Source: Candidatus Latescibacterota bacterium (GTDB lineage: Bacteria > Latescibacterota > UBA2968 > UBA8231). Taken from it: a stretch of 64,000 bases of DNA. Position 1 is the first letter of the stretch. Every line of letters begins with the position of its first letter. Under the pieces are notes generated by a model. The model worked only from the letters and a program-made list of their open reading frames with translations. It did no database searches and was not told where the DNA came from. The position numbers were made by a program, and so were the translations under genes. The stretch lies in the NCBI GenBank assembly GCA_965221775.1, contig CBDCSU010000006.1:576001-640000 (forward strand), given 5' to 3'. This document shows positions 1-64,000 of this stretch, one piece after another.

Positions 1-2
1 AT

Positions 3-3000
3 CTCTCCATACCGTTCGATCACGAGCACGGAGAGGGTGACCACCCCCGCTCCGCAGCCAAGAGGACAGCCGATCTGAACGTGGGCGCACCCCGCACGGT
101 GCGGATGATCTACTTCCTGCCCAACGATCGCCCCTTTCGCCAGGAAGTGGTGGATTCGATGAAGACCCTGATCAAGGAGGTTCAGACTCTCTATGCCGAT
201 CAGATGGGGGCCCACGGGTACGGCGGCAGGACCTTCCGCTTCGAGACCGATGCCCAGGAGGAACCGCTGGTGCATCGGGTGGATGGGCAGCACCCCGACA
301 GCCACTATCTCGATGCCGCTACCGTGGAGGACGAGGTCCGACAGACCTTTGATCTCCGCAGCAACGTCTACTTCATCGCCATCGACAACAGCATCGAGAC
401 AATCAGGAGCGATGGTCACTTTGTGGCTGGTGTAGGCGGTCGAACGGGAAAGAACGGTGGTTTGGCACTCGTTCCAGACGAATTCGACTTCCGCACCGCA
501 GCCCATGAACTGGGCCACGCCTTTGGTTTGCAGCACGATTTCAACGAGGACGCCTACATCATGTCGTATGGGAGCGATCCGGACCGGCTGTCCGCATGCC
601 ACGCCGAGTTCCTGGCCGTGCATCCCTACTTCAATGCTGATGTTGATACACAGGATGGGGTACCACCCACCATCGAACTCCTCTCCTCGCGCGGATTCCC
701 GGAAGGATCGGAAACCGTTCCCGTCCGGCTCGAAGTCACTGATCCGGACGGTCTGCACCAGGTGATTCTGTTCGTCCGGCCAAGCGGATTGCTGGTGATA
801 GGCATTCCCTCCCTGTTTCCCGAGGTGAAGGTGTGTGACGGTTTGGCGGGGGCAAGGGAAGCTACCATCGAGTTCGACTATGATGGCAACATTCCATCCT
901 CCGGCTCAACGGGCCAGCTTGTTCGGGGCGTGCACCAGATGCACGTCGCTGCGGTGGATGTGGACGGGAATGTCGGCTGGACGTCCTTTGACCTCGCGGA
1001 GCTGTCGCCGCACCATGTCAACACCCTGGAGGGACATGGGAGTCGGGTCACTTCGGTGTCCCTCTCGCCCAACGGGACCACCCTCTCCTCGGCTTCTTCG
1101 GACGGCACGGTCCGGCTGTGGGACGTGGAGACCGGCGCGGTGACCAGAACCTTCGAGGAGTCCGCCTCCTCGGTTGCCTTTTCGCCCGACGGGACCACCC
1201 TGGCCACCGGCACGTCGAGGGGCAGCATCCGGATCCGGGAAGTGACGGCCGGGGCAACGCTCGCCACCTTGGAGGGGCATACGGGTCCGGTGACCTCGCT
1301 CTCCTTTTCCCGGGATGGGACCTGGCTTGCCTCCGGCTCCGATGACCACACGGTCAGAGTGTGGCATGCGGCCACCGCCGCACCGGCCGCCAGGATGGAA
1401 GGGCATACGAGTCCGGTGACGTCGGTGTCGTTCTCGCCGGATGGGACCCTTCTTGCCTCCGGCTCGGAAGACAAGACCATCTTGGTGTGGGGTTTCGACC
1501 CCGTCGCCCCCCCCTCGATCCTGCCAGGACATGCAAGCTCGGTGACGTCGGTCTCCTTTTCGCCCGACGGCGCCACGGTAGCTTCCGGGTCAAAGGATGG
1601 AACCATCCGAATCTGGGATGTGGAGACTGGCGCGACGGTCGCCACCCTGGAGGGCCATTCGGGTCCGGTGACGTCGGTGTCGTTCTCACCGGGTGGGGGG
1701 GTCCTGGCTTCCGGATCGCAGCACAAGATACTCTCGGTCCGGCTGTGGGATGTCCTGACGGGGAGGGATATCGCCACTCTCCACCATACGGGTCTGCCCA
1801 CCTCGGTGTCCTTTTCCGCCGATGGGACCGCCCTGGCCTCCGGCGCACAGGATGGCACGATCGAGCTGTGGGATGCCTCCGAGTGGACGCGGCCTCGCCC
1901 GAAGAGGCTGGCGAAAGTCTCCGGCGATGATCAGCAGGGCACCCCGGGCGCCGCCCTGGCCAGTCCCCTGGTAGTGGAGGTAAGAGATCAATACGGCAAC
2001 CCCCTGCCCGATGCGCAAGTGACGTTTGCTGTGACCGGCGGGAGTGGTTCGCTCGACGGGAAATTCACCATTGTCAACGCGACGACCGATGACGACGGCC
2101 GGGCCGAGACGATCTTAACTCTTGGCTTCGTGGAGGGGCTGAATACGGTGGGGGTGTCCATCGCGGAGGTTGAACTGTTGACCTTCAGTGCGATGGGGGT
2201 CGGAACGCCCGAGGTCCCGACCCTGGAGGGGGGTGTTCATACGTGGCACCTGCCCGATGGAACGACCACGCGCCTGGGAAGAGGATCCCTCAGTGATCGG
2301 GAAGGAGCGATTGCCTTCTCGCCCGACGGTCAGCTCCTGGCGGTGGCAACTGGCATTGGCATCTGGCTGTACGAGGCAGAGACAGCGCACGCCGTGGCAC
2401 TGCTGCCCGTTACTGGACGGGTCTGGGCGGTCTCCTTTTCCCCCGACGGCACCCGGCTTGCCTCAGGGGTCAGTACGTACTTTGGCGGCAGGGGTGACAG
2501 TTTTGTCCAGTTGTGGGACGTGACGACGAGAGAGATTGTCGCCACGCTCGGCGGGGGCATGGAAGCAGCCCGGACCTCCTTGTCCTTTTCCCGGGACGGC
2601 TCAACCCTCGCTTCAGGAGGAGAAGGCTTCGTCGACCTCTGGGATGTGGCGACGGGGGCGCCTATCGCCACCTTCCAGGACAACGAGGGCCCCGTGTCGC
2701 TTACTCCCGACGGCAGGACTCTCGCCTTCGTATCCAGTGACAACACCATCCAGTTGCGGGACGTGGCGACGGGAGAGCTTGCCGGCACCCTCGAAGGGCA
2801 TACCCACTGGGTCCGAGGGATTGACTTTTCACCTGACGGAACAACCCTCGCGTCGGCCTCCCTGGATGGCTTGGTGCAACTGTGGGACGTGGCGACGGGG
2901 CAGAGCATCGGCACGCTCCGGCACACGAATTGGGTCCATTCCGTGTCGTTCTCCCCCGACGGCAAGACCCTCGCCTCGGCGTCCCTGGATTTCGAGGGGA

Positions 3001-5072
3001 GCGACGTCAAGCTGTGGGACGTGGCTGCTAGAACGCAGATCGCCACCCTCGAGGGCTGGCCCGCCCATCAGGCCACCTCGGTATCCTTTTCTCCCGATGG
3101 CGCAGTCGTCGCCTCCGGGTCCGTGGGCACGGTGCTGTTGTGGGATGTCGGGACCGGGAACGTCCTCGCCATCGAGGGGCATACGGAGCAAGTCCACTCG
3201 ATTTCTCTCTCGCCGGATGGCAAGACGCTCGCACGGGCATCAAGCGATGGAATCGAGTTGCTGGACCCAGCAACCGCGGAAACCATCCTCATGATCGAAC
3301 GGGGCAACGTCCAGAAGGTGTCTCTCTCGCCCGATGGGAGCATCCTGGCCACCGAGTCTCACTTGTGGGACGTGGAGAGCGGAGAGATCATCGCCAACCT
3401 CGAGCCCGACATCTTCGGTGGGACCGTGGCGTTTTCTGCGGATGGTACGACCCTTGCCTCGACGCGACAGAGCGGAGACATCAGGCTGTGGGATGTGGCT
3501 TCAGGGAGTCTTGCCAGGACCCTGTCCGGCCACTCGGCCCTGGTCTTCTGGCTGTCGTTCTCAGCCGATGGCGCCACTCTCGCTTCCGGGTCCAGATGGG
3601 ACGGAACGATCCGGCTGTGGGACGTGGCGACCGGCGAGAGTACGGCCACCCTCGAGGAGGATGTCCGCTGGGTGTCGCTGTCGCCCGACGGCACCATCCT
3701 GGCTGCTGACTTGAGGTGGGGCCCGATGTTGTGGGACGTGGAGACGTGGACCCAGATCCCCGGCCCCCAGGGCAATGTCAGCTCGATGGCCTTCTCGCCC
3801 GATGGCACGATCCTCGCCCTGGCAGGGCTGGATCTGGTCACTCTCTGGGATGTGGCGGCAAGAGAGACTATCGCCACCCTTTCCGGGCATACCCATGGGG
3901 TTGACTTGCTGTCTTTTTCGCCGGACGGCACCACCCTTGCCTCCGGGGCAAGGGATGGCACGGTCCTGCTGTGGGATCTGCAGCTCCTGCAGCCGCATCC
4001 CCAGACGCTGACCAAGGTCTCGGGGCTCGAACAGCAGGGTCCGGCCGGCGCGCAACTGGGCGAGCCCTTCGTCGTGGAGGTCAGAGACCAGAACGGCAAT
4101 CCCTTCGCCGGGGCGACCGTGACCTTCGCGGCTACCGCCGGCGACGGCACCCTCTCCACGACCACCGCCACCACCGATGCCGAGGGCCGGGCGGCCACGA
4201 CCCTGACCCTGGGAAGCGAGCCCGGGGCCAACACCGTGGAAGCAACCGTCGACGGACTGGAGCCGGTGACCTTCACCGCCACCGGACTGGCGGTTCCCCG
4301 GACACTGACCAAGGTCTCCGGCGATGAGCAAGAGGGACCGGCGGGAGCCGCCCTGCCGGAGCCGTTCGTGATCGAGGTGAGAGATCAGAACGGCAACCCG
4401 TTTGCCGGAGCCACTGTCACCTTCTCGGTCACCGCCGGCGAGGGCACCCTCTCCGAGACCACCGCCGCCACCGACGCCGAGGGCCGCGCCACCGCCACCC
4501 TGACCCTGGGCCGCACCCCGGGGCCGAACACCGTCACCGCCAACGTACCCGGCCTCGACCCGGTCACCTTCACCTCCACCGCCGAGGCGACTCCCGACTT
4601 CGACGGCGACGGCGAGACCGGCTTCGACGACTTCTTCCTCTTCGCCGAAGCCTTCGGCGGCAGCGACCCCCGCTTCGACCTCGACGGCAACGGCACCGTC
4701 GACTTCGACGACTTCTTCCTCTTCGCCGAGGCCTTCGGCCAGCCCGCCCGGGCCAAGCTGCTGGCCCTGGCCCGAGAGCGGCTCGGCCTGCCCGACGGAC
4801 CCCAGCTGCAGCAGAACACCCCCAACCCCTTCAACAGCGGAACCGTCATCTCCTGGTTCCAGCTGGAGCCGGGTCCCGCGCGCATGGAGGTGTTCGCCCT
4901 CACCGGCCAGCGGGTGGCGGTGCTGCACCAGGGACCGGAGAAGGCGGGGGTCCACCGCCTTCGCTGGGACGGCCGCGACGACCAGGGCCGCCCCCTGGCC
5001 AGCGGCGTCTATGTGTACCGGTTAGTGACGTCCGAAGCCGTGCAGACGCGCAAGCTCACCCTGCTTCGGTGA
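3..5072 (+). CDS. Large secreted multidomain protein: zinc metallopeptidase + multiple WD40 propellers + Big_1/invasin Ig domains + EF-hand/dockerin-like pair + C-terminal FlgD-Ig domain (5' end outside window)
   Basis: Frame is open from position 3 (LSIPFDHEHGE...). Metzincin motif HELGHAFGLQH with YIMSY Met-turn; more than 20 GH...SVSFSPDG...LWD repeats; KVSGDDQQG Ig repeats; DFDGDG..FDDF-like motif twice; QNTPNPFNS...GVYVYRL C-terminus. Confidence 0.9.
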   Translation, partial: LSIPFDHEHGEGDHPRSAAKRTADLNVGAPRTVRMIYFLPNDRPFRQEVVDSMKTLIKEVQTLYADQMGAHGYGGRTFRFETDAQEEPLVHRVDGQHPDSHYLDAATVEDEVRQTFDLRSNVYFIAIDNSIETIRSDGHFVAGVGGRTGKNGGLALVPDEFDFRTAAHELGHAFGLQHDFNEDAYIMSYGSDPDRLSACHAEFLAVHPYFNADVDTQDGVPPTIELLSSRGFPEGSETVPVRLEVTDPDGLHQVILFVRPSGLLVIGIPSLFPEVKVCDGLAGAREATIEFDYDGNIPSSGSTGQLVRGVHQMHVAAVDVDGNVGWTSFDLAELSPHHVNTLEGHGSRVTSVSLSPNGTTLSSASSDGTVRLWDVETGAVTRTFEESASSVAFSPDGTTLATGTSRGSIRIREVTAGATLATLEGHTGPVTSLSFSRDGTWLASGSDDHTVRVWHAATAAPAARMEGHTSPVTSVSFSPDGTLLASGSEDKTILVWGFDPVAPPSILPGHASSVTSVSFSPDGATVASGSKDGTIRIWDVETGATVATLEGHSGPVTSVSFSPGGGVLASGSQHKILSVRLWDVLTGRDIATLHHTGLPTSVSFSADGTALASGAQDGTIELWDASEWTRPRPKRLAKVSGDDQQGTPGAALASPLVVEVRDQYGNPLPDAQVTFAVTGGSGSLDGKFTIVNATTDDDGRAETILTLGFVEGLNTVGVSIAEVELLTFSAMGVGTPEVPTLEGGVHTWHLPDGTTTRLGRGSLSDREGAIAFSPDGQLLAVATGIGIWLYEAETAHAVALLPVTGRVWAVSFSPDGTRLASGVSTYFGGRGDSFVQLWDVTTREIVATLGGGMEAARTSLSFSRDGSTLASGGEGFVDLWDVATGAPIATFQDNEGPVSLTPDGRTLAFVSSDNTIQLRDVATGELAGTLEGHTHWVRGIDFSPDGTTLASASLDGLVQLWDVATGQSIGTLRHTNWVHSVSFSPDGKTLASASLDFEGSDVKLWDVAARTQIATLEGWPAHQATSVSFSPDGAVVASGSVGTVLLWDVGTGNVLAIEGHTEQVHSISLSPDGKTLARASSDGIELLDPATAETILMIERGNVQKVSLSPDGSILATESHLWDVESGEIIANLEPDIFGGTVAFSADGTTLASTRQSGDIRLWDVASGSLARTLSGHSALVFWLSFSADGATLASGSRWDGTIRLWDVATGESTATLEEDVRWVSLSPDGTILAADLRWGPMLWDVETWTQIPGPQGNVSSMAFSPDGTILALAGLDLVTLWDVAARETIATLSGHTHGVDLLSFSPDGTTLASGARDGTVLLWDLQLLQPHPQTLTKVSGLEQQGPAGAQLGEPFVVEVRDQNGNPFAGATVTFAATAGDGTLSTTTATTDAEGRAATTLTLGSEPGANTVEATVDGLEPVTFTATGLAVPRTLTKVSGDEQEGPAGAALPEPFVIEVRDQNGNPFAGATVTFSVTAGEGTLSETTAATDAEGRATATLTLGRTPGPNTVTANVPGLDPVTFTSTAEATPDFDGDGETGFDDFFLFAEAFGGSDPRFDLDGNGTVDFDDFFLFAEAFGQPARAKLLALARERLGLPDGPQLQQNTPNPFNSGTVISWFQLEPGPARMEVFALTGQRVAVLHQGPEKAGVHRLRWDGRDDQGRPLASGVYVYRLVTSEAVQTRKLTLLR

Positions 5073-5416
5073 CGGTTTGCCCTGACCACGCGATCCGGGC
5101 GAGGCAGGAAGAGCGCCCTGCGCCGAGCACACGGCGGATGCCCCGACGGTGTATGTACGTGCTCCACTACCCGGCGGGAATGCAGACGCGGTGGTTGCTA
5201 CTCCTCAAGTAGGAGCAAAGGGCGTTCCTCCACGCGCACCTTCCCGTGCTCCGGTGAGTTCCCGCCTGATTTCTTGAGATCCCCCTCCATTTGGATGGCG
5301 CCAAGAAGCGCCCGCTTGCGTATGGTGAGTGGCGCCAAGATTCGCGGCTACCTGTCCGACCCCGGCCGCGGGTCTTTGTCTGTCACCACTTCCGACATAG
5401 CTCAGAAAGGCCAAAG

Positions 5417-8051
5417 ATGAAGCGAGTTGTCTCCGCCAACTCGGATCGCAAACCAATCTTGCCCCCCCTGCTCCTTGCAGCCTGGATGGCCGCTGCGCCG
5501 ACCGACGCCGTGCCGCAGGTCGAGGGCCGAGTGCGGCTGTCGTCCGGCGAACCGGTGGTCGGGGCCCAAGTGCGGCTCTTCGACCTGGACGATCTGCGAG
5601 CGGCTCCGTTGACGGCGACCACGGATGAGTCCGGGGGCTTCCAGCTGTCCCTGGAGGGCTTTCCGGCAGGCCGGTCCGCCCTGCCGGACCGTTTCGACCT
5701 GGGGCTGAACTATCCCAATCCGTTCAACCCGTCCACGGTCATCCCCTACCAGCTGCCGGTTTCGACCGATGTGCGCCTGGACGTGTTCAACGTCCTGGGT
5801 CAGCGGGTGGCGACGCTGGTCAACGGCGTGCAGCCCGCCGGCTATCACACGGCTCGCTGGGACGCTACCGATGGGGCCGGCCGGGCCGTGGCCGCCGGGG
5901 TCTATCTCTACCGGCTGCGAGGCGGCGGCGTCACCCTGACGGAGCGCATGGTGCTGGTCGACGGACAGGCCGGCGTGGCGGCGCCCTCGGGAGAGCGGCA
6001 GGGGGCGGCTTCCCAGCGGGCGCCTTCGGCGATCTACGGCCTGACCGTCTCGGGACCCGGGATGGTCGCCTACGTGGATCCGGTTTTCCCGGTGGCCCCC
6101 GCCGCCGGGCTGGTGGACGTGGTGGTCCAGGCCTCGAGAGACGTCCCTCGAGCGAAGACGGCCTCGACAGAGACGGGGGTGTTGGGCGACGTGGACAACA
6201 ACGGCCGGGTCAACATCGCCGACGCCCTGCTGGTGCTGCTGTACAGCGCCGATCCGACCACCGTCATGCCCAACGACGGCGACATCTCCCAGGGCGACGT
6301 CAACGCCGACGGCCGCGTCGACCTGTCCGACGCCTGGCTGATCGCCAGCTACACCATCGACCCGACCGATCCGCTGCTGCCGGCCGGGATCGGGGCGCCG
6401 GTGGGGGTGGTCGCCCCGACGAAGATCTACTGGACGGACTGGCACTCAGACAAAATTCGGCGTTCGAACCTGGACGGCTCCAGCGTCGAAGATCTCGTCA
6501 CGGGAGTGGATTCCCCAAACGGGCTGGCTCTGGATATGGTGGGCGGCAAGATGTACTGGACGGACCGGAACACCGGAAAGATCCAGCGAGCCAACCTTGA
6601 CGGCTCCAGCGTGGAAGACTTGGTGGCCACCGGATTGAGCTCTCCCTGGGGACTGGCCTTGGACGTAATGGGAGGAAAGATGTACTGGGTGGACTATGGA
6701 ACGAATAAGCTCCAAACGTTCAAACCTCGACGGCTCCGGCGTCGAAGACCTGATCGCCACCGGACTGAGAACCCCCGAAGCGGTGGCCCTGGATGTGGTC
6801 CGCAGCCAGATGTACTGGACCGACCGGGGGACCGACAAGATTCAGCGTTCGAACCTCGACGGCTCCAACATCGAAGACCTCGTCACCACCGGACTGATCG
6901 ACCCTCGGGGACTCGCGCTGGACGCCGCGGAGGGCAAGCTCTACTGGGCGGACCCGAGCACCGACAAGATCCAACGCGCCAACCTGGACGGGTCACAGGT
7001 GGAAGACCTCGTGGCCACAGGACTGCGGGGTCCCGTGTGGATCGCCCTGGACACGCCCTCCGCGTCAGCCGACCACGGGGACAGCCGCTCGTCGGCGACG
7101 CCGGTCGCTTCCGGGAGTGAGACGCCCGGCGAGTTGGAACCAGACGATGTCGACTACTTCCGCGTGGAGGTCGCCGAGGCGGGGGTCCTGATCGTCGCCT
7201 TCACCACCGGCAATCTGGACACCTACGGCTACATCGAGGACAGCTCCGGCAACGTCCTCGCGAGCAATGACGACGGGGGACAAAATGCCAACTTCCGGGT
7301 GACGGCCACGGTGGATGCCGGCACCTACTACATCCGAGTTCGTGGCTTCGGAAACAGCCAGACCGGCCCCTACACCCTGCATGTGGAAGTGCATGAGCCT
7401 GACGATCACGGGGACACCCGCTTGTCGGCGACGCCGGTCGCTTCCGGGAGTGAGACCCCAGGCGAGCTGGTGCCTGGGGATGTCGACTACTTCCGCGTGG
7501 AGGTCGCCGAGGCGGGGGTCCTGATCGTCGCCTTCACCACCGGCAATCTGGACACCTACGGCTACATCGAGGACAGCTCCGGCAACGTCCTCGCGAGCAA
7601 TGACGACGGGGGACAAAATGCCAACTTCCGGGTGACGGCCACGGTGGATGCCGGCACCTACTACATCCGAGTTCGTGGCTTCGGAAACAGCCAGACCGGC
7701 CCCTACACCCTGCATGTGGAAGTGCATGAGCCTGACGATCACGGGGACACCCAGTCGACCGCCACTCTCGTAACCATCCCGAGTACAACCCCAAGCGTCC
7801 TGGACGCCGGTGACGTCGATTACTTCCGGGTCGTCGTCACCAAGTCGCGCACCCTGGTAGCCTATACGACCGGCAACCTCGATACCGTCGGCTCCCTCTA
7901 TGACGGCACGGGGGCGTGGCTCGCCGGCAATGACGATTGGGGGGATGCCAACTTCCGCATCTCGCACTCTGTCCAGCCCGGCACCTACTACCTCCGTGTC
8001 GCAGGCTTCTCCTCCTCAACGACCGGCCCTTACACCCTGCATGTGAGGTAG
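5417..8051 (+). CDS. Secreted modular protein (carboxypeptidase-regulatory-like/FlgD-Ig/dockerin cassette + YWTD LDL-receptor-type propeller + 3 PPC-like domains); +1 frameshift at about 6714-6716
   Basis: ATG 5417 followed by a hydrophobic signal-like stretch; NYPNPFNPST; GDVDNNG/GDVNADG; KMYWTD...IQRSNLDGS repeats continue across ORFs 5291..7120 and 6696..8051; one extra A in ctccaaacgttca breaks LQRSNLDG. Confidence 0.8.
7146..7752 (+). repeat. Intragenic tandem duplication, period 333 bp (111-aa PPC-like domain)
   Basis: 7146-7419 and 7479-7752 read as identical (274 bp) by eye. Confidence 0.9.
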
Positions 8052-8165
8052 ACAGGCCCACGTTGTCTCATCTCGCAGAGGAGACAGGAGAATGGTGACG
8101 TCCGCTGCAGGCCAGCCATTTGCCGCCGCGGCCCTCTGGGCCAAGCTGGCGGAGTAGAGGCAGAA

Positions 8166-11100
8166 GTGAAGGCGGTCAGAGTCTGTCTCGTCGGGCTGAT
8201 GGCATGGAACCATGCGGCGGCCGATCCGCGGCTTGAAGGCCGGGTGCTGCGGACTTCCGGGGAGCCCCTGGCCCGAGCGCAGGTGCGGCTCTTCGATCTG
8301 GCCGATCTGCGCGGAACCCCGAACGCCGTGACCACGGATGAGTCGGGTCGCTTCACGCTCCACCTCGGAACCTTGCCGGGGCTGGCCCTGCCCGAGCGGT
8401 TCCAACTGGGGGCGAACTACCCCAATCCGTTCAACCCCTCAACCCTCATCCCGTATCAGCTTCCAGCCGCGATGCACGTGCGCCTGGAGGTGTTCAACCT
8501 CCTGGGGCAGCGCATCGCCACGCTGGTCGACCGGGAGCAGCCGGCCGGCTTTCACACCGCGGAGTGGGACGCCACGGACGCGGCAGGACAGGCGGTGGGG
8601 GCCGGGGTCTATCTCTACCTCCTGAGCGGCGATGGCGCGAAGATCACCCGCCGGATGCTGCTGATCGACGGGCAGGCGGGGATCTCGTCGGCTGGTTCGG
8701 GAGGGCCGGGCGGCGTGGGAGGACCAGCCGCAGCGGAGGAGGCGGGGAGACGGCCCCGGTCTACGGGTTGACCGTCTCGGGCCCGGGGCTGGTCCCCTAC
8801 GTCGACCCGGCCTTCCGGGTAGAGGCGGGCATGGCCCCGGTGGAGGTGGTGGTCCAAGCCCCGGACAGCGCCCCCTCGGCGAAGGTGGCCTCCTCCGGGA
8901 TCCTCGGCGACGTCGACAACACGAGTCATGTCGATTTCTTCGACGCCCTGCTGGTGGCCCTGCACAGCCAGGACGCCAGCATCGTCATGCCCAACAACGG
9001 CGACATCTCCCTGGGCGACGTCAACGCCGACGGACAGGTCGACCTGTCCGACGCCTGGCTGATCGCCGCGTACCTCAACGATCCCTCCGATCCGTCGCTG
9101 CCGGCCGGGATCGGCGAGTCAGTCGGTCCGGCCGCTTCCCTGTCGCCGGATCCTTCGACGGTCACCTTCGCCGATGACGGGGCCTGGCACCGGTTCACGG
9201 TCCAGACCGGCGAGCCGGTCTCGGTGGTGGTCAATCCGGCGGGGACGCCCCGTGCGCTGGAGATCACCACCCGAAGCGGGCGCGGCAACTACTGCCCCGC
9301 CGAAGCCGACGACGGCGCCACCCGCCGGGACGGCCAGACGATCTACCTGTCCGGGTGCGCCGCGGGCGAGGCCACGCTGGAGTTGCGGCGGGAGTCGGAC
9401 GGCACCGTCCTGCGGACCTACACCTTCGAGGTGACCGGCAGCCCGGCGGACCTGGTCGTGCAGTCGGTCTCGGTCAGCGACAGCACCCTGACGCCGGGTC
9501 AATCCTTCACCCTGAGAGCCACCGTGCGCAACCAGGGCACGGCTGAATCGGCGGCCACGACCTTGCGCTGGTACCGCTCGTCCAACCGGACGATCTCCAC
9601 GCGGGACACGGAAGTGGGAACCGACGCGGTGGGGGCCCTGGGCGCTTCCGGCTCCAGCGCCGAGTCGATCCGCCTGAGCGCTCCGTCAAGTGCGGGCACG
9701 TACTACTATGGCGCCTGCGTGACCAGCGTTGGCGGAGAGAGGGCCGGCAACAACTGCTCCCGGGGAGTCCGCGTCAGGGTGGAAGCCGAGAGTCCGGACC
9801 TCGTCGTCGAATCGGCTGTGGTCAGCGACAGCACCCTGACGCCGGGGCAGTCCTTCACCCTGAGCGCCACGGTGCGCAACCAAGGCACGGGTGCGGCGGT
9901 GGCCACCGCCCTGCGCTACTACCGCTCGACGAACGCGACGATCTCGACGCGAGATTCGGAAGTGGGCACCGACCCGGTGGACGCCTTGGCCGCTTCCGGC
10001 ACCAGTGCCGAGTCGATCAACCTGACGGCCCCGTCGGGTGAAGGCACCTACTACTATGGTGCCTGCGTGGCCCCGGTGGACGGAGAAGTCGATCCCGGGA
10101 ACAACTGTTCTCCTGCAGCAGCTCTATCCGTCAGCATTCAAGACGACGACGCTCTGAGTTCGCCTCCACCGACCTGGGTGTTTTCGGGAGATGTGCCGGA
10201 GGCCCATAAAGCGGAGTTGCGCGAGGAGATGGAATACGTCCGTACCTGGTTCGCCGACCAATACGGTTTCGAAGCAACTGGCTTTACGGTGCTGGTCAGT
10301 GCCAACTATGAAGCACTCTCCCCGACGTACCCGGGCGTAGTCGGTGCAGCGCTCTCCAACCACTACCACCCGCAGGCAAAGTTCCCATACGCTTGGGTTA
10401 CGCGATCTGCAACGGGTGGTGCCGTGATGGCGCTGATGTACGGGACTCTCTCTGATGAGCCTCTCTCTACCCTCAAACATCACATCGCCCACGAGTACTT
10501 CCACGTTCTGCAGGGACAACTTGCTTCAGGATTCGCACAACTGCCGGATGGCGAGATCGCCTGGCACAGTGACGCATCCTCTCGTGGCCCCAACTGGCTG
10601 GTGGAAGGCTTGGCTTCCTATGCCGACTACGCGTACACCCCAAGCAGAGCCGGACGCAGGCCCTTTCTGGGGGACCGGTACTACCCCTACAACGACTTAC
10701 AATGGTTCTATCTGAATGAGTCGGTTACCATAGGTGATCTGGCAGAGCTGGGGAGCTATCTGGATTTCAAGTGCACCTTTTCTGACAACTACTCCTACCC
10801 TCTGAGTTTTGCGGCATCCGTTTTCTTGCTTGAGCAGGCCCAGGCAGACTCGTATGTGAACTACTGGACGCTCCTTGGCGAGCGGTCGACTTGGGAGCAG
10901 GCGTTCGAGGAAGCCTTCGGAGTCCGTGTCAGTGACTTTTACGCTGCCTTCGATGAGTGGCTTCCCTCCCAGTTGCCTCCCCTTGCCCAACTCAAGCTGC
11001 AGATGCGCTGGCCGGACATGGAGAGCCTGCCCCAGACGTGGAGATTCCTCTATCTCAATATCGAGAACTGGGGAACTTGGGAGAGTAGAAAACCCTCTAA

Positions 11101-11386
11101 CCTCAGTACGGGATGGACCGGGCTGAGGGGCCTGCCCCTGCAAATGACTGCCACATACGATGAGGGTGCCGTCGGGTCAGGCTACCTTTCCCTCTGGTGG
11201 TCTGACGACCAATGCACCGCGTATCTCCTTGGTTGGTACAGAGATGGCGAGCTCACCAGTCGGCGCGAGGATGCTACGGCGGTAGAGTTCACTGGCAGGT
11301 CAGCCACCATCGATTGGAACATTCCTGGACATCCGGATACGCTTCCTCGATTGCAGGAAAGAGAAAGAGTGCCAGGATGCAAGTAG
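8166..11386 (+). CDS. Secreted modular protein (same N-terminal cassette + 2 CARDB-like domains + C-terminal HExxH zinc peptidase-like domain); 1-nt deletion frameshift at about 8744-8747
   Basis: GTG 8166 with signal-like N-terminus; NYPNPFNPST; ORFs 8166..8771 and 8564..11386 join if one G is added to the run in ggcggggaga (AGETAPVYGL); DLVV..S.SVSDSTLTPGQSFTL twice; HEYFH...PNWLVEGLA. Confidence 0.8.
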
Positions 11387-11568
11387 GTCCATGTATACTC
11401 TACCCAGCTGCATGAAACCTACGCGGAATTGCGCAGGTAGGCACTCTAGTCTTGACCCCTCGCTCGCAGCTTAGGCGCGCAGTGCGATGGGTCCGGAAGC
11501 GGCGAGATGGCGCGCCAGCGCAGCCACGGCATCAGTCCCTCCTTCTCCCATTCACGAAAGGGGAGCGC

Positions 11569-12632
11569 ATGCATCCTCAGAGACCAAACCTCTTCGAGTA
11601 CGCGACTTCTGAACTCTCGCAAGATGCCCTCTTCTGTTGGCTGCTGAAGTGGGCTGATCCGACTTGCCGCAATTCAGCGAAGCCCTCCACAAGGCTGGAG
11701 TCGGCTTCATCCGCCTCCTGTCTGCTGAGAAGAGCGGTATCTCCGAATTGATCAACTCTGTCAAGGTGGAGAAGCAGGTTGATCACATTGATGTGCTATG
11801 TAGGCTCAACGAGCAGGAAGATAGCGAAGCTGCGATCCTGATCGAGGACAAGAAGGGTACTCAAGAACATTCGAACCAGCTGCAGAGATACAAGAAGCTG
11901 GTAGGCCAGGGGCTTCCGGAAGAGAGGATTGTCGCCGTCTATGTTCAAACCAGGGACCAAAGCGACTATAGCAATGTGCGTGGACAGCGATATGCTGTTG
12001 TCAGTCGACCTGACCTTCTGGAAATCCTCGAAGACTGCAAGGAAGCTCGAAGAGAGAGCGACATTCTCGACGGATTCCTGCGACACCTACGTACCATAGA
12101 GGACGATGTGCAAAGTTGGCAGTCGCAGGATCCGACAGATTGGTCCTGGAGTGCCTGGACAGGCTTCTACATGGAATTGCAGAAAAACCCCTCCATAGAG
12201 GGCGGTTGGGACTACATTCCAATAGGTGACTTTCTATGCTACTGGTTTGGCAACTGGAATCCCGCTGCGGGAGTCGATCAGACATGGATGCACATCGATA
12301 ATTCGAAGGGGACTCTGTGTTTTCGCATTGCCATGTCCAAGTCTGTCTCAGACGCAGATCAAAGGTATGCATTGAGAAACCAATGGAATAGCCGCATCAT
12401 TGCTCGATGCAACGAGCTGAACCTCCCTGCAAGGAAACCTCCACGCTTTGAAGGCATCTTCTCTGGTAGTTTGACTGTTGCGGAGATCGACCGTGAAGAC
12501 TGGCTAATGGTCCAGGACGGCCTTGTGGACGTTGACGCAACGGTGGCCACCATGGAGAAGTGCTTGGAGGTGGTTCGGTATTGTTTTGCACTTGGTAGCG
12601 CTCATTCGGAGCGAGGGAGAGTTCACGACTGA
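11569..12632 (+). CDS. PD-(D/E)xK nuclease superfamily protein (PDDEXK_4-like); frameshift at about 11668
   Basis: N-terminus PNLFEYATSELSQDALFCWLL is in one frame, catalytic-type IDVL...ILIEDK in the other; one added base joins them; lower GC than the housekeeping genes. Confidence 0.72.
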
Positions 12633-12663
12633 AGTGTCCACGCACATCCACGCAGAGAGAGAT

Positions 12664-13352
12664 GGGACCATTTCAAGAGTAGTCCCTGTTCTCCGTGCAG
12701 TGCTGACGTTGAGCTGCAGTACAACTACCTTGGGAACGAGCATTTCTCCGTGGCGAGTCCGCATCCAGGCCGGGCTCGCGACGCGACGCCGGCGCCGGAG
12801 TTTCATCGAGCGCCGCCGGAGCCGTCTGATCGCCGGGCTCGCGCAACGGCCTTGGCAAGCCGCGACGGCTGGCCCTGATGTCGGGCACCATCGAGGTGAG
12901 ACGGCCGCGGGTCCGGGGGCCGGAAGAGCGCTTGGAGAGCCGCATCCTCCCGCTGTTCCAGCGACGCACCCACGAGGTGACCCAGCTGTTGCTCGAGCTC
13001 TACCTGCATGGGCTGTCGCGGGGCGACTTCGAGTCGGCCTTGCGGGGTCTGCTGGGGGGACGGGGCGCCCCTGTCGGCCTCGTCCATCGCCCGTCTGCGG
13101 GCCACGCGGGAAGAGCAGTTCGAGACCTGGCAGCAGCGGCGGCTGGACGACCGGGAATTGGTCTACGCTTGGCCGACGGTATCTGCGTGAAGGCGGGCCT
13201 GGAGAAGGACAAGGCGGCGTTGCTGGTCGTCATCGGAGCCCGGAGCGACGGCCGCAAGGAGATCCTGGCGATCCGGCCCGGCCATCGCGAGTCCACCGAG
13301 TCGTGGCGAGCCGTGCTGCGCGATCTTCGGGACCGCGGGCTGCCGGCGCCGA
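12664..13352 (+). mobile_element. IS256-family transposase remnant (frameshifted, truncated)
   Basis: Fragments RNGLGKPRRL.LMSGTIEVRRPRVR, LYLHGLSRGDF, APLSASSIARL, DGICVKAGLEKDKAALLVVIG, GHRESTESW lie in shifting frames; the 3' half is missing; possible left end gggaccatttcaagagtagtccc at 12664. Confidence 0.8.
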
Positions 13353-13419
13353 CTCAAGAGGCGGCGATCCCCACAGAGCGGCCGCCTCGGGCCGACTCGC
13401 AGGGGACGTAGATGACGCC
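13353..13419 (-). repeat. Degenerate copy of the 3' end of the oxidoreductase gene (14512-14578)
   Basis: 58/67 identical by manual alignment; translates GVIYVPCESARGGRSVGIAAS* versus GVIDAARESARSGRSVEIAAS*. Confidence 0.85.
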
Positions 13420-13500
13420 GGGCGCCGAGAGGTTCATGCTGCGGGTCCCGATGGAAGCGGCTGCGTCCCGGCGCCGCCCGAGAACCGCCCTTCGAGAGGC

Positions 13501-14436
13501 TCAGGGCGCGAGCGGCCTGTTCTCGATGATGCCCTGCCGCGCGAGGAACTCCCGCATCACGGCGGCGCACTCCTCCGGCTTCTCCAACTGCAGGAAATGT
13601 GTCGTTCCGGGGAGGAACCCGTGCTCGACGCCCGCCGCGTCAGGAGGGTTGAACCTCGGACGGTCCGGCTCCAGGGCGGGATCGGAGCGGATCACCTTGG
13701 TGGGACATCGCAGGGAGCCGAAGTCCACCGACACCGCCGGCCGCGGGGCCTGGTCCCAGATCCGCGCCTCGTGCTCGCGGGGACATCGGAGCTCGTAGCC
13801 CTCTCCGGTGCCGGACTCCTTGAGGATGGCCCTGGCCAACAGCTCCAGCACGCCGGGCACGGCCCGCTGGAAGTAGGGCAGGCAGGAATGCAGCTCCACG
13901 AGGTCTTCCCTGGCTCGAAACCTCGTGGCCCGACGCCGGAGCATGTCGGCCATCTGCCGGGCCAACCGCTCGATCTCCCTGTACCCGGCGCCGGGGCTGC
14001 AGAGGGGTGGCGCGAAGAGCACCATGGCGGCGTAATGGGCGCCCCGGGAAGGAAGGTGCAGCCCGGCCAGTGCCGAGATGGAATGGAAGACGCCGACCGT
14101 GGGTTTCCCGCCGAAGAGCGAATCGACCGCTTCCGATACGCGGTCATGGTCGCGGGCGAAGGCATCGAAGTCGTGGGCCTCCAGGGCTCCGGCGTCGTTC
14201 CAGCCGTGGTTCCTCAGGTCGTGGACCACCAGGTCGAAGTCGGCGGCCAGGAGGGACCAGAACGGGTAGTAGAGGTCGATGGCGAGTCCGTTCCCGTGGC
14301 AAAGGACGAGCCGGGGCCCGGCGGGATTCCCGTGCCGCCTCAGGATGATGACGGTGTCGTCGTCCACCTGGACACGGTGGGTGGAGAGGGGCTGGGGGAT
14401 CTGCCAGACGGGTTCCATGGGTGTGGCCGAGGTCAT
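13501..14436 (-). CDS. Alpha/beta hydrolase
   Basis: LVLCHGNG, DLRNHG, nucleophile elbow VFHSISA, C-terminal THFLQLEKP. Confidence 0.85.
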   Translation of the reverse strand: MTSATPMEPVWQIPQPLSTHRVQVDDDTVIILRRHGNPAGPRLVLCHGNGLAIDLYYPFWSLLAADFDLVVHDLRNHGWNDAGALEAHDFDAFARDHDRVSEAVDSLFGGKPTVGVFHSISALAGLHLPSRGAHYAAMVLFAPPLCSPGAGYREIERLARQMADMLRRRATRFRAREDLVELHSCLPYFQRAVPGVLELLARAILKESGTGEGYELRCPREHEARIWDQAPRPAVSVDFGSLRCPTKVIRSDPALEPDRPRFNPPDAAGVEHGFLPGTTHFLQLEKPEECAAVMREFLARQGIIENRPLAP

Positions 14437-14512
14437 GAGGCTTTCGCGCAGGGTGCGGCCAATGGTTCAGCGCATCCAGAGCACTTGCAGACTCGGTCGA
14501 GACTGAGCCGGC

Positions 14513-15568
14513 TCAAGAGGCGGCGATCTCGACGGAGCGGCCGCTGCGGGCCGACTCGCGGGCGGCGTCGATGACGCCCATGACGGCGCGGACGCTCTCC
14601 GCGGTGACCGCCAGCTCCTCCCGCCCGCGGATGGCGGCGGCCACGTTCTCGTAGTAGGAGCGCCAGCGGCCGGCCACCGGCTCGAGCACCTCCTCCACGA
14701 GGCGGCCGTCCCGGTGGCGGCACAGGCGAGGCCAGTTGCCGCGGTCCTCCTCGCGCGCCGAGTCGATGTCGCCGGCCACCATGGCCGGCTCCTGCGGGTC
14801 CAGCCCCTCCTTCACCAGGGCGCCGTCGGTGCCGAGGACGTACCAGCGCGGCATGGGGATCCTGGCGATGGAGGAGGTGACCACGTGGATCTCGGCGCCG
14901 CTGCCGAAGGAGAGGACGCAGTGGGCGTGGTCCTCCACGTCGTTGTCGAGGCCGGCGTCGGAGAGCCGGGCGTAGACGCGCTGCAGCGGCCCCGGGGCCA
15001 GCTGCAGGGCCTGGTCGATCATGTGGGCCCCGAGGTCGACGAACTTGCCGCCGCCGCTGGCCGCCCGGCCCCGCCAGGAGCGCGGCGCCCCGTACTGCCC
15101 CCAGGCGAGCTGGACGTAGACGAGGTCGCCCAGTGTCCCCTCGGCCAGCAGCTCGCGCACCGTGAGGTAGTCGCCGTCCCAGCGGCGGTTCTGGAAGACC
15201 GAGAGCAGCCGGCCGGCGCGGCGGGAGGCGGCGATCATGGCGTCGGCCTCGGCGCCGTCGAGGCTCATCGGCTTGTCGGTGACCACGTGCTTGCCGGCCT
15301 CGAGGGCGGCGATCGCCTGGGGCGCGTGCAGGTCGTTCGGGGTGGCCAGCACCACCAGCTCCACCTCGTCGTCGGCCAGGACCTCCTCGAAGCGTTCCCA
15401 GGCGCGCAGGCCCTCGGCGGCGATCGCCTCGCGCGCCTCGGGGCGGCTGGAGACGACGCCCTTCAGGGAGAGCCCCGGCTCGGCGAGGCGGACCAGGTAC
15501 GAGTGGAAGCAGCGGCCGGCGTACCCGTAGCCGACGACGGCGGTGATCACGGGATCGGTGGAGGCCAT
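14513..15568 (-). CDS. Gfo/Idh/MocA family oxidoreductase
   Basis: VVGYGYAG, ALEAGKHVVTDKP, FQNRRWDGD, DLGAHMID; start set at ATG 15568. Confidence 0.9.
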   Translation of the reverse strand: MASTDPVITAVVGYGYAGRCFHSYLVRLAEPGLSLKGVVSSRPEAREAIAAEGLRAWERFEEVLADDEVELVVLATPNDLHAPQAIAALEAGKHVVTDKPMSLDGAEADAMIAASRRAGRLLSVFQNRRWDGDYLTVRELLAEGTLGDLVYVQLAWGQYGAPRSWRGRAASGGGKFVDLGAHMIDQALQLAPGPLQRVYARLSDAGLDNDVEDHAHCVLSFGSGAEIHVVTSSIARIPMPRWYVLGTDGALVKEGLDPQEPAMVAGDIDSAREEDRGNWPRLCRHRDGRLVEEVLEPVAGRWRSYYENVAAAIRGREELAVTAESVRAVMGVIDAARESARSGRSVEIAAS

Positions 15569-15667
15569 GGGCGGCAATGGTAGCGGCGCCCCGGGAGGGC
15601 CGCCAGAAAGCTCTGGCGGCGCGGCTGGCGGCAGCGCGAGATTAGACGGCAGGAAAGGAAGAGCAGG

Positions 15668-16042
15668 ATGCGCATCCGACTCAGCTGGCCCGGCGGCCAG
15701 GCCCACGCCGGTCTCGACGACACGCCCACGGCCCGCGCCGTCATGGCGGCCCTGCCGATCCGCTCCCGGGCCAGCACCTGGGGCGAGGAGGTCTACTTCG
15801 ACACCGGCGTGGAGGCCGCCCTCGAGGCGGACGCGGCCCAGGTCGTCGATCCCGGCACCGTCTGCTTCTGGGTGGAGGGCCGCTCCCTGGCCCTGCCATA
15901 CGGGCCGACGCCGGCCTCCCGCGGGGACGAGTGCCGGCTGGTGACCGAGGTCAACCTGCTGGGGCGCCTGGAGGAGGACCCGAGGGTGCTGGCCGGCGTG
16001 CGCGACGGCATGGAGATCACCGTGGAGCGGGCCGGCGGCTGA
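15668..16042 (+). CDS. Cyclophilin-like fold protein (DUF369-like)
   Basis: TPTA...LPI...WGEEVYF, FWVEG.SLALPYGPTP.S. Confidence 0.8.
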   Translation: MRIRLSWPGGQAHAGLDDTPTARAVMAALPIRSRASTWGEEVYFDTGVEAALEADAAQVVDPGTVCFWVEGRSLALPYGPTPASRGDECRLVTEVNLLGRLEEDPRVLAGVRDGMEITVERAGG

Positions 16043-16166
16043 GCCGCGGCGATGGGAGAATGGGGAACGGCGGGCAGCGGCAGGGCATCCTAACGGGGGT
16101 GTGCACACCGACGGCACCGGCGCCGGCGTCCGGCGCCCGGGAGCGTGGCATGAGGCCGGATCAGGG

Positions 16167-17543
16167 ATGAAGGGACAGGGGGCCTGGATGCGGGCGGGCG
16201 TGGTCCTGCTAGTGGCGGCGGGGCTGGCCGGCTGCGCCGCCGGCTACTCGCGCACCATGGGCCAAAGCCTGGGGCGCGTGCAGAGCCGCGACTGGGAAGG
16301 CGCGCTGGCCAGCCTCGACAAGCCGTCGGGCGACACCAACATGCTCCTCTACCGGCTGGAGAAGGGGCTGATCCTCCACTACGCCGGCGACTACACCGGC
16401 TCCAATGGCCAGTTCGAGAAGGCCGAGAAGCTCATCGACCGCCACTACACGCGCTCCATCAGCCGCGAGGTGGCGGCCCTGCTCACCAACGACGCCATCC
16501 GCGCCTACTCGGGCGAGGAGTTCGAGCGCGTCCTCATCCACTACTACCGGGCCCTGAACTACCACTACCTCGGCGACCACCAGGGCGCCCTCGTCGAGTG
16601 CCGCAAGGCGAACCTGCGTCTCTCCGACTTCGCCGAGGCCGCCGAGTACGAGCTGAGCTACGCCAACGACGCCTTCATGCAGTACCTCACCGGCCTGCTC
16701 TACGAGGCCGGGGGCGAGGTCAACGACGCCTACATCTCCTACCGCGACGCGGCCAAGGGCTACGCCGCCTACGAGGATGCCTTCGGCCTGGCGCCGCCGC
16801 CGCCCCTGGCCGCCGACCTGCGCCGCGCCACCGCGGAGCTCGGCTTCGAGCCGGAGTGGACGGAGCTGCAGCAGCGCTGGGGCCTCGATCCCGAGGCCTC
16901 CGGGGCGCCGCCCCTGGGGCCCGGGACGGTGACCGTCTTCGCCGAGACCGGCTTCGTGGGGCGCAAGGGACAGAACGAGATCAACGTGCCGATCACCAAG
17001 GGCGGAAAGCTCAAGGAGGTCTGGACGATCTCCGACCGCGCCGTGCGGCAGTACCATTACGGGTGGGAGGGCAAGGTGGAGTACTGGCTGCGGGTGGCCC
17101 TGCCGGTGTACGAGCCCGCCCCCAGCGAGGTCGCCGGCGTGCGGCTGCGCGCCGGCGACGCCGAGGCCCGCGGCTGGCTGGTGGAGGACCTCGACGCCAT
17201 CGCCGGGCGCACCCTGCGCGACAAGGAGGGCGTCATCCTGCGGCGCACGGTGGCCCGGGCCGTGGCCAAGTGGCTGGCCACGGAGGCCGCCGAGGAGGAG
17301 AGCGAGGTCCTCGGGGCCCTGATCAACCTCTTCGGCGCCGGCACGGAAGCGGCCGACACCCGCAGCTGGCTCGCCCTGCCGCGGACCATCTGGATGGCAC
17401 GGATCCGGATGCCGCCGGGAACGCAAGAGGTGGTTCTGGAGTTTATCAATGCACAAGGCGGTGTCGTCGACCGGCACAAGTTCACCGGCGTGCAGGCCGG
17501 AGGCGAACACCCCGTATTCCTCAGCTGGCGCAGCTTCCGCTGA
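16167..17543 (+). CDS. COG3014-like TPR lipoprotein
   Basis: Lipobox LAGC; Y.GE.FE, ALVECRK, ADTRSWLALP; start could also be 16188. Confidence 0.75.
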   Translation: MKGQGAWMRAGVVLLVAAGLAGCAAGYSRTMGQSLGRVQSRDWEGALASLDKPSGDTNMLLYRLEKGLILHYAGDYTGSNGQFEKAEKLIDRHYTRSISREVAALLTNDAIRAYSGEEFERVLIHYYRALNYHYLGDHQGALVECRKANLRLSDFAEAAEYELSYANDAFMQYLTGLLYEAGGEVNDAYISYRDAAKGYAAYEDAFGLAPPPPLAADLRRATAELGFEPEWTELQQRWGLDPEASGAPPLGPGTVTVFAETGFVGRKGQNEINVPITKGGKLKEVWTISDRAVRQYHYGWEGKVEYWLRVALPVYEPAPSEVAGVRLRAGDAEARGWLVEDLDAIAGRTLRDKEGVILRRTVARAVAKWLATEAAEEESEVLGALINLFGAGTEAADTRSWLALPRTIWMARIRMPPGTQEVVLEFINAQGGVVDRHKFTGVQAGGEHPVFLSWRSFR

Positions 17544-17565
17544 AGAAGGAAGGATCGACCAAACG

Positions 17566-18402
17566 ATGACGGGATTCCTCACCGGCGCCGCGGCCCTGGT
17601 GCTGCTGGCAGCGGGGGCCGCCCCGGCCCAGACGGCCAGCACCGCCGGCGGCGACCGCACCCTGCCGCCGGGGTACGTCTTCAACATCGTCGACTGGGAG
17701 GGCGGCCGGCTGCCGCCCCTGTACGAGCGCTCCGACCAGCTGCCCATGGGCCTCCACGACATCGTCTCCCTCACCGAGGCCAAGTTCAGCGAGGCGATGA
17801 TCCTCAAGATGCTCGAGGAGCGCCGCTGCGCCTGCGACGCCTCGGTCGCCTCGCTGGTGCGCCTCAAGAACAGCGGCGTCTCGGAGAAGGTGATCCAGGC
17901 CATGTCGCTGCACGCCCTGCCGCCGAACCGCTCCCTGGACCTGGCGATCCACATCGACTTCGAGGGCCTCGGCGGCGCGGCGGTCTCCACCCGGGCCCAC
18001 CGGGCCTACCTCTACCTGATCATCCCCGACGGCGAGCGCGAGCGCGTGTTCTTCGGCAGCCTGGCGGATGTGCTCGCCCAGGCTGCCAGGCGCGGCACGG
18101 CGGTGGACAACACCGACCTGCTGTTGCCGAAACAGGTTCGCCGCGTCAGTTTCGTGGCGCGCGTGCCGCTGAAGGTGCCCGGGGCCAAGCGCGCCCTGGT
18201 CTTCACCTCGACGCGGCCGAACATCTACACCGAGGCGGACATCCCCGCGGCCGACCGCAAGGGAGTCCAGGAGTTCACCTTCGACTACCCCGCCAGCTCG
18301 CTGCAGCAGTTCTGCTCGCTGCAGGTCCTGCACCGGCAGGACGCGATGCTCGACAACCGCTGGCACATGGAACGTTCGCACTTCGAGTGCGAGTGGGAGT
18401 GA
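17566..18402 (+). CDS. Exported hypothetical protein
   Basis: Signal peptide, gaagga RBS, host-like codon usage, helical DIVSL...LKNSGVSEKVIQAM motif. Confidence 0.7.
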   Translation: MTGFLTGAAALVLLAAGAAPAQTASTAGGDRTLPPGYVFNIVDWEGGRLPPLYERSDQLPMGLHDIVSLTEAKFSEAMILKMLEERRCACDASVASLVRLKNSGVSEKVIQAMSLHALPPNRSLDLAIHIDFEGLGGAAVSTRAHRAYLYLIIPDGERERVFFGSLADVLAQAARRGTAVDNTDLLLPKQVRRVSFVARVPLKVPGAKRALVFTSTRPNIYTEADIPAADRKGVQEFTFDYPASSLQQFCSLQVLHRQDAMLDNRWHMERSHFECEWE

Positions 18403-18407
18403 AAGGC

Positions 18408-19010
18408 ATGAATGGAATCGCGATGACCTGCGCCGCGGCCCTGGCCGCGGCCGGACTGTCGGCCTGTGCGGGCCCCCGGGCCTTCACCCAGGGGACCTAC
18501 ACGGACCCCGAAGAGATCGTCATGCTCGACGACGACTGGAACCAGAACGACATGCAGCTGGTGGCCAGGAAGATCGTCACCTCCCTGCAGAGCTGGAAGG
18601 AGCGCGACGCCCTCGACGGGGATCCGACGATCATCCTCGAGACGCCGAGGAACCGCACCACCGAGCACATCGACCTGCAGGCCCTGTACGACCACGTGAA
18701 GACGGCGCTGATCAACAGCGGCGAGTTCACCTTCCTCGACAAGGCCGCCCGCAGGGAGATCGCCAGGGAGTACGAATACCAGGGCTCGGGCTACGTCGAC
18801 CCGTCCCAGGCCAAGGGCCCCGGCCGCCAGCAGGCCGCCGAGTTCCTCCTCGGCCTGGTGATCACGTCGACGATCCAGCAGGTGGGCAAGGACAAGGTGG
18901 TCTACTACAAGGCGACCTTCGAGCTCACCGACATCGAGACCAGCGTCATCGTGTGGACCGACCACAAGGAGATCACCAAGGCCTTCAAGAAGAGGGCCAT
19001 CGGCTTCTAG
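18408..19010 (+). CDS. lpoB: Penicillin-binding protein activator LpoB-like lipoprotein
   Basis: Lipobox LSAC; NRTTEHID, LINSGEF.F, YY..TFEL.D..T..IVW. Confidence 0.75.
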   Translation: MNGIAMTCAAALAAAGLSACAGPRAFTQGTYTDPEEIVMLDDDWNQNDMQLVARKIVTSLQSWKERDALDGDPTIILETPRNRTTEHIDLQALYDHVKTALINSGEFTFLDKAARREIAREYEYQGSGYVDPSQAKGPGRQQAAEFLLGLVITSTIQQVGKDKVVYYKATFELTDIETSVIVWTDHKEITKAFKKRAIGF

Positions 19011-19021
19011 GAGGTAATGGA

Positions 19022-19567
19022 ATGAGAGCCTGGACCGCAGCGGCAGCGGTGACCCTGTGGGCGGCGGGCGCCTTCGCGGCAGACGGGTCCCCGGGACGCA
19101 CCGACGGCCCGGTGGGCAGCGAGATCGGCAAGGGAGGCTACCGCCTGGCGGGCACCCCGGGGACGTGGTCCCTCGCCCCCTTCCTGGGAGCCGCCATCGT
19201 GGAACCCGAGGACGACGACTCCGAGACCGACCTGATGTACGGCCTCAACGTCGGTTGGCGCACCGAGGACTGGCTCGGCGTCCACGCCAGCTACGCCTTC
19301 ATCCAGGACCAGGAGATCAGCCTCTTCGGCGTCGGCGTGCGCAACATCCTGGAGTACGAGCCCTTCAACTACCACCTCAGCCTCGACGCCGAGCTCTACG
19401 TCCCGGGCGAGGGCGACACCCGCTTCGGCATCGCCCCCGGCGCCGGCGCCGAGGTCCTGCTCACCGACAACCTCAGCCTGGGCCTGCAGTACCAGCGCGA
19501 CTTCATCTTCGCCGACGAGCCGATCGGCATCAACCGGTTCACGGCGAAGGTGGGCTTGCGCTTCTAG
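19022..19567 (+). CDS. Small outer-membrane beta-barrel protein
   Basis: Signal peptide, alternating beta strands, C-terminal VGLRF; ggagg RBS. Confidence 0.7.
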   Translation: MRAWTAAAAVTLWAAGAFAADGSPGRTDGPVGSEIGKGGYRLAGTPGTWSLAPFLGAAIVEPEDDDSETDLMYGLNVGWRTEDWLGVHASYAFIQDQEISLFGVGVRNILEYEPFNYHLSLDAELYVPGEGDTRFGIAPGAGAEVLLTDNLSLGLQYQRDFIFADEPIGINRFTAKVGLRF

Positions 19568-20175
19568 CTTCGGGCCGCCGCGGCGGCGGCCGTCATCTCC
19601 AGGAAATGGCGGTGCACCTGCGCTCCGGCGCTCAGCTCGGGGTGGAAGGTGGCCGCCAGCAGGCCCCCCTGGCGGGCCACCACCGTGTCGCCGCGGCACT
19701 CGCCCAGGGCCTCGACGCCGGCGCCCAGCCGCGTGATGCGGGGGGCGCGGATGAAGACCATCTCGATCTCGGTCTCGCCGCCGGCCCCGGTCCGGAACGT
19801 CCCGGAGCCCTCGAAGCTGTCGCGCTGGCGCCCGTAGCTGTTGCGCTCGACGGTGATGTCCATGGCCCCGAGGCAGCGCTGCCTCGGGTTGAGAACCTCC
19901 GAGGCCAGCAGGATCGCCCCGGCGCAGGTGCCGAAGACCGGGCGGCCGGAGGCGATGAAGGCGCCCAGGGGCTCCCAGAAGTCGAAGGCGTCCATCAGCT
20001 TGATGAGGGTGGTGCTCTCGCCGCCGGGGATGACGAGGGCGTCCAGGCCGTCGAGCTGACCGGCCTTGCGCACCGCCGGGCAGCGGGCGCCCAGGCCGCG
20101 CAGCACTCGCGCGTGGGCCTCGAAGTCGCCCTGCAGGGCCAGCACGCCGACGACCGGTCCCGCCTGCTCGCTCAC
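19564..20175 (-). CDS. pdxT: Pyridoxal 5'-phosphate synthase glutaminase subunit
   Basis: GVLALQGDF, PGGESTT, GTCAG, FIRAP, FHPEL. Confidence 0.97.
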   Translation of the reverse strand: MSEQAGPVVGVLALQGDFEAHARVLRGLGARCPAVRKAGQLDGLDALVIPGGESTTLIKLMDAFDFWEPLGAFIASGRPVFGTCAGAILLASEVLNPRQRCLGAMDITVERNSYGRQRDSFEGSGTFRTGAGGETEIEMVFIRAPRITRLGAGVEALGECRGDTVVARQGGLLAATFHPELSAGAQVHRHFLEMTAAAAAARS

Positions 20176-20199
20176 GGCTTCAGCTCCATCGCTCTACGC

Positions 20200-20234
20200 A
20201 AAGAAAGGAGACGCCCCCGGGCGGGAACGCCTCC
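20200..20234 (-). terminator. Intrinsic terminator-like hairpin between pdxS and pdxT
   Basis: Minus strand GGAGGCGTTCCC-gccc-GGGGGCGTCTCC followed by TTTCTTT. Confidence 0.6.
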
Positions 20235-20262
20235 TCGACCGACCGCGGGTTCGCTCCGATGC

Positions 20263-21168
20263 CTACCAGCCCCGCGTCTGCAGCTTTTCGCCCTCGCCGA
20301 GGGTTTCCATCTCGATCCCCGGCATCGCCTCGCCGAGCTGCTCGGAGACCTGCACGAGCACATCCGGATCCTGGTAGTTGGTCGTCGCCTTGACCACCGC
20401 CTCGGCGCGCTTCGGCGGGTCGCTCGACTTGAAGATCCCGGAGCCGACGAAGACCGACTCGGCGCCGAGCTGCATCATCAGCGAGGCGTCGGCGGGGGTG
20501 GCGATGCCGCCGGCGGAGAAGTTGGGCACCGGCACCTGGCCGGTCTCGGCCACGAGGCGCACGAGGTCGTAAGGCGCGCCCAGATCCTTGGCCTCGGTCA
20601 TGAGCTGCTCCGGGGCCAGGGTGGTGAGGCGGCGGACGCCGTCCATGACGGCGCGCATGTGGCGCACGGCCTCGACGATGTTGCCGGAGCCGGCCTCGCC
20701 CTTGGTGCGGATCATGGCGGCGCCCTCGCCGATGCGGCGCAGGGCCTCGCCCAGGTCGCGGCAGCCGCAGACGAAGGGCACCTGGAAGGCGAACTTGTCC
20801 ACGTGGAAGTGCTCGTCCGCCGGGGTCAGGACCTCGCTCTCGTCGATATAGTCGACGCCCAGGGCCTGCAGGATCTGGGCCTCGGCGAAGTGGCCGATGC
20901 GGCACTTGGCCATGACCGGGATGCTCACCGACTCCATGATCTCGCGGATCTTGGCGATGCTGGCCATGCGCGCCACGCCGCCTTCCTTGCGGATGTCGGC
21001 GGGCACCCGCTCGAGGGCCATGACCGAGACCGCGCCGGCGTCCTCGGCGATGCGGGCCTGGTCCTTGTCGGTGACGTCCATGATGACGCCGCCCTTGAGC
21101 ATCTCCGCCAACCCGGTCTTGAGGCGGTGGGTGCCGCTGGCCTGGCCGTTGCCGCTCTGGGGATCCAT
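20263..21168 (-). CDS. pdxS: Pyridoxal 5'-phosphate synthase lyase subunit
   Basis: [37 protein letters not shown]. Confidence 0.98.
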
Positions 21169-21265
21169 CTGCTGACTGCTCCTGGTGAAAGGCGGCCGCT
21201 GCGCGGCCTGAAGGACGTTCCAGCGTCAAAAAGTACTGGCCCCGCCAAATCATGGAAAGACCGGC

Positions 21266-22702
21266 CTACCCGCCGCGGACGCTGCGCCACATCTCCCGCA
21301 AGTCGTCCCAGGCGAAGAGACGCACCCCCGCCAGACCGCCGATAGCCGCCGCCAGTCCGCCCGCCGCGCACGCCGCCAGCGGCGCCGCCGGCCACCACGG
21401 CGAGGTCGCGCCCAGCGCCACGGCCACCGACGCGGCCACCAGCCCCGGCCGCCAGAGCACCGCCAGGTAGTCGGTGAATCCCATCTCCAAGAGGCGGTTG
21501 GCCAGGTGCTGGGAGAGGGCCAGGAACAGCAGGGAGGTCAGCAGGATCGCCGCGGCGACCCCGGCGACGCCGTGACCGACGGCCCAGTAGAGGGCGGGGA
21601 CCAGGACGGCGAGGGTGGCCAGGGCCCAGTAGAGGGCCCAGTTGGCGCGTCCGCACGCGAGGAAGACCGAGCCCACGCCGGTGCCCGCGGCCTTGACGAG
21701 GGTGGCCAGGGCCAGCAGCCGCAGGGGCCACACGGCCGGGGCCATGTCGGGGCGGGTCAGGGTGACCACCGGCTCGGCGAGCAGGGCGAGGCCGGCCAGG
21801 ACCGGCCAGCAGCCCAGGGCCATGGCGCCCACCGAACGCAGGTAGGCGCGGCGCAGCAGCTCCGTGTTCTCCTGGATCGCCGAGAAGGTGGGGAAGAACA
21901 CCCGGGTGATGACGGTGGAGAGGCGGACCAGCGGCAGCAGCGTGAGGCGGTAGGCGAAGCTGAAGTGGCCCATGGCGGCCTCGCCGAGGAGGGGGTAGAT
22001 GAACAGCCGCGGCAGGTTGCTGCCGAGATACTGGAGGCAGCGGGAGCCGGTGAGGTTGAGGCCGAAGGCGGCGATGCGCCGCAGGGCCGCGAGGCGCAGG
22101 GCCGGACGCGGTAGCCAGCGGCCGGCCACGGCCAGCCCGAAGAGCAGCACGACCTCGCGCGCCAGGGCGCCGTAGACGACGCTCAGGATCCCCAGGCCGG
22201 CGGCGAGGAGGGCGAAGGAGAGGGCGGCATGGACGCAGGAGGCGGCGATCTCGGCGGCGGCCATGGCACGCCAGCGCAGGTCCCGCTGCAGGCGGGCCCG
22301 GAAGACGCCGGAGACCGCGGCGAAGGGGACGAGCAGGACCAGGCGGGAGAGGATCGTCTCGAAGTCGCGCGTCTCCTCCCGCGACAGCCAGGCGGCCAGG
22401 GCCGGCGCCAGGACCAGGACCAGGGCGGTCACGGCCGAGCCGAAGGCCAGGCAGGTCCAGAAGGCGGCGTCGAAGTGCTCGTCGCCGGCCTCGCGGTCCT
22501 GCACCAGGGCGCTGCCGAGGCCGAGGTCGCAGAGCAGGGCGGCGAGCATCACCAGCAGCAGGGCCCACTCGAAGCCGCCCATGCGTTCGGCGCCGAGGAG
22601 GCGGTAGAAGACGAGGGTGGTGGCGATCTGGAGGGCGAAGGCGCTGCCGGTCCAGAACAGGCCGCGCACGGTGCGGGTGGCCAGCGACTGGATATCGCTC
22701 AC
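21266..22702 (-). CDS. Polysaccharide flippase (PST/WzxC-like)
   Basis: RTVRGLFW, DLGLGSALVQ, many TM helices; start uncertain (22702 or 22756). Confidence 0.85.
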   Translation of the reverse strand: MSDIQSLATRTVRGLFWTGSAFALQIATTLVFYRLLGAERMGGFEWALLLVMLAALLCDLGLGSALVQDREAGDEHFDAAFWTCLAFGSAVTALVLVLAPALAAWLSREETRDFETILSRLVLLVPFAAVSGVFRARLQRDLRWRAMAAAEIAASCVHAALSFALLAAGLGILSVVYGALAREVVLLFGLAVAGRWLPRPALRLAALRRIAAFGLNLTGSRCLQYLGSNLPRLFIYPLLGEAAMGHFSFAYRLTLLPLVRLSTVITRVFFPTFSAIQENTELLRRAYLRSVGAMALGCWPVLAGLALLAEPVVTLTRPDMAPAVWPLRLLALATLVKAAGTGVGSVFLACGRANWALYWALATLAVLVPALYWAVGHGVAGVAAAILLTSLLFLALSQHLANRLLEMGFTDYLAVLWRPGLVAASVAVALGATSPWWPAAPLAACAAGGLAAAIGGLAGVRLFAWDDLREMWRSVRGG

Positions 22703-22782
22703 GGCGCGATCGATCGATTGATTCGGGCGGCGGGGACGGCGAGCTTCACTGTCCAAAGATAGGCACGACCACCGGAGGGCCG

Positions 22783-24477
22783 ATGCACGACCGCAGCGAC
22801 GACGGCGATCTCGTACTCCACGGCGGCCGGGTGCGCACCCTGGAGGACGGCCGGGCGCCGGCCGAGGCCCTGTGGGTCCGCGGCGGGCGCGTCGCCGCCG
22901 CCGGCACCGACGACGAGATCCTGGCCGCGGCGCCCGCCTCTGCCCGCCGGGTCCCCCTGGAGGGCGCCTGCGTGCTGCCGGGCCTGGTGGACGCCCACCT
23001 CCACTTCGAGGGATTCGCCCTCGGCCTGAGCCGCATCGACGCCGACCTGCCGCGGCTGCAGGACGTGCTGGCGGCCGTGGGCGAGCGCGCCGCCTCGACC
23101 CCGCCCGGCGAGTGGATCCTCGGCCACGGCTGGAACCACAACCGCTGGGGCTCCGGCGAGCTGCCCACGCGCCGGCTGCTGGACGGCGCCGCGCCGGACC
23201 ACCCCGTCTTCCTCACCGCCAAGAGCGGCCACGCCTCCTGGGCGAACTCCGCCGCCCTCGCCGCCGCGGGCGTCACCCGCCGCGCCCAGGATCCCGCCGG
23301 CGGCACCGTGGTCCGCGACGGGACCGGCGAGCCCACGGGGGTCTTCCTCGAGGAGGCCTCCGGCCTGGTGGCGGACCACCTGCCCGAGGTGACGGCGGAG
23401 CAGGTGGCCGACGCCATGGCCGCGGCCCTGCCCGCCGCCTGGCGCTGCGGCCTCACCGGGGTCCACGACCTCGACGGCATCCGCGCCCTGCGGGCCTGGC
23501 AGATCCTGCGCGAGCGCGGCCACCGGGGACTCCGCGTCTGCAAGTCGATCCCCTCGAGCCGGCTCGACGAGGCGATCGCCGCCGGCCTGCGCTCCGGCTT
23601 CGGCGACGACATGCTGTGGATCGGCGGCGTCAAGCTCTTCGCCGACGGCGCCCTCGGTCCGCGCACGGCGTGGATGCTGGCCCCGTACGAGAACGAGCCC
23701 GGCAACCTCGGCATGCCCCTCATGGCGCCGGAGGAGCTGCGCGAGACCGTGACCCGCGCCAGCCGCCACGGCCTCGCCTGCTTCGTCCACGCCATCGGCG
23801 ACCGCGCCAACCGCGAGGCCCTGGACGCGCTGGCCCTGGCGCGCGCCGGGGAAGATGACAGCGGGCGGCGGCTGCGGCACCGCATCGAGCATGCGCAGGT
23901 CATCGACCCGGAGGACGCGCCGCGCTTCGCCAAGCTGCGGGTCATCGCCTCGGTGCAGCCCATCCACGCCACCAGCGACTACCCCATGGTGGACCGGTTC
24001 TGGGGCCGGGAGCGGGGCCGCTGGGCCTACGCCTTCGAGTCGCTGCGGCGGGCCGGGGCGGTGCTCGCCTTCGGATCCGACACGCCGGTGGAGCCGATCC
24101 CGCCGCTGGCCGGCCTCCACGCCGCCGTCACCCGCCGCCGGGCGGACGGCTCCCCCGGCGCCGAGGGCTGGCAGCCGCGGGAGAGGCTCACGGTGGCCGA
24201 GGCGGTGCGCGGTTTCACCCGGGGGGCCGCCTTCGCCGGCGGCGTGGAGGACCGCCTCGGGGCGCTGGCCCCGGGCCAGCTCGCCGACCTCGTGGTGCTC
24301 GCCGAAGACCCCTTCGCCGTCGATCCCATGGACCTGGCCGGCCTGCCGGTCCTGGCGACCCTGGTGGCAGGCCGCTTCGTCCACGCCGACCCCGGCCTCG
24401 GGCTGGACGATCCTGGCCGCACCCCCGCGCCCGGCCATCCCGCCGCCGCGGTTCGCCCTTCTGGAGGCTCTCCATGA
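22783..24477 (+). CDS. Amidohydrolase (Amidohydro_3/YtcJ-like)
   Basis: PGLVDAHLH, KLFADGALG, HAIGDRA, RHRIEHAQ, FGSD.PV. Confidence 0.92.
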   Translation: MHDRSDDGDLVLHGGRVRTLEDGRAPAEALWVRGGRVAAAGTDDEILAAAPASARRVPLEGACVLPGLVDAHLHFEGFALGLSRIDADLPRLQDVLAAVGERAASTPPGEWILGHGWNHNRWGSGELPTRRLLDGAAPDHPVFLTAKSGHASWANSAALAAAGVTRRAQDPAGGTVVRDGTGEPTGVFLEEASGLVADHLPEVTAEQVADAMAAALPAAWRCGLTGVHDLDGIRALRAWQILRERGHRGLRVCKSIPSSRLDEAIAAGLRSGFGDDMLWIGGVKLFADGALGPRTAWMLAPYENEPGNLGMPLMAPEELRETVTRASRHGLACFVHAIGDRANREALDALALARAGEDDSGRRLRHRIEHAQVIDPEDAPRFAKLRVIASVQPIHATSDYPMVDRFWGRERGRWAYAFESLRRAGAVLAFGSDTPVEPIPPLAGLHAAVTRRRADGSPGAEGWQPRERLTVAEAVRGFTRGAAFAGGVEDRLGALAPGQLADLVVLAEDPFAVDPMDLAGLPVLATLVAGRFVHADPGLGLDDPGRTPAPGHPAAAVRPSGGSP

Positions 24478-25508
24478 CGGAACTGGTTCTGGCCATCTCC
24501 CTGGCCATCGGTTTCTCGGCCATGTGCTCGCTCTTCGAAGCGGTCCTCTACGCCGTGCCCACCGGGCACGTGGAGGCCATGGCCGAGGCCGGCAAGAGGT
24601 CGGGGCGGATCCTGCGCGCACTGCGCGAGCGGGTGGACCGCCCCATCGCCGCCATCCTGTCGCTGAACACGATCGCCCACACGGTGGGCGCCGCCTGGGC
24701 GGGGGCGGTCTTCATGGTCCTCTACGGCGAGGAGCACCTGCTGCTGTTCTCGACCGTCTTCACCCTGGCGATCCTGCTGCTCTCCGAGGTGATCCCCAAG
24801 ACCGCGGGCGTCGTCTACTGCCGCGGCCTGGCGGGCCCCGTGGCCCGCCCCCTGCTGGCGATGGTATGGGTCTTCCGGCCCCTGATCTGGCTCACCGGGC
24901 AGGTGACGCGCCTCATCGCCCGGGATCAGGGCTTCCCCGGCGTCTCGGAGGAGGAGCTGCTGGTCATGGCCCGCCTCGGCCGCAAGGAGGGCGCCATCGA
25001 CGCCGACGAGGCCGCCGCCATCGAGAACATCCTCGGCCTCAAGGAGAAGACGGTGCGCGACATCATGACCCCGCGCACGGTGGTGTTCTCCCTGGCCGTC
25101 TCCACGACCCTGGGGCAGGTGCGCGACTCGGTCCAGTCCCTGGGCCACGCGCGCGTGCCCGTGTACGACGCCGACGCCGACGACGTGGTCGGCACCGTGC
25201 ACCGCCAGGACCTGCTCGCGGCCATGGCCGAGGGGCAGTGGGACCGCACCCTCGAGGAGATGATGCGTCCCGTGGACTTCGTCGCCGAGACCCTGACCTC
25301 CGACCGCCTGCTGCGCCGTCTTTTGGAGAGGCGCGAGCACCTGGTCATGGTGATCGACGAGTTCGGCGGTCTGGCGGGTCTTGTCACCCTCGAGGACGTC
25401 TTCGAGGAGATCCTGGGGACCGAGATCGTCGACGAGTTCGATCCCGCCGAGGACATGCGCGAGCTGGCTCGCCGGCGGCGGCAGTCCCTCGGGCCGGATC
25501 GATTGTGA
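24474..25508 (+). CDS. CNNM/CorB-type DUF21-CBS membrane protein, copy 1
   Basis: SLFEAVL, ILSLNTIAH, SEVIPKT, IMTPR, VIDEFGG..GLVTLED. Confidence 0.92.
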   Translation: MTELVLAISLAIGFSAMCSLFEAVLYAVPTGHVEAMAEAGKRSGRILRALRERVDRPIAAILSLNTIAHTVGAAWAGAVFMVLYGEEHLLLFSTVFTLAILLLSEVIPKTAGVVYCRGLAGPVARPLLAMVWVFRPLIWLTGQVTRLIARDQGFPGVSEEELLVMARLGRKEGAIDADEAAAIENILGLKEKTVRDIMTPRTVVFSLAVSTTLGQVRDSVQSLGHARVPVYDADADDVVGTVHRQDLLAAMAEGQWDRTLEEMMRPVDFVAETLTSDRLLRRLLERREHLVMVIDEFGGLAGLVTLEDVFEEILGTEIVDEFDPAEDMRELARRRRQSLGPDRL

Positions 25509-25589
25509 CCGCCCGCCTCTCTCGACTATCCTAGCCGCACCCCCGCGCCGCCATCCCGCCGCCGCGGGTCCCCCTTCCGGAGGCTCTCC

Positions 25590-26633
25590 ATGACGGAGCT
25601 GGTTCTGGCCGTGGCCCTGGCTGTCGGCTTCTCGGCCATGTGCTCGCTCTTCGAAGCGGTCCTCTACTCCGTGCCCGTCGGCCACGTGGAGGCGATGGCC
25701 GAGTCCGGCCAGAAGACGGGCCGCATCCTGCGCGCGCTGCGCGAGCGGGTGGACCGCCCCATCTCGGCGATCCTGTCACTGAACACGATCGCCAACACGG
25801 CGGGGGCGGCCTGGGCCGGAGCGGCCTTCGTGGGCGTCTACACCGAGGAGCGCCTGTGGCTGTTCTCGGCCGCCTTCACCCTGGCGATCCTGTTGTTCTC
25901 CGAGGTGATCCCCAAGACCGCGGGCGTCGTCTACTGCCGCGGCCTCGCCGGTCCGGTGGCGCGCCCCCTGCTGGCGATGGTGTGGGTCTTCCGGCCCCTG
26001 ATCTGGCTCACCGGGCAGGTGACGCGCCTCATCGCCCGGGATCAGGGTTCGCCCGGCGTCTCGGAGGAGGAGTTGCTGGTCATGGCCCGCCTCGGCCACA
26101 AGGAGGGCGCCATCGACGCCGACGAGGCCGCCGTCATCGAGAACATCCTCGGCCTCAAGGAGAAGACGGTGCGCGACATCATGACCCCGCGCACGGTGGT
26201 CTTCTCCCTGGCCGTCTCCACGACCCTGGGGCAGGTACGCGACTCGGCCCAGTCCCTGAACCACACGCGCGTGCCCGTGTACGACGCCGACGGCGACGAC
26301 GTGGTCGGCACCGTGCACCGCCAGGACCTGCTCGCGGCCATGGCCGAGGGGCAGTGGGACCGCACCCTCGAGGAGATGATGCGCCCCGTGGACTTCGTCG
26401 CCGACAACCTGACCGCCGGCCGTCTGCTGCGCCGCCTGCTGGAGTCGCGGCAGCACCTGGTCATGGTGATCGACGAGTTCGGCAGCCTGGGCGGCCTGGT
26501 CACCCTCGAGGACGTCCTCGAGGAGATCCTCGGCACCGAGATCGTCGACGAGTTCGACACCGCCGTGGACATGCGCGAGCTGGCCCACCAGCGGCGGAGG
26601 CAGTCCCTCGGGGATCCGGGACAGCCGGACTGA
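25590..26633 (+). CDS. CNNM/CorB-type DUF21-CBS membrane protein, copy 2 (tandem paralogue)
   Basis: Same motifs as copy 1; the ~60 bp upstream is duplicated too. Confidence 0.92.
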   Translation: MTELVLAVALAVGFSAMCSLFEAVLYSVPVGHVEAMAESGQKTGRILRALRERVDRPISAILSLNTIANTAGAAWAGAAFVGVYTEERLWLFSAAFTLAILLFSEVIPKTAGVVYCRGLAGPVARPLLAMVWVFRPLIWLTGQVTRLIARDQGSPGVSEEELLVMARLGHKEGAIDADEAAVIENILGLKEKTVRDIMTPRTVVFSLAVSTTLGQVRDSAQSLNHTRVPVYDADGDDVVGTVHRQDLLAAMAEGQWDRTLEEMMRPVDFVADNLTAGRLLRRLLESRQHLVMVIDEFGSLGGLVTLEDVLEEILGTEIVDEFDTAVDMRELAHQRRRQSLGDPGQPD

Positions 26634-26757
26634 CCTCGCCGCGAATTCTGTCTTATCGGCAGTCAGGGCCTGCCCATGCGCCGTCTTCCGCCCTCCTGTC
26701 TGCCATTCCGGCGCGATTCCCCTCCTGGTGCGCGAGACTTCCCAGGGAAAACGGCGG

Positions 26758-26772
26758 TGGCACGGCCTTTGC
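26758..26772 (+). promoter_or_regulatory. Sigma-54 (-24/-12) promoter upstream of Hsp20
   Basis: TGGCACG-GCCT-TTGC, exact GG-N10-GC spacing, about 70 nt before the ATG. Confidence 0.7.
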
Positions 26773-26844
26773 GCTCCTCTTCGCGCCAACCAAACCCAAC
26801 CGCGATCGGGGCCGACGCCCCGGTCCAAGACAGGAGGAGATGAA

Positions 26845-27288
26845 ATGGCACTCGTTCGCTGGCAGCCCCGCGAGCTCTTCGGAATCGGCAGGGACATGGA
26901 CCGGCTCTTCGACGGTCTGTGGGGCCATGGTGACGGCGCGGCCCCCCGGGAGGCCGTCTGGCGTCCCTCGGTGGACATCGCCGAGACCGACCACGACTTC
27001 GTCCTCACCGCCGACCTGCCCGGCATCGCCCGGGAGGACCTCGACCTCACCGTGGTCGACGGCCGTCTGACCATCAAGGGTCAGCGCCGCAGGGAGAGCG
27101 ACTCGAAGGAGGGCAACGTGCACCGCGTGGAGCGCGCCCACGGCACCTTCACCCGCGCCTTCGACCTGCCCGCCGCGATCGACCCCGAGACGGTGGCGGC
27201 CACCTACAAGGACGGCGTCCTCACGGTGACCGTGCCCAAGGCCGAGGAGGCCAGACCGAAGCAGATCGAGGTCAAGGTCAGCGCCTGA
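26845..27288 (+). CDS. Hsp20/alpha-crystallin small heat-shock protein
   Basis: aggagg RBS; W.PSVDIAET, ADLPGI, ER..G.F.R.F.LP, ATYKDGVL.V.VPK. Confidence 0.95.
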   Translation: MALVRWQPRELFGIGRDMDRLFDGLWGHGDGAAPREAVWRPSVDIAETDHDFVLTADLPGIAREDLDLTVVDGRLTIKGQRRRESDSKEGNVHRVERAHGTFTRAFDLPAAIDPETVAATYKDGVLTVTVPKAEEARPKQIEVKVSA

Positions 27289-27332
27289 CGGCCGAAGGCT
27301 GAACGGCCGCCGAAGGCAGGGCGGCAAGAGGA

Positions 27333-27368
27333 GGGCCGGTACCCCGCGAGGGGTGCCGGCCCTTTTTT
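27333..27368 (+). terminator. Rho-independent terminator after Hsp20
   Basis: gggccggtacccc-gcga-ggggtgccggccc followed by tttttt. Confidence 0.88.
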
Positions 27369-27451
27369 GTGTGGGGCGCGCCGCCAGGTGTCAGGCAGGG
27401 TCCCTGGGAACTGCCGGCCGCGATCAAGCAGGCAGCATCCCAGGCGCGGTC

Positions 27452-27700
27452 TCATCCTTCGTCCGCCACCATGGCCTCGATCCGGCGCGCCAGCCACTTC
27501 CAGTCGCCGCTGTCGTCACCGTCGAGTGTCCGTTCCTCCACCTCCCCGGCCTCCGTGTCGAGCGCGTGCCACTCACCCGAACGGGTATCGAGGTTCAGGT
27601 CGAGGCTGATCTCTATCGAGCCGATGGACGACTCGGCCTGGACGCCTCCCGTTTCCGTCGGGTAGAGGTGCGGCAACGGCGCATCGTCGGGGCCGGCTCC
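27452..27700 (-). pseudogene. Probable C-terminal remnant of a hypothetical protein
   Basis: Protein-like PDDAPLPHLYPTETGGVQAE...GEWHALD...WLARRI but no convincing start or RBS. Confidence 0.45.
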
Positions 27701-27772
27701 CCCGTGAGCCTCCTGCGCTGCGCCTCAGCTCCCGGTACTCGCAGGCCATGTCGCCGATCGAGTTCTGTTCCC

Positions 27773-30700
27773 CTACTCCAGCAGCCCCCCAAGGGCCGAC
27801 GCCGCTTCCCAGCCCGTCTCCGATTCCACGAGTTGCTGGCGTTCGGCGCCCGTGAGCCACCGGGCCCGGCTTCCCTTGGCGTCGCGGGTCACGGCGAGGA
27901 CGTGGTCGATCTGCTCGGCCACGGCGCGGACGTGGGAGATCACCCCCACCATGCGGCCGCTGGCGGCGACCGTTGCCAAAGCCTGCACCGCCGAGTCGAG
28001 GTTGTTGCGGTCGAGGGAGCCGAAGCCCTCGTCGAGGAAGAGGGACTCCAGGCGGCCGCCGCTGCGCGCCATCATCTCCACCATGCCCAGGGCGAGGGAG
28101 AGGGAGGCGATGAACTGCTCGCCGCCAGAGAGGCTGGCGGGCGAGCGCGCCTGGCCGGAGTCCTGGTCGAGGACGAGCCACTGCTCCTCGCTGTCCCCGG
28201 GATCGACGAAGGCGTAGCGGCCGCCGCTCATCTCGCCGAGCATGCGGGAGGCGTGGACCAGCAGACGGCGGGATCGCCGGAGGGTGAGCCACTTCAGGAA
28301 GGCGCCCGGCTTCAGGGCGTCCTCCAGGTCGCCGAGGGCCCGTTCCCTGGCCTCGACTTCCTCCAGCAGCGCCCGCAGGCGGCGGACGTCTCCGGCGATG
28401 GCTTCGAAGTGCTCCGCCGCTTCCCGGGCGCGGCGCTCCTCGAAGCGGGCGTCGTTGGCGATGTCGCGGGCTCGATCCACGACCCCGTCCTGGTCTCCCT
28501 CGGCGACCTCCTCGCCCAATCGCCTGCCGATGGCCGCCAGATCCGCACGGGCCTCATCCGCCCGGGCCGCAGCGGCCCTCGCCTGGTCTGCCGCCGCTTG
28601 TGAGACGTCAGCAGTCACCGTCCGCAACTCATCGATCCGCGACATCAGGGCTCCCGTCTCGCCCGTCGAGACAGCCCCGGGGACGATCACCTCGACCCCC
28701 AGCCGGCTGACCGAATCCACGAGCACGTCGCGGTGCCCGTTGAGGCCCTCGACGATCTCGCCGATCGCCGCCGCCACCCCATCGGCCCGCCGCCGCTCCA
28801 GGTCCGACCGGGCGGCCTTGACTTCCTCCAGCTCCCGCCCCAGGCGCCGTCGTTGGTCCCCCCTCTCGGCCAGGACCTGCTCCCGGGCCTCCGCCGACCG
28901 GGTCCGCTCGCTGACCGGGGTCGCATCCACCTCGTGCAGGTCCGAAGGGTCGTCGAACAGATCCAGCTGCGGCCGGTATGGCGGCGGCACCGACCGCACC
29001 GCCGCTCCCAGCCGCTGCAGGGCCCGGTCCGCCGCCGTCCGGGCATGGTCTGCGAGGGTGTCGGCGCCGTCCGCCTCGGCGCGGGCGGCGCTCGCCTCCT
29101 GGTCCCGCCCCGACGATGCCTCGCGCAGTTCTTCGTGGATGCGATCGTGCTCGGTCAGCAGATCCGCCGCCTTCGTGCGGGCGTCCTCCAGGGGGGCGAG
29201 GAGGATCTCTCTCGGGGGAAGGGGCGCCTCCGCAGAGAGATCGACATGGCCAGCCAACTCCTGGCGCGCCTCACCGAGCTTCTCCTCCACCGCGGCGAGC
29301 CGGTCCCCGGCGTCGGCGGTCTGGCGCTCGAGGGCCCGGGCTTCCGCGGCGAGCCCCGCCACCTCTCTCTCCGCCTCTCCGGCGGCCCGGCGGGCCTCCT
29401 CGGCCGCCGCCTGGGCCTCGCCCATCCCGGCGCCGGCCGGGGCTTCCCAGTTGACGGGAAGACCGCGGCGGCAGATGGGGCACTCGTCACCCGGGTGCAG
29501 GGCGTGAGCCGCCGCCGCCGCCGACTCCGACCGCCGCGCCGCGGTCAGATGCTCATCGGCCTGCGCGGCGGCCCTGGACGCGCACCGCTCCCTCTCTCGC
29601 GCCGCTTCCAGGCGACCGCCAAGCTCGGCCGACTCCCGCCGCAGCTCGTCGAGGCGGGTCCTCGTGCGATCGAGTTCGCCGGCGAGTTCCTCGCACCTCG
29701 AGTACCCCTGGTCGACCGCCGTCCTGCGGGCCCGGGCGGACTCGACGGCCTCGGCGAGGGGGGCCCGTCCGGCGGCGTGCTCCGCCGCTGCTTCACGCGC
29801 GCTGGCCGCCTTCTTCGCCAGGCGCCCGGCCTCGACCCGCTTGCCGGAAGCGTCCTCGACCCGGGCACGCAGCTCCCGGGCGGTCCTTTCGCCGTCCGCG
29901 ATCAGGCCGCCGATGCTCCTCAACGTGGTCAGGGCCCCCGCGACCACCTCGCTCGTGGGGCCGTCGTCCGACGGGATGCGGGCCAGCTCCTCCTCGGCCT
30001 GGGCCTGGCGCTGCTCCAGGGCCTTCTCCTCCTCCCGGAGCCGGCGGTCGAGGGCGGCGATCGGGTCGAGCCGGTCCGCCAGCGCGCCCGTGTCCAGCGA
30101 TCGCAGCCGCCTGGCGACCCGGGAGGCCGCCTCCCCTTCCCCCTCGGCGGCGAGGATCGCCTCGCGGGCCTTCGTCGCCGCACCCTCGTCCTCGGAAGCT
30201 GCTTTGGCTCGCTGGGCCGCCGCCGCCAGCGCGGCCTTCAGCCGGGCCAGGTGCGCCGACGGATCTTCCGGATAGGCAGAGGCCGCCTGCTCCAGTCGGG
30301 CCCGCAGAGTCGCGGCCACCTGGCGGGACTCTCCGGCCAGCGCTCCCGCCGCCTCCAGCTCGTCGGTGCGCCAGACCTGCCTCAGGATCCGGCCGCGGTC
30401 GCGCGGCTCGTCCTCCACCAGCAGGCGGGCGAAGCGGCCCTGGGGCAGGATGACGGTGCGCAGGAAGGCATCGCTGTCGAGCCCGATCAGTGCCTTGACG
30501 CGGTCGTTGACGCGGCGGACCTGCTCGACCTGCTCCACCGTCTCGCCGGCGGAGTCGAGCCGGCGGAGCCGGGCGGTAGGCTGGCCCACCGTGCCTTCCC
30601 CGGCGCGGCGCAAGGTGCGCGTCACCTCGCAGGTCTCGCCGGAGACCTCGAATCGGAGCACGACCCGCAGGTGGGTCGAGGTGTCGTTCATCAGCTCCTG

Positions 30701-30880
30701 GTTGGCGTGGGCGGTGAACGTCGTCTGGCCGTACAGAGCGTAGGTCATCGCCTCCAGGATGGAGGACTTGCCCGCCCCCGTGTCTCCCACGATGGCGAGG
30801 TGGTCGCGGCCGGCGAAGTCGATGGCAACGGCCGAGCGGAACGAGCGCAGGCCTTCGATCTTGATGCTCAGGGGCCGCAT
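27773..30880 (-). CDS. sbcC: SbcC/Rad50-like SMC ATPase
   Basis: Walker A GDTGAGKSS, Q-loop LPQG.F, coiled coil with CPIC zinc hook, LSGGE, LFLDEGFG. Confidence 0.93.
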   Translation of the reverse strand: MRPLSIKIEGLRSFRSAVAIDFAGRDHLAIVGDTGAGKSSILEAMTYALYGQTTFTAHANQELMNDTSTHLRVVLRFEVSGETCEVTRTLRRAGEGTVGQPTARLRRLDSAGETVEQVEQVRRVNDRVKALIGLDSDAFLRTVILPQGRFARLLVEDEPRDRGRILRQVWRTDELEAAGALAGESRQVAATLRARLEQAASAYPEDPSAHLARLKAALAAAAQRAKAASEDEGAATKAREAILAAEGEGEAASRVARRLRSLDTGALADRLDPIAALDRRLREEEKALEQRQAQAEEELARIPSDDGPTSEVVAGALTTLRSIGGLIADGERTARELRARVEDASGKRVEAGRLAKKAASAREAAAEHAAGRAPLAEAVESARARRTAVDQGYSRCEELAGELDRTRTRLDELRRESAELGGRLEAARERERCASRAAAQADEHLTAARRSESAAAAAHALHPGDECPICRRGLPVNWEAPAGAGMGEAQAAAEEARRAAGEAEREVAGLAAEARALERQTADAGDRLAAVEEKLGEARQELAGHVDLSAEAPLPPREILLAPLEDARTKAADLLTEHDRIHEELREASSGRDQEASAARAEADGADTLADHARTAADRALQRLGAAVRSVPPPYRPQLDLFDDPSDLHEVDATPVSERTRSAEAREQVLAERGDQRRRLGRELEEVKAARSDLERRRADGVAAAIGEIVEGLNGHRDVLVDSVSRLGVEVIVPGAVSTGETGALMSRIDELRTVTADVSQAAADQARAAAARADEARADLAAIGRRLGEEVAEGDQDGVVDRARDIANDARFEERRAREAAEHFEAIAGDVRRLRALLEEVEARERALGDLEDALKPGAFLKWLTLRRSRRLLVHASRMLGEMSGGRYAFVDPGDSEEQWLVLDQDSGQARSPASLSGGEQFIASLSLALGMVEMMARSGGRLESLFLDEGFGSLDRNNLDSAVQALATVAASGRMVGVISHVRAVAEQIDHVLAVTRDAKGSRARWLTGAERQQLVESETGWEAASALGGLLE

Positions 30881-30881
30881 G

Positions 30882-32138
30882 TCAGCCCCCGCCGGGGTTC
30901 CGGCTCGAGGCGAGTCGGCCCAGGACGTCCTGCGCCTCCGAGAGCAGCGGCGTCAGCCCGAAGTCGGGGCTCGCTTCCTGACCCACACCGCCCAGGGCCT
31001 GTGCGAAGAGGCCGCACACATCGTCGTCCGGCGCCTTGATCCCGCGGGCCGCGGTCCCCCGCCATTCGAGAAACAGCTCGTCGAGCTGCGGCTCCTCGTC
31101 GCCTTCGCGGTCCGGGTCGATGGGCTTCACCGGCTGCCTGGTGATCGTGTTGATCAGCTCGAAGACGGCGCAGTCGGGCGACCACTCGGCCAGGCGGTCG
31201 GCCAGATCCAGGATCGGATCGTCGGAGATGACCCGCGCCTTCAGGATGCAGCCGTCGAGCCCCCCGCCCTCGGCGCGGCCCTGCAGGTCGGCCAGCGTAC
31301 CGGCGACCTCGGTGAGGGGCCGGCCGGCGGGCAGGTCGCGGGTCTCGACCCGGACGTCATCCCCGATCGTCACCAGCACCGCCTGCTTGGTGCGCTCGCG
31401 CTCGCCGAAGTCGAGGGGGATCAGGGAGCCGGCGTACCGTCCCTGCGCGGTCCCGCCCGGCAGCAGTTGCGGGTCGTGGATGTGGCCGAAGGCGCAGTAC
31501 GACGCCCGGTGCAGACCTTCCACGTGAGCGGCGTAGTCCTCTCCCACGGTGATCCGCCGTTCCGACTTCCCCGGCCGGGCGCCCTGCAGGTGCAGGTGCG
31601 CGGCGTAGAGGACGATGCCCCCGGGGCCGGCGTCTTGGCGCGCCTCGTCGAGGAGGCCCCGGTTGAGGGCCTGGATGCCGTCGGCGTAGTCGCCCTCGAA
31701 GCGGGAGGGATCACCCGACGCGAAGTCGGCGATGGCGCTGGGCGGGATGAAGGGCACGCAGGCCACGCTGACCGGAAGGTCCACCAGGCCGGGGAAGGAG
31801 AGGACCTCGGGGCTCGTCACCAGCCACAGCCGGCGCGGGTCCGCGGCGGCGGCCAGGTCGTCGATGACATGCAGGAGCATGGGCGAGTCGTGATTGCCGG
31901 CGATCACCACGGTCGGCGCGACCCGGGCCAGACGCCCCAGGGCGGTGACTCCGAGCCTCAGTGTCTCGTGCGGGGGACGGGAGGAGTCGAAGAGGTCGCC
32001 CGTGTGCAGGATGAGGTCGGGCGCCTCGGACTCGGCCACCTCCAGCAGCCCCCGGAGCGCCTCCAGGTGATCCGGCGTGCGGTCGTGCCGGCCGAGCTTC
32101 GCCCCCAGGTGCCAGTCGGAGGTATGGAGCAGCTTCAC
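30882..32138 (-). CDS. sbcD: SbcD/Mre11-like nuclease
   Basis: HTSDWHLG, GDLFD, GNHD, GHIH, YAGS..PLDFGE. Confidence 0.93.
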   Translation of the reverse strand: MKLLHTSDWHLGAKLGRHDRTPDHLEALRGLLEVAESEAPDLILHTGDLFDSSRPPHETLRLGVTALGRLARVAPTVVIAGNHDSPMLLHVIDDLAAAADPRRLWLVTSPEVLSFPGLVDLPVSVACVPFIPPSAIADFASGDPSRFEGDYADGIQALNRGLLDEARQDAGPGGIVLYAAHLHLQGARPGKSERRITVGEDYAAHVEGLHRASYCAFGHIHDPQLLPGGTAQGRYAGSLIPLDFGERERTKQAVLVTIGDDVRVETRDLPAGRPLTEVAGTLADLQGRAEGGGLDGCILKARVISDDPILDLADRLAEWSPDCAVFELINTITRQPVKPIDPDREGDEEPQLDELFLEWRGTAARGIKAPDDDVCGLFAQALGGVGQEASPDFGLTPLLSEAQDVLGRLASSRNPGGG

Positions 32139-33958
32139 AGGTCCCGTTCCGGACCTGCCAGGGCGTCCAGGTTGTTGCGGATTCCTTCGGTCTGCTGCCG
32201 GTCCGCGGCCTCGTCCGCCGCCGCCTCGTCGGGATTGGTGGCGAAGGGCGGGAAGGGGAAGCGGATGGGAATGGGCTCGGGCACGATCGGCTGGGAGGCG
32301 ACCATGGTGCCCGGCATGAAGCGGGTGGCGCGCTCGCGCAGGGCCGGGGTGAGGAAGCGGTAGGTCTCCGACTCGCTGGCATCCAGCCGTCCCGCCACCT
32401 TCAGCGACGCGTTGCGCGGCAGCGGCTGGGCCACGGCGGAAGCCGCCTGCTGGGCGCCGATGAGCAGCACCCCGAGGGATCGGCCGCGTTCGGCGATGTC
32501 CACCAGCAGGTCCCTGAGCGGCGAGAACCCCTGGGCCGGCGCGTACTTGTTCAGCTCGTCGAGCACGACGAAGCGCAAGGGCAGGCGGCCGCTCCCCTGC
32601 TTGTCGCGCCAGATGCGGTCGAGGAGAGCGCCCACGACGAAGCGCTGGGCGTCGTCGTGGAGGCGCGAGATGTCCACCACGTGGAGGCGGGCGTTCTCCA
32701 GGGACAGCGGCTCCAGGCCGCAGCCGACGAGGGGTCCGAGGTGGCGGCGCAGGCGCAGCAGCCGGCGCAGGAAGGCCTGCCGGGTACCGCTCTGGGTGCG
32801 CCCGAACCAGGCGTCGACCGAGGCCTCGTCCTCCTCGGCGGCGGCCTGGTCCAGCAGGTCGATCAGGTCGCCGAACTGGCGGATCACGTCTCCGTCGCCG
32901 GCGGTCGCCTCCTCCGGCTCGCGCTCCGCCAGGCGGTCGGGGTTGTAGCTGGTGTCGGCGGGAATCCTATGGGCGATCACCACCGCGCCCGTGGAATCGC
33001 CCGCCAGTCGGCGCAGCCGGCGCAGGAGCTGGATGCGCACCTGCTGCTCCACGAAGCCGACCTGCGTCGCCCGCTCGTCTTCCGAGGTGAAGCAGAACTG
33101 GAGCAGCTGATCGCGGATGAACCGCTCCGGCGTCCAGCCGTAGGCCTCCACGTCGCCGGTGGCGCGGGAGTGCACCTCCGGCGTGAGATGGTCGCCCCTG
33201 GCGGTCCCCCGCGGCGCGTAGAGCCGCACCGAGCGGAAGGGTCCGGGGTCGGCCACGCCCAGCGCCTGCCACGATTCGTGCTGATCCGGCCTGCCGGCGA
33301 ACTCGCTGTTGGCGCGGTCCAGGTGGAGCAGGTCCTCGCCCTTGGTGTTGAAGACCAGGGCCCGCACCCCGTCCCGTTCGGCGCGGCCCCCGAGCAGTTC
33401 CATGCCCCCATCCGTTTCCAGCAGTTGGTAGAGGAGGAACAGGGCGTAGGAGGTCTTGGTGGCCACCCCCGAGATTCCCGAGATCGAGACGTGGCCGCCG
33501 GAACGCCCGTCCACGAAGCGCATGTCGGCGTACACGGGGGAGCCGCCCATGTCCAGCCCCAGGGGCAGCTTGCCGCGGGTCATCTCGTCCTCGAAGAGGG
33601 CGAAGACCCGGTGCTCGCCGGTGGCGGGGGTCACCACCGCCCCGGCGTGGGGCGCCAGGAACAGCTCCGGCCGCACGCGCAGGACGCGCACCTGGGCGCG
33701 GCGGACCAGCTCGGCCGGCAGGGTCCGGTCGATGACGCGGCCCGTGTCGGAGGGCAGGTCCGCCCCCTCGAAGCGGGAGAGCAGCTCGGTGACGATGCCG
33801 TAGTGGATCACCTCTCGACCGTCGGGGAGCGCCGTGGTCACGGTGATCAGCTCGTCGAGCTGGATCACCACCTCCTCGTCCAGCACCACGTGAAAGGTCC
33901 GGGAGTCGCTGTCCACCGATCCATCGACCAGCCCGATGCGCGCCGGTCCGCCGCTCAT
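32135..33958 (-). CDS. herA: HerA-like ATPase/DNA translocase
   Basis: N-terminal HAS-barrel-like region, variant Walker A SISGISGVATKTS, IFNTKG-type motif VFNTKGEDL, Walker B VVLDELNKY, LIGAQQ; ATGA overlap with upstream gene. Confidence 0.82.
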   Translation of the reverse strand: MSGGPARIGLVDGSVDSDSRTFHVVLDEEVVIQLDELITVTTALPDGREVIHYGIVTELLSRFEGADLPSDTGRVIDRTLPAELVRRAQVRVLRVRPELFLAPHAGAVVTPATGEHRVFALFEDEMTRGKLPLGLDMGGSPVYADMRFVDGRSGGHVSISGISGVATKTSYALFLLYQLLETDGGMELLGGRAERDGVRALVFNTKGEDLLHLDRANSEFAGRPDQHESWQALGVADPGPFRSVRLYAPRGTARGDHLTPEVHSRATGDVEAYGWTPERFIRDQLLQFCFTSEDERATQVGFVEQQVRIQLLRRLRRLAGDSTGAVVIAHRIPADTSYNPDRLAEREPEEATAGDGDVIRQFGDLIDLLDQAAAEEDEASVDAWFGRTQSGTRQAFLRRLLRLRRHLGPLVGCGLEPLSLENARLHVVDISRLHDDAQRFVVGALLDRIWRDKQGSGRLPLRFVVLDELNKYAPAQGFSPLRDLLVDIAERGRSLGVLLIGAQQAASAVAQPLPRNASLKVAGRLDASESETYRFLTPALRERATRFMPGTMVASQPIVPEPIPIRFPFPPFATNPDEAAADEAADRQQTEGIRNNLDALAGPERDL

Positions 33959-34938
33959 GCCGCGCTCCCCGGGGTCGAGGCCGAACGGTTGAGCTGCAGG
34001 ACCGCGGCCCTCACCGCGCGCAGGGCCAGGCGCGGGTCCCCCTGCAGGTGATGGAGATGGCGCTCCAGGCCGGCCACCGGGGTCATGTTCACCGGGGCGC
34101 GCACGTCGCGGTGCGGGGCGGATGCGAAGGCCGGCAGCCAGCTCGCCGCGGCCTCGGCGGTCTCCACGGCCAACCCCAGGCCGACGCCGGCGGGCACCTC
34201 GAGCCTGACGATCCCGGCCCACGGACCCGCCCACGGCGATGGCCGGCCGACCCGCAGATAGCAGCCGTAGAGGTCCTCCCCCATGGCGAACAGGCCGGAG
34301 CGCTCGCCGGAGGAGAGGCTCGGCACCTCGTTCCAAGCCTCGGGGGCCAGCATCGGCCGGTGATGGGTCTTGACGTAGCCGATGACCGGCAGGGTGCGGG
34401 TGCGGCGGATGTTGTGCAGGGGCCCGTCGATCACGGTGAGCCACCCCGTCTCCGAGAGCCCCTCGGCGATGTCGGCCTCGGTATCGCGCATCCTTCGTCT
34501 CAGGCGGTCGCGGGCGGCTTCCAGCTCGGTGCCGGTGATCGAGTCCGCCTCCCAGGACCATCCCCCGGCCTGCGGCGGGAGCTCGACGCGCTCGCCCGCG
34601 GTGAAGATCGCGGCCCTCCCCACGGTGATCTGGTCGAAGTGCAGGGGCTGCTGTCCATCGACCCGCACCGCACCCGCTCCCCAGCTTCCCGCCAGTCCGG
34701 CTACCGTCCCCTGCCCGCCGGTGAGGGTGAGGCCCGCCTCGACGCGCATCGTGCCGTCGACGAAGGCCAGCCTCCGGGGACGCTGCGCGGCTGCGGGCGA
34801 ATGGACGCGGAAGGCCCCGTCATCCTCGACCAGCTCGCAGGTTAGCGCCTCGGGGGCATCGGCGGGGACCTGGAAGCCGGCGCCGAAACCGGCCTCGAAA
34901 GGTTCCACGCCGATGGTGGTGCGGACCGGCTCCCTCAC
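33955..34938 (-). CDS. nurA: NurA-like nuclease
   Basis: LAFVDG, TVIDGPL, IGYVKTH, RAPVN..PV.GLE; directly upstream of herA-sbcD-sbcC. Confidence 0.75.
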   Translation of the reverse strand: MREPVRTTIGVEPFEAGFGAGFQVPADAPEALTCELVEDDGAFRVHSPAAAQRPRRLAFVDGTMRVEAGLTLTGGQGTVAGLAGSWGAGAVRVDGQQPLHFDQITVGRAAIFTAGERVELPPQAGGWSWEADSITGTELEAARDRLRRRMRDTEADIAEGLSETGWLTVIDGPLHNIRRTRTLPVIGYVKTHHRPMLAPEAWNEVPSLSSGERSGLFAMGEDLYGCYLRVGRPSPWAGPWAGIVRLEVPAGVGLGLAVETAEAAASWLPAFASAPHRDVRAPVNMTPVAGLERHLHHLQGDPRLALRAVRAAVLQLNRSASTPGSAA

Positions 34939-36104
34939 GCCGCCGTCTGGAACGGCTGCCAGTCCTCTCCCGCCGCCGCCGCCTGGCGCTCCAGCTCGCT
35001 GCGCCAGCCGACGACCTCGCCGGACTTGATGCGCTTGATGTCGTAGCCGGCGTAGCGGTCCTCCAGGGTGTCGCCCAGCCTCTGGGTCTCGGCCCAGCGG
35101 TCCCAGGCGGTCTTCATCCACTCGTGGGGCAGGGCCTCGCGCACGGCGGGGTCGAGCTGCCAGGCGCTGCGGGCGTCGGCCACGGTCGGCTCGCCGGTGG
35201 GGGGGCCGCCCCACTTCGTCCAGCCGATGGAGAGGGTGTTGCGCTCGCGGTCGGGGACGCAGTGGCCGGTGTGGATGGTGGCGCCGTTGCGGATCAGGGC
35301 CTCGCCGGCCTTGAGGCGGATGGCGGTCTGCCCCGGCAGGGGGTCCTCGCCGTTCCAGCTGGGGGTGTGGGGGACCCCCTTCTCCTTCATCGCCTTGGGC
35401 AGCAGCACGTCGTGCTCCAGGGGGGTGCGCCAGCGGTCGTGGGATCCCGGGATCAGCTCGTGGCACTCGTCGTCGGTCAGGGCCAGGAACATGCTCACCC
35501 CGCTGCGCTCGGTGATCGACTTGGCGTTGCTCTCCTGGATCTCCTTCCAGCGCCTGCGCTCCACCTCCTCGGAATACGCCTCGGGGCCCTCCGGCTCCTC
35601 GCCGCCCTGGGCGCGGTAGGGCTTGCCGGTGCCCCACCAGGTCGTGTCCCGGTGCCAGCCGAGCTTGTTCTCGCGCTTGCGGGGGTTGCACCACAGCAGC
35701 AGGCCGCCGAGGACCAGGTCCTCGCGCTGCAGCCCGCCGCACCAGGACTCGATGAAGGCCAGGAAGTCGTCGGAGCCGTGGAAGGCGGCGAAGTCCGGCT
35801 CCCCGAAGGCGGGGTGGACGAGGCCGCGGATCGCCCACGGCTCGTCCTCGGCGGCGCGGTGCACGTAGCCCCGGGAGCAGTCGATGCGGTCGTAGCCGTT
35901 CTCCGGGGCGCAGGCCTGGGTGATCCGGCGTCCGGCCTCGCGCAGGACGGGGATCCACGGGTTGTCGACGAAGTCGGTAATGATCACGAAGCCGTGCTCC
36001 CGGAGGTGCTCCAGCCGCTCCGGCGTGCCGCCCGGGGCGGCGAGCTCGGGCTTGGAGTCGGCGAAGGCGGGGGCGCGGTAGGTGGATGGCGAGTCGGCGG
36101 TCAT
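34935..36104 (-). CDS. Phytanoyl-CoA dioxygenase (PhyH)-family Fe/2OG enzyme
   Basis: LREHGFV, WHRD, LIPGSH, LKAGEAL.....IHTG; start ATG 36104. Confidence 0.8.
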   Translation of the reverse strand: MTADSPSTYRAPAFADSKPELAAPGGTPERLEHLREHGFVIITDFVDNPWIPVLREAGRRITQACAPENGYDRIDCSRGYVHRAAEDEPWAIRGLVHPAFGEPDFAAFHGSDDFLAFIESWCGGLQREDLVLGGLLLWCNPRKRENKLGWHRDTTWWGTGKPYRAQGGEEPEGPEAYSEEVERRRWKEIQESNAKSITERSGVSMFLALTDDECHELIPGSHDRWRTPLEHDVLLPKAMKEKGVPHTPSWNGEDPLPGQTAIRLKAGEALIRNGATIHTGHCVPDRERNTLSIGWTKWGGPPTGEPTVADARSAWQLDPAVREALPHEWMKTAWDRWAETQRLGDTLEDRYAGYDIKRIKSGEVVGWRSELERQAAAAGEDWQPFQTAA

Positions 36105-36234
36105 TTGCTTCCCTTTCCCCGAGAAGATGGGCGCTGCGTCGAACCGGCGTCGAAGGTATACGGCTGATGGTACCGAATCCACCGGAAGGCAGGCTCCGGC
36201 CAGTGTCGGCCGGCGCCTGGATGGGAAGAGTGTC

Positions 36235-36681
36235 TCACATATCGGCACGTAGGGGAAGCAGGATCTCATTCTCGATCCGAACCTCCAGAGCGCGCACGAC
36301 CTGGCATAGTCGCTGGTAGCTGGCGGAGGCGTAGCGTTCCGCCTCATACCGTTGGATCTGCTGCTCCTTGAGTTCCAGGCGTTGGGCAAGCGCCCGCTGG
36401 CTCAGTCCTGCCGCAATCCTGGCCTTGATCAGGCCGTCCGCAAGCTCTTCGAAGGAGGCTACCGAAATGACCGACATGTGGGCCGACTTGAGTTGCTCGT
36501 ACTCATCGAGCTCTTTCCGCAGGTCCGCCAGTTGGCTCTCCATGGCCTCCCGCTCGGCCTGCAGCAGCCTCGCGTGCACATCGTTACGTTCGTCCGCCAT
36601 GGCGTCGAACTCTTCGATCGCACGGGCAAAGCCGAGCGCCTTCTTTCGCGTGATCCGGTACTGTCTCTCGTTGGTGATCAT
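36235..36681 (-). CDS. XRE-family HTH protein (antitoxin-like)
   Basis: MITNERQY N-terminus; LIKARIAAGLSQRALA..L.LKEQQIQRYE. Confidence 0.85.
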   Translation of the reverse strand: MITNERQYRITRKKALGFARAIEEFDAMADERNDVHARLLQAEREAMESQLADLRKELDEYEQLKSAHMSVISVASFEELADGLIKARIAAGLSQRALAQRLELKEQQIQRYEAERYASASYQRLCQVVRALEVRIENEILLPLRADM

Positions 36682-36859
36682 GGCACGCTCCCCAAATCGA
36701 TCAGCCGGCCGCTGCCACGTTGCGGCACGCAGCTAGCAAACCTTCCATCAGTCGCGCTCCGTGGCAGTTGCCGGCGAAGCGACCGGCGACATCGTGCCAT
36801 CCGGCAACGTGGACGCCTGGCAGGAGGTAGCCAGTCTCGGGGTCAGGCTCAAGCATCAT
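36678..36859 (-). pseudogene. Internally deleted DUF6932-like (nucleotidyltransferase-type toxin) gene
   Basis: N-terminus G.LLPGVH...W.D...RF.GN...RLMEGL..A..N...AG is joined out of frame to a C-terminal LIDLGSVP* that overlaps the HTH start (ATGA). Confidence 0.65.
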
Positions 36860-36879
36860 GAACACAACATTATCATTGT

Positions 36880-37266
36880 GTTGATCGGTGCCAACCCCCC
36901 AAAGCGGCCGCGCCCTCGTCCTGAGCCACCTTCCGTACCGCGTCATCGGCCTGGAGGTGAGCACCGGGCGGCCGGCGGGCACCGCCTGGCGCCCCGGCGA
37001 GAGCGTGGAGGTTTCCTCGCCGTGGTCATCTCCGAGGCGATCCTCAGCCCGGCCGGCGAAGCACGTGATCCGCGTCGACGTGACCGATCCCGCCGGGGAG
37101 GAGGCCGGCGCCCACGGCGGGAAACTTCGACGCCCCCGGGGGCGACCTGGAGTTGCGCCTGCCCCTGGCCCTCAACGCGCCGGAGGGTGCCTGGACCCTG
37201 CGGGTGCGGGACGTGGGCTCGGGCGTGACCGCCGTCCGGCGTTTCGAGGTTGTGCCGGCGGAGTAG
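36880..37266 (+). pseudogene. Frameshifted C-terminal remnant of a large protein (Ig-like domain)
   Basis: LSHLPYRV..L, HVIRVDVTDPAG, LPLALNAPEG.WTLRVRDV.SG in three frames; no N-terminus. Confidence 0.55.
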
Positions 37267-37641
37267 ACTGCGCCATCCACGGAGGATGCGATGGATCCCG
37301 AGAAGCGTCCGCTGGGACGCGTACCGGAAGAGGAGCCCCTCACCAGATCCTCGCCGGGCAATCTGGAACCCGGTCTCCACCAGGCCTGAACCCCCGAGGA
37401 CCGACTCCCCGTGCGGTGAGTGGGGCTCGCCGGTACTCGCGGTCTTCTGACCCTGGTGGCCTCCGGTATCGAGCTTCGGGGCGGAGTGAGCGGCATCCAG
37501 AGGAACCACGGCGCCAGACTCTACGCACCCTCTCCCTTGCGGTACTACGTGAGCCACCGTATACTCCTGTGTGTTTCAGTTGTACATATCCCTACCGCGT
37601 GCTACTGCCGGCCCTGGTGACCGATGCGAGAGGTGAAATTG

Positions 37642-38067
37642 ATGGCGGACGAGCAGCAGGACGACCTCAAGGAGGAAGCGAGCCTGTCGTTTCGGGCGAA
37701 CGCTGCGGATCTAGCCTCAATGCTGGCCATCGGTGAGCACATCACCGATTTGACGCGGAACATCGACCCCGATTGCTCCGTGACAGGCACGACCTCTCGC
37801 GCCGGGATCATCAGGTACGCCATCCGACAGGTTGGTCATCTGGTTCAGACACCGGCCGGACGGCGTGTGTTAACCTACGCCGGGCGCAAGGAGCTTCGGA
37901 TGTATCGCCGCGCACAGAGCGCCTTCGCCGGCTCGTGGCATTGGGTTGAGACCTGCTCTGGGTGGCCTAGGACGAACTTCCTTGAGCAACTTGAGCGGCC
38001 CCCGGGGGAAGCTCTTTGCCCTACGTGCAGACAACTAGAAGCGAACGAAACAGAGAACCTAGGTTAG
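37642..38067 (+). CDS. Hypothetical protein: RHH-like N-terminal region + small His/Cys zinc-finger-like domain
   Basis: gaggtg RBS; LSFR...SRAGIIRYAIRQ; YRR...WHW..TC..WP...LCPTC; ends 20 nt before the Ubl gene. Confidence 0.55.
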   Translation: MADEQQDDLKEEASLSFRANAADLASMLAIGEHITDLTRNIDPDCSVTGTTSRAGIIRYAIRQVGHLVQTPAGRRVLTYAGRKELRMYRRAQSAFAGSWHWVETCSGWPRTNFLEQLERPPGEALCPTCRQLEANETENLG

Positions 38068-38087
38068 ACAACGAGGAGGAGTGCACC

Positions 38088-38381
38088 ATGGCCCTAGAAC
38101 CTGGAAACGCCGATGGACCCATCGGACCGACGGGGATCGTCAAGGAGCTAACCATTTACATCAATGCCCGGTCGGTGCTCTGGGACAAGCCGACCATTAG
38201 CTTTACGCAAGTGGTCGAGCAGTGGAACCAGCTCGATCCGGAACGATACGTAATCGGTGATCTGCCTGGCATCAACTGGACGGCGATGGACGGAACAAAG
38301 GGTATTTTCTATCCGTCGGATGAACCAATGGCCGTCGTTGATGAACTAGCGTTCAAGATCGACGACTCGTATCTCGCATAG
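38088..38381 (+). CDS. Ubiquitin-like protein (single Multi_ubiq-type beta-grasp domain)
   Basis: gaggagg RBS; LTIYINAR...WDKPTISF.QVV...KG...P.....V.D...F.I pattern; adjacent to a ThiF gene. Confidence 0.72.
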   Translation: MALEPGNADGPIGPTGIVKELTIYINARSVLWDKPTISFTQVVEQWNQLDPERYVIGDLPGINWTAMDGTKGIFYPSDEPMAVVDELAFKIDDSYLA

Positions 38382-38390
38382 GGGAAGCGT

Positions 38391-39527
38391 GTGTCTGAGC
38401 ATGAATCACTGGCTCGCCGCGAAGCGGAGCGACGGGGGTGGATAATTGAACGCCGAGACCTAGAAATAGGTGCAGTAGGGGTACCCTGTTTTGTCACACC
38501 CAATACGGCAGGCAGGTGTCACATCTGGGTAGGCATCGGCCCAAACTCAGACGAGCTCACAGCAAACCACGACTGGCAGCAAAATGCTCCGCACACGGCC
38601 GATGTGCGAGGCTTATCACATGGTCGATTGTACGACCGCTCCGGCAACGAGTTGACAAACGGCGTGATTGGGCGAGCTCAAACCAGCCTTGTTCTTTCGA
38701 TCAAGCTTAAAGGCCGTGAGTATGAGGACGCTTGGGAAGCCCTGAACAACTATGTCAAGCAGATCTACGCCCTGTTCCTCGGCCGATCCGCATCGAGAGA
38801 AGAAGCAGCTCCTCGCCCCTATGCGTTCGATGTGCTCGGTGACCAACTGCCAGAAGCGGTGGATTGGAGGGGTCTAGTAGCACAAGAGGGCGTGACGATT
38901 GTCGGACTCGGTGGCGTCGGCGCATGGATAGCAGACCTTGTTCTCAAGGCCGATCCTCGAGAAGTTCACGGCTGGGACTACGACTGCATCGAACCCAAGA
39001 ACATACTACGCATGCCCGGTGGACTTGATCCGAGCGCCTGGATTGGGAGACCCAAGGCCGACTGGTTCCAGGAGACCTACTCCCTCATCCACACAAATGT
39101 ACATGGCCACAATGTAAAGGTGCTCCCTGGAAACGTGCAGGAGGTCATTGCAGGAACCACTTTCGCCTTCGTAGCCGTGGACGACGCTCACGACCGGATG
39201 ATGGTGTGTGACGCGCTGGCCAGCGCTGGAGTCCCCTTCGTGGTGGTAGGACTTTCACCCGTACGCAAGGACAAGCGAGTCAGAGTTTCCATGCGGACGG
39301 TAACAGCCCATGTCGGCACGTCCTCTTGGAGGAATGCTATCCCTCAGGTTGGCCAAGCAGGACAGGACGACTACGGAAGTCTTGACTTGCCCGACGTCTA
39401 CGCAATGGCTGCGGGCTGGGCAATTCAGTCCTGGCGCAAGATGCGCGGCCAATTCTGGCAGGAGCAAAGGGAGGAATGCCTCGACTATAGTGCTAGTGAC
39501 CAGTCTCTCATAGTGAGAGGGGTCTAA
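38391..39527 (+). CDS. E2-like (DUF6791-like) + ThiF/E1 adenylyltransferase fusion
   Basis: IVGLGGVGAWI.D, D.D.IE.KN..R.PG, KAD, FAFVAVD, DDY...W.KM.G tail; ~160-aa N-terminal extension. Confidence 0.8.
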   Translation: MSEHESLARREAERRGWIIERRDLEIGAVGVPCFVTPNTAGRCHIWVGIGPNSDELTANHDWQQNAPHTADVRGLSHGRLYDRSGNELTNGVIGRAQTSLVLSIKLKGREYEDAWEALNNYVKQIYALFLGRSASREEAAPRPYAFDVLGDQLPEAVDWRGLVAQEGVTIVGLGGVGAWIADLVLKADPREVHGWDYDCIEPKNILRMPGGLDPSAWIGRPKADWFQETYSLIHTNVHGHNVKVLPGNVQEVIAGTTFAFVAVDDAHDRMMVCDALASAGVPFVVVGLSPVRKDKRVRVSMRTVTAHVGTSSWRNAIPQVGQAGQDDYGSLDLPDVYAMAAGWAIQSWRKMRGQFWQEQREECLDYSASDQSLIVRGV

Positions 39528-39528
39528 G

Positions 39529-39924
39529 ATGCACTTCTGGAAGTGGATGAAGCGGGGGACACGAAATACCCAACCCCACCATGCTGTGAGGAACCGAGAG
39601 TCAATGGTATTGAAGCCAATGTTTGTTGAGACAATCCCGCACCTACCCGAAATGGAGAGAGGTACACTCTACGTCAGCATGCGCTTCGCTACCCTCTCCC
39701 ATCTGTGTCCCTGCGGGTGTGGTCGTTTGGTCGACGTGACGCTGAACCCTGAGACCCGTAGTTTGATCTACGATGGTGAGTATCTAACTCTAAGACCTTC
39801 GATCGGGGTCAAGTTCCCATGCAGAAGCCACTACTCGATCATTCGGAATGCGATCATGTGGCACCCGCGGATCTCCAAGTGCGAGAGCAGGTGGTACGAC
39901 CGCTTTAGGAAGAGATGGGCCTAA
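39529..39924 (+). CDS. DUF6527-family metal-binding protein
   Basis: FVE.IP...E.G.LYVS, HLCPCGCG, YDGE.LTL.PSIG, CRSHY.I..N. Confidence 0.82.
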   Translation: MHFWKWMKRGTRNTQPHHAVRNRESMVLKPMFVETIPHLPEMERGTLYVSMRFATLSHLCPCGCGRLVDVTLNPETRSLIYDGEYLTLRPSIGVKFPCRSHYSIIRNAIMWHPRISKCESRWYDRFRKRWA

Positions 39925-40044
39925 GGACAATAGACCATCTAACTCTCCCCTTGGCATGTAGCGACCTCTTGCCGTCTGCGACTCTTTGGAGGCTACATGA
40001 ACACATTGGGGGCAGATGCCCTCCAGAAAGGACGAGAAACCAAC

Positions 40045-40545
40045 GTGCCATATCGAAATAAGACGTTCGTATCGTTTGACGGGGACACAGACATTCACTA
40101 CTACCGGTTAATGCAGGCGTGGAAGCAAAGCGACGGCATGGACTTCAACTTCTACGACGCCCATGATCTGAACACCGCACGGGACTCGAGCCGAGAGGAG
40201 TCGATCAAGGCGCAGCTAGCGGCTCGAATGCGTGCGACCAAGATCTTTGTGCTCTTGATCGGAGAGCATACCCGGTATCTTAGGAAGTTCGTGCGTTGGG
40301 AAATCGAACAGGCGCTCAGGCGGGAACTACCGATCATTGCGGTCAACCTCAATGGAAGGCGTCACCTCGACGATGCCAGGTGCCCTCCCCTACTTCGAGA
40401 AGAACTCGCCATTCATGTCAGCTTTAACGCATCCATCATTCAGCGTGCGATGGATGCGTGGCCTTCTTTCCACAGCGGCAAGCTTGGCAAGGAGTCTGGT
40501 CCGCACTACTACCAGGATTCTGTCTACCAGGAATTGGGCCTGTGA
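40045..40545 (+). CDS. thsB: Thoeris ThsB-like TIR-domain protein
   Basis: YRNKTFVSFDGD.D, FNF.DAHD, LLIGE.T, catalytic-type WEIE.A, PII.VNLNG. Confidence 0.85.
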   Translation: MPYRNKTFVSFDGDTDIHYYRLMQAWKQSDGMDFNFYDAHDLNTARDSSREESIKAQLAARMRATKIFVLLIGEHTRYLRKFVRWEIEQALRRELPIIAVNLNGRRHLDDARCPPLLREELAIHVSFNASIIQRAMDAWPSFHSGKLGKESGPHYYQDSVYQELGL

Positions 40546-41480
40546 CCCTTAGTCGCCTTCGATTCCAGGCCATGGCATGGATCAAGGAGGTGGCGTCAAC
40601 AAGAGCTCTCTCTATCATGTTTGGCGTGGCCGGCGCATACTTCCTGCTTTACAAGATGGCCGCGTTGTTCTTGGAGGACACGCCGATTCACCAGCTCCTG
40701 AGACAGCTTTGGTGGCTTGGTTTTCTTGTTGGTGGCACTTACGCCCTGTGGGTTTGCAGGCCACGAACCTCGATAACCCACAGGCTCTCGGGACGGGACG
40801 TGACGCTCGAGATTGCTGTGGGTGATGTTCTGTCCTTCACTGGCGACCTTGTGATAGGCAGCAATACGACATTCGACACGAAGGTATCGAAAAGGCTCAT
40901 TTCCAAGGAGAGTGTGCAAGGCCAATTCCTGGCGCGGTACTACGGAAGCGACAGTGACACGCTCGACGGGGAGCTTCGTGACCAACTGGATGATCTCTCA
41001 GCGGAAGTACTTGCCGGAGACCGTGTCGGCAAGAGCGCGAGGTACGAGTTGGGGACGGTTGTCCAAGTTCATCCTGATCGCCGGCATCCAAACCGCCGAG
41101 CCTACCTTCTAGCGATCGCGGATATCAATGAGGGAGGGGTGGCGCGCGGTGACTTTGAAGGGCTAAAGCGAGCGCTCGCTGCGCTGTGGGTGTACGTAGG
41201 TGCTCGCGGTGCAATTTCACCTTTGGTTGCGCCGGTCCTGGGTACTGGTTTCTCGAGGCTGTCAGAAAAGAGAGAGGAAGTCGTTCGTGAGATGTTTCGG
41301 TCGTTCGTGGCTGCCTGCTCCGATGGCGTGTTCACGCCGCGATTCACGGTCGTGCTCGGTTGGCAGGACGTTGTTGAACACAACATATCGATAGAAGAGC
41401 TTGGGCTGTTTGTTAGGCATCTCTGCCTCTACGCCGAACATTCGAGGGCTGACGTAGATCCAATTGGGGCTCCGGTATAG
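40542..41480 (+). CDS. thsA: Thoeris type II ThsA-like effector (2 TM helices + macro domain, DUF6430-like)
   Basis: Two N-terminal hydrophobic helices; GD......VIGSNTTFDT, S.QGQF, YELGTV, PVLGTG.SR; GTGA overlap with the TIR gene. Confidence 0.8.
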   Translation: MTLSRLRFQAMAWIKEVASTRALSIMFGVAGAYFLLYKMAALFLEDTPIHQLLRQLWWLGFLVGGTYALWVCRPRTSITHRLSGRDVTLEIAVGDVLSFTGDLVIGSNTTFDTKVSKRLISKESVQGQFLARYYGSDSDTLDGELRDQLDDLSAEVLAGDRVGKSARYELGTVVQVHPDRRHPNRRAYLLAIADINEGGVARGDFEGLKRALAALWVYVGARGAISPLVAPVLGTGFSRLSEKREEVVREMFRSFVAACSDGVFTPRFTVVLGWQDVVEHNISIEELGLFVRHLCLYAEHSRADVDPIGAPV

Positions 41481-41514
41481 ATCTGAGAAGATGCCGGGTG
41501 TAGATTGGTCCCGG

Positions 41515-42081
41515 TCAGGATCGATCAAGAAGCTCTCTATGCTTATCGCGGAGGGCAGACAGCAGCTCCTCTTGGAACTCCTTCGACAAGCGTGATGACT
41601 CCGACCGGAATATGCGGACGCCCGTCTCAATCACCCAATTCAGGGGGATTTTCGGATTGTTGAGATGCCCCCGTCCTTCACGCAGCCTCTCTTCCCACAG
41701 CTGGAAGTAGGTTTCGAGATCCGCTGCGGTGAGGTGATAGATGTGCTGAAGTTCGATGCCCTCGTAGACTCCGAATATCCAGTCGACCGAACGATAGTGA
41801 TCGATTATCGCCTGATTCATGTGATGGTGTGTGGTGAAACTCCGTGCACTCGTCGCCAGGTTTACTGACTTGATCTCATACTCCTTACCATCGTCATCTT
41901 CGGCATCAGAACCTTCCCGACCTGGAGTGTTTTTTAGCCCGGTAGTCATCAGCAACTGCAGCAACTTGCCGCCATTGTCTTGAAATATGTCGTTGATTCC
42001 GTGAACGGAAGCCAATGCTTGGTAAACCCGTATGTACGGCAATAGCACATCCAGGATTGCCTTGTCCGGGTGAGGATTCAC
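41515..42081 (-). CDS. pvuIIR: PvuII-like type II restriction endonuclease
   Basis: HGINDIFQDNGGKLLQ, PGREG.DA, EYEIKS, F.THHHMN, NNPKIP. Confidence 0.92.
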   Translation of the reverse strand: MNPHPDKAILDVLLPYIRVYQALASVHGINDIFQDNGGKLLQLLMTTGLKNTPGREGSDAEDDDGKEYEIKSVNLATSARSFTTHHHMNQAIIDHYRSVDWIFGVYEGIELQHIYHLTAADLETYFQLWEERLREGRGHLNNPKIPLNWVIETGVRIFRSESSRLSKEFQEELLSALRDKHRELLDRS

Positions 42082-42308
42082 TTCTTCTTGCCAGACAGAA
42101 GGTCAGCGATACTGGCCCCGACCGCGGCTGCAATCCGCTCCATGTTGTCGATGGAGACATTACGCTCCCCACGCTCGACCGCGCCGATATAGGTGCGATG
42201 GATGCCCGCCATCTGTGCGAGACCCTCCTGAGATAATCCTTTGGCCTGACGGAGTCTCCGCAAATTCGCGCCGAATCTCTGTCGGGCACTTGACTGAGTT
42301 GCACCCAT
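42078..42308 (-). CDS. pvuIIC: R-M controller (C) protein, XRE HTH
   Basis: FGANLRRLR..KGLSQE.LA..AGIHRTYIG.VERGERNVSIDN; overlaps the R gene start; start 42308 preferred, 42329 possible. Confidence 0.88.
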   Translation of the reverse strand: MGATQSSARQRFGANLRRLRQAKGLSQEGLAQMAGIHRTYIGAVERGERNVSIDNMERIAAAVGASIADLLSGKKK

Positions 42309-42334
42309 ATTCTTTAATGTACTACTCATGTGAT

Positions 42335-42360
42335 GACCATAAGTCTACAGCCTATGAGTA
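42335..42360 (-). promoter_or_regulatory. Paired C-boxes (operator of the C-R transcript)
   Basis: Minus strand TACTcatAGGC-TGTA-GACTtatGGTC fits the GACT-N3-AGTC-TGTA-GACT-N3-AGTC architecture. Confidence 0.85.
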
Positions 42361-42385
42361 GCATTCCCACCCGGAGAAGAGGTCA

Positions 42386-43471
42386 ATGGCTGGAAGAGAG
42401 GTGCTCCTGCCTGAGAAGCCCGCGTATCACACAAATCTTGGCGCCGCGTACTGTGGCGATTCACTGGAGTTGCTATCGGAGTTGCCTGATGGCGCAGTCG
42501 ATCTCGTGATCACCAGTCCACCCTTCGCTCTTCAAAGGCAAAAGGAGTATGGGAACAAGGACCAAGCTGAGTATATCGACTGGTTGACGGAATTCGCTAG
42601 ACTAGTCCATCAGAAGTTGAACGACCATGGCAGCTTTGTGTTGGATCTCGGTGGTGCATATCGAAGGGGTGTCCCTGCCCGGAGTCTATACAATTTCCGG
42701 GTCGCAATAAGGTTTTGTGACGAGGTAGGGTTCTTTCTTGCGGAGGACTTCTACTGGTTCAATCCGTCCAAGCTCCCCAGTCCCATTGAGTGGGTCAACA
42801 AACGCAAAATGCGGGCAAAGGACTCGGTCAACACGGTGTGGTGGTTTAGCAAGACGGAGTGGCCGAAGGCGGACGTAACGAAAGTCCTCACCGAATACAG
42901 TGATCGAATGAAGAGGCTCTTGGAGGCTCCGGATAGCTTCTACTCACCGGCCGAGAGACCTTCGGGGCACGATATAGGGAGAGGATTCGGCAAACGTAAC
43001 CAAGGCGCAATACCAAGCAACTTGCTCAAGTTGCCGCTGGTGGACGAGGACGCTCTTTCTGCGCTATTGGAGGAGTTTGATTTGCCGCCCAATTTGCTCG
43101 AGATACCCAACTCTGAGTCCAACAGTCAGTACCTGAGGGGTTGCAAGAGCGCAGGGGTGAAAGCACATCCAGCTCGGTTCCCCCCGAGATTGCCTGAGTT
43201 CTTCGTCCGGTTTCTTACCGATCCATTCGATCTCGTAGTCGACATTTTCGCAGGCTCTAATACGACGGGAATGGTCGCCGAGAGGGAAGGTCGGCAGTGG
43301 TTAGCTTTTGATGAGAGGGTTGACTACTTGGCAGCGTCCGCTTTCCGGTTCTTCGGAGTTGAAGCTACGGCAGAAGAAGCGAAGTCGGTGTATCAACGCA
43401 TCAAGAGCGGCGAGTCCGTGAATATGGAGCAATTTGCGGGGCAACGGGACATCTTGGGACAGCACAACTGA
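42386..43471 (+). CDS. pvuIIM: M.PvuII-like N4-cytosine DNA methyltransferase (beta class)
   Basis: ITSPPFAL...KEYGN, NPSKLPSPIEWVNKRK, HPARFP, DIFAGSNTTG; divergent from C-R. Confidence 0.93.
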   Translation: MAGREVLLPEKPAYHTNLGAAYCGDSLELLSELPDGAVDLVITSPPFALQRQKEYGNKDQAEYIDWLTEFARLVHQKLNDHGSFVLDLGGAYRRGVPARSLYNFRVAIRFCDEVGFFLAEDFYWFNPSKLPSPIEWVNKRKMRAKDSVNTVWWFSKTEWPKADVTKVLTEYSDRMKRLLEAPDSFYSPAERPSGHDIGRGFGKRNQGAIPSNLLKLPLVDEDALSALLEEFDLPPNLLEIPNSESNSQYLRGCKSAGVKAHPARFPPRLPEFFVRFLTDPFDLVVDIFAGSNTTGMVAEREGRQWLAFDERVDYLAASAFRFFGVEATAEEAKSVYQRIKSGESVNMEQFAGQRDILGQHN

Positions 43472-43534
43472 TTGGCGCAAGTGGAGACCCCTATGGCTGG
43501 TCCATCGAGCTGCTTTGCGGGTGGTGGTTCTACC

Positions 43535-43800
43535 ATGCACCTCGATTCGAGCAGCCGGCGGTTCTTCGAACGCAGCCTGCTCGACGACACCGTCGCCGGT
43601 CCACCCGCCGACGAGGAGCCTGTGCCGCGGCTCTCACCGCGGCTTCGGTGCGAGGGATCATCGCCACCGGGGCACGCGCCGGCCAGCGCCCGCTCCGTGG
43701 TGGGCTTCACCGAGGGGGCCCAGAGGAGGACCTGCCTCGCCGAGAGCGACGACGGCATCGACTGGCGGCGGCCCGACGCCACGGAGGGTAGATCCAGGCC
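43535..43800 (+). pseudogene. Remnant of a beta-propeller glycosidase-like gene
   Basis: CLAESDDGIDWRRP Asp-box-like motif in otherwise degenerate sequence, in frame upstream of the next gene. Confidence 0.4.
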
Positions 43801-43843
43801 GGCGCCCTGGCCGACCCAGAGCCTTTTGGCCGAACGGAACGAG

Positions 43844-45208
43844 ATGAAACGCGAACACATCTTCTCCCATTACGAACAGGACGCAACCCGGTACTGGAAG
43901 CTGAGAGAAGGCGGCTATGCCACCCCGATGAGTGTGTGTCAGGGAGATGAGGTAACGTTCCACATATCGAATTCCAGATCGTACTACGGTGTATTCGTGT
44001 TCCACGAAGGGGCCGAACGGCGTCTGGTGAAGGAGATAAGCGGCCTGCGCGGCGGGCTTCCCCCGATCCCCGAGTCCGGCTATCGGGACGGATTCGGATG
44101 GCCCGCGACGGTCTCGTTCCGGGTGCCTCGCGACTGGAAGAGCGGCGTTTACATCGCCAGTTTCCCCACCGCACAGGGGATCCGGGAGATCCTGTTCGTC
44201 GTTCGCCCGCGCCTTCCCAGCGCGCCGATTCTCCTGACGATCGAGACCAATACCTATGCCGCCTACAACTGCGTGGGCGGCAAGTGCCTATTCCCCTACC
44301 TGTCCACCGACCGATCTCACAGCAACCTCGTGACCTTCGAGCGACCCTTGCAGCCGGACATCATGGGCGGGTTCCATGCTTGGGATCAGTTCTTCACATC
44401 GTGGCTCGACGCCGAGGGGTACCAGGTAGACTACTGCGTCAACGCCGACCACGACCGGCAGCCGAATCTCCTGGATGACTACCCTGCACATCTCAGGATC
44501 TGTCACGGCGAGTATTCGAGCCGCGAAGAGTGCGAGCAGCTTCAGCGGTTCGTGGCGCGCGGCGGCAACCTGATGGTCTTTGCCGGCAACTCCTTCTCGC
44601 ACCTGGTGGAGACCCGGGCCGGCGGACGCCAGCTCTACTGTGCCAAGAGCCGGTACAAGATGCACCCCCTCGGCACGCCGGAGGACCCCGACACATCCTT
44701 TCTCCGCGCAATCGACAATCTGCGTCAGCGCACGATTGGCGTTTCCTATACGGCCGCCGTCAACGCCAAGAGCAAGACTCCCGGCGAGATCGTGGCCCCC
44801 ACGTCCGGCGAATACGGGTTCTTCCGCGTGACCCGGCCCGACCACTGGGCCTTCGCAGGAACCGGGCTGGGTGAAGGGGACGAGTTCGGCCGGGAAGACT
44901 CGATCGTCGGAGTCGAGTGCGACGGGGGTGACATCGAGTTCAAGGATGGGAAGCCGCGGTTCACGGGCCGTGACGGGATCAGCCCGCACTACCAGATCAT
45001 CGCCATCGGGGACGCGGAGGACCACGGCCTCAACGCGGACCTGGGGGTCCACCAGGACCGGTTCTACGCCACCGTCGCGGTCAACGAGACGGAGTTCAAG
45101 GGGACTGTCTTCACGGCGGCAACCATCGAGTGGGCGCACGGCCTCTACCGGAACGGCGGTCCGGTGGCCCAGATCACGCGCAATGTCCTGGACCGTCTGG
45201 GCCGATAG
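43844..45208 (+). CDS. N,N-dimethylformamidase beta-subunit-like domain protein
   Basis: GY.TPMSV..G, W.SGVY.A, FVVR, TNTY.AYN..GG, V.F.RP, HGEY.S, GN..VFAGN, G.ECDG, ITRNVL. Confidence 0.8.
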   Translation: MKREHIFSHYEQDATRYWKLREGGYATPMSVCQGDEVTFHISNSRSYYGVFVFHEGAERRLVKEISGLRGGLPPIPESGYRDGFGWPATVSFRVPRDWKSGVYIASFPTAQGIREILFVVRPRLPSAPILLTIETNTYAAYNCVGGKCLFPYLSTDRSHSNLVTFERPLQPDIMGGFHAWDQFFTSWLDAEGYQVDYCVNADHDRQPNLLDDYPAHLRICHGEYSSREECEQLQRFVARGGNLMVFAGNSFSHLVETRAGGRQLYCAKSRYKMHPLGTPEDPDTSFLRAIDNLRQRTIGVSYTAAVNAKSKTPGEIVAPTSGEYGFFRVTRPDHWAFAGTGLGEGDEFGREDSIVGVECDGGDIEFKDGKPRFTGRDGISPHYQIIAIGDAEDHGLNADLGVHQDRFYATVAVNETEFKGTVFTAATIEWAHGLYRNGGPVAQITRNVLDRLGR

Positions 45209-45375
45209 TGGATGAGCTCGCTGACGAGGAGCCCGTGCCGGCGGCTCTCACTGCCCTTCGGAGCACGCGCAGGCCAACGCCTGCGCCGGTCACTTGCCGC
45301 CGCAGCGGTGTTTTCGGTAGGTAGAACAGCCCCAGAAGACACCATCCACCCTCCAGAAAGCAGCGAGGTCTGACC

Positions 45376-47007
45376 ATGGGCACCGACTCCTACACAGTGA
45401 ACCACTGGAACGAGGCGACGCACGCGCACGAGCCGTCGATCCTCACCATAGAGCAGAACTTCACCTTCGACGCCCTCGGGTTCCTCGTGCTGCCGCAACT
45501 CCTCGGCCCCGCCGAGCTGTCCGCGTGCCGCGACAGCGGCGGTGGGCTGGGCGATCTGTGCAGCGAGGCCGGCGCCGTCGGACGCTACGTGCGCGAGCTG
45601 TGCGGCGATGGCTTCCGCCAGGACGGCCCTGCGAGGCACGTCCCTGCCGCCGCCGCAGGAGGGTGCGACGAAGCCTCCCTGCCACTGACAGGCGGGGCGC
45701 ACACGCTGGACCGGGCGTACATCAACCTGGCGGGGTGGAATGGCCGCAACGCCGACGGTTCTCCGCTCCCGCGGGCCGGCGGCGCTTGGGAAGAGGTCCG
45801 CATCCGGCAGTGCCAGGGGCTGGTGGTGGCCATCGCCCTCACGGACTCCACGGAAGGCAAGGGCCCGCTGGTGGTCGTGCCCTCCTCGCACAAGAGCGGG
45901 CTGCCGGCCCCACCGCTTCCATCCTCCAGCCACTTCGCCGAGCGCCCGGCGCTGGCGGCGGGCGACGTGCTTCTGTGCGCCGCCAGCACCCTGCACGGGG
46001 TCTGCCCACAGGGTGATGGCGGCGAGCTGCTCGTGGTGGACTTCATCTCGCGCGCGGCTCGGCCACAGGGGCCGCCCGACCCGCAGGACGAGCAGCCCCT
46101 GCCCGAGTGGGCGGAAGAGCTGGGCGAGGCCGAGCAGACCGTGCTTGCAGGCGGAGACTCGCGTCGCCTGCTCCTGTCGGACGGCACGACCACCTGGCTC
46201 ACCTCCGCCGACGATGCCGACGCCGCGCAGAGGGCCTCCTCGGCCCTCGAGTTCGAAGGCCGAGATGATCATGCCGAGCGCTGGGCCTTCGACACCCAGG
46301 GCTTCCTGCTGGTCGAGGGCGTCATGGACGATGATTGGGTCGATGCGGCCTTGGCGGGCATTGACGCCAACCTCGACCGCCTGGTGTACCGGGGCGCAGG
46401 CGACAAGGGCGGGGACGTGACGCTTGCCGACATCCCCGGGGCGCCGACGATCTCGGGCACGGCCCGGCCGGACCTGAAGGGTTTGTTCCAGCTGCCGGCG
46501 CCGCACAATGAGCCTTTCCTCAAGATGCTGGCGCACCCCGCCGTCATCGGGCGCCTGAACTGGATGATCGGACCAGGGTACAAGGTGACTCAGAGCACGG
46601 CCCTGTGCCACGTCAAAGGCTCGAGCGGGCAGATGCTGCACGCGGGGAACGCCAACCCGACCTCCGTCGGCAAGCACTACGAGATGGTGAACGGGCGCGT
46701 GCACACGAGGTCGGGCATCAACGTCGCCTGGCAGCTCGCCGACGTCGGGCCCGACGACGGCGGCTTTGTCGTAGTGCCGGGCAGTCACAAGTCGTGCTAT
46801 CCCCTGCCGCATTCGGTGCGGACCTGCAACGAGCGCGCGCCGATCCGCCACATTCCCATGCGACGCGGGTCTGTTCTCTTCTTTCTGGGAGGGACGGTCT
46901 GTCACGGGGCGTACCGCTGGGAGGCCGAGTCACCGAGGCGGACACCGCTCTTCACGTACGGGCACGACGGCCGACGCCCTTTTGCATGGCCCTCGAGCAG
47001 ACTGTGA
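45376..47007 (+). CDS. Tandem two-domain PhyH-family dioxygenase (first domain degenerate, second with HxG)
   Basis: F.FD..GFL twice, VVVP.SHKS twice, distal LHG/CHG. Confidence 0.8.
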   Translation: MGTDSYTVNHWNEATHAHEPSILTIEQNFTFDALGFLVLPQLLGPAELSACRDSGGGLGDLCSEAGAVGRYVRELCGDGFRQDGPARHVPAAAAGGCDEASLPLTGGAHTLDRAYINLAGWNGRNADGSPLPRAGGAWEEVRIRQCQGLVVAIALTDSTEGKGPLVVVPSSHKSGLPAPPLPSSSHFAERPALAAGDVLLCAASTLHGVCPQGDGGELLVVDFISRAARPQGPPDPQDEQPLPEWAEELGEAEQTVLAGGDSRRLLLSDGTTTWLTSADDADAAQRASSALEFEGRDDHAERWAFDTQGFLLVEGVMDDDWVDAALAGIDANLDRLVYRGAGDKGGDVTLADIPGAPTISGTARPDLKGLFQLPAPHNEPFLKMLAHPAVIGRLNWMIGPGYKVTQSTALCHVKGSSGQMLHAGNANPTSVGKHYEMVNGRVHTRSGINVAWQLADVGPDDGGFVVVPGSHKSCYPLPHSVRTCNERAPIRHIPMRRGSVLFFLGGTVCHGAYRWEAESPRRTPLFTYGHDGRRPFAWPSSRL

Positions 47008-47032
47008 GCTCCCGGCGCCCAAGGAGGTATCC

Positions 47033-47923
47033 ATGGCCCTGACCCAGGAACAGAAGACCCGCTTCTTCGAGGACGGTTACATCGCCGTCAAAGGGCTTCT
47101 CACCGCGCATGAGCTCGAGACGCTGCACAACCACTACGCCGACCTCGCACTCGGCCGCGTCCCCGGCTTTCCGGAAGGCAACATCTCTCACCACACTCCC
47201 GGAGCCGCTCAAGCGGCCGAGCCGTCCACACCTCACGGGAGTCGGCATGACCGACGCGGCACCCAGGTCTATCCAAGAGGGGAAGTGACCGGCGCCGAAA
47301 GACGCACACCGGTTGAGGACCCGTTGGATACGATACGCCATCTCAACCTGCCTTCGTACCACGATTCGGCTTTTGAAGCGTTTGTCCGAAGTCCAAAGAT
47401 TGTCGACATCATCGAGTCCCTGATGGGGCCCGATATCAAGCTCTACTACGACCAGGTCTTTGCGAAGCCGCCTTACGCGGCAGCGAATCGCTATCATCAG
47501 GATTCCGTTTTCTGGGCATTCTTCGCGAGCAACTTCCAGGTCACATGCCAGATTCTGCTCGACGATGCGACTGCCGAGAACGGTTGTGTGCGGTTCATCC
47601 CGGGCAGCCACAACTTCGGCCTCGTCAACTGGGATCACCTCCCCTACATGCTGACTGAGGATGTGCTCGCGCAGGAGGTCGCTGTTCCACTGAAGGCGGG
47701 AGATGCGACCTTTCACCATAGCCTGGCGCTCCATTGCAGCGGCCCGAATACCACGCCGTACCGGCGGCGAGGCTGGTCGATTCACTACGTCTCCTCGGAC
47801 ACGCGTTACATCGGCACACCCGAAGAGACCGAGCGCCTGCAACAGCGCGGTTGCCTTGTCGGACCGGAGCCTGTCAACGGTTGGCCCCTGATCCGGGGAC
47901 GGGAGTTCCCGGGGTGTGTATAG
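47033..47923 (+). CDS. PhyH-family Fe/2OG dioxygenase
   Basis: aaggagg RBS; F.EDGY, FAKPP, HQD, ENGC..FIPGSH, FHH...LHCSGPN.T..RR. Confidence 0.92.
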   Translation: MALTQEQKTRFFEDGYIAVKGLLTAHELETLHNHYADLALGRVPGFPEGNISHHTPGAAQAAEPSTPHGSRHDRRGTQVYPRGEVTGAERRTPVEDPLDTIRHLNLPSYHDSAFEAFVRSPKIVDIIESLMGPDIKLYYDQVFAKPPYAAANRYHQDSVFWAFFASNFQVTCQILLDDATAENGCVRFIPGSHNFGLVNWDHLPYMLTEDVLAQEVAVPLKAGDATFHHSLALHCSGPNTTPYRRRGWSIHYVSSDTRYIGTPEETERLQQRGCLVGPEPVNGWPLIRGREFPGCV

Positions 47924-48011
47924 CCGGTTGCCGAGCCGCTCGCCGGCCGGCGGGTCCCGCGGGCGGCTTGCTCGGGGGCGGTCGTGGACCTGCATGCTTA
48001 GATTGAGGTCG

Positions 48012-48311
48012 ATGCGCAACGGATCGACATACGGCTGGAGCGGCGGCATCATGGCCTTCGCCGCCCTCGTGCTCGCCCTGTCCCTGTTGCTGCCCCTGCT
48101 GCACCACCTCGACGACTGCGGGCCGCTGGAGGCCGAGGAGTGCCCCATATCGGCGGTCGTCTCCGCCCTCTCCCTCGCCGTCCCGGTCGTGCCCGGCCTG
48201 GTGCTCCTGACGCCGGCCCGCCGCGCCCCCCCGCTCCCGCGCCCCAAGGCCGTCCAGCCCTGCGCAGTCCCCCTGACCACCCAAAGCAGCCGCGCACCAC
48301 CCCCTTCCTGA
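48012..48311 (+). CDS. DUF2946-like leader protein with C-terminal RAPP motif
   Basis: Hydrophobic helix, HHLDDC...ECPI, Pro-rich linker, SRAPPPS*; directly upstream of a TonB-dependent receptor. Confidence 0.65.
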   Translation: MRNGSTYGWSGGIMAFAALVLALSLLLPLLHHLDDCGPLEAEECPISAVVSALSLAVPVVPGLVLLTPARRAPPLPRPKAVQPCAVPLTTQSSRAPPPS

Positions 48312-48393
48312 GCATCCGCACCTGATCGACTGAAAGTCCCTGCACGGCGGTACTCCGCCCGGTGTGGATGCGTTCTCCTGCTGTACCTCGGGA

Positions 48394-48418
48394 GCATACC
48401 GGCCAGGGGCCGGTATGC
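48394..48418 (+). promoter_or_regulatory. Perfect 11-bp hairpin between the RAPP leader and the receptor gene
   Basis: gcataccggcc-agg-ggccggtatgc, no U-tract. Confidence 0.55.
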
Positions 48419-48447
48419 CCTCCCTCAACTCAACGGAGAACACGGGA

Positions 48448-50670
48448 ATGCCCGGGAAACTCACCACCCTCAGTACCACTCTCCTCTTCCTCCTCCTGGG
48501 TCTGGCCGCGGTTCCGGCCCGCGGCCAGACCGGCGCCCTGGCCGGTCACGTGGTCGACAACGAGAGCGGCCAGGCCGTGGGCTGGACCACCGTGGTCATC
48601 GAGGGCCTCGACCGGGCCCGGACCAGCGACGCCGGAGGCTACTTCTTCTTCGCCAACGTGCCCCCCGGCGTTCACGTCCTGCGCAGCCTGCGCGTCGGCT
48701 ACCACGAGGCCCGCTTCGAGGTCGAGGTAACCTCCGGGGACACGACCCGCGTCGATCTCCGGATCGGCCACGAGACGATCGCCGTGAGGGCCGTGGTCGT
48801 CGAGGGCGAACGGGTCCACCTCTCCCCGCTGCAGGAGCCGGAGGTGGTCTTCAGCAGCAGCAAGCTGCGCCAGAACCTGAGCCGCACCATCGCCGAGACG
48901 ATCGACTACGAGCCGGGCATCGCCCATCGCTCCATGGGGCCGGCGCCGGCGCGGCCGGTGCTGCGCGGGCTGGGCGGCGACCGGCTGCTGGTGCTCGAGG
49001 ACGGGGAGCGCACCGGCGATCTGTCGGCCACCTCCTCGGACCACGCCGTGGCCATCGAGCCCATGACCACCGAGCGCATCGAGGTCGTGCGCGGACCCCG
49101 GACCCTGCTCCATGGCTCCAACGCCCTGGGCGGGGTGGTCAACGTGGTGCGAGGATACGTGCCCTCCGAGCTGCCGGATGGCCTGAGGGGCTCCTTCACC
49201 TGGCAGGGGGAGAGCGTCAACCGGGGCCTGGCCGGCGGCCTGGCCCTGGAGCACGCCCTCGGGCCCCTGGCGGTGCGGGCCGACGGCAGTCTGCGCGATG
49301 TCGACGCCATCGGCACCCCGCACGGGGAGCTGCCCAACACCGAGATCCGCACGGGCAACGCCTCCATCGGCGCCGGGCTGGTGCGGGCCTGGGGGCACGC
49401 GGGCGTCTCCGGCAGCCTCTACGACTCCGACTACGGCATCCCCCCCGACCCGGAGGGCGGCCACCCGCACGGCGTCTCCATCGAGATGCTGCGCCAGCAC
49501 CTCGAAGCCCGCGGCGAGATCCTCACCGGGCCGGACTGGCTCCGGCGCCTGGAGCTGCACCACGCCTTCTCTCGCTACCAGCACGGGGAGTTCGAGGCGG
49601 ACGGCTTCCTCGGCCTGGAGTTCGGCGTCCTCTCCCATCACCTCTCCGCCCTGGCCCACCTCGAGCCCATGGGGCCCGTCACCGACGGCGCCGCCGGCGT
49701 GTGGTACGAGTACCGGAACTACGCGGCGGCCGGGCTCAACTTCACCCCCGCTTCCGAGGAGTACGCCGGGGCCCTCTACACCTACCAGGAGACGGAGGCC
49801 GGGCCCTGGTCCGCCAACGCCGCCCTGCGCTTCGACATCCGCCGCGTCGAGCCCCGGGAAGACCGCGTCTCCCGGACCGTGGGCCGCATCGAGAGCCGCG
49901 ACTTCGCCGGCTTCTCCGCCGGCCTGTCCAGCCACTACCGGGCCACCTCGAGCCTGACCCTGGGCTCGACCCTGATGCGCACCTTCCGGGCCCCCGGCAT
50001 CGAGGAGTTGTTCTCGGAGGGGCCCCACCTGGCCGCCTATTCGTACGAGGTGGGCAACGCGTCCCTGGACAGCGAGCGCGGCCAGGGGCTGGAGGTCTTC
50101 GCCGAGTACCGGCGCCGGGACGGCCAGGTCCACCTGGCTTTCTTCCGCAACGCCATCGACGGCTACATCTTCCCCAAGAACACGGGCGAGCGCAGCCTGC
50201 GCCGGGCCGATCTGTTCCTCTACAAGATGGTGGGGGAGTCCGTCCTCATGCACGGCGTCGAGGCGGCCTTCGACTGGTACCTGGCACGCCACTGGAAGGC
50301 GGCCGGAACCCTCAGCTACGTGCACGGCCGCCTCACCGACCTCGACGACGAGCCCCTGCCGCGCCTGCCCCCCCTGCAGGGACGGGTCACCCTCAGCTGG
50401 GAGCCGTCCGAGGCCCTGAAGGCGGCGGCCGCCCTGCGCCTGGCCGCCGACCAGGACCGGCCCGGGGAGTTCGAGGGGCGCACCGATGGCTACGCGGTCC
50501 TGGACCTGTCGGGCGAGCACCACGTACACTGGGGAGGGCGCCTGCACACCCTCACCCTGACCCTGGAGAACGCCACCGACGCGGTCTACCGAAACCACCT
50601 CAACCGCGTCAAGGAGATCCTGCCCGAACCCGGGAGGAACCTCCGCCTGCTGCACAAGGTGTTCCTCTGA
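48448..50670 (+). CDS. TonB-dependent receptor (ZnuD-like, putative metal uptake)
   Basis: Signal peptide, carboxypeptidase-regulatory-like N-domain, RPVLRGLGGDR, DHAV.IEP, EELFSEGPH, EPGRN. Confidence 0.88.
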   Translation: MPGKLTTLSTTLLFLLLGLAAVPARGQTGALAGHVVDNESGQAVGWTTVVIEGLDRARTSDAGGYFFFANVPPGVHVLRSLRVGYHEARFEVEVTSGDTTRVDLRIGHETIAVRAVVVEGERVHLSPLQEPEVVFSSSKLRQNLSRTIAETIDYEPGIAHRSMGPAPARPVLRGLGGDRLLVLEDGERTGDLSATSSDHAVAIEPMTTERIEVVRGPRTLLHGSNALGGVVNVVRGYVPSELPDGLRGSFTWQGESVNRGLAGGLALEHALGPLAVRADGSLRDVDAIGTPHGELPNTEIRTGNASIGAGLVRAWGHAGVSGSLYDSDYGIPPDPEGGHPHGVSIEMLRQHLEARGEILTGPDWLRRLELHHAFSRYQHGEFEADGFLGLEFGVLSHHLSALAHLEPMGPVTDGAAGVWYEYRNYAAAGLNFTPASEEYAGALYTYQETEAGPWSANAALRFDIRRVEPREDRVSRTVGRIESRDFAGFSAGLSSHYRATSSLTLGSTLMRTFRAPGIEELFSEGPHLAAYSYEVGNASLDSERGQGLEVFAEYRRRDGQVHLAFFRNAIDGYIFPKNTGERSLRRADLFLYKMVGESVLMHGVEAAFDWYLARHWKAAGTLSYVHGRLTDLDDEPLPRLPPLQGRVTLSWEPSEALKAAAALRLAADQDRPGEFEGRTDGYAVLDLSGEHHVHWGGRLHTLTLTLENATDAVYRNHLNRVKEILPEPGRNLRLLHKVFL

Positions 50671-50770
50671 AGGACCGGCGGTCGCCTTCGCCCCGAAGGG
50701 TGGCCGCCGGCCTGCACTTGAGGATCGGCCCCCGAACGTCCCCCTGATGGCACCAAGGAGCGATGATCTC

Positions 50771-53146
50771 ATGCGCAAGGTGGTCTGTGTGTCGATTCTG
50801 GCGGCCCTGGTGGTCGCCCGCCCCCTGACCGCCCGGGCGGAGGCCAGCCTGAGTGGCGAGATAAACGACGGGGATACCGGCCAGCCGCTGATCGGAGCCA
50901 CCATCCGTCTCGTGGGTACCTTGCTGGGGGCCTCCACGGACATGAACGGTCAGTTCCTGTTGCCCATAGTGCCTCCGGGTGCCTACCAGGTGGAAGTCAG
51001 TCAGATCGGTTATTCCACCTTCACCGACACCGTGCGGGTGGCCCCTGAAGAGAAGGCCCGCCTGGTCGTCGCCCTGACCCCCAGCCCCTTCCACATGGGC
51101 GAAATGCTGATTCACGGCGAACGGGCCTTCTCGGCGGCCTCCTCGCGGGCCGTGCGTCAGTTCGATCTGCACATCCGGCCCAATCGCACGGCCCATCAGA
51201 TGCTGCAACTGATGCCGGGCCTCATCATTGCCCAGCACGCCGGCGGCGGCAAAGCCGAACAGATCTTCCTGCGCGGCTTCGACGCCGACCACGGCACCGA
51301 TGTGGCCATCTCGGTGGATGGGGTACCCGTGAACATGGTCTCCCACGGCCATGGGCAAGGGTACGCCGACATGCACTTCCTCATACCCGAAGTAGTCGAG
51401 AGCCTGGACGTCAAGAAAGGGCCGTACTTCGCCGAATTCGGCAATCTCGCCACTGCCGGGGCCATCGCCTATTCCACCCTCGACCGTCTCGACAACAATG
51501 CCATTCACCTCGAAGGGGGTGGTTTCAACACGGCCCGGTACACCATGCTCTACCAGATCCCGCTGGCCGGTCCCGAACAGAGTGCCTACTTCGCCGGCAA
51601 GTACTACCGCACCGACGGCCCGGTCAGGCAGCCCCAGGGCCTGGAGCGACTCAATGTCTTCGGCAAGTACCACACTCGTCTCTCCGACCGATCCGCCTTC
51701 ACCCTGACCACCAGCGGGTTCAGTTCGGCCTGGGACGCCTCCGGGCAGATCCCCCAACGGGCCATCGAGCAGGGCCTCATCGACCGCTGGGGGGCGATTG
51801 ACGATCTGGAGGGTGGCACCACCGGCCGCCAGGATGTGCAGGTCAACTTCCACGCCCAGGGAACGGACGCCAACATTTTCGACCTGCAGGCATACCTGGC
51901 CAACTACCAGTTCAAACTGTTCTCCAATTTCACCTTCTTCCTCGAGGATCCCGACCGCGGCGACACCATAGAGCAGACCGATCTCCGCCGGGTCGCTGGA
52001 ATCAACAGTGCCTATACCTTCCATCACTACTGGGGCCCACACCTGGCCCAGACCACGATGGGGGGCGGCCTGCGTGCCGACAATGCATCCGTGGCTCTGT
52101 GGAGGAGCCCCGACCGCCAACGCCTCGAGCCTCTGGTCGAGGCCGACGTGGTGGAGCGCAACCTCTTCCTGTGGGCCCGGGAGGAGATCGCTCTCACCCC
52201 GCGCCTGCAACTGGTGCTGGGGCTGCGCGGCGACTATTTCACCTTCAATGTCGACGACCGTCTCGAAGGGCACTCCACCGACTTGCCCCACGCTTCGGGC
52301 TATGCCCAAGCCTCCATACTCAGCCCGAAGGCGTCCCTGGTGTACAGCCCGATCCCGGCCTTGGACCTCTTTGCCAATTCCGGCACCGGCTTTCACTCCA
52401 ACGACGCCCGCAACAACGTCATCGACGCCCGGGCCTCGCAGATTCGTCGGACCATGCGGCGCCATGGGCGCAGCGAGGCCGATGTTGCCGCCGAGTTGGC
52501 AGCGCGGAACATCGATCCGGGACACCTCGAGGAAGGGACCCTGCCCCGGGCTGTGGGGGCCGAGACCGGTCTGCGGACCCGCTTGTTCGACCGGTTGAGT
52601 CTGGGGGCGGCTTTGTGGTGGATGGACCTGGAGAGCGAATTCGTCTTTGTCGGCGACGCCGGCACCACCGAGGCCAGCGGGAGGACTCGGCGGACGGGGC
52701 TGGATGTAGAAGCCCGCCTCCAACTGTACTCCTGGCTGTGGGTCGATACCGACCTCAATCTCTCTCGAGGTGAGGCGTTGGACGAACCCGAAGGTGACGA
52801 CAGGATTCCGCTGGCCCCCAACAGGACCTCTACTGGCGGCTTGACCTGGCGTCACCCCAATGGCCTGGAAGGCAGCTTGCGCTACCGCCATATCGGCGAC
52901 CGGCCCGCCAACGAGGATGGCAGTGTCACGGCCGAGGGTTATACTGTCGTCGATCTCAGCGGTGCCTTTCAACGGGGGGCCTGGCGGTTCAACCTGGCCG
53001 TGGAGAACGTGCTTGACACGATGTGGAACGAGGCCCAATTCGACACCGAGTCGCGCCTGCGGGACGAAGAGGAACCTGTTTCGGAGATCCACTTCACCCC
53101 CGGGAATCCTCTCAATGTGCGGCTGGGGGTGAGTCTGCTGTTTTGA
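50771..53146 (+). CDS. TonB-dependent receptor (His-rich plug, putative metal uptake)
   Basis: QHAGGGKAEQIFLRGFDADHGTD, VSHGHGQGYAD, IHFTPG, C-terminal Phe. Confidence 0.9.
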   Translation: MRKVVCVSILAALVVARPLTARAEASLSGEINDGDTGQPLIGATIRLVGTLLGASTDMNGQFLLPIVPPGAYQVEVSQIGYSTFTDTVRVAPEEKARLVVALTPSPFHMGEMLIHGERAFSAASSRAVRQFDLHIRPNRTAHQMLQLMPGLIIAQHAGGGKAEQIFLRGFDADHGTDVAISVDGVPVNMVSHGHGQGYADMHFLIPEVVESLDVKKGPYFAEFGNLATAGAIAYSTLDRLDNNAIHLEGGGFNTARYTMLYQIPLAGPEQSAYFAGKYYRTDGPVRQPQGLERLNVFGKYHTRLSDRSAFTLTTSGFSSAWDASGQIPQRAIEQGLIDRWGAIDDLEGGTTGRQDVQVNFHAQGTDANIFDLQAYLANYQFKLFSNFTFFLEDPDRGDTIEQTDLRRVAGINSAYTFHHYWGPHLAQTTMGGGLRADNASVALWRSPDRQRLEPLVEADVVERNLFLWAREEIALTPRLQLVLGLRGDYFTFNVDDRLEGHSTDLPHASGYAQASILSPKASLVYSPIPALDLFANSGTGFHSNDARNNVIDARASQIRRTMRRHGRSEADVAAELAARNIDPGHLEEGTLPRAVGAETGLRTRLFDRLSLGAALWWMDLESEFVFVGDAGTTEASGRTRRTGLDVEARLQLYSWLWVDTDLNLSRGEALDEPEGDDRIPLAPNRTSTGGLTWRHPNGLEGSLRYRHIGDRPANEDGSVTAEGYTVVDLSGAFQRGAWRFNLAVENVLDTMWNEAQFDTESRLRDEEEPVSEIHFTPGNPLNVRLGVSLLF

Positions 53147-55221
53147 TGGGACTACTGGCGAGATTGGGAGTGGCCGTGGCGTTGTCGGGCTGTTCGACTG
53201 ACGAGGATCCCTATCTCTGGCTGGAGCATGTCGGCGGTGACGAGGCGCTGGCATGGGTCGGGGAACGAAACGATGCGACCCGGGCCGCCTTTGCCGAAGA
53301 CCCGGCCTTCGATCCGCTGCAGCGGCGTCTGTTGGGGATCTTCGATGCCGACGATCGCATCCCCCATGTCTACAAGGCCGGCGACTGGTACTACAACCTC
53401 TGGAAGGATGAGGCCAACCCCCGCGGCCTGTGGCGGCGCACGACGCTCGAGGAGTACAGGAAGCCGGACCCCACCTGGGAGGTCGTGCTCGACATCGATG
53501 CCCTGGGACGCGACGAGGGTGAGAACTGGGTCTACGCGGGGGCTCCCATCCTGGTCCCGACCCACGACCGCTGCCTGCTGCGCCTGTCCCGGGGCGGCGC
53601 CGACGCCTTCGTCGTCCGGGAGTTCGACCTTGTCGCCCGGGCCTTCGTGGAAGACGGCTTCTCGCTCCCCGAGTCCAAGGGATCCGTCGCCTGGGCCGGC
53701 CCCGACGAGATCTTCGTGGCCACGGACTTCGGCGCCGGCACGATGACCGACTCCGGCTATCCCCGGATCGTCAAACTGTGGCGACGCGGTCAGCCCCTCG
53801 AAAAAGCCGCCACCGTCTTTGAAGGCGAACCCTCCGATGTCTCGGTGGGCGCCTACGCCGAACTCTCCCCGGGTTTCGAGATGCAGTTCGTGTACCGGGG
53901 ACGCGACTTCTACAACAGCGATCACTTCATTCGCCGCGGCGAGCAACTCGTACCGCTCGAGATCCCTTCCGACGCGGGGTACGCGGTGCACCGCGGCCGG
54001 CTCTACGTGACGACGCGCAGCGACTGGGCCACCGAAGCGTCCACCTTTGCCACGGGGAGCCTGATCGCCCTCGAGCTGGATCGCTTCCTCGCCGGCGGAC
54101 GCGGCTTCGCCGTCCTCTTCGAGCCGGGCGAAGGTTCCGCCCTCTCAGGCTATTCCCTGACCCGCCACCACGTTCTCATCAACATCCTGGACAACGTGCG
54201 CAACCGCATCGAAGTGGCGACACCCGGCCCCGAAGGCTGGACCACCACCCCGCTTCCGGGCGTCGACGCCGCCGGGTTCCAGACCCTCGACGCCGACGCC
54301 GTGGACCCCGACGGGGACGACCGTTTCTTCCTCACCACCACCGACTACCTGACCCCGTCCACCCTGGCCCTCGCGTCGGTGGGTGAGGACCCCGTCGTGC
54401 TGAAGCGCGCACCGGGCAAGTTCGACGCGGCCGGCCTGTCCGTGGCGCAGCATTGGACCGAGTCCGCCGACGGCACGCGGATTCCCTACTTCCAGGTCTC
54501 GCGAGACGACACGGGCGAACCGCGCCCGACACTGCTCTACGGCTACGGCGGCTTCCGGATTCCCCTGGTTCCCGGGTATTCGGCAGGGACTGGCGCGGCG
54601 TGGCTGGAGCGCGGCGGAGTCTACGTCGTGGCGAACATCCGGGGCGGCGGCGAGTTCGGACCCGAGTGGCACCAGGCCGCCCTCAAGGCGGATCGCCCGC
54701 GGGCCTACGAGGACTTCATCGCCGTCGCCGAGGACCTGATCCGCCGGGGCGTCACCACCCCGGAGCTACTCGGCGCCATGGGCGGCAGCAACGGCGGGCT
54801 CCTGGTGGGCAATGTGCTCACCATGCGTCCCGACCTGTTCGGCGCCATCGTCGCGCAGGTACCGTTGTTCGACATGCGCCGCTACCACGAATTGCTGGCC
54901 GGGGCGAGCTGGATGGCGGAGTACGGCGATCCCGACGACCCCGGCGAGTGGGCGTTCATCGAAGGCTTCTCGCCCTACCACAACCTCTCCAGGGACGCGG
55001 ACTACCCCGGGCTCCTCGTCACCACGTCCACCCGGGACGATCGCGTCCACCCGGGACACGCCCGGAAGATGGTTGCGAAGATGCGGGACATGGGCCACCA
55101 CGTCCTCTACTACGAGAACGTGGAAGGCGGACACGCGGGCGCGGCGGACAACGCCCAGCGGGCCTACATGTGGACGCTGGCCTTTCGGTTTCTGTGGGGA
55201 ACGCTCGGCCCCGACCGGTGA
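53146..55221 (+). CDS. Prolyl oligopeptidase (S9A), probable lipoprotein
   Basis: LSGC lipobox, DPYLWLE, YGYGGF, NIRGGGEFG, GGSNGG, DDRVHP, GGH. Confidence 0.93.
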   Translation: MGLLARLGVAVALSGCSTDEDPYLWLEHVGGDEALAWVGERNDATRAAFAEDPAFDPLQRRLLGIFDADDRIPHVYKAGDWYYNLWKDEANPRGLWRRTTLEEYRKPDPTWEVVLDIDALGRDEGENWVYAGAPILVPTHDRCLLRLSRGGADAFVVREFDLVARAFVEDGFSLPESKGSVAWAGPDEIFVATDFGAGTMTDSGYPRIVKLWRRGQPLEKAATVFEGEPSDVSVGAYAELSPGFEMQFVYRGRDFYNSDHFIRRGEQLVPLEIPSDAGYAVHRGRLYVTTRSDWATEASTFATGSLIALELDRFLAGGRGFAVLFEPGEGSALSGYSLTRHHVLINILDNVRNRIEVATPGPEGWTTTPLPGVDAAGFQTLDADAVDPDGDDRFFLTTTDYLTPSTLALASVGEDPVVLKRAPGKFDAAGLSVAQHWTESADGTRIPYFQVSRDDTGEPRPTLLYGYGGFRIPLVPGYSAGTGAAWLERGGVYVVANIRGGGEFGPEWHQAALKADRPRAYEDFIAVAEDLIRRGVTTPELLGAMGGSNGGLLVGNVLTMRPDLFGAIVAQVPLFDMRRYHELLAGASWMAEYGDPDDPGEWAFIEGFSPYHNLSRDADYPGLLVTTSTRDDRVHPGHARKMVAKMRDMGHHVLYYENVEGGHAGAADNAQRAYMWTLAFRFLWGTLGPDR

Positions 55222-55259
55222 CGGCGCCCCGAACCCGGGCCGTTTGCCGGATACTGGGA

Positions 55260-55631
55260 TCAAAGGAGGTCGTCTACCGTCACCTGCAACGCCTTGGCGA
55301 GAGCGGCCAATGTCCTGGCCGAGCCGGTGCGTTTGCCGGTCTCGATCTGGGAGAGATAGACCGTGTTGATGTCGGCGGCGGCGGCCAGTGCCTTCTGGGT
55401 CATACCCCGGTAGTTGCGATACACACTGATTGGATTCTGTCCGGCCAGGAGTTGATCAACCACCTCGATGGGAAAGGACTCGCCGTTGTCCGCGATGGCG
55501 CGATCAAAATGCTCCTCATCGCTCAATATCGCCTCCGCGTCCTCGCTTGTGAGACGCTCGTAGTCGCGCCAGGGGATCACGACAAAGGCGGGCTGCCCGG
55601 TGTCGTCAAGAATTACCTGTGGCTTGTTCAT
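55260..55631 (-). CDS. XRE-family HTH antitoxin-like protein
   Basis: P.FVVIP..DY, NPI.VYR.YRGMTQ..LA......YLSQIE.GKR. Confidence 0.85.
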   Translation of the reverse strand: MNKPQVILDDTGQPAFVVIPWRDYERLTSEDAEAILSDEEHFDRAIADNGESFPIEVVDQLLAGQNPISVYRNYRGMTQKALAAAADINTVYLSQIETGKRTGSARTLAALAKALQVTVDDLL

Positions 55632-55640
55632 GGGCTGCTC

Positions 55641-55730
55641 CTATCGCTTGTAGGCCTGCCCGCGCGGCACGATCCGCAGCACGTGAATTACCCGAGCCTC
55701 ATCGTCTCGCGTGAAGATGATCCGCCAGTC
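55641..55730 (-). pseudogene. RelE/ParE-family toxin C-terminal remnant
   Basis: DWRIIFTRDDEARVIHVLRIVPRGQAYKR* just upstream of the HTH gene; no N-terminal half. Confidence 0.75.
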
Positions 55731-57225
55731 ATGAGCGCTCCAGCCCCGCCCGAACCACGGTGAGTCCGAGAGCCGGCGCCGTCACCCGCAACCGCCCGTC
55801 CTCGCCCCGGACCGCCCGCCCCCGGACGGGCGCGACCACCTCCGGCGCCTGCCACGAGTTGTGAGCCTTCGGGTCGTCCCCGCTGAGGATCTCCACTTCG
55901 ACGGCGGTCCCGGCCGCCCGCCCGCCGAAGTCGATCTCCACCTCCAGGTCCTGTGAAGTCCCCCGGTTCACCAGGAAGAGGCTGACGGCGCCGGTCTCCT
56001 CGTCGTGGCTGGCCGAGACGTCCAGGACCGGGACCTCGCCGCGAGATCCCGCGGTGTAGGTAGGGCCGTCGACGACGGGCGCCAGCGAGACCCCCCTCGC
56101 CTGGCGGGAGAACATCCGCAGCGGGTGGTAGATGCTCTGGATGAGGATGCCGTCCGGCGACGTCAGCACGGGCGCGATGACGTTGACGATCTGGGCCAGG
56201 CAGGCGATGCGGACGACGTCGGCGTGGCGCAGGAAGCTGTTGAGGTACTGGGCGCAGACCAGGGCGTCCTCGAGGTTGTACACCTCCTCCAGCAGGGCCG
56301 GCCCCTCGGTGCAGCGGCCGTCGGTCTCGTGGTTCTTGTACCACACGTTCCACTCGTCGAAGGCGACGAAGACGCGCCGGTCGCTCCTCTTGAGGCCGCG
56401 CACGTAGGCCAGCAGTCCCGCGTAGTCGTCGAGGATGCGGTCGATCTCCACGCCCTCGGCCAGGAACCACGCCGTGTCGTCCTCGCGGTTGCCGCTGTAG
56501 CGGTGGGCGGAGATGTACTCCACCGCGTCCCAGCAGTGCTCGAGGACGACGCGGTCCCACTCCAGGTAGGTGGCCATGCCGCGTCCCGACGATCCGCACA
56601 GGACCAGCTCGATGGAGGGGTCGAGGCCGCGCATGAGCCGGGCCACCTGGCGCGCCTTCAGGGCGTACTCCGGCGCCGGGCAGTGGCCCGCCTGCCAGGG
56701 GCCGTCCATCTCGTTGCCGAGGCACCAGAGCTTCACCCCGTGGGGGTCGGCGCCGCCGTTGGCCCGCCTGGCGTCGGCCCAGTGGGTGCCGCCCGGCAGG
56801 TTGCAGTACTCCACCAGGTCCGCCGCCTCGCGGGGCCCCAGGGTCCCCAGATTCACCGCCATCATCGGCTCGGTGCCGACCACGCGGCACCAGGCGGCGA
56901 ACTCGTCGACGCCGAAGGTGTTCGGCTCGATCGTCTTCCACGCGAAGTCCGGCCTCGAGGGACGGCTCTCCCGCGGCCCCACGCCGTCGCGCCAGTCGTA
57001 GTTGCTCACGAAGTTGCCGCCGGGATAGCGGACGCAGGGCATCTCCAGGGCCCGCAGCGCCCCGGCCACGTCGGTGCGGAAACCGCGGTCATCGCTCAGG
57101 GGATTCCCGGGATCGTAGACGCCGCCGTAGACGGCGCGCCCAAGATGCTCGAGGAAACCGCCGAAGAGGCGGCGGTCGATGGGACCCGCGCGGCGATCGA
57201 TGTCCAGCTTGACCGTGGCCTTCAC
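55729..57225 (-). CDS. abfA: Alpha-L-arabinofuranosidase (GH51)
   Basis: FLEHLGRAVY.G, RYPGGNF, LGNEMDGPWQ, FDEWNVW, AQIVNVIAP; aaggagg RBS before GTG 57225. Confidence 0.93.
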   Translation of the reverse strand: MKATVKLDIDRRAGPIDRRLFGGFLEHLGRAVYGGVYDPGNPLSDDRGFRTDVAGALRALEMPCVRYPGGNFVSNYDWRDGVGPRESRPSRPDFAWKTIEPNTFGVDEFAAWCRVVGTEPMMAVNLGTLGPREAADLVEYCNLPGGTHWADARRANGGADPHGVKLWCLGNEMDGPWQAGHCPAPEYALKARQVARLMRGLDPSIELVLCGSSGRGMATYLEWDRVVLEHCWDAVEYISAHRYSGNREDDTAWFLAEGVEIDRILDDYAGLLAYVRGLKRSDRRVFVAFDEWNVWYKNHETDGRCTEGPALLEEVYNLEDALVCAQYLNSFLRHADVVRIACLAQIVNVIAPVLTSPDGILIQSIYHPLRMFSRQARGVSLAPVVDGPTYTAGSRGEVPVLDVSASHDEETGAVSLFLVNRGTSQDLEVEIDFGGRAAGTAVEVEILSGDDPKAHNSWQAPEVVAPVRGRAVRGEDGRLRVTAPALGLTVVRAGLERS

Positions 57226-57356
57226 CGGGATACCTCCTTCTCTGTCGGGGCGGGCTAAGCTGCTCGCCGCGGGAAGCAGTGGCAAGCCAGCAATGTCTCT
57301 CCATTGGACCGTCTCCCGAGCCGGGATAGATTCTCGCGCAAGACGGGAGGGAACCC

Positions 57357-58424
57357 ATGACTCAGAACGTGAGACTCGGCTTCATCGGCGCCGGCTGGTG
57401 GGCCACCAGCAACCACTTGCCGATCCTGGCGGCCCGGGACGACGTGGACCTCGCCGGCGTCTGCCGCCTCGGGGCCCGGGAGCTGAGGCAGGTGCAGGAC
57501 CGCTTCGGCTTCGCCTACGCCACCGAGGACTACCGCGACCTGCTGGCCAACTGCGAGCTGGACGGGGTCGTCGTCGCCTCGCCCCACCCCCTGCACCACG
57601 AGCACGCCCTGGCCGCCCTCGACGCCGGCCTCCACGTGATGTGCGAGAAGCCGATGACGACGCGCGCCGCCCACGCCCGCCAGCTCGTCGAGCGCGCCCG
57701 GGAGAAGGGCCTCCACCTGCTGGTCCCCTACGGTTGGCACTACAAGCCCTTCGTGCAGCGGGCCCGGGAGCTGATGGAGGGCGGCGGCGTGGGCACCGTG
57801 GAGTACGTCCTCTGCCACATGGCGTCGCCGATCCGCCCGCTTCTCTCCGGCGATGAGGCCGACCTCGACGAGGAGAGCGGCGGCTCCGAGTCCGGCATCT
57901 TCGGCCCGGACCCGTCGACCTGGGCCGATCCCGCCCGCGCCGAGGGAGGTTACGGCCACGCCCAGGTCTCGCACTCCTCGGGCCTGCTGTTCTGGCTCAC
58001 CGGCCTGCGGGCGGCCTCGGTCTTCGCGGTCATGTCCGGGCCCGGCGCCGAGGTCGAGCTCTACGACGCCATGACCGTGCGCTTCGAGGGCGGGGCCGTG
58101 GGCAGCCTCTCCGGGGCCGGCAACGTGCCCCCGGGCCACGGCTTCCAGGTCGACCTGCGGATCTTCGGCGACGAGGGCATGCTGCTCCTCGACTGCGAGC
58201 GCGCCCGCCTGGAGCTGGCCCGTTACGACGGCAAGGGGGAGTCCCTCGATCTCGACCCCGGAGCAGGCGCCTACGAATGCTCCGGACCGCCGGCCAACTT
58301 CGTGGACCTCGTCGCCGGGAGGACCGATGTCAACCACGCTCCCGGGGAGGCGGCCATGCGCGGCGTGGAGGTCCTCGACGCGGCGTACCGTTCCGCCCGG
58401 TCGGGGCGGGAGGAGAAGGTATGA
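57357..58424 (+). CDS. Gfo/Idh/MocA family oxidoreductase
   Basis: IGAGWW, ALDAGLHVMCEKP, AAYRSA. Confidence 0.9.
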   Translation: MTQNVRLGFIGAGWWATSNHLPILAARDDVDLAGVCRLGARELRQVQDRFGFAYATEDYRDLLANCELDGVVVASPHPLHHEHALAALDAGLHVMCEKPMTTRAAHARQLVERAREKGLHLLVPYGWHYKPFVQRARELMEGGGVGTVEYVLCHMASPIRPLLSGDEADLDEESGGSESGIFGPDPSTWADPARAEGGYGHAQVSHSSGLLFWLTGLRAASVFAVMSGPGAEVELYDAMTVRFEGGAVGSLSGAGNVPPGHGFQVDLRIFGDEGMLLLDCERARLELARYDGKGESLDLDPGAGAYECSGPPANFVDLVAGRTDVNHAPGEAAMRGVEVLDAAYRSARSGREEKV

Positions 58425-59593
58425 TGGGCGCGAACTACCCCGGCCTCAGGATCACCGCCGTGGAGACCTTCCTCGTGGAGGGCAACGGCTGCTTCGTCAA
58501 GATCCACACCAACGAGGGCATCACCGGGCTGGGCGAAGGCTCGATCAGCGACAACAAGGCGGGCACCATCGCCCAGTGCATCAAGGACTTCGAGGGCCAC
58601 CTCATCGGCAAGAACCCCACCGACATCGAGTATCTCTGGCAAGGGCTCTACCGCTGGAACCGCTGGCACGTGGGGGTCCTCTTCAGCACCGCCCTGAGCG
58701 CCATCGACATCGCCCTGTGGGACATCCTCGGGAAGGTGGCGGGCCTGCCGATCTACAAGCTCCTCGGGGGCGCGGCGCGGGAGAAGGTGCGCATCTACGC
58801 CGGCGGCAGCGGCAGCAAGGGGGTGCAGCGCGCCCGCAGCATGGGGTGCAACGCCATCAAGACGGGGCCCCCTGTCACCAAGGTCGGCGACCCCCTCACC
58901 GTGCCCATGCCCTGGGACCTGAAGCGCGCCGTCGCCCTGATGGAGGAGATGCGGGTCGAAGGCGGCGACGACTTCGACATCCTCATCGACGCCCACGGCC
59001 GCCTGACGCCGACGATGGCCCTGGAGTACTGCAAGGCGATCGAGCCGTACCGCCCCTTCTGGGTGGAGGAGCCGATCCAGGTGGAGGGATCGAACGACGC
59101 CCTCCAGTGGCTGAGCGAGCGCACCACCGTGCCCCTGTGCATGGGCGAGCGCAACTTCACCAAGTGGGGCTTCCAGGACATCATCGCCAAACGCCTGGTG
59201 AGCTATCTCAACCCGGACATCGTCCACTGCGGCGGCATCTCGGAGTTCAAGAAGATCGCCGCCATGGCCGAGGCCCAGTACATCCAGGTCTCCCCCCACA
59301 TCACCTACAGCCGCGTCGGAATCGCCGCCGAGATCCACATGGGGCTGAACTGCCCGAACAGCGTGATCCAGGAGATGTCGGGCTACGAGGCCGATGCCGC
59401 CAGGGAGAAGAGCGACTGGAGGGACGACCTGTTCTACGGGCACCGGTTCCAGGTGAAGGACGGTTTCGTGACGCTGCCGGACACCCCCGGCCTCGGGATC
59501 GAGCTGAACGAGGAGGTGGCCCGCGCCCACCCCTACGTGCCGCTGCTGCGCCCGGAGCTGCGCTACGAGGACGGGTCGGTGGAGGACAACTGA
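58421..59593 (+). CDS. Mandelate racemase/galactonate dehydratase-like enolase-superfamily enzyme
   Basis: VKI.T.EGITGLGE, SAIDIALWDI.GK, IDAHGR, WVEEP, GER, PGLGIE. Confidence 0.9.
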   Translation: MMGANYPGLRITAVETFLVEGNGCFVKIHTNEGITGLGEGSISDNKAGTIAQCIKDFEGHLIGKNPTDIEYLWQGLYRWNRWHVGVLFSTALSAIDIALWDILGKVAGLPIYKLLGGAAREKVRIYAGGSGSKGVQRARSMGCNAIKTGPPVTKVGDPLTVPMPWDLKRAVALMEEMRVEGGDDFDILIDAHGRLTPTMALEYCKAIEPYRPFWVEEPIQVEGSNDALQWLSERTTVPLCMGERNFTKWGFQDIIAKRLVSYLNPDIVHCGGISEFKKIAAMAEAQYIQVSPHITYSRVGIAAEIHMGLNCPNSVIQEMSGYEADAAREKSDWRDDLFYGHRFQVKDGFVTLPDTPGLGIELNEEVARAHPYVPLLRPELRYEDGSVEDN

Positions 59594-59606
59594 GCTGCGG
59601 CGGGAT

Positions 59607-59629
59607 CCCGCGGCCCGGGAGGCCGCGGG
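59607..59629. terminator. GC-rich hairpin between convergent genes
   Basis: cccgcggcc-cggga-ggccgcggg; no U-tract. Confidence 0.4.
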
Positions 59630-59634
59630 GAGCG

Positions 59635-62580
59635 TCAACCGGGGATCCTGCTCCGGAGGGCTTCGAGCTTGTCCCCGTCGATCGACTCCCCGGCCCGGCG
59701 CAGCAGCTCCCGCGCCTTTTCGTAGCGCTTCTGGTCGACCAGGTACTCGACGTAGACCCGCCAGGCGGTGAAGTGGTGGGGGTTGGCCTCCAGGGCCCGG
59801 TCGAGCATCTCCGTCCCCTCGGCCACGCCGCTGGAGAGGGCCATGGCCCCCATGTTCGTCAGCGCTTCGAAATCGTCGGGATTGAGCTGCACCGCCCGTA
59901 CGTAGTGCCGCCACGCCCTCTTTTTGTCGCCGCTGTTCGACAGGGCCCAGCCGAGCATGCGGTGGGCGGAGACTCTGTCGGGCTCGACGGCGAGGACCGC
60001 CTCGAAGACGGGAACCGCCTCGGCGAACCGCTTCGCCTTGATCAGGCGCAAGGCCGCTTTCTCCCGCTCCTCGTTGCCGTCGAGGGCGCGCTTCCTCGCA
60101 TCGGCCATGGCCGAGAGTTCGGCAAGCCTCGAGGCCAACGACTCATCCTCCGCGAACATCTCCTGCCAGGCCGGTATGACATACCACAGAACCGGGTGCC
60201 GGGTGGCGATGCTCCGGCCGACGCCGAGGAGGATCTGCCGGAGTTCCATCTCGGGGAACAGGTGTTCGAGCATGAGCAGGTAATCGGTGCCCGTAGTGGA
60301 CACGACGCTCTCCTGCGTCCCCCGGTACATCTCGATGGGCGCCCGGTACTCCAGCCACAGGTTGTCGTCCGTGTTGCGGATGGTCGAGCTGAAGGCGTCC
60401 TCGTTCTGCGGGAACCGCAGGAAGGCGGTGGTGAAGAGGTCGAAGGGCGTCTCGATCCGGATGCGCCGCAGGGAGCCGCGCACCGCCGGCAGGGAGAAGC
60501 GCTCCGCGTAACGCCGCGCCGAGCCCTCGATGGGCGAGTGGGAAGCGACGCAGATGAGGTCGTCGTTGACCTTGAAGACCGCCACGTAGGGGAACTCCGA
60601 GGCCAGGGTGTGGAGCACGACGCCCACCGTCTCGGCGGAGGTCTCGTACGCCTGCATCCACTGACAGAAGAGGCCGCCCGGCTTGAGGCGCGAGGTCGCG
60701 GCCCGGTAGTACTCGGACGTGAAGAGGGAGCTGATGCCCGCGATCCACGGGTTGGAAGGCTGGGAGAGGATGACGTCGTACGTCTTGCGTTGGTGGCGGA
60801 GGAAGTTGCGGCCGTCCTCCGTGTAGAGTCTCACCCGGTCGTCTTCGAAAATGTCGTGGTTGACCGAGTCGAAATACTCGGAAGCGTCGAGGACCGCCTG
60901 CTCGATCTCGACCACGTCGACGGCGGTCACATCCGGGTGGGTCGCCGTGGCGTAGACCGTGGCGCCGCTGCCGTAGCCGATGATGCAGACCTCCTCCGGC
61001 CGCGGATGGAGGAACATGGGCAGGTGCCCTAGCAGGTACTGGGAGTCCATGTCCCCGCCGGTGGAGGCATCCGCCTTGCCGTTGACCTTGAGGACGGTGG
61101 AGTTGGGGGTGCGGAAGACGGTGACCGTGGCGTTGGTCCCCTCCCGCGCGAAGAGCAGGAAGCTCCCCGTCGCCGCGCGCTCCTCGCCGGCCTGGAGCCT
61201 GCGGAAGACGCCCCGCTGAAGGTTCTCGATGTCGGTCCGGGGCAGGGTGAAGGCGAAGGCGGCGACCATGGCGGCGAAGACGCCCGCCCAGGCGAGCCGC
61301 TGCCGTTGCGAGCCGGCGCGGTCGAGCAGGAAGAGGACGACGGTGACCACCATGCCCAGGACCGCCCCGAGGCGGATCACCTCCGTCGCGCCGAGCCACG
61401 GCAGCAGGACGAAGCCCGCGAGCACCGAGCCGGCGATGGCCCCCGTGGTGTTGGCGGCGTACATGCCCCCCACCGCCCAGCCCCTCGATCCCACCTCGTT
61501 CCGCCAGGCGGCGATGCCCAGGGGCAGGGCGGCCCCCATGGCGCAGGCGGGGACGAGGACGATGGAGGCCGCCAGGGCGCCCTGGGAGAGGAAGAGGAGC
61601 CAAGTGCGGTCGCCCGTGCCCTGGGCCATGGCGGTGAACATCGCCGGCAGCTCGTTCACCGCGAAGAGCCCCGCCAGGGCCGAGCACGAGCCGACCCCCA
61701 CGGTGACGGCCACCGCCCGCCAGCAGGAGGACTCCCGGAAGGAGGGGACGGCGGCCAGCAGGGAACCGACGCCGATGCCGAGGAGGACCGTCGTGAGGAT
61801 GATGGTGAAGGCGTAGACCGAGGAGCCCACCACCGGGATGAGCAGGCGCGTCCAGGCGATCTGGTAGAACAGCCCCAGGCATCCGGCCACGGCCACCGCG
61901 CCCAGCAGCAGGCGGGGGGTCCCGGCCGCCCCGGCGACCGGCCCGGGATCCCCCTCGGCGGCCTCCCGGGGGCCCATGCGCAGATCGAGGAGGTAGCCCC
62001 CGGCCGCCACCAGGACGCCTGCGGCCACGGCGACCCACACTGTGTCGGAGATCCCGAGGAGGGGCATCAGGATCATCCCCGCCACGAGGGTGCCCACCGC
62101 CGCTCCGAGGGTGTTGATCCCGTAGAGCAGGGCCACGCTGCGGCGGAAGGCCGCCTCCTCCGTGACCGCCACGATGAGCAGGGGCAGGGAGGCGCCCATG
62201 AGGAAGGTCGGCACCGCCATCATGGCGAAGGAGAGGAGGAACTGCAGCAGCAGGTAGAGGGCGAAGTAGCCGTCGGTGAGGCCGTAGAGCGGATCGAGGA
62301 TGCCCGCCATGTTGCGCATGAGGGGCACCGAGACGACGCCGTAGAGGGCGATGCCCAGCTCCAGGAGGGCGTACGCCCGCAGGGGCCTGCGGATGCGGTC
62401 GGCGCGGCGCCCGGCCCAGGCGCCCCCCGCACCCAGACCCGCCATGAAGCTGGCCACCACCGTCGAGATCGACCACGCGGCGCTGCCGAACTGCAGGGTG
62501 AGGAGCTTCACCCACACCACCTCGTACGCCAGGGCGGCGGCGCCGGAAAGGAAGAACAGGCAGGCAGCGAGAAAGACCAT
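59635..62580 (-). CDS. Fused membrane (MFS-like)/spermidine synthase-like protein with C-terminal TPRs
   Basis: SGAAALAYEVVW, LYGINTLGA, IIGYGSG.T, VEIE, EDGRNFL, PSNPW, TPR-like helices. Confidence 0.88.
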   Translation of the reverse strand: MVFLAACLFFLSGAAALAYEVVWVKLLTLQFGSAAWSISTVVASFMAGLGAGGAWAGRRADRIRRPLRAYALLELGIALYGVVSVPLMRNMAGILDPLYGLTDGYFALYLLLQFLLSFAMMAVPTFLMGASLPLLIVAVTEEAAFRRSVALLYGINTLGAAVGTLVAGMILMPLLGISDTVWVAVAAGVLVAAGGYLLDLRMGPREAAEGDPGPVAGAAGTPRLLLGAVAVAGCLGLFYQIAWTRLLIPVVGSSVYAFTIILTTVLLGIGVGSLLAAVPSFRESSCWRAVAVTVGVGSCSALAGLFAVNELPAMFTAMAQGTGDRTWLLFLSQGALAASIVLVPACAMGAALPLGIAAWRNEVGSRGWAVGGMYAANTTGAIAGSVLAGFVLLPWLGATEVIRLGAVLGMVVTVVLFLLDRAGSQRQRLAWAGVFAAMVAAFAFTLPRTDIENLQRGVFRRLQAGEERAATGSFLLFAREGTNATVTVFRTPNSTVLKVNGKADASTGGDMDSQYLLGHLPMFLHPRPEEVCIIGYGSGATVYATATHPDVTAVDVVEIEQAVLDASEYFDSVNHDIFEDDRVRLYTEDGRNFLRHQRKTYDVILSQPSNPWIAGISSLFTSEYYRAATSRLKPGGLFCQWMQAYETSAETVGVVLHTLASEFPYVAVFKVNDDLICVASHSPIEGSARRYAERFSLPAVRGSLRRIRIETPFDLFTTAFLRFPQNEDAFSSTIRNTDDNLWLEYRAPIEMYRGTQESVVSTTGTDYLLMLEHLFPEMELRQILLGVGRSIATRHPVLWYVIPAWQEMFAEDESLASRLAELSAMADARKRALDGNEEREKAALRLIKAKRFAEAVPVFEAVLAVEPDRVSAHRMLGWALSNSGDKKRAWRHYVRAVQLNPDDFEALTNMGAMALSSGVAEGTEMLDRALEANPHHFTAWRVYVEYLVDQKRYEKARELLRRAGESIDGDKLEALRSRIPG

Positions 62581-62647
62581 TGTATTCAGCGCGTCAGGGG
62601 GCGCAGAACGTCGCCCCGGGGGCCCGGAACCGCAAGAGGAGAGCCAC

Positions 62648-64000
62648 ATGCCCGATCTGAACCTGTACTGGGGAGAGTTGCACAACCACAACGAGCTGGG
62701 CTACGCCCAGGGCACTCTCGAACGCAGCTACGAGATCGCCCGTTCCCACCTCGACTTCTACGCCTTCACGCCCCACGGGCTGCACGCCGACGGCGGCGTG
62801 CCCGACGGCTACCCGGTGGTCGTCGCCAACTGGGAGCGGATCCGCCGCGCCTCCCGCGACAACGACCGCCCGGGCGAGTTCACCTGCTTCCCCGCCTACG
62901 AGTGGCACTCCTCGGCCTGGGGCCACCTGCACGTGATCAGCGCCGGCGACATGGAGTCCATGTACTGCGCGCGCAGTCTCGCCGACCTGCAGGACCACTT
63001 CCGCGGCGGCCAGGCCATCCTCGTCCCCCATCACACGGCGTACGCGCGCGGCGTCGACTGGGACGGCTTCGACGAGGACCTGTCGCCGCTGGTGGAGATC
63101 TTCTCCGAGCACGGATCGTCGGAGCGCGACGGCGGCCTCCACCCCATGCTGGGGCACAGCGGCGGCCCCGCCGGGTACGAGTTCACCGTGCAGCACGGGC
63201 TGGCCCTCGGCAAGCGCTTCGGCTTCACCGCCGGCACCGACAACCACGACGGCCATCCCGGGGGCTACGGCCTGGGGCTGACCGGGATCTGGGCCCGTGA
63301 GAACAGCCGCGCCGCCCTCTTCGACGCCTTGCGGAAACGGCGGACCACGGCCGTCACCGGCGACCGCATCGAGGTGAGCCTCCGCGCCGGCGACGCCTGG
63401 ATGGGCGAGGTCGTGAGCGGTTCCGCCGAGCGCCGGCTCGACTACCGAGTCGAGGGCTGGGACACGCTCCGTAGCGTGGAAGTAGTGCGCGACAACATGC
63501 CGGCGCACTTGCAGACGGCCGACCACGGAGCGCCGCGGACCACCGGACCGCAGCCGTACCGCCTGCGCTTCGAGTGGGGCTGGGGGCCGATGAAGGGATA
63601 CCAGGTCTACGACTGGCAGGGCCGGCTGCGGGTCGAGGGAGGACGGCTGTCGCAGGTCGTGCCCTGCTTCAGCTCCGACCCCTTCGACGAGGTCCGCCGC
63701 AAGCGCGTCCTCGAGCGCGACCAGGCGGGCTGCGCCTGGCGGTCCCACACCTCCCGGGGAGCCGTCTTCACCACCCGCAACGGCTCCACCGCGCAGAGCG
63801 CCAACGACGCCCTCTGCGTGGAGGTGCAGGGAACGGAAGAGACGCGGGTCCACCTCGACTTCGACTGCCGCACCGGCAAGAGCCTGCTGGCCACGGCCAC
63901 CGACTTCACCCTCACCGGCAAGCTCGGCGGGTCCAGGGCCAGCTTCACCATCGGCGAGCTGCTGCAGGGGCGCCGGGGCTGGCGCGTCGACGGGCTGCCC
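62648..64000 (+). CDS. DUF3604-like (PHP-fold) protein, runs off the window end
   Basis: Absent from the ORF track because it has no stop in the window; gaggag RBS, MPDLNLYWGELHNH, LDFYAFTPH, YEWHS..WGH, VEIFSEHG, GTDNH.GHPG. Confidence 0.8.
   Translation, partial: MPDLNLYWGELHNHNELGYAQGTLERSYEIARSHLDFYAFTPHGLHADGGVPDGYPVVVANWERIRRASRDNDRPGEFTCFPAYEWHSSAWGHLHVISAGDMESMYCARSLADLQDHFRGGQAILVPHHTAYARGVDWDGFDEDLSPLVEIFSEHGSSERDGGLHPMLGHSGGPAGYEFTVQHGLALGKRFGFTAGTDNHDGHPGGYGLGLTGIWARENSRAALFDALRKRRTTAVTGDRIEVSLRAGDAWMGEVVSGSAERRLDYRVEGWDTLRSVEVVRDNMPAHLQTADHGAPRTTGPQPYRLRFEWGWGPMKGYQVYDWQGRLRVEGGRLSQVVPCFSSDPFDEVRRKRVLERDQAGCAWRSHTSRGAVFTTRNGSTAQSANDALCVEVQGTEETRVHLDFDCRTGKSLLATATDFTLTGKLGGSRASFTIGELLQGRRGWRVDGLP

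Follow-up and report, generated by a model that had tools for sequence, protein, structure and literature searches.

Positions 37642–39924 of the 64,000-nt stretch of Candidatus Latescibacterota DNA analysed here (hereafter the window) hold, by ORF listing, four co-oriented genes on the + strand separated by gaps of 20, 9 and 1 nt. They lie within a low-GC stretch (GC 0.54–0.57, against about 0.70 in the flanks), and Shine-Dalgarno-like sequences stand 8 nt 5′ of the ATG at 38088 (AGGAGG) and 6 nt 5′ of the ATG at 37642 (GAGGTG). The features of the cassette are:

37580–37608, + strand: putative cassette promoter, with a −35-like TTGTAC (37580–37585), a −10-like TACTGC (37603–37608) and a 17-nt spacer with TG
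37642–38067, + strand: orf1, 141 aa counted from the ATG; a longer frame runs from 37624
38088–38381, + strand: bubA, 97 aa; Multi_ubiq (weak), beta-grasp model
38391–39527, + strand: bubBD, 378 aa, GTG start; ThiF (PF00899)
39529–39924, + strand: bubE, 131 aa; DUF6527 (PF20137)

The complete four-gene block was found again in 11 further genomes, and dN/dS relative to the window copy is 0.12–0.41 for each of the four genes, so that all four ORFs can be taken as real genes. Together they form a genuine operon, very probably one for attaching a ubiquitin-like protein to proteins. An earlier, sequence-only reading of the window had given the same coordinates and gaps, and had proposed the order regulator(?), ubiquitin-like protein (Ubl), E2/E1 and DUF6527 from a Cys/His protein, a beta-grasp-like protein of about 97 aa, a 378-aa protein with a ThiF core behind an N-terminal domain, and a protein with the motif HLCPCGCG...CRSHY. 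Each of these descriptions is borne out below; three of the genes are identifiable as parts of a Bub system and the first is a probable regulator.

Assignment to the Type II Bub Family

To our knowledge, Bub pathways are the only known routes of ubiquitin-like conjugation that work without catalytic cysteines. Type II Bub operons (formerly 6E.2/DUF6527) were described in 2024 by Ye, Gong, Chambers and Corbett (bioRxiv 10.1101/2024.11.21.623953), and in the available text of that preprint they are defined by BubA, an E2-E1 fusion (BubBD) and BubE, without a JAB peptidase. The same text has Bub conjugation proceed via Tyr and Ser oxyesters and names S106, R219 and Y342 as the catalytic residues of E. 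coli BubBD. The window block fits the Type II gene complement, with a free Ubl, an E2-E1 fusion and a DUF6527 protein; Pfam finds no JAB peptidase domain in its four genes, and the published catalytic residues are all kept in its BubBD and BubE. Judged by this gene content and these residues, the window operon is very probably a Type II Bub member with the published chemistry. The sequence-only reading had regarded the function of such gene neighbourhoods as not established and the operon as a candidate for an undescribed system, and both views give way to the biochemical description of the family as Type II Bub. It had also expected PADLOC to return no model match; PADLOC has no model for orf1, BubA or BubE and gives weak E1-E2 matches for BubBD over residues 164–264 (best 3.7e-6, confined to the nucleotide-binding stretch 164–233).

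BubBD consists of a putative E2-like N-terminal domain (about residues 1–150, with H68, S103 and K105) followed by an E1 adenylation domain, the ThiF family PF00899 matching at residues 167–289 (E 3.8e-10). The E1 residues are G172, G174, G175 and G177 of the Gly-rich loop, D196, R207 and K222, with Y328 on the crossover loop. Citrobacter BubCD is its best match in the PDB (E 5e-4 from the sequence alone, 3e-13 from a profile). In an alignment of 40 diverse family representatives, H68, R207, Y328, D196 and the Gly-rich loop are each kept in all 40, S103 in 38 (the remaining two having Cys) and K105 in 32, and no column holds an invariant Cys. Window BubBD shares 20–32% identity with all but one of the other 39 aligned representatives, and 49% with the remaining one. 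The N-terminal domain may have a UBC fold. The Pfam family DUF6791 (UBC/E2-like) matches 29 of 40 family members, window BubBD not being among them at E ≤ 0.01, and an HMM built from the N-terminal 150 residues matches eight Type II proteins in related genomes and no Type I BubAB. When the BubBD-family profile was compared with the PDB, it retrieved E1-type chains only, with none for the N-terminal domain.

The Ubl, BubA, matches Multi_ubiq (PF14452) at E 1.6e-4, its 22.2 bits lying below the 24.5-bit cut-off. Its AlphaFold2 model (pLDDT 80) is a single beta-grasp domain in the order beta-beta-alpha-beta-beta-beta, preceded by about 20 disordered N-terminal residues. Foldseek places at the top of its matches to this model 9cd2, the multi-ubiquitin protein of E. 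coli ZDHYS365 (E 2.3e-3, probability 1.00), and 9d5a, the Citrobacter Ubl, both of them solved Bub Ubls. The protein does not end in Gly-Gly. Instead, the C-terminal IDDSYLA is conserved, with Ala as the last residue in 24 of 25 aligned sequences, and six Type II BubA ORFs in related genomes end in Ser. In the available text of Ye et al., the C-terminal Gly of the Citrobacter Type I Ubl is shown to be adenylated, and Gly is documented for Type I only. With Ala in the window cassette and Ser in related genomes, the set of terminal Ubl residues open to activation by an E1 would be wider than was known.

BubE belongs to DUF6527 (PF20137, E 3.1e-16) and carries the HLCPCGCG...CRSHY motif, with the residues of a C4 zinc site at C60, C62, C64 and C98 and a Ser91-His101 dyad. 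The Ser-7-Cys-3-His spacing is that of Citrobacter S92/C99/H102, the residues published for that BubE being C57/C59/C61/C99, S92 and H102 (Ye et al., available text). That source shows BubE/DUF6527 to be a Zn-dependent Ser-His protease removing BubA conjugates, which agrees with the earlier proposal that the DUF6527 protein takes the peptidase role in place of the absent JAB.

The mechanism proposed here is drawn from homology to published Bub, and its catalytic steps from residue conservation. In the E1 half of BubBD, the Gly-rich loop together with D196 and R207 would bind ATP, and this half would adenylate the C-terminal carboxylate of BubA (Ala97). BubA would then pass to the crossover-loop Tyr328 of BubBD as an oxyester, next, with the aid of H68 and K105, to Ser103 in the N-terminal E2-like domain, and finally to a lysine of a target protein. 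BubE, as a zinc-bound Ser91-His101 protease, would strip BubA off its targets, thereby holding the pathway in check.

Comparison with Known Conjugation Systems

E. coli ZDHYS365 has a Type II Bub operon with the same three-gene core in the same order, likewise lacking JAB. This operon shares with the window the Ser of the E2 with its Lys and His, the Arg for adenylation and the Tyr of the crossover loop (the E. coli protein standing outside the alignment), the C4 site and Ser-His dyad of BubE, and the beta-grasp of BubA. Window BubA, however, is a single beta-grasp of 97 aa with an Ala end, whereas the 9cd2 chains have 217–219 residues, and the window cassette adds a conserved first gene from an orphan family. 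The Citrobacter Type I system (BubAB, BubCD, BubE; 9ea4, 9ea5, 9d5a) resembles the window operon in its DUF6527 protease, in an E1 domain that is the best PDB sequence match, and in an oxyester chemistry without catalytic cysteines that the window enzymes would share. According to the available text on Type I, its Ubl-E2 fusion is cleaved by an E1-fused JAB and its Ubl ends in Gly; the window operon, by contrast, has an E2-E1 fusion, lacks JAB and encodes a free-standing Ubl with an Ala end.

Further likenesses are found in two systems named as comparisons for bacterial E1/E2/Ubl modules. Bil (BilABCD) operons, which occur in defence contexts, also combine a Ubl with an E2, an E1 and a peptidase, but, as far as the sources available for Bil go, their E1 and E2 are distinct proteins that rely on catalytic cysteines, and they have a JAB peptidase and a demonstrated anti-phage mechanism, none of which is seen here. 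CBASS type II likewise joins an E2-E1 fusion, Cap2, to a dedicated deconjugating peptidase, but Cap2 has a CD-NTase as its substrate, works through cysteines and is accompanied by Cap3, a JAB peptidase; PADLOC detects neither a CD-NTase nor Cap3 in the window block. Both assignments were rejected, since the operon has neither JAB nor a conserved Cys; in addition, its E2-E1 fusion sets it apart from Bil and the lack of a CD-NTase sets it apart from CBASS Cap2.

Spread and Genomic Neighbourhood

At the DNA level, the 2.3-kb cassette shows about 80% identity between genomes of at least four named phyla. In nine loci, from Pseudomonadota, Acidobacteriota, Gemmatimonadetes and Rhodothermota, identity is 80–84% from the start of orf1 to the stop of bubE, and similarity across loci begins right at the orf1 start codon. 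Six of the nine lie on contigs of 3.4–8 Mb. Cassette GC stays within 0.50–0.57 in these loci regardless of a flanking GC that ranges from 0.37 to 0.70. A PADLOC match (E ≤ 1e-10, within 7 kb) accompanies the cassette in seven of nine loci, a raw count that carries no random-gene baseline, and the defence neighbours are R-M genes, Tiamat TmtA or a BrxH/PbeA-like SNF2 helicase. Integrases or transposases are near it in four of the nine; the cassette itself has no mobility gene, and nothing matching it turned up among 72,556 plasmids and 50,697 phages compared by distant-mode blastn. Among the entries of Table S1 of Ye et al., which in the form available has 405 “Type II Bub” rows, there are no Gemmatimonad or Acidobacteri entries.

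In the window, the cassette is followed by defence genes:

39997–40545, + strand: Thoeris II ThsB TIR protein (Pfam ThsB_TIR 1.1e-19; PADLOC ThsB 1e-73)
40458–41480, + strand: Thoeris II ThsA TM-Macro protein (Pfam ThsA_Macro 3e-40; PADLOC ThsA 1.9e-51)
41515–42081, − strand: PvuII-like restriction endonuclease (Pfam Endonuc-PvuII 2.5e-53; PADLOC REase_II 5.9e-57)
42078–42329, − strand: C protein of the R-M system (Pfam HTH_3; PADLOC control protein 2.1e-26)
42386–43471, + strand: N4/N6 methyltransferase (Pfam N6_N4_Mtase; PADLOC MTase_II 2.1e-167)

Profile matches indicate that a ThsB TIR protein and a Macro-domain ThsA are both present, consistent with Thoeris II; the ThsA ORF starts at 40458 and its profile match begins at residue 41. 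The sequence-only reading had placed the operon 120 nt upstream of Thoeris and next to an R-M system. The adjacency to Thoeris holds, as does that to the R-M genes (41515–43471); the distance of 120 nt applies only to the GTG at 40045, while the ATG at 39997, which is preceded by a Shine-Dalgarno sequence, lies 72 nt away. This Thoeris/PvuII arrangement is particular to the window, being found in none of the nine other loci.

A Putative Promoter

When the 180 nt 5′ of orf1 were aligned from nine loci, two heptamers (GTTGCAC-like and GTGCTAC-like) were found to start exactly 20 nt apart in six of them. The pair can be read as putative −35 and extended −10 elements, the window's −10-like TACTGC being a poor match. 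A generic scan of 36900–40100 made no promoter call at 37580–37608 or elsewhere upstream of orf1. Its single promoter-like call is a minus-strand site within bubBD, and its single terminator-like call lies in the same gene; both counts are at or below shuffle expectation, and the gap from bubE to thsB holds neither kind of site. The inverted repeats 5′ of orf1 in the window are confined to 36964–37327, outside the stretch conserved between loci, and none was found within that stretch. A look through sequencing runs listed no RNA data set for this DNA.

The First Gene, orf1

The product of orf1 matches no Pfam family and no PDB family, by sequence or by profile; the profile retrieves nothing from the PDB under E 0.6. 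Eighty-four homologues at 50–100% identity were collected, and dN/dS values of 0.15–0.41 indicate purifying selection. As the sequence-only reading had noted, it is a Cys/His protein (H33, C45, H66, H100, C105, C126 and C129). The last four of these form a C-terminal motif, WHWVExC...CPxC, conserved in the family, and the longest run of invariant columns (WHWVExCSGWP...F.EQL.RP...CPxC) lies there too. No orf1-like gene was found in the literature on DUF6527/Bub systems. The regulator columns of Table S1 in the available form list CapP, CapH and CapW only; CapW or CapH/CapP take the place of orf1 in other Bub operons, and all three are absent from the window cassette. Type II Bub operons without orf1 also occur in related genomes, and the small HTH-containing ORFs that stand in its position there we read as CapH/CapP-like regulators.

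As a monomer, orf1 is poorly modelled by AlphaFold2 (pLDDT 47), with helices at 21–41 and 53–63. The homodimer model reaches an ipSAE of 0.67, against 0.00 for the best of three controls. That mark was attained by 20 of 30 proteins solved as same-chain pairs and by 1 of 23 solved as single chains, counts that hold only roughly here since a custom alignment served as input. Contacts agree to at least 94% between dimer runs, with a partner pLDDT of at least 76. The modelled contacts (16:16, 15:19 and 17:15; 57:57, 60:60 and 64:64) are the pattern expected of an antiparallel two-strand ribbon with paired second helices. In this respect orf1 resembles ribbon-helix-helix (RHH) repressors of the CopG/Arc/MetJ type: a symmetric dimer is predicted, with short N-terminal strands antiparallel between the copies and two helices after the strand, and the gene heads its operon. 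Unlike them, it matches no RHH family by sequence, has a longer inter-helix loop, and carries an additional C-terminal domain, about 60 residues long, that contains the His/Cys3 motif. The ESM atlas offers a weak lead to an RHH_1 cluster (rank 10, score 0.75), while 0 of 20 family members match a Pfam RHH family at E ≤ 5.

The predicted RHH-like dimer with its C-terminal His/Cys3 motif makes orf1 a probable regulator of the operon. On balance, the models favour a DNA-binding regulator, most likely a dimeric RHH-type protein that represses the cassette promoter and may receive an input signal through its C-terminal His/Cys3 domain. Two of 12 cassette copies have orf1 cut down to its N-terminal 84–89 residues and a third has it as a pseudogene; each of these three copies keeps intact bubA, bubBD and bubE, at about 80% identity. 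Among 168 genomes of the window's phylum, an orf1 profile found the cassette in three (G000, G110 and G112), along with two weak matches, in G068 (6.6e-6) and G010 (0.00997), neither adjoining Bub genes.

Alternative Explanations

An RHH protein at the head of a small mobile operon is a typical mark of type II antitoxins, and the cassette might accordingly be imagined as an addiction module in which orf1 is antitoxin and repressor and uncontrolled BubA conjugation is toxic, which would secure the cassette in its host. An RHH-like protein at the operon head, the compactness of the cassette and its horizontal movement without a mobility gene would suit such a module, as would the non-specific conjugates seen upon Bub expression in E. 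coli (Ye et al., available text). Loss of an essential antitoxin should be lethal unless its N-terminal part suffices, so that the copies with intact enzyme genes and a broken (one) or truncated (two) orf1 count against it. BubE, moreover, is already a built-in antagonist, and the explanation is quite improbable. The same three copies, in which the C-terminal domain is lost or the gene broken while bubA, bubBD and bubE are intact, also count against a further proposal, that orf1 is not a regulator and instead serves the pathway as a substrate adaptor, an E3-like factor or a preferred target of BubA, its His/Cys3 domain binding BubBD or a phage protein. The long invariant run of the C-terminal motif, the purifying selection (dN/dS 0.15–0.41) and the want of any DNA-binding family match speak for such a component, and orf1 moves with the enzymes, because similarity to other loci begins at its start codon. 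Yet the contacts of the dimer model are those of a ribbon-helix-helix, and CapH/CapP-like HTH ORFs occupy its place in related Type II operons. We regard a component role as unlikely and prefer to think of orf1 as a regulator.

Pairing of a beta-grasp protein with an E1-like enzyme is common to sulfur-carrier pathways, and the ThiF-type enzyme and BubA could in principle be a pair of the ThiS/MoaD kind, serving cofactor or thio-compound synthesis. The pairing is shared by the cassette, and the family profile also matches TcdA, MoeB, ThiF and MccB in the PDB (E 1e-11 to 2e-4). The best PDB match is nevertheless BubCD, the E1 is joined to an E2-like domain that has the family's H/S/K residues, and the gene for a deconjugating protease is translationally coupled across a 1-nt gap. 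No rhodanese, cysteine desulfurase or cofactor-synthesis gene is present in the cassette or conserved beside it, and BubA does not end in Gly-Gly. A sulfur-carrier function is thus highly improbable, and protein conjugation of the Type II Bub kind is the reading that we retain.

Possible Roles of the Cassette

The explanation that best accounts for the locus, to which we give a probability of roughly three in four, is a mobile Type II Bub cassette with orf1 as its probable repressor and a likely part in phage or stress defence. The four genes move as one 2.3-kb block between distant bacteria, settling mostly among defence and mobile genes. Because the block travels and lands in this way, phage or stress defence is its likely, if unproven, role. 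An anti-phage role specifically is a more tentative proposition, at somewhat less than even odds: in the available text of Ye et al., none of the Bub operons tested gave phage protection. The literature searched, including that from 2025 onwards, yielded no account of what Bub does biologically.

What is new here is the orphan-family first gene, the Ala end of BubA and the spread between distant bacteria; the system itself has already been described. It is possible, though doubtful, that these features mark an undescribed Type II Bub sub-type: a self-contained, phylum-crossing module of 2.3–2.4 kb with its own promoter, in which a sensor-regulator of a new RHH-His/Cys3 family would replace CapW, CapH or CapP and the Ubl would be activated at a C-terminal Ala. 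In the boldest form of this proposal, the C-terminal domain of orf1 would sense a trigger such as a phage protein, a metal or a redox change, and so switch conjugation on.

The cassette is a compact natural version of Bub that could help to settle the role of these systems. It appears to have a promoter of its own and a small dedicated regulator, its Ubl has a single domain, and it has been gained repeatedly by unrelated bacteria beside R-M, Tiamat, Thoeris and helicase defence genes, which together would make it a convenient construct for finding the targets and triggers of Bub.

A Bub-family operon

The four co-oriented genes claimed in the sequence-only reading are present on the forward strand, with gaps of 20, 9 and 1 nt, and a strong Shine-Dalgarno sequence lies 5′ of the starts of the first two.

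Genes of the cassette
37642-38067, +, orf1, ORF of 141 aa
38088-38381, +, bubA, ORF of 97 aa
38391-39527, +, bubBD, ORF of 378 aa, GTG start
39529-39924, +, bubE, ORF of 131 aa

The domain reading was good. Pfam places ThiF at residues 167-289 of BubBD, the predicted E2-E1 fusion, and identifies BubE as DUF6527 (E 3.1e-16). The system itself can no longer be called undescribed, as the operon belongs to a family published in 2024, the “6E/DUF6527” operons renamed “Bub” by Ye, Gong, Chambers and Corbett (bioRxiv 10.1101/2024.11.21.623953); a full-text literature search returned two linked preprints that treat DUF6527. According to the accessible text of that preprint, Bub conjugation uses two oxyester intermediates, Ubl~Tyr on the crossover loop of the E1 and Ubl~Ser on the E2. 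BubE, a zinc-dependent protease that has a C4 site and a Ser-His dyad, strips BubA, the ubiquitin-like protein (Ubl), from its targets. The suggestion that DUF6527 replaces the JAB peptidase was thus right, but the same text shows it to be already published. What the window copy adds is modest: a putative regulator of an orphan family, a single-domain Ubl ending in alanine, and a 2.3-kb block that appears to move between phyla. The compact cassette would be a reasonable test object for the biological function of Bub systems.

BubBD and BubE

Among 1.84 billion representatives searched, BubBD has 542 relatives at E <= 0.001 and only nine at E <= 1e-30, which places the window protein in a small, diverged branch. 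It was aligned with 39 family representatives, most of them full length; one shares 49% identity with it and the remaining 38 share 20-32%. Its closest sequence match in the PDB is BubCD from Citrobacter (E 5e-4 with the single sequence, 3e-13 with a profile). For the putative UBC-like domain at residues 1-150, Pfam DUF6791 finds 29 of the 40 proteins in the alignment but misses the window BubBD, and an HMM of the N-terminal domain found no match to Type I proteins.

Conserved residues of BubBD among the 40 aligned proteins
H68, E2 domain, 40/40
S103, E2 domain, 38/40, Cys in the remaining two
K105, E2 domain, 32/40
G172, G174, G175, G177, D196 and K222, ATP site, 40/40
R207, adenylation, 40/40
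Y328, crossover loop, 40/40

No column of the 40 proteins holds an invariant cysteine. The published Type II E2 has a serine together with an invariant lysine and histidine, and the substitutions R219A, Y342F and S106A in E. coli BubBD abolish the product (10.1101/2024.11.21.623953, text accessible in part). Two aligned proteins, P0120 and P0149, carry Cys in place of the catalytic E2 serine and Met in place of the neighboring lysine, and judging by these residues may be Bub variants that form a thioester at the E2 step.

BubE has C60, C62, C64, C98, S91 and H101, spaced as are the Citrobacter residues in the accessible text of Ye et al. In G042, a genome of the window's class, DUF6527 is matched five times, once by a sequence with an internal TGA, and the genome therefore holds several Bub operons.

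BubA and its C-terminus

Pfam gives BubA a weak match to Multi_ubiq (E 1.6e-4, under the gathering score). A model built from a 25-sequence alignment (pLDDT 80) folds as a beta-beta-alpha-beta-beta-beta domain, and its best Foldseek matches are the solved “multi-ubiquitin” proteins 9cd2 (E. coli ZDHYS365; E 2.3e-3, probability 1.00) and 9d5a (Citrobacter), the rest being other beta-grasp domains. None of the matches reaches E <= 0.001, so the predicted beta-grasp fold, already proposed from the sequence, is supported but the homology is distant.

The protein ends in IDDSYLA, and the last residue is Ala in 24 of the 25 sequences aligned, the exception ending in Ser. For Type I systems the accessible preprint text documents the activated terminal residue as Gly (10.1101/2024.11.21.623953). 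Eight Type II operons were examined in genomes related to the window's: in six an ORF upstream of BubBD (82-116 aa; L020-L024 and L029) ends in Ser, the termini being TDRS, TDQS, TGQS, AHLS, TDKS and EHVS, and in the remaining two no BubA ORF could be picked out. From these termini, a small terminal residue other than Gly seems to be normal for Type II Bub.

A putative regulator encoded by orf1

The first gene lies directly 5′ of bubA-bubBD-bubE in all nine cassette loci examined in public genomes. Its product has 84 homologues, most at 70-90% identity, and searches of Pfam and of the PDB by sequence and profile assigned it to no family; dN/dS values of 0.15-0.41 indicate purifying selection. 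Modeled as a monomer it is poor (pLDDT 47). Modeled as two copies it scores 0.67, above the mark and against 0.00 for the best of three controls; among proteins of solved structure, 20 of 30 pairs of one chain and one of 23 single chains reach that mark, counts that apply only roughly here because the orf1 run used a custom alignment. At least 94% of contacts are shared between the two-copy runs, with a pLDDT of at least 76, and the closest contacts between copies (16:16, 15:19 and 17:15; 57:57, 60:60 and 64:64) are those expected of a ribbon-helix-helix dimer, a fold suggested by the contact list rather than by a fold search. Conserved H100, C105, C126 and C129 lie in the C-terminal 60 residues.

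Among the 12 cassette copies seen in all, orf1 has three states. Nine copies are full length, two retain only the N-terminal 84-89 residues and one is a pseudogene, the gene being cut short in two related genomes (G110 and G112) and frameshifted in locus L009. In all of these, bubA, bubBD and bubE are intact at 71-87% identity, a pattern that favors a regulator of two domains over an essential subunit of the enzyme. Three of the eight other Type II operons have, judged by eye, a CapH/CapP-like pair of small upstream ORFs and no orf1; Table S1 of Ye et al. (10.1101/2024.11.21.623953), in the part accessible, has columns for CapP, CapH and CapW only.

A short stretch 5′ of orf1 is conserved, with equal spacing in six of the nine loci, and could be read as a −35 element (TTGCAC) and a TACACT-like −10 element, separated by a TG-containing spacer of 17 nt. 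The window's own −10 is a poor match, and a generic promoter scan of the window did not call the candidate site.

In the related genome G068, a stretch at L041:5539-5802 weakly and distantly matches orf1 residues 55-133 (29% identity, profile E 6.6e-6), with no Bub genes near it; on this match, the C-terminal domain may also be present in other settings.

Mobility of the cassette

In the nine loci, DNA identity to the window runs at 80-84% between the start of orf1 and the stop of bubE, where it ends, with dS of 0.31-1.11. According to their record titles, the hosts are Pseudomonadota (Arenicellales, Pseudomonadales), Acidobacteriota (Vicinamibacterales, “Acidobacteria”), Gemmatimonadetes and Rhodothermales (Rhodothermota). 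Six loci lie on contigs of 3.4-8 Mb, for which a binning error is unlikely. Cassette GC is 0.50-0.57 across loci and flank GC 0.37-0.70; in the window the values are 0.54-0.57 for the stretch that holds the cassette and about 0.70 for the genome. Such comparisons suggest that the 2.3-kb block is transferred in one piece from phylum to phylum. Integrases or transposases are present in L001, L004, L005 and L006; in the window, no integrase family matched the long ORFs scanned at 22.7-57.3 kb, and no tRNA gene was found across the whole 64 kb.

Defense context

The adjacency to Thoeris and restriction-modification (R-M) genes holds, both lying downstream of the cassette.

Defense systems downstream of the cassette in the window
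39997-41480, type II Thoeris with both genes of the pair complete (ThsB TIR, ThsA Macro), ThsB ATG at 39997 preceded by a Shine-Dalgarno sequence
41515-43471, PvuII-like REase, C (control) protein and N4/N6 methyltransferase in the classical divergent arrangement

The 120-nt gap proposed before ThsB is found only from a GTG at 40045; from the ATG at 39997 it is 72 nt. The ThsA Macro ORF shares 88 nt with ThsB, but its profile match begins only at residue 41, and translation therefore probably starts at an internal Met near 40572. The PvuII-like R-M shares the low-GC stretch of the cassette, and ordinary genes flank the island (SbcC/SbcD-like, PhyH-like, a DMFA2_C-domain protein and TonB-dependent receptors). 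Neither Thoeris nor PvuII adjoins the cassette in the other nine loci, seven of which have at least one PADLOC match (E <= 1e-10) within 7 kb, a raw count.

PADLOC matches near the cassette in other genomes
L001, L008, L009, type II R-M pairs
L002, methyltransferase
L003, type IIG enzyme and methyltransferase
L006, SNF2 BrxH/PbeA-like helicase
L007:3342-6692, 1116-aa Tiamat TmtA homologue (E 2.8e-148), immediately 5′ of the cassette, Gemmatimonadetes MAG

DUF6527 is patchy among the window's relatives (10 of 61 genomes), and in the accessible text of the preprint the authors did not find phage protection by Bub operons (10.1101/2024.11.21.623953). Defense is therefore a plausible candidate role for the cassette.

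Further observations

One R-M pair, an EcoRI-like methyltransferase with a GmrSD_N/HNH endonuclease (PADLOC REase_II, E ~1e-136 to 1e-144), is common to L001:322-2373, L008:4600-6749 and L009:9179-11328, which come from differing lineages. It lies directly downstream of the cassette in L008 and L009, its methyltransferase is split into two ORFs in L001, and pair and cassette may sometimes move together.

At 36235-36982 on the reverse strand of the window, a 148-aa HTH_3 protein follows a 93-aa ORF whose sole match, to DUF6932 (E 0.016), is limited to positions 5-49 of the 142 in the model; the pair may be what is left of a small two-gene module at the island edge. A second low-GC region lies at 10001-13000 (0.56-0.58 against about 0.70). 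Two overlapping long ORFs of 808 and 667 aa at 32135-35958 on the reverse strand, without a Pfam match, adjoin the SbcD-like and SbcC-like genes at 27773-32138.
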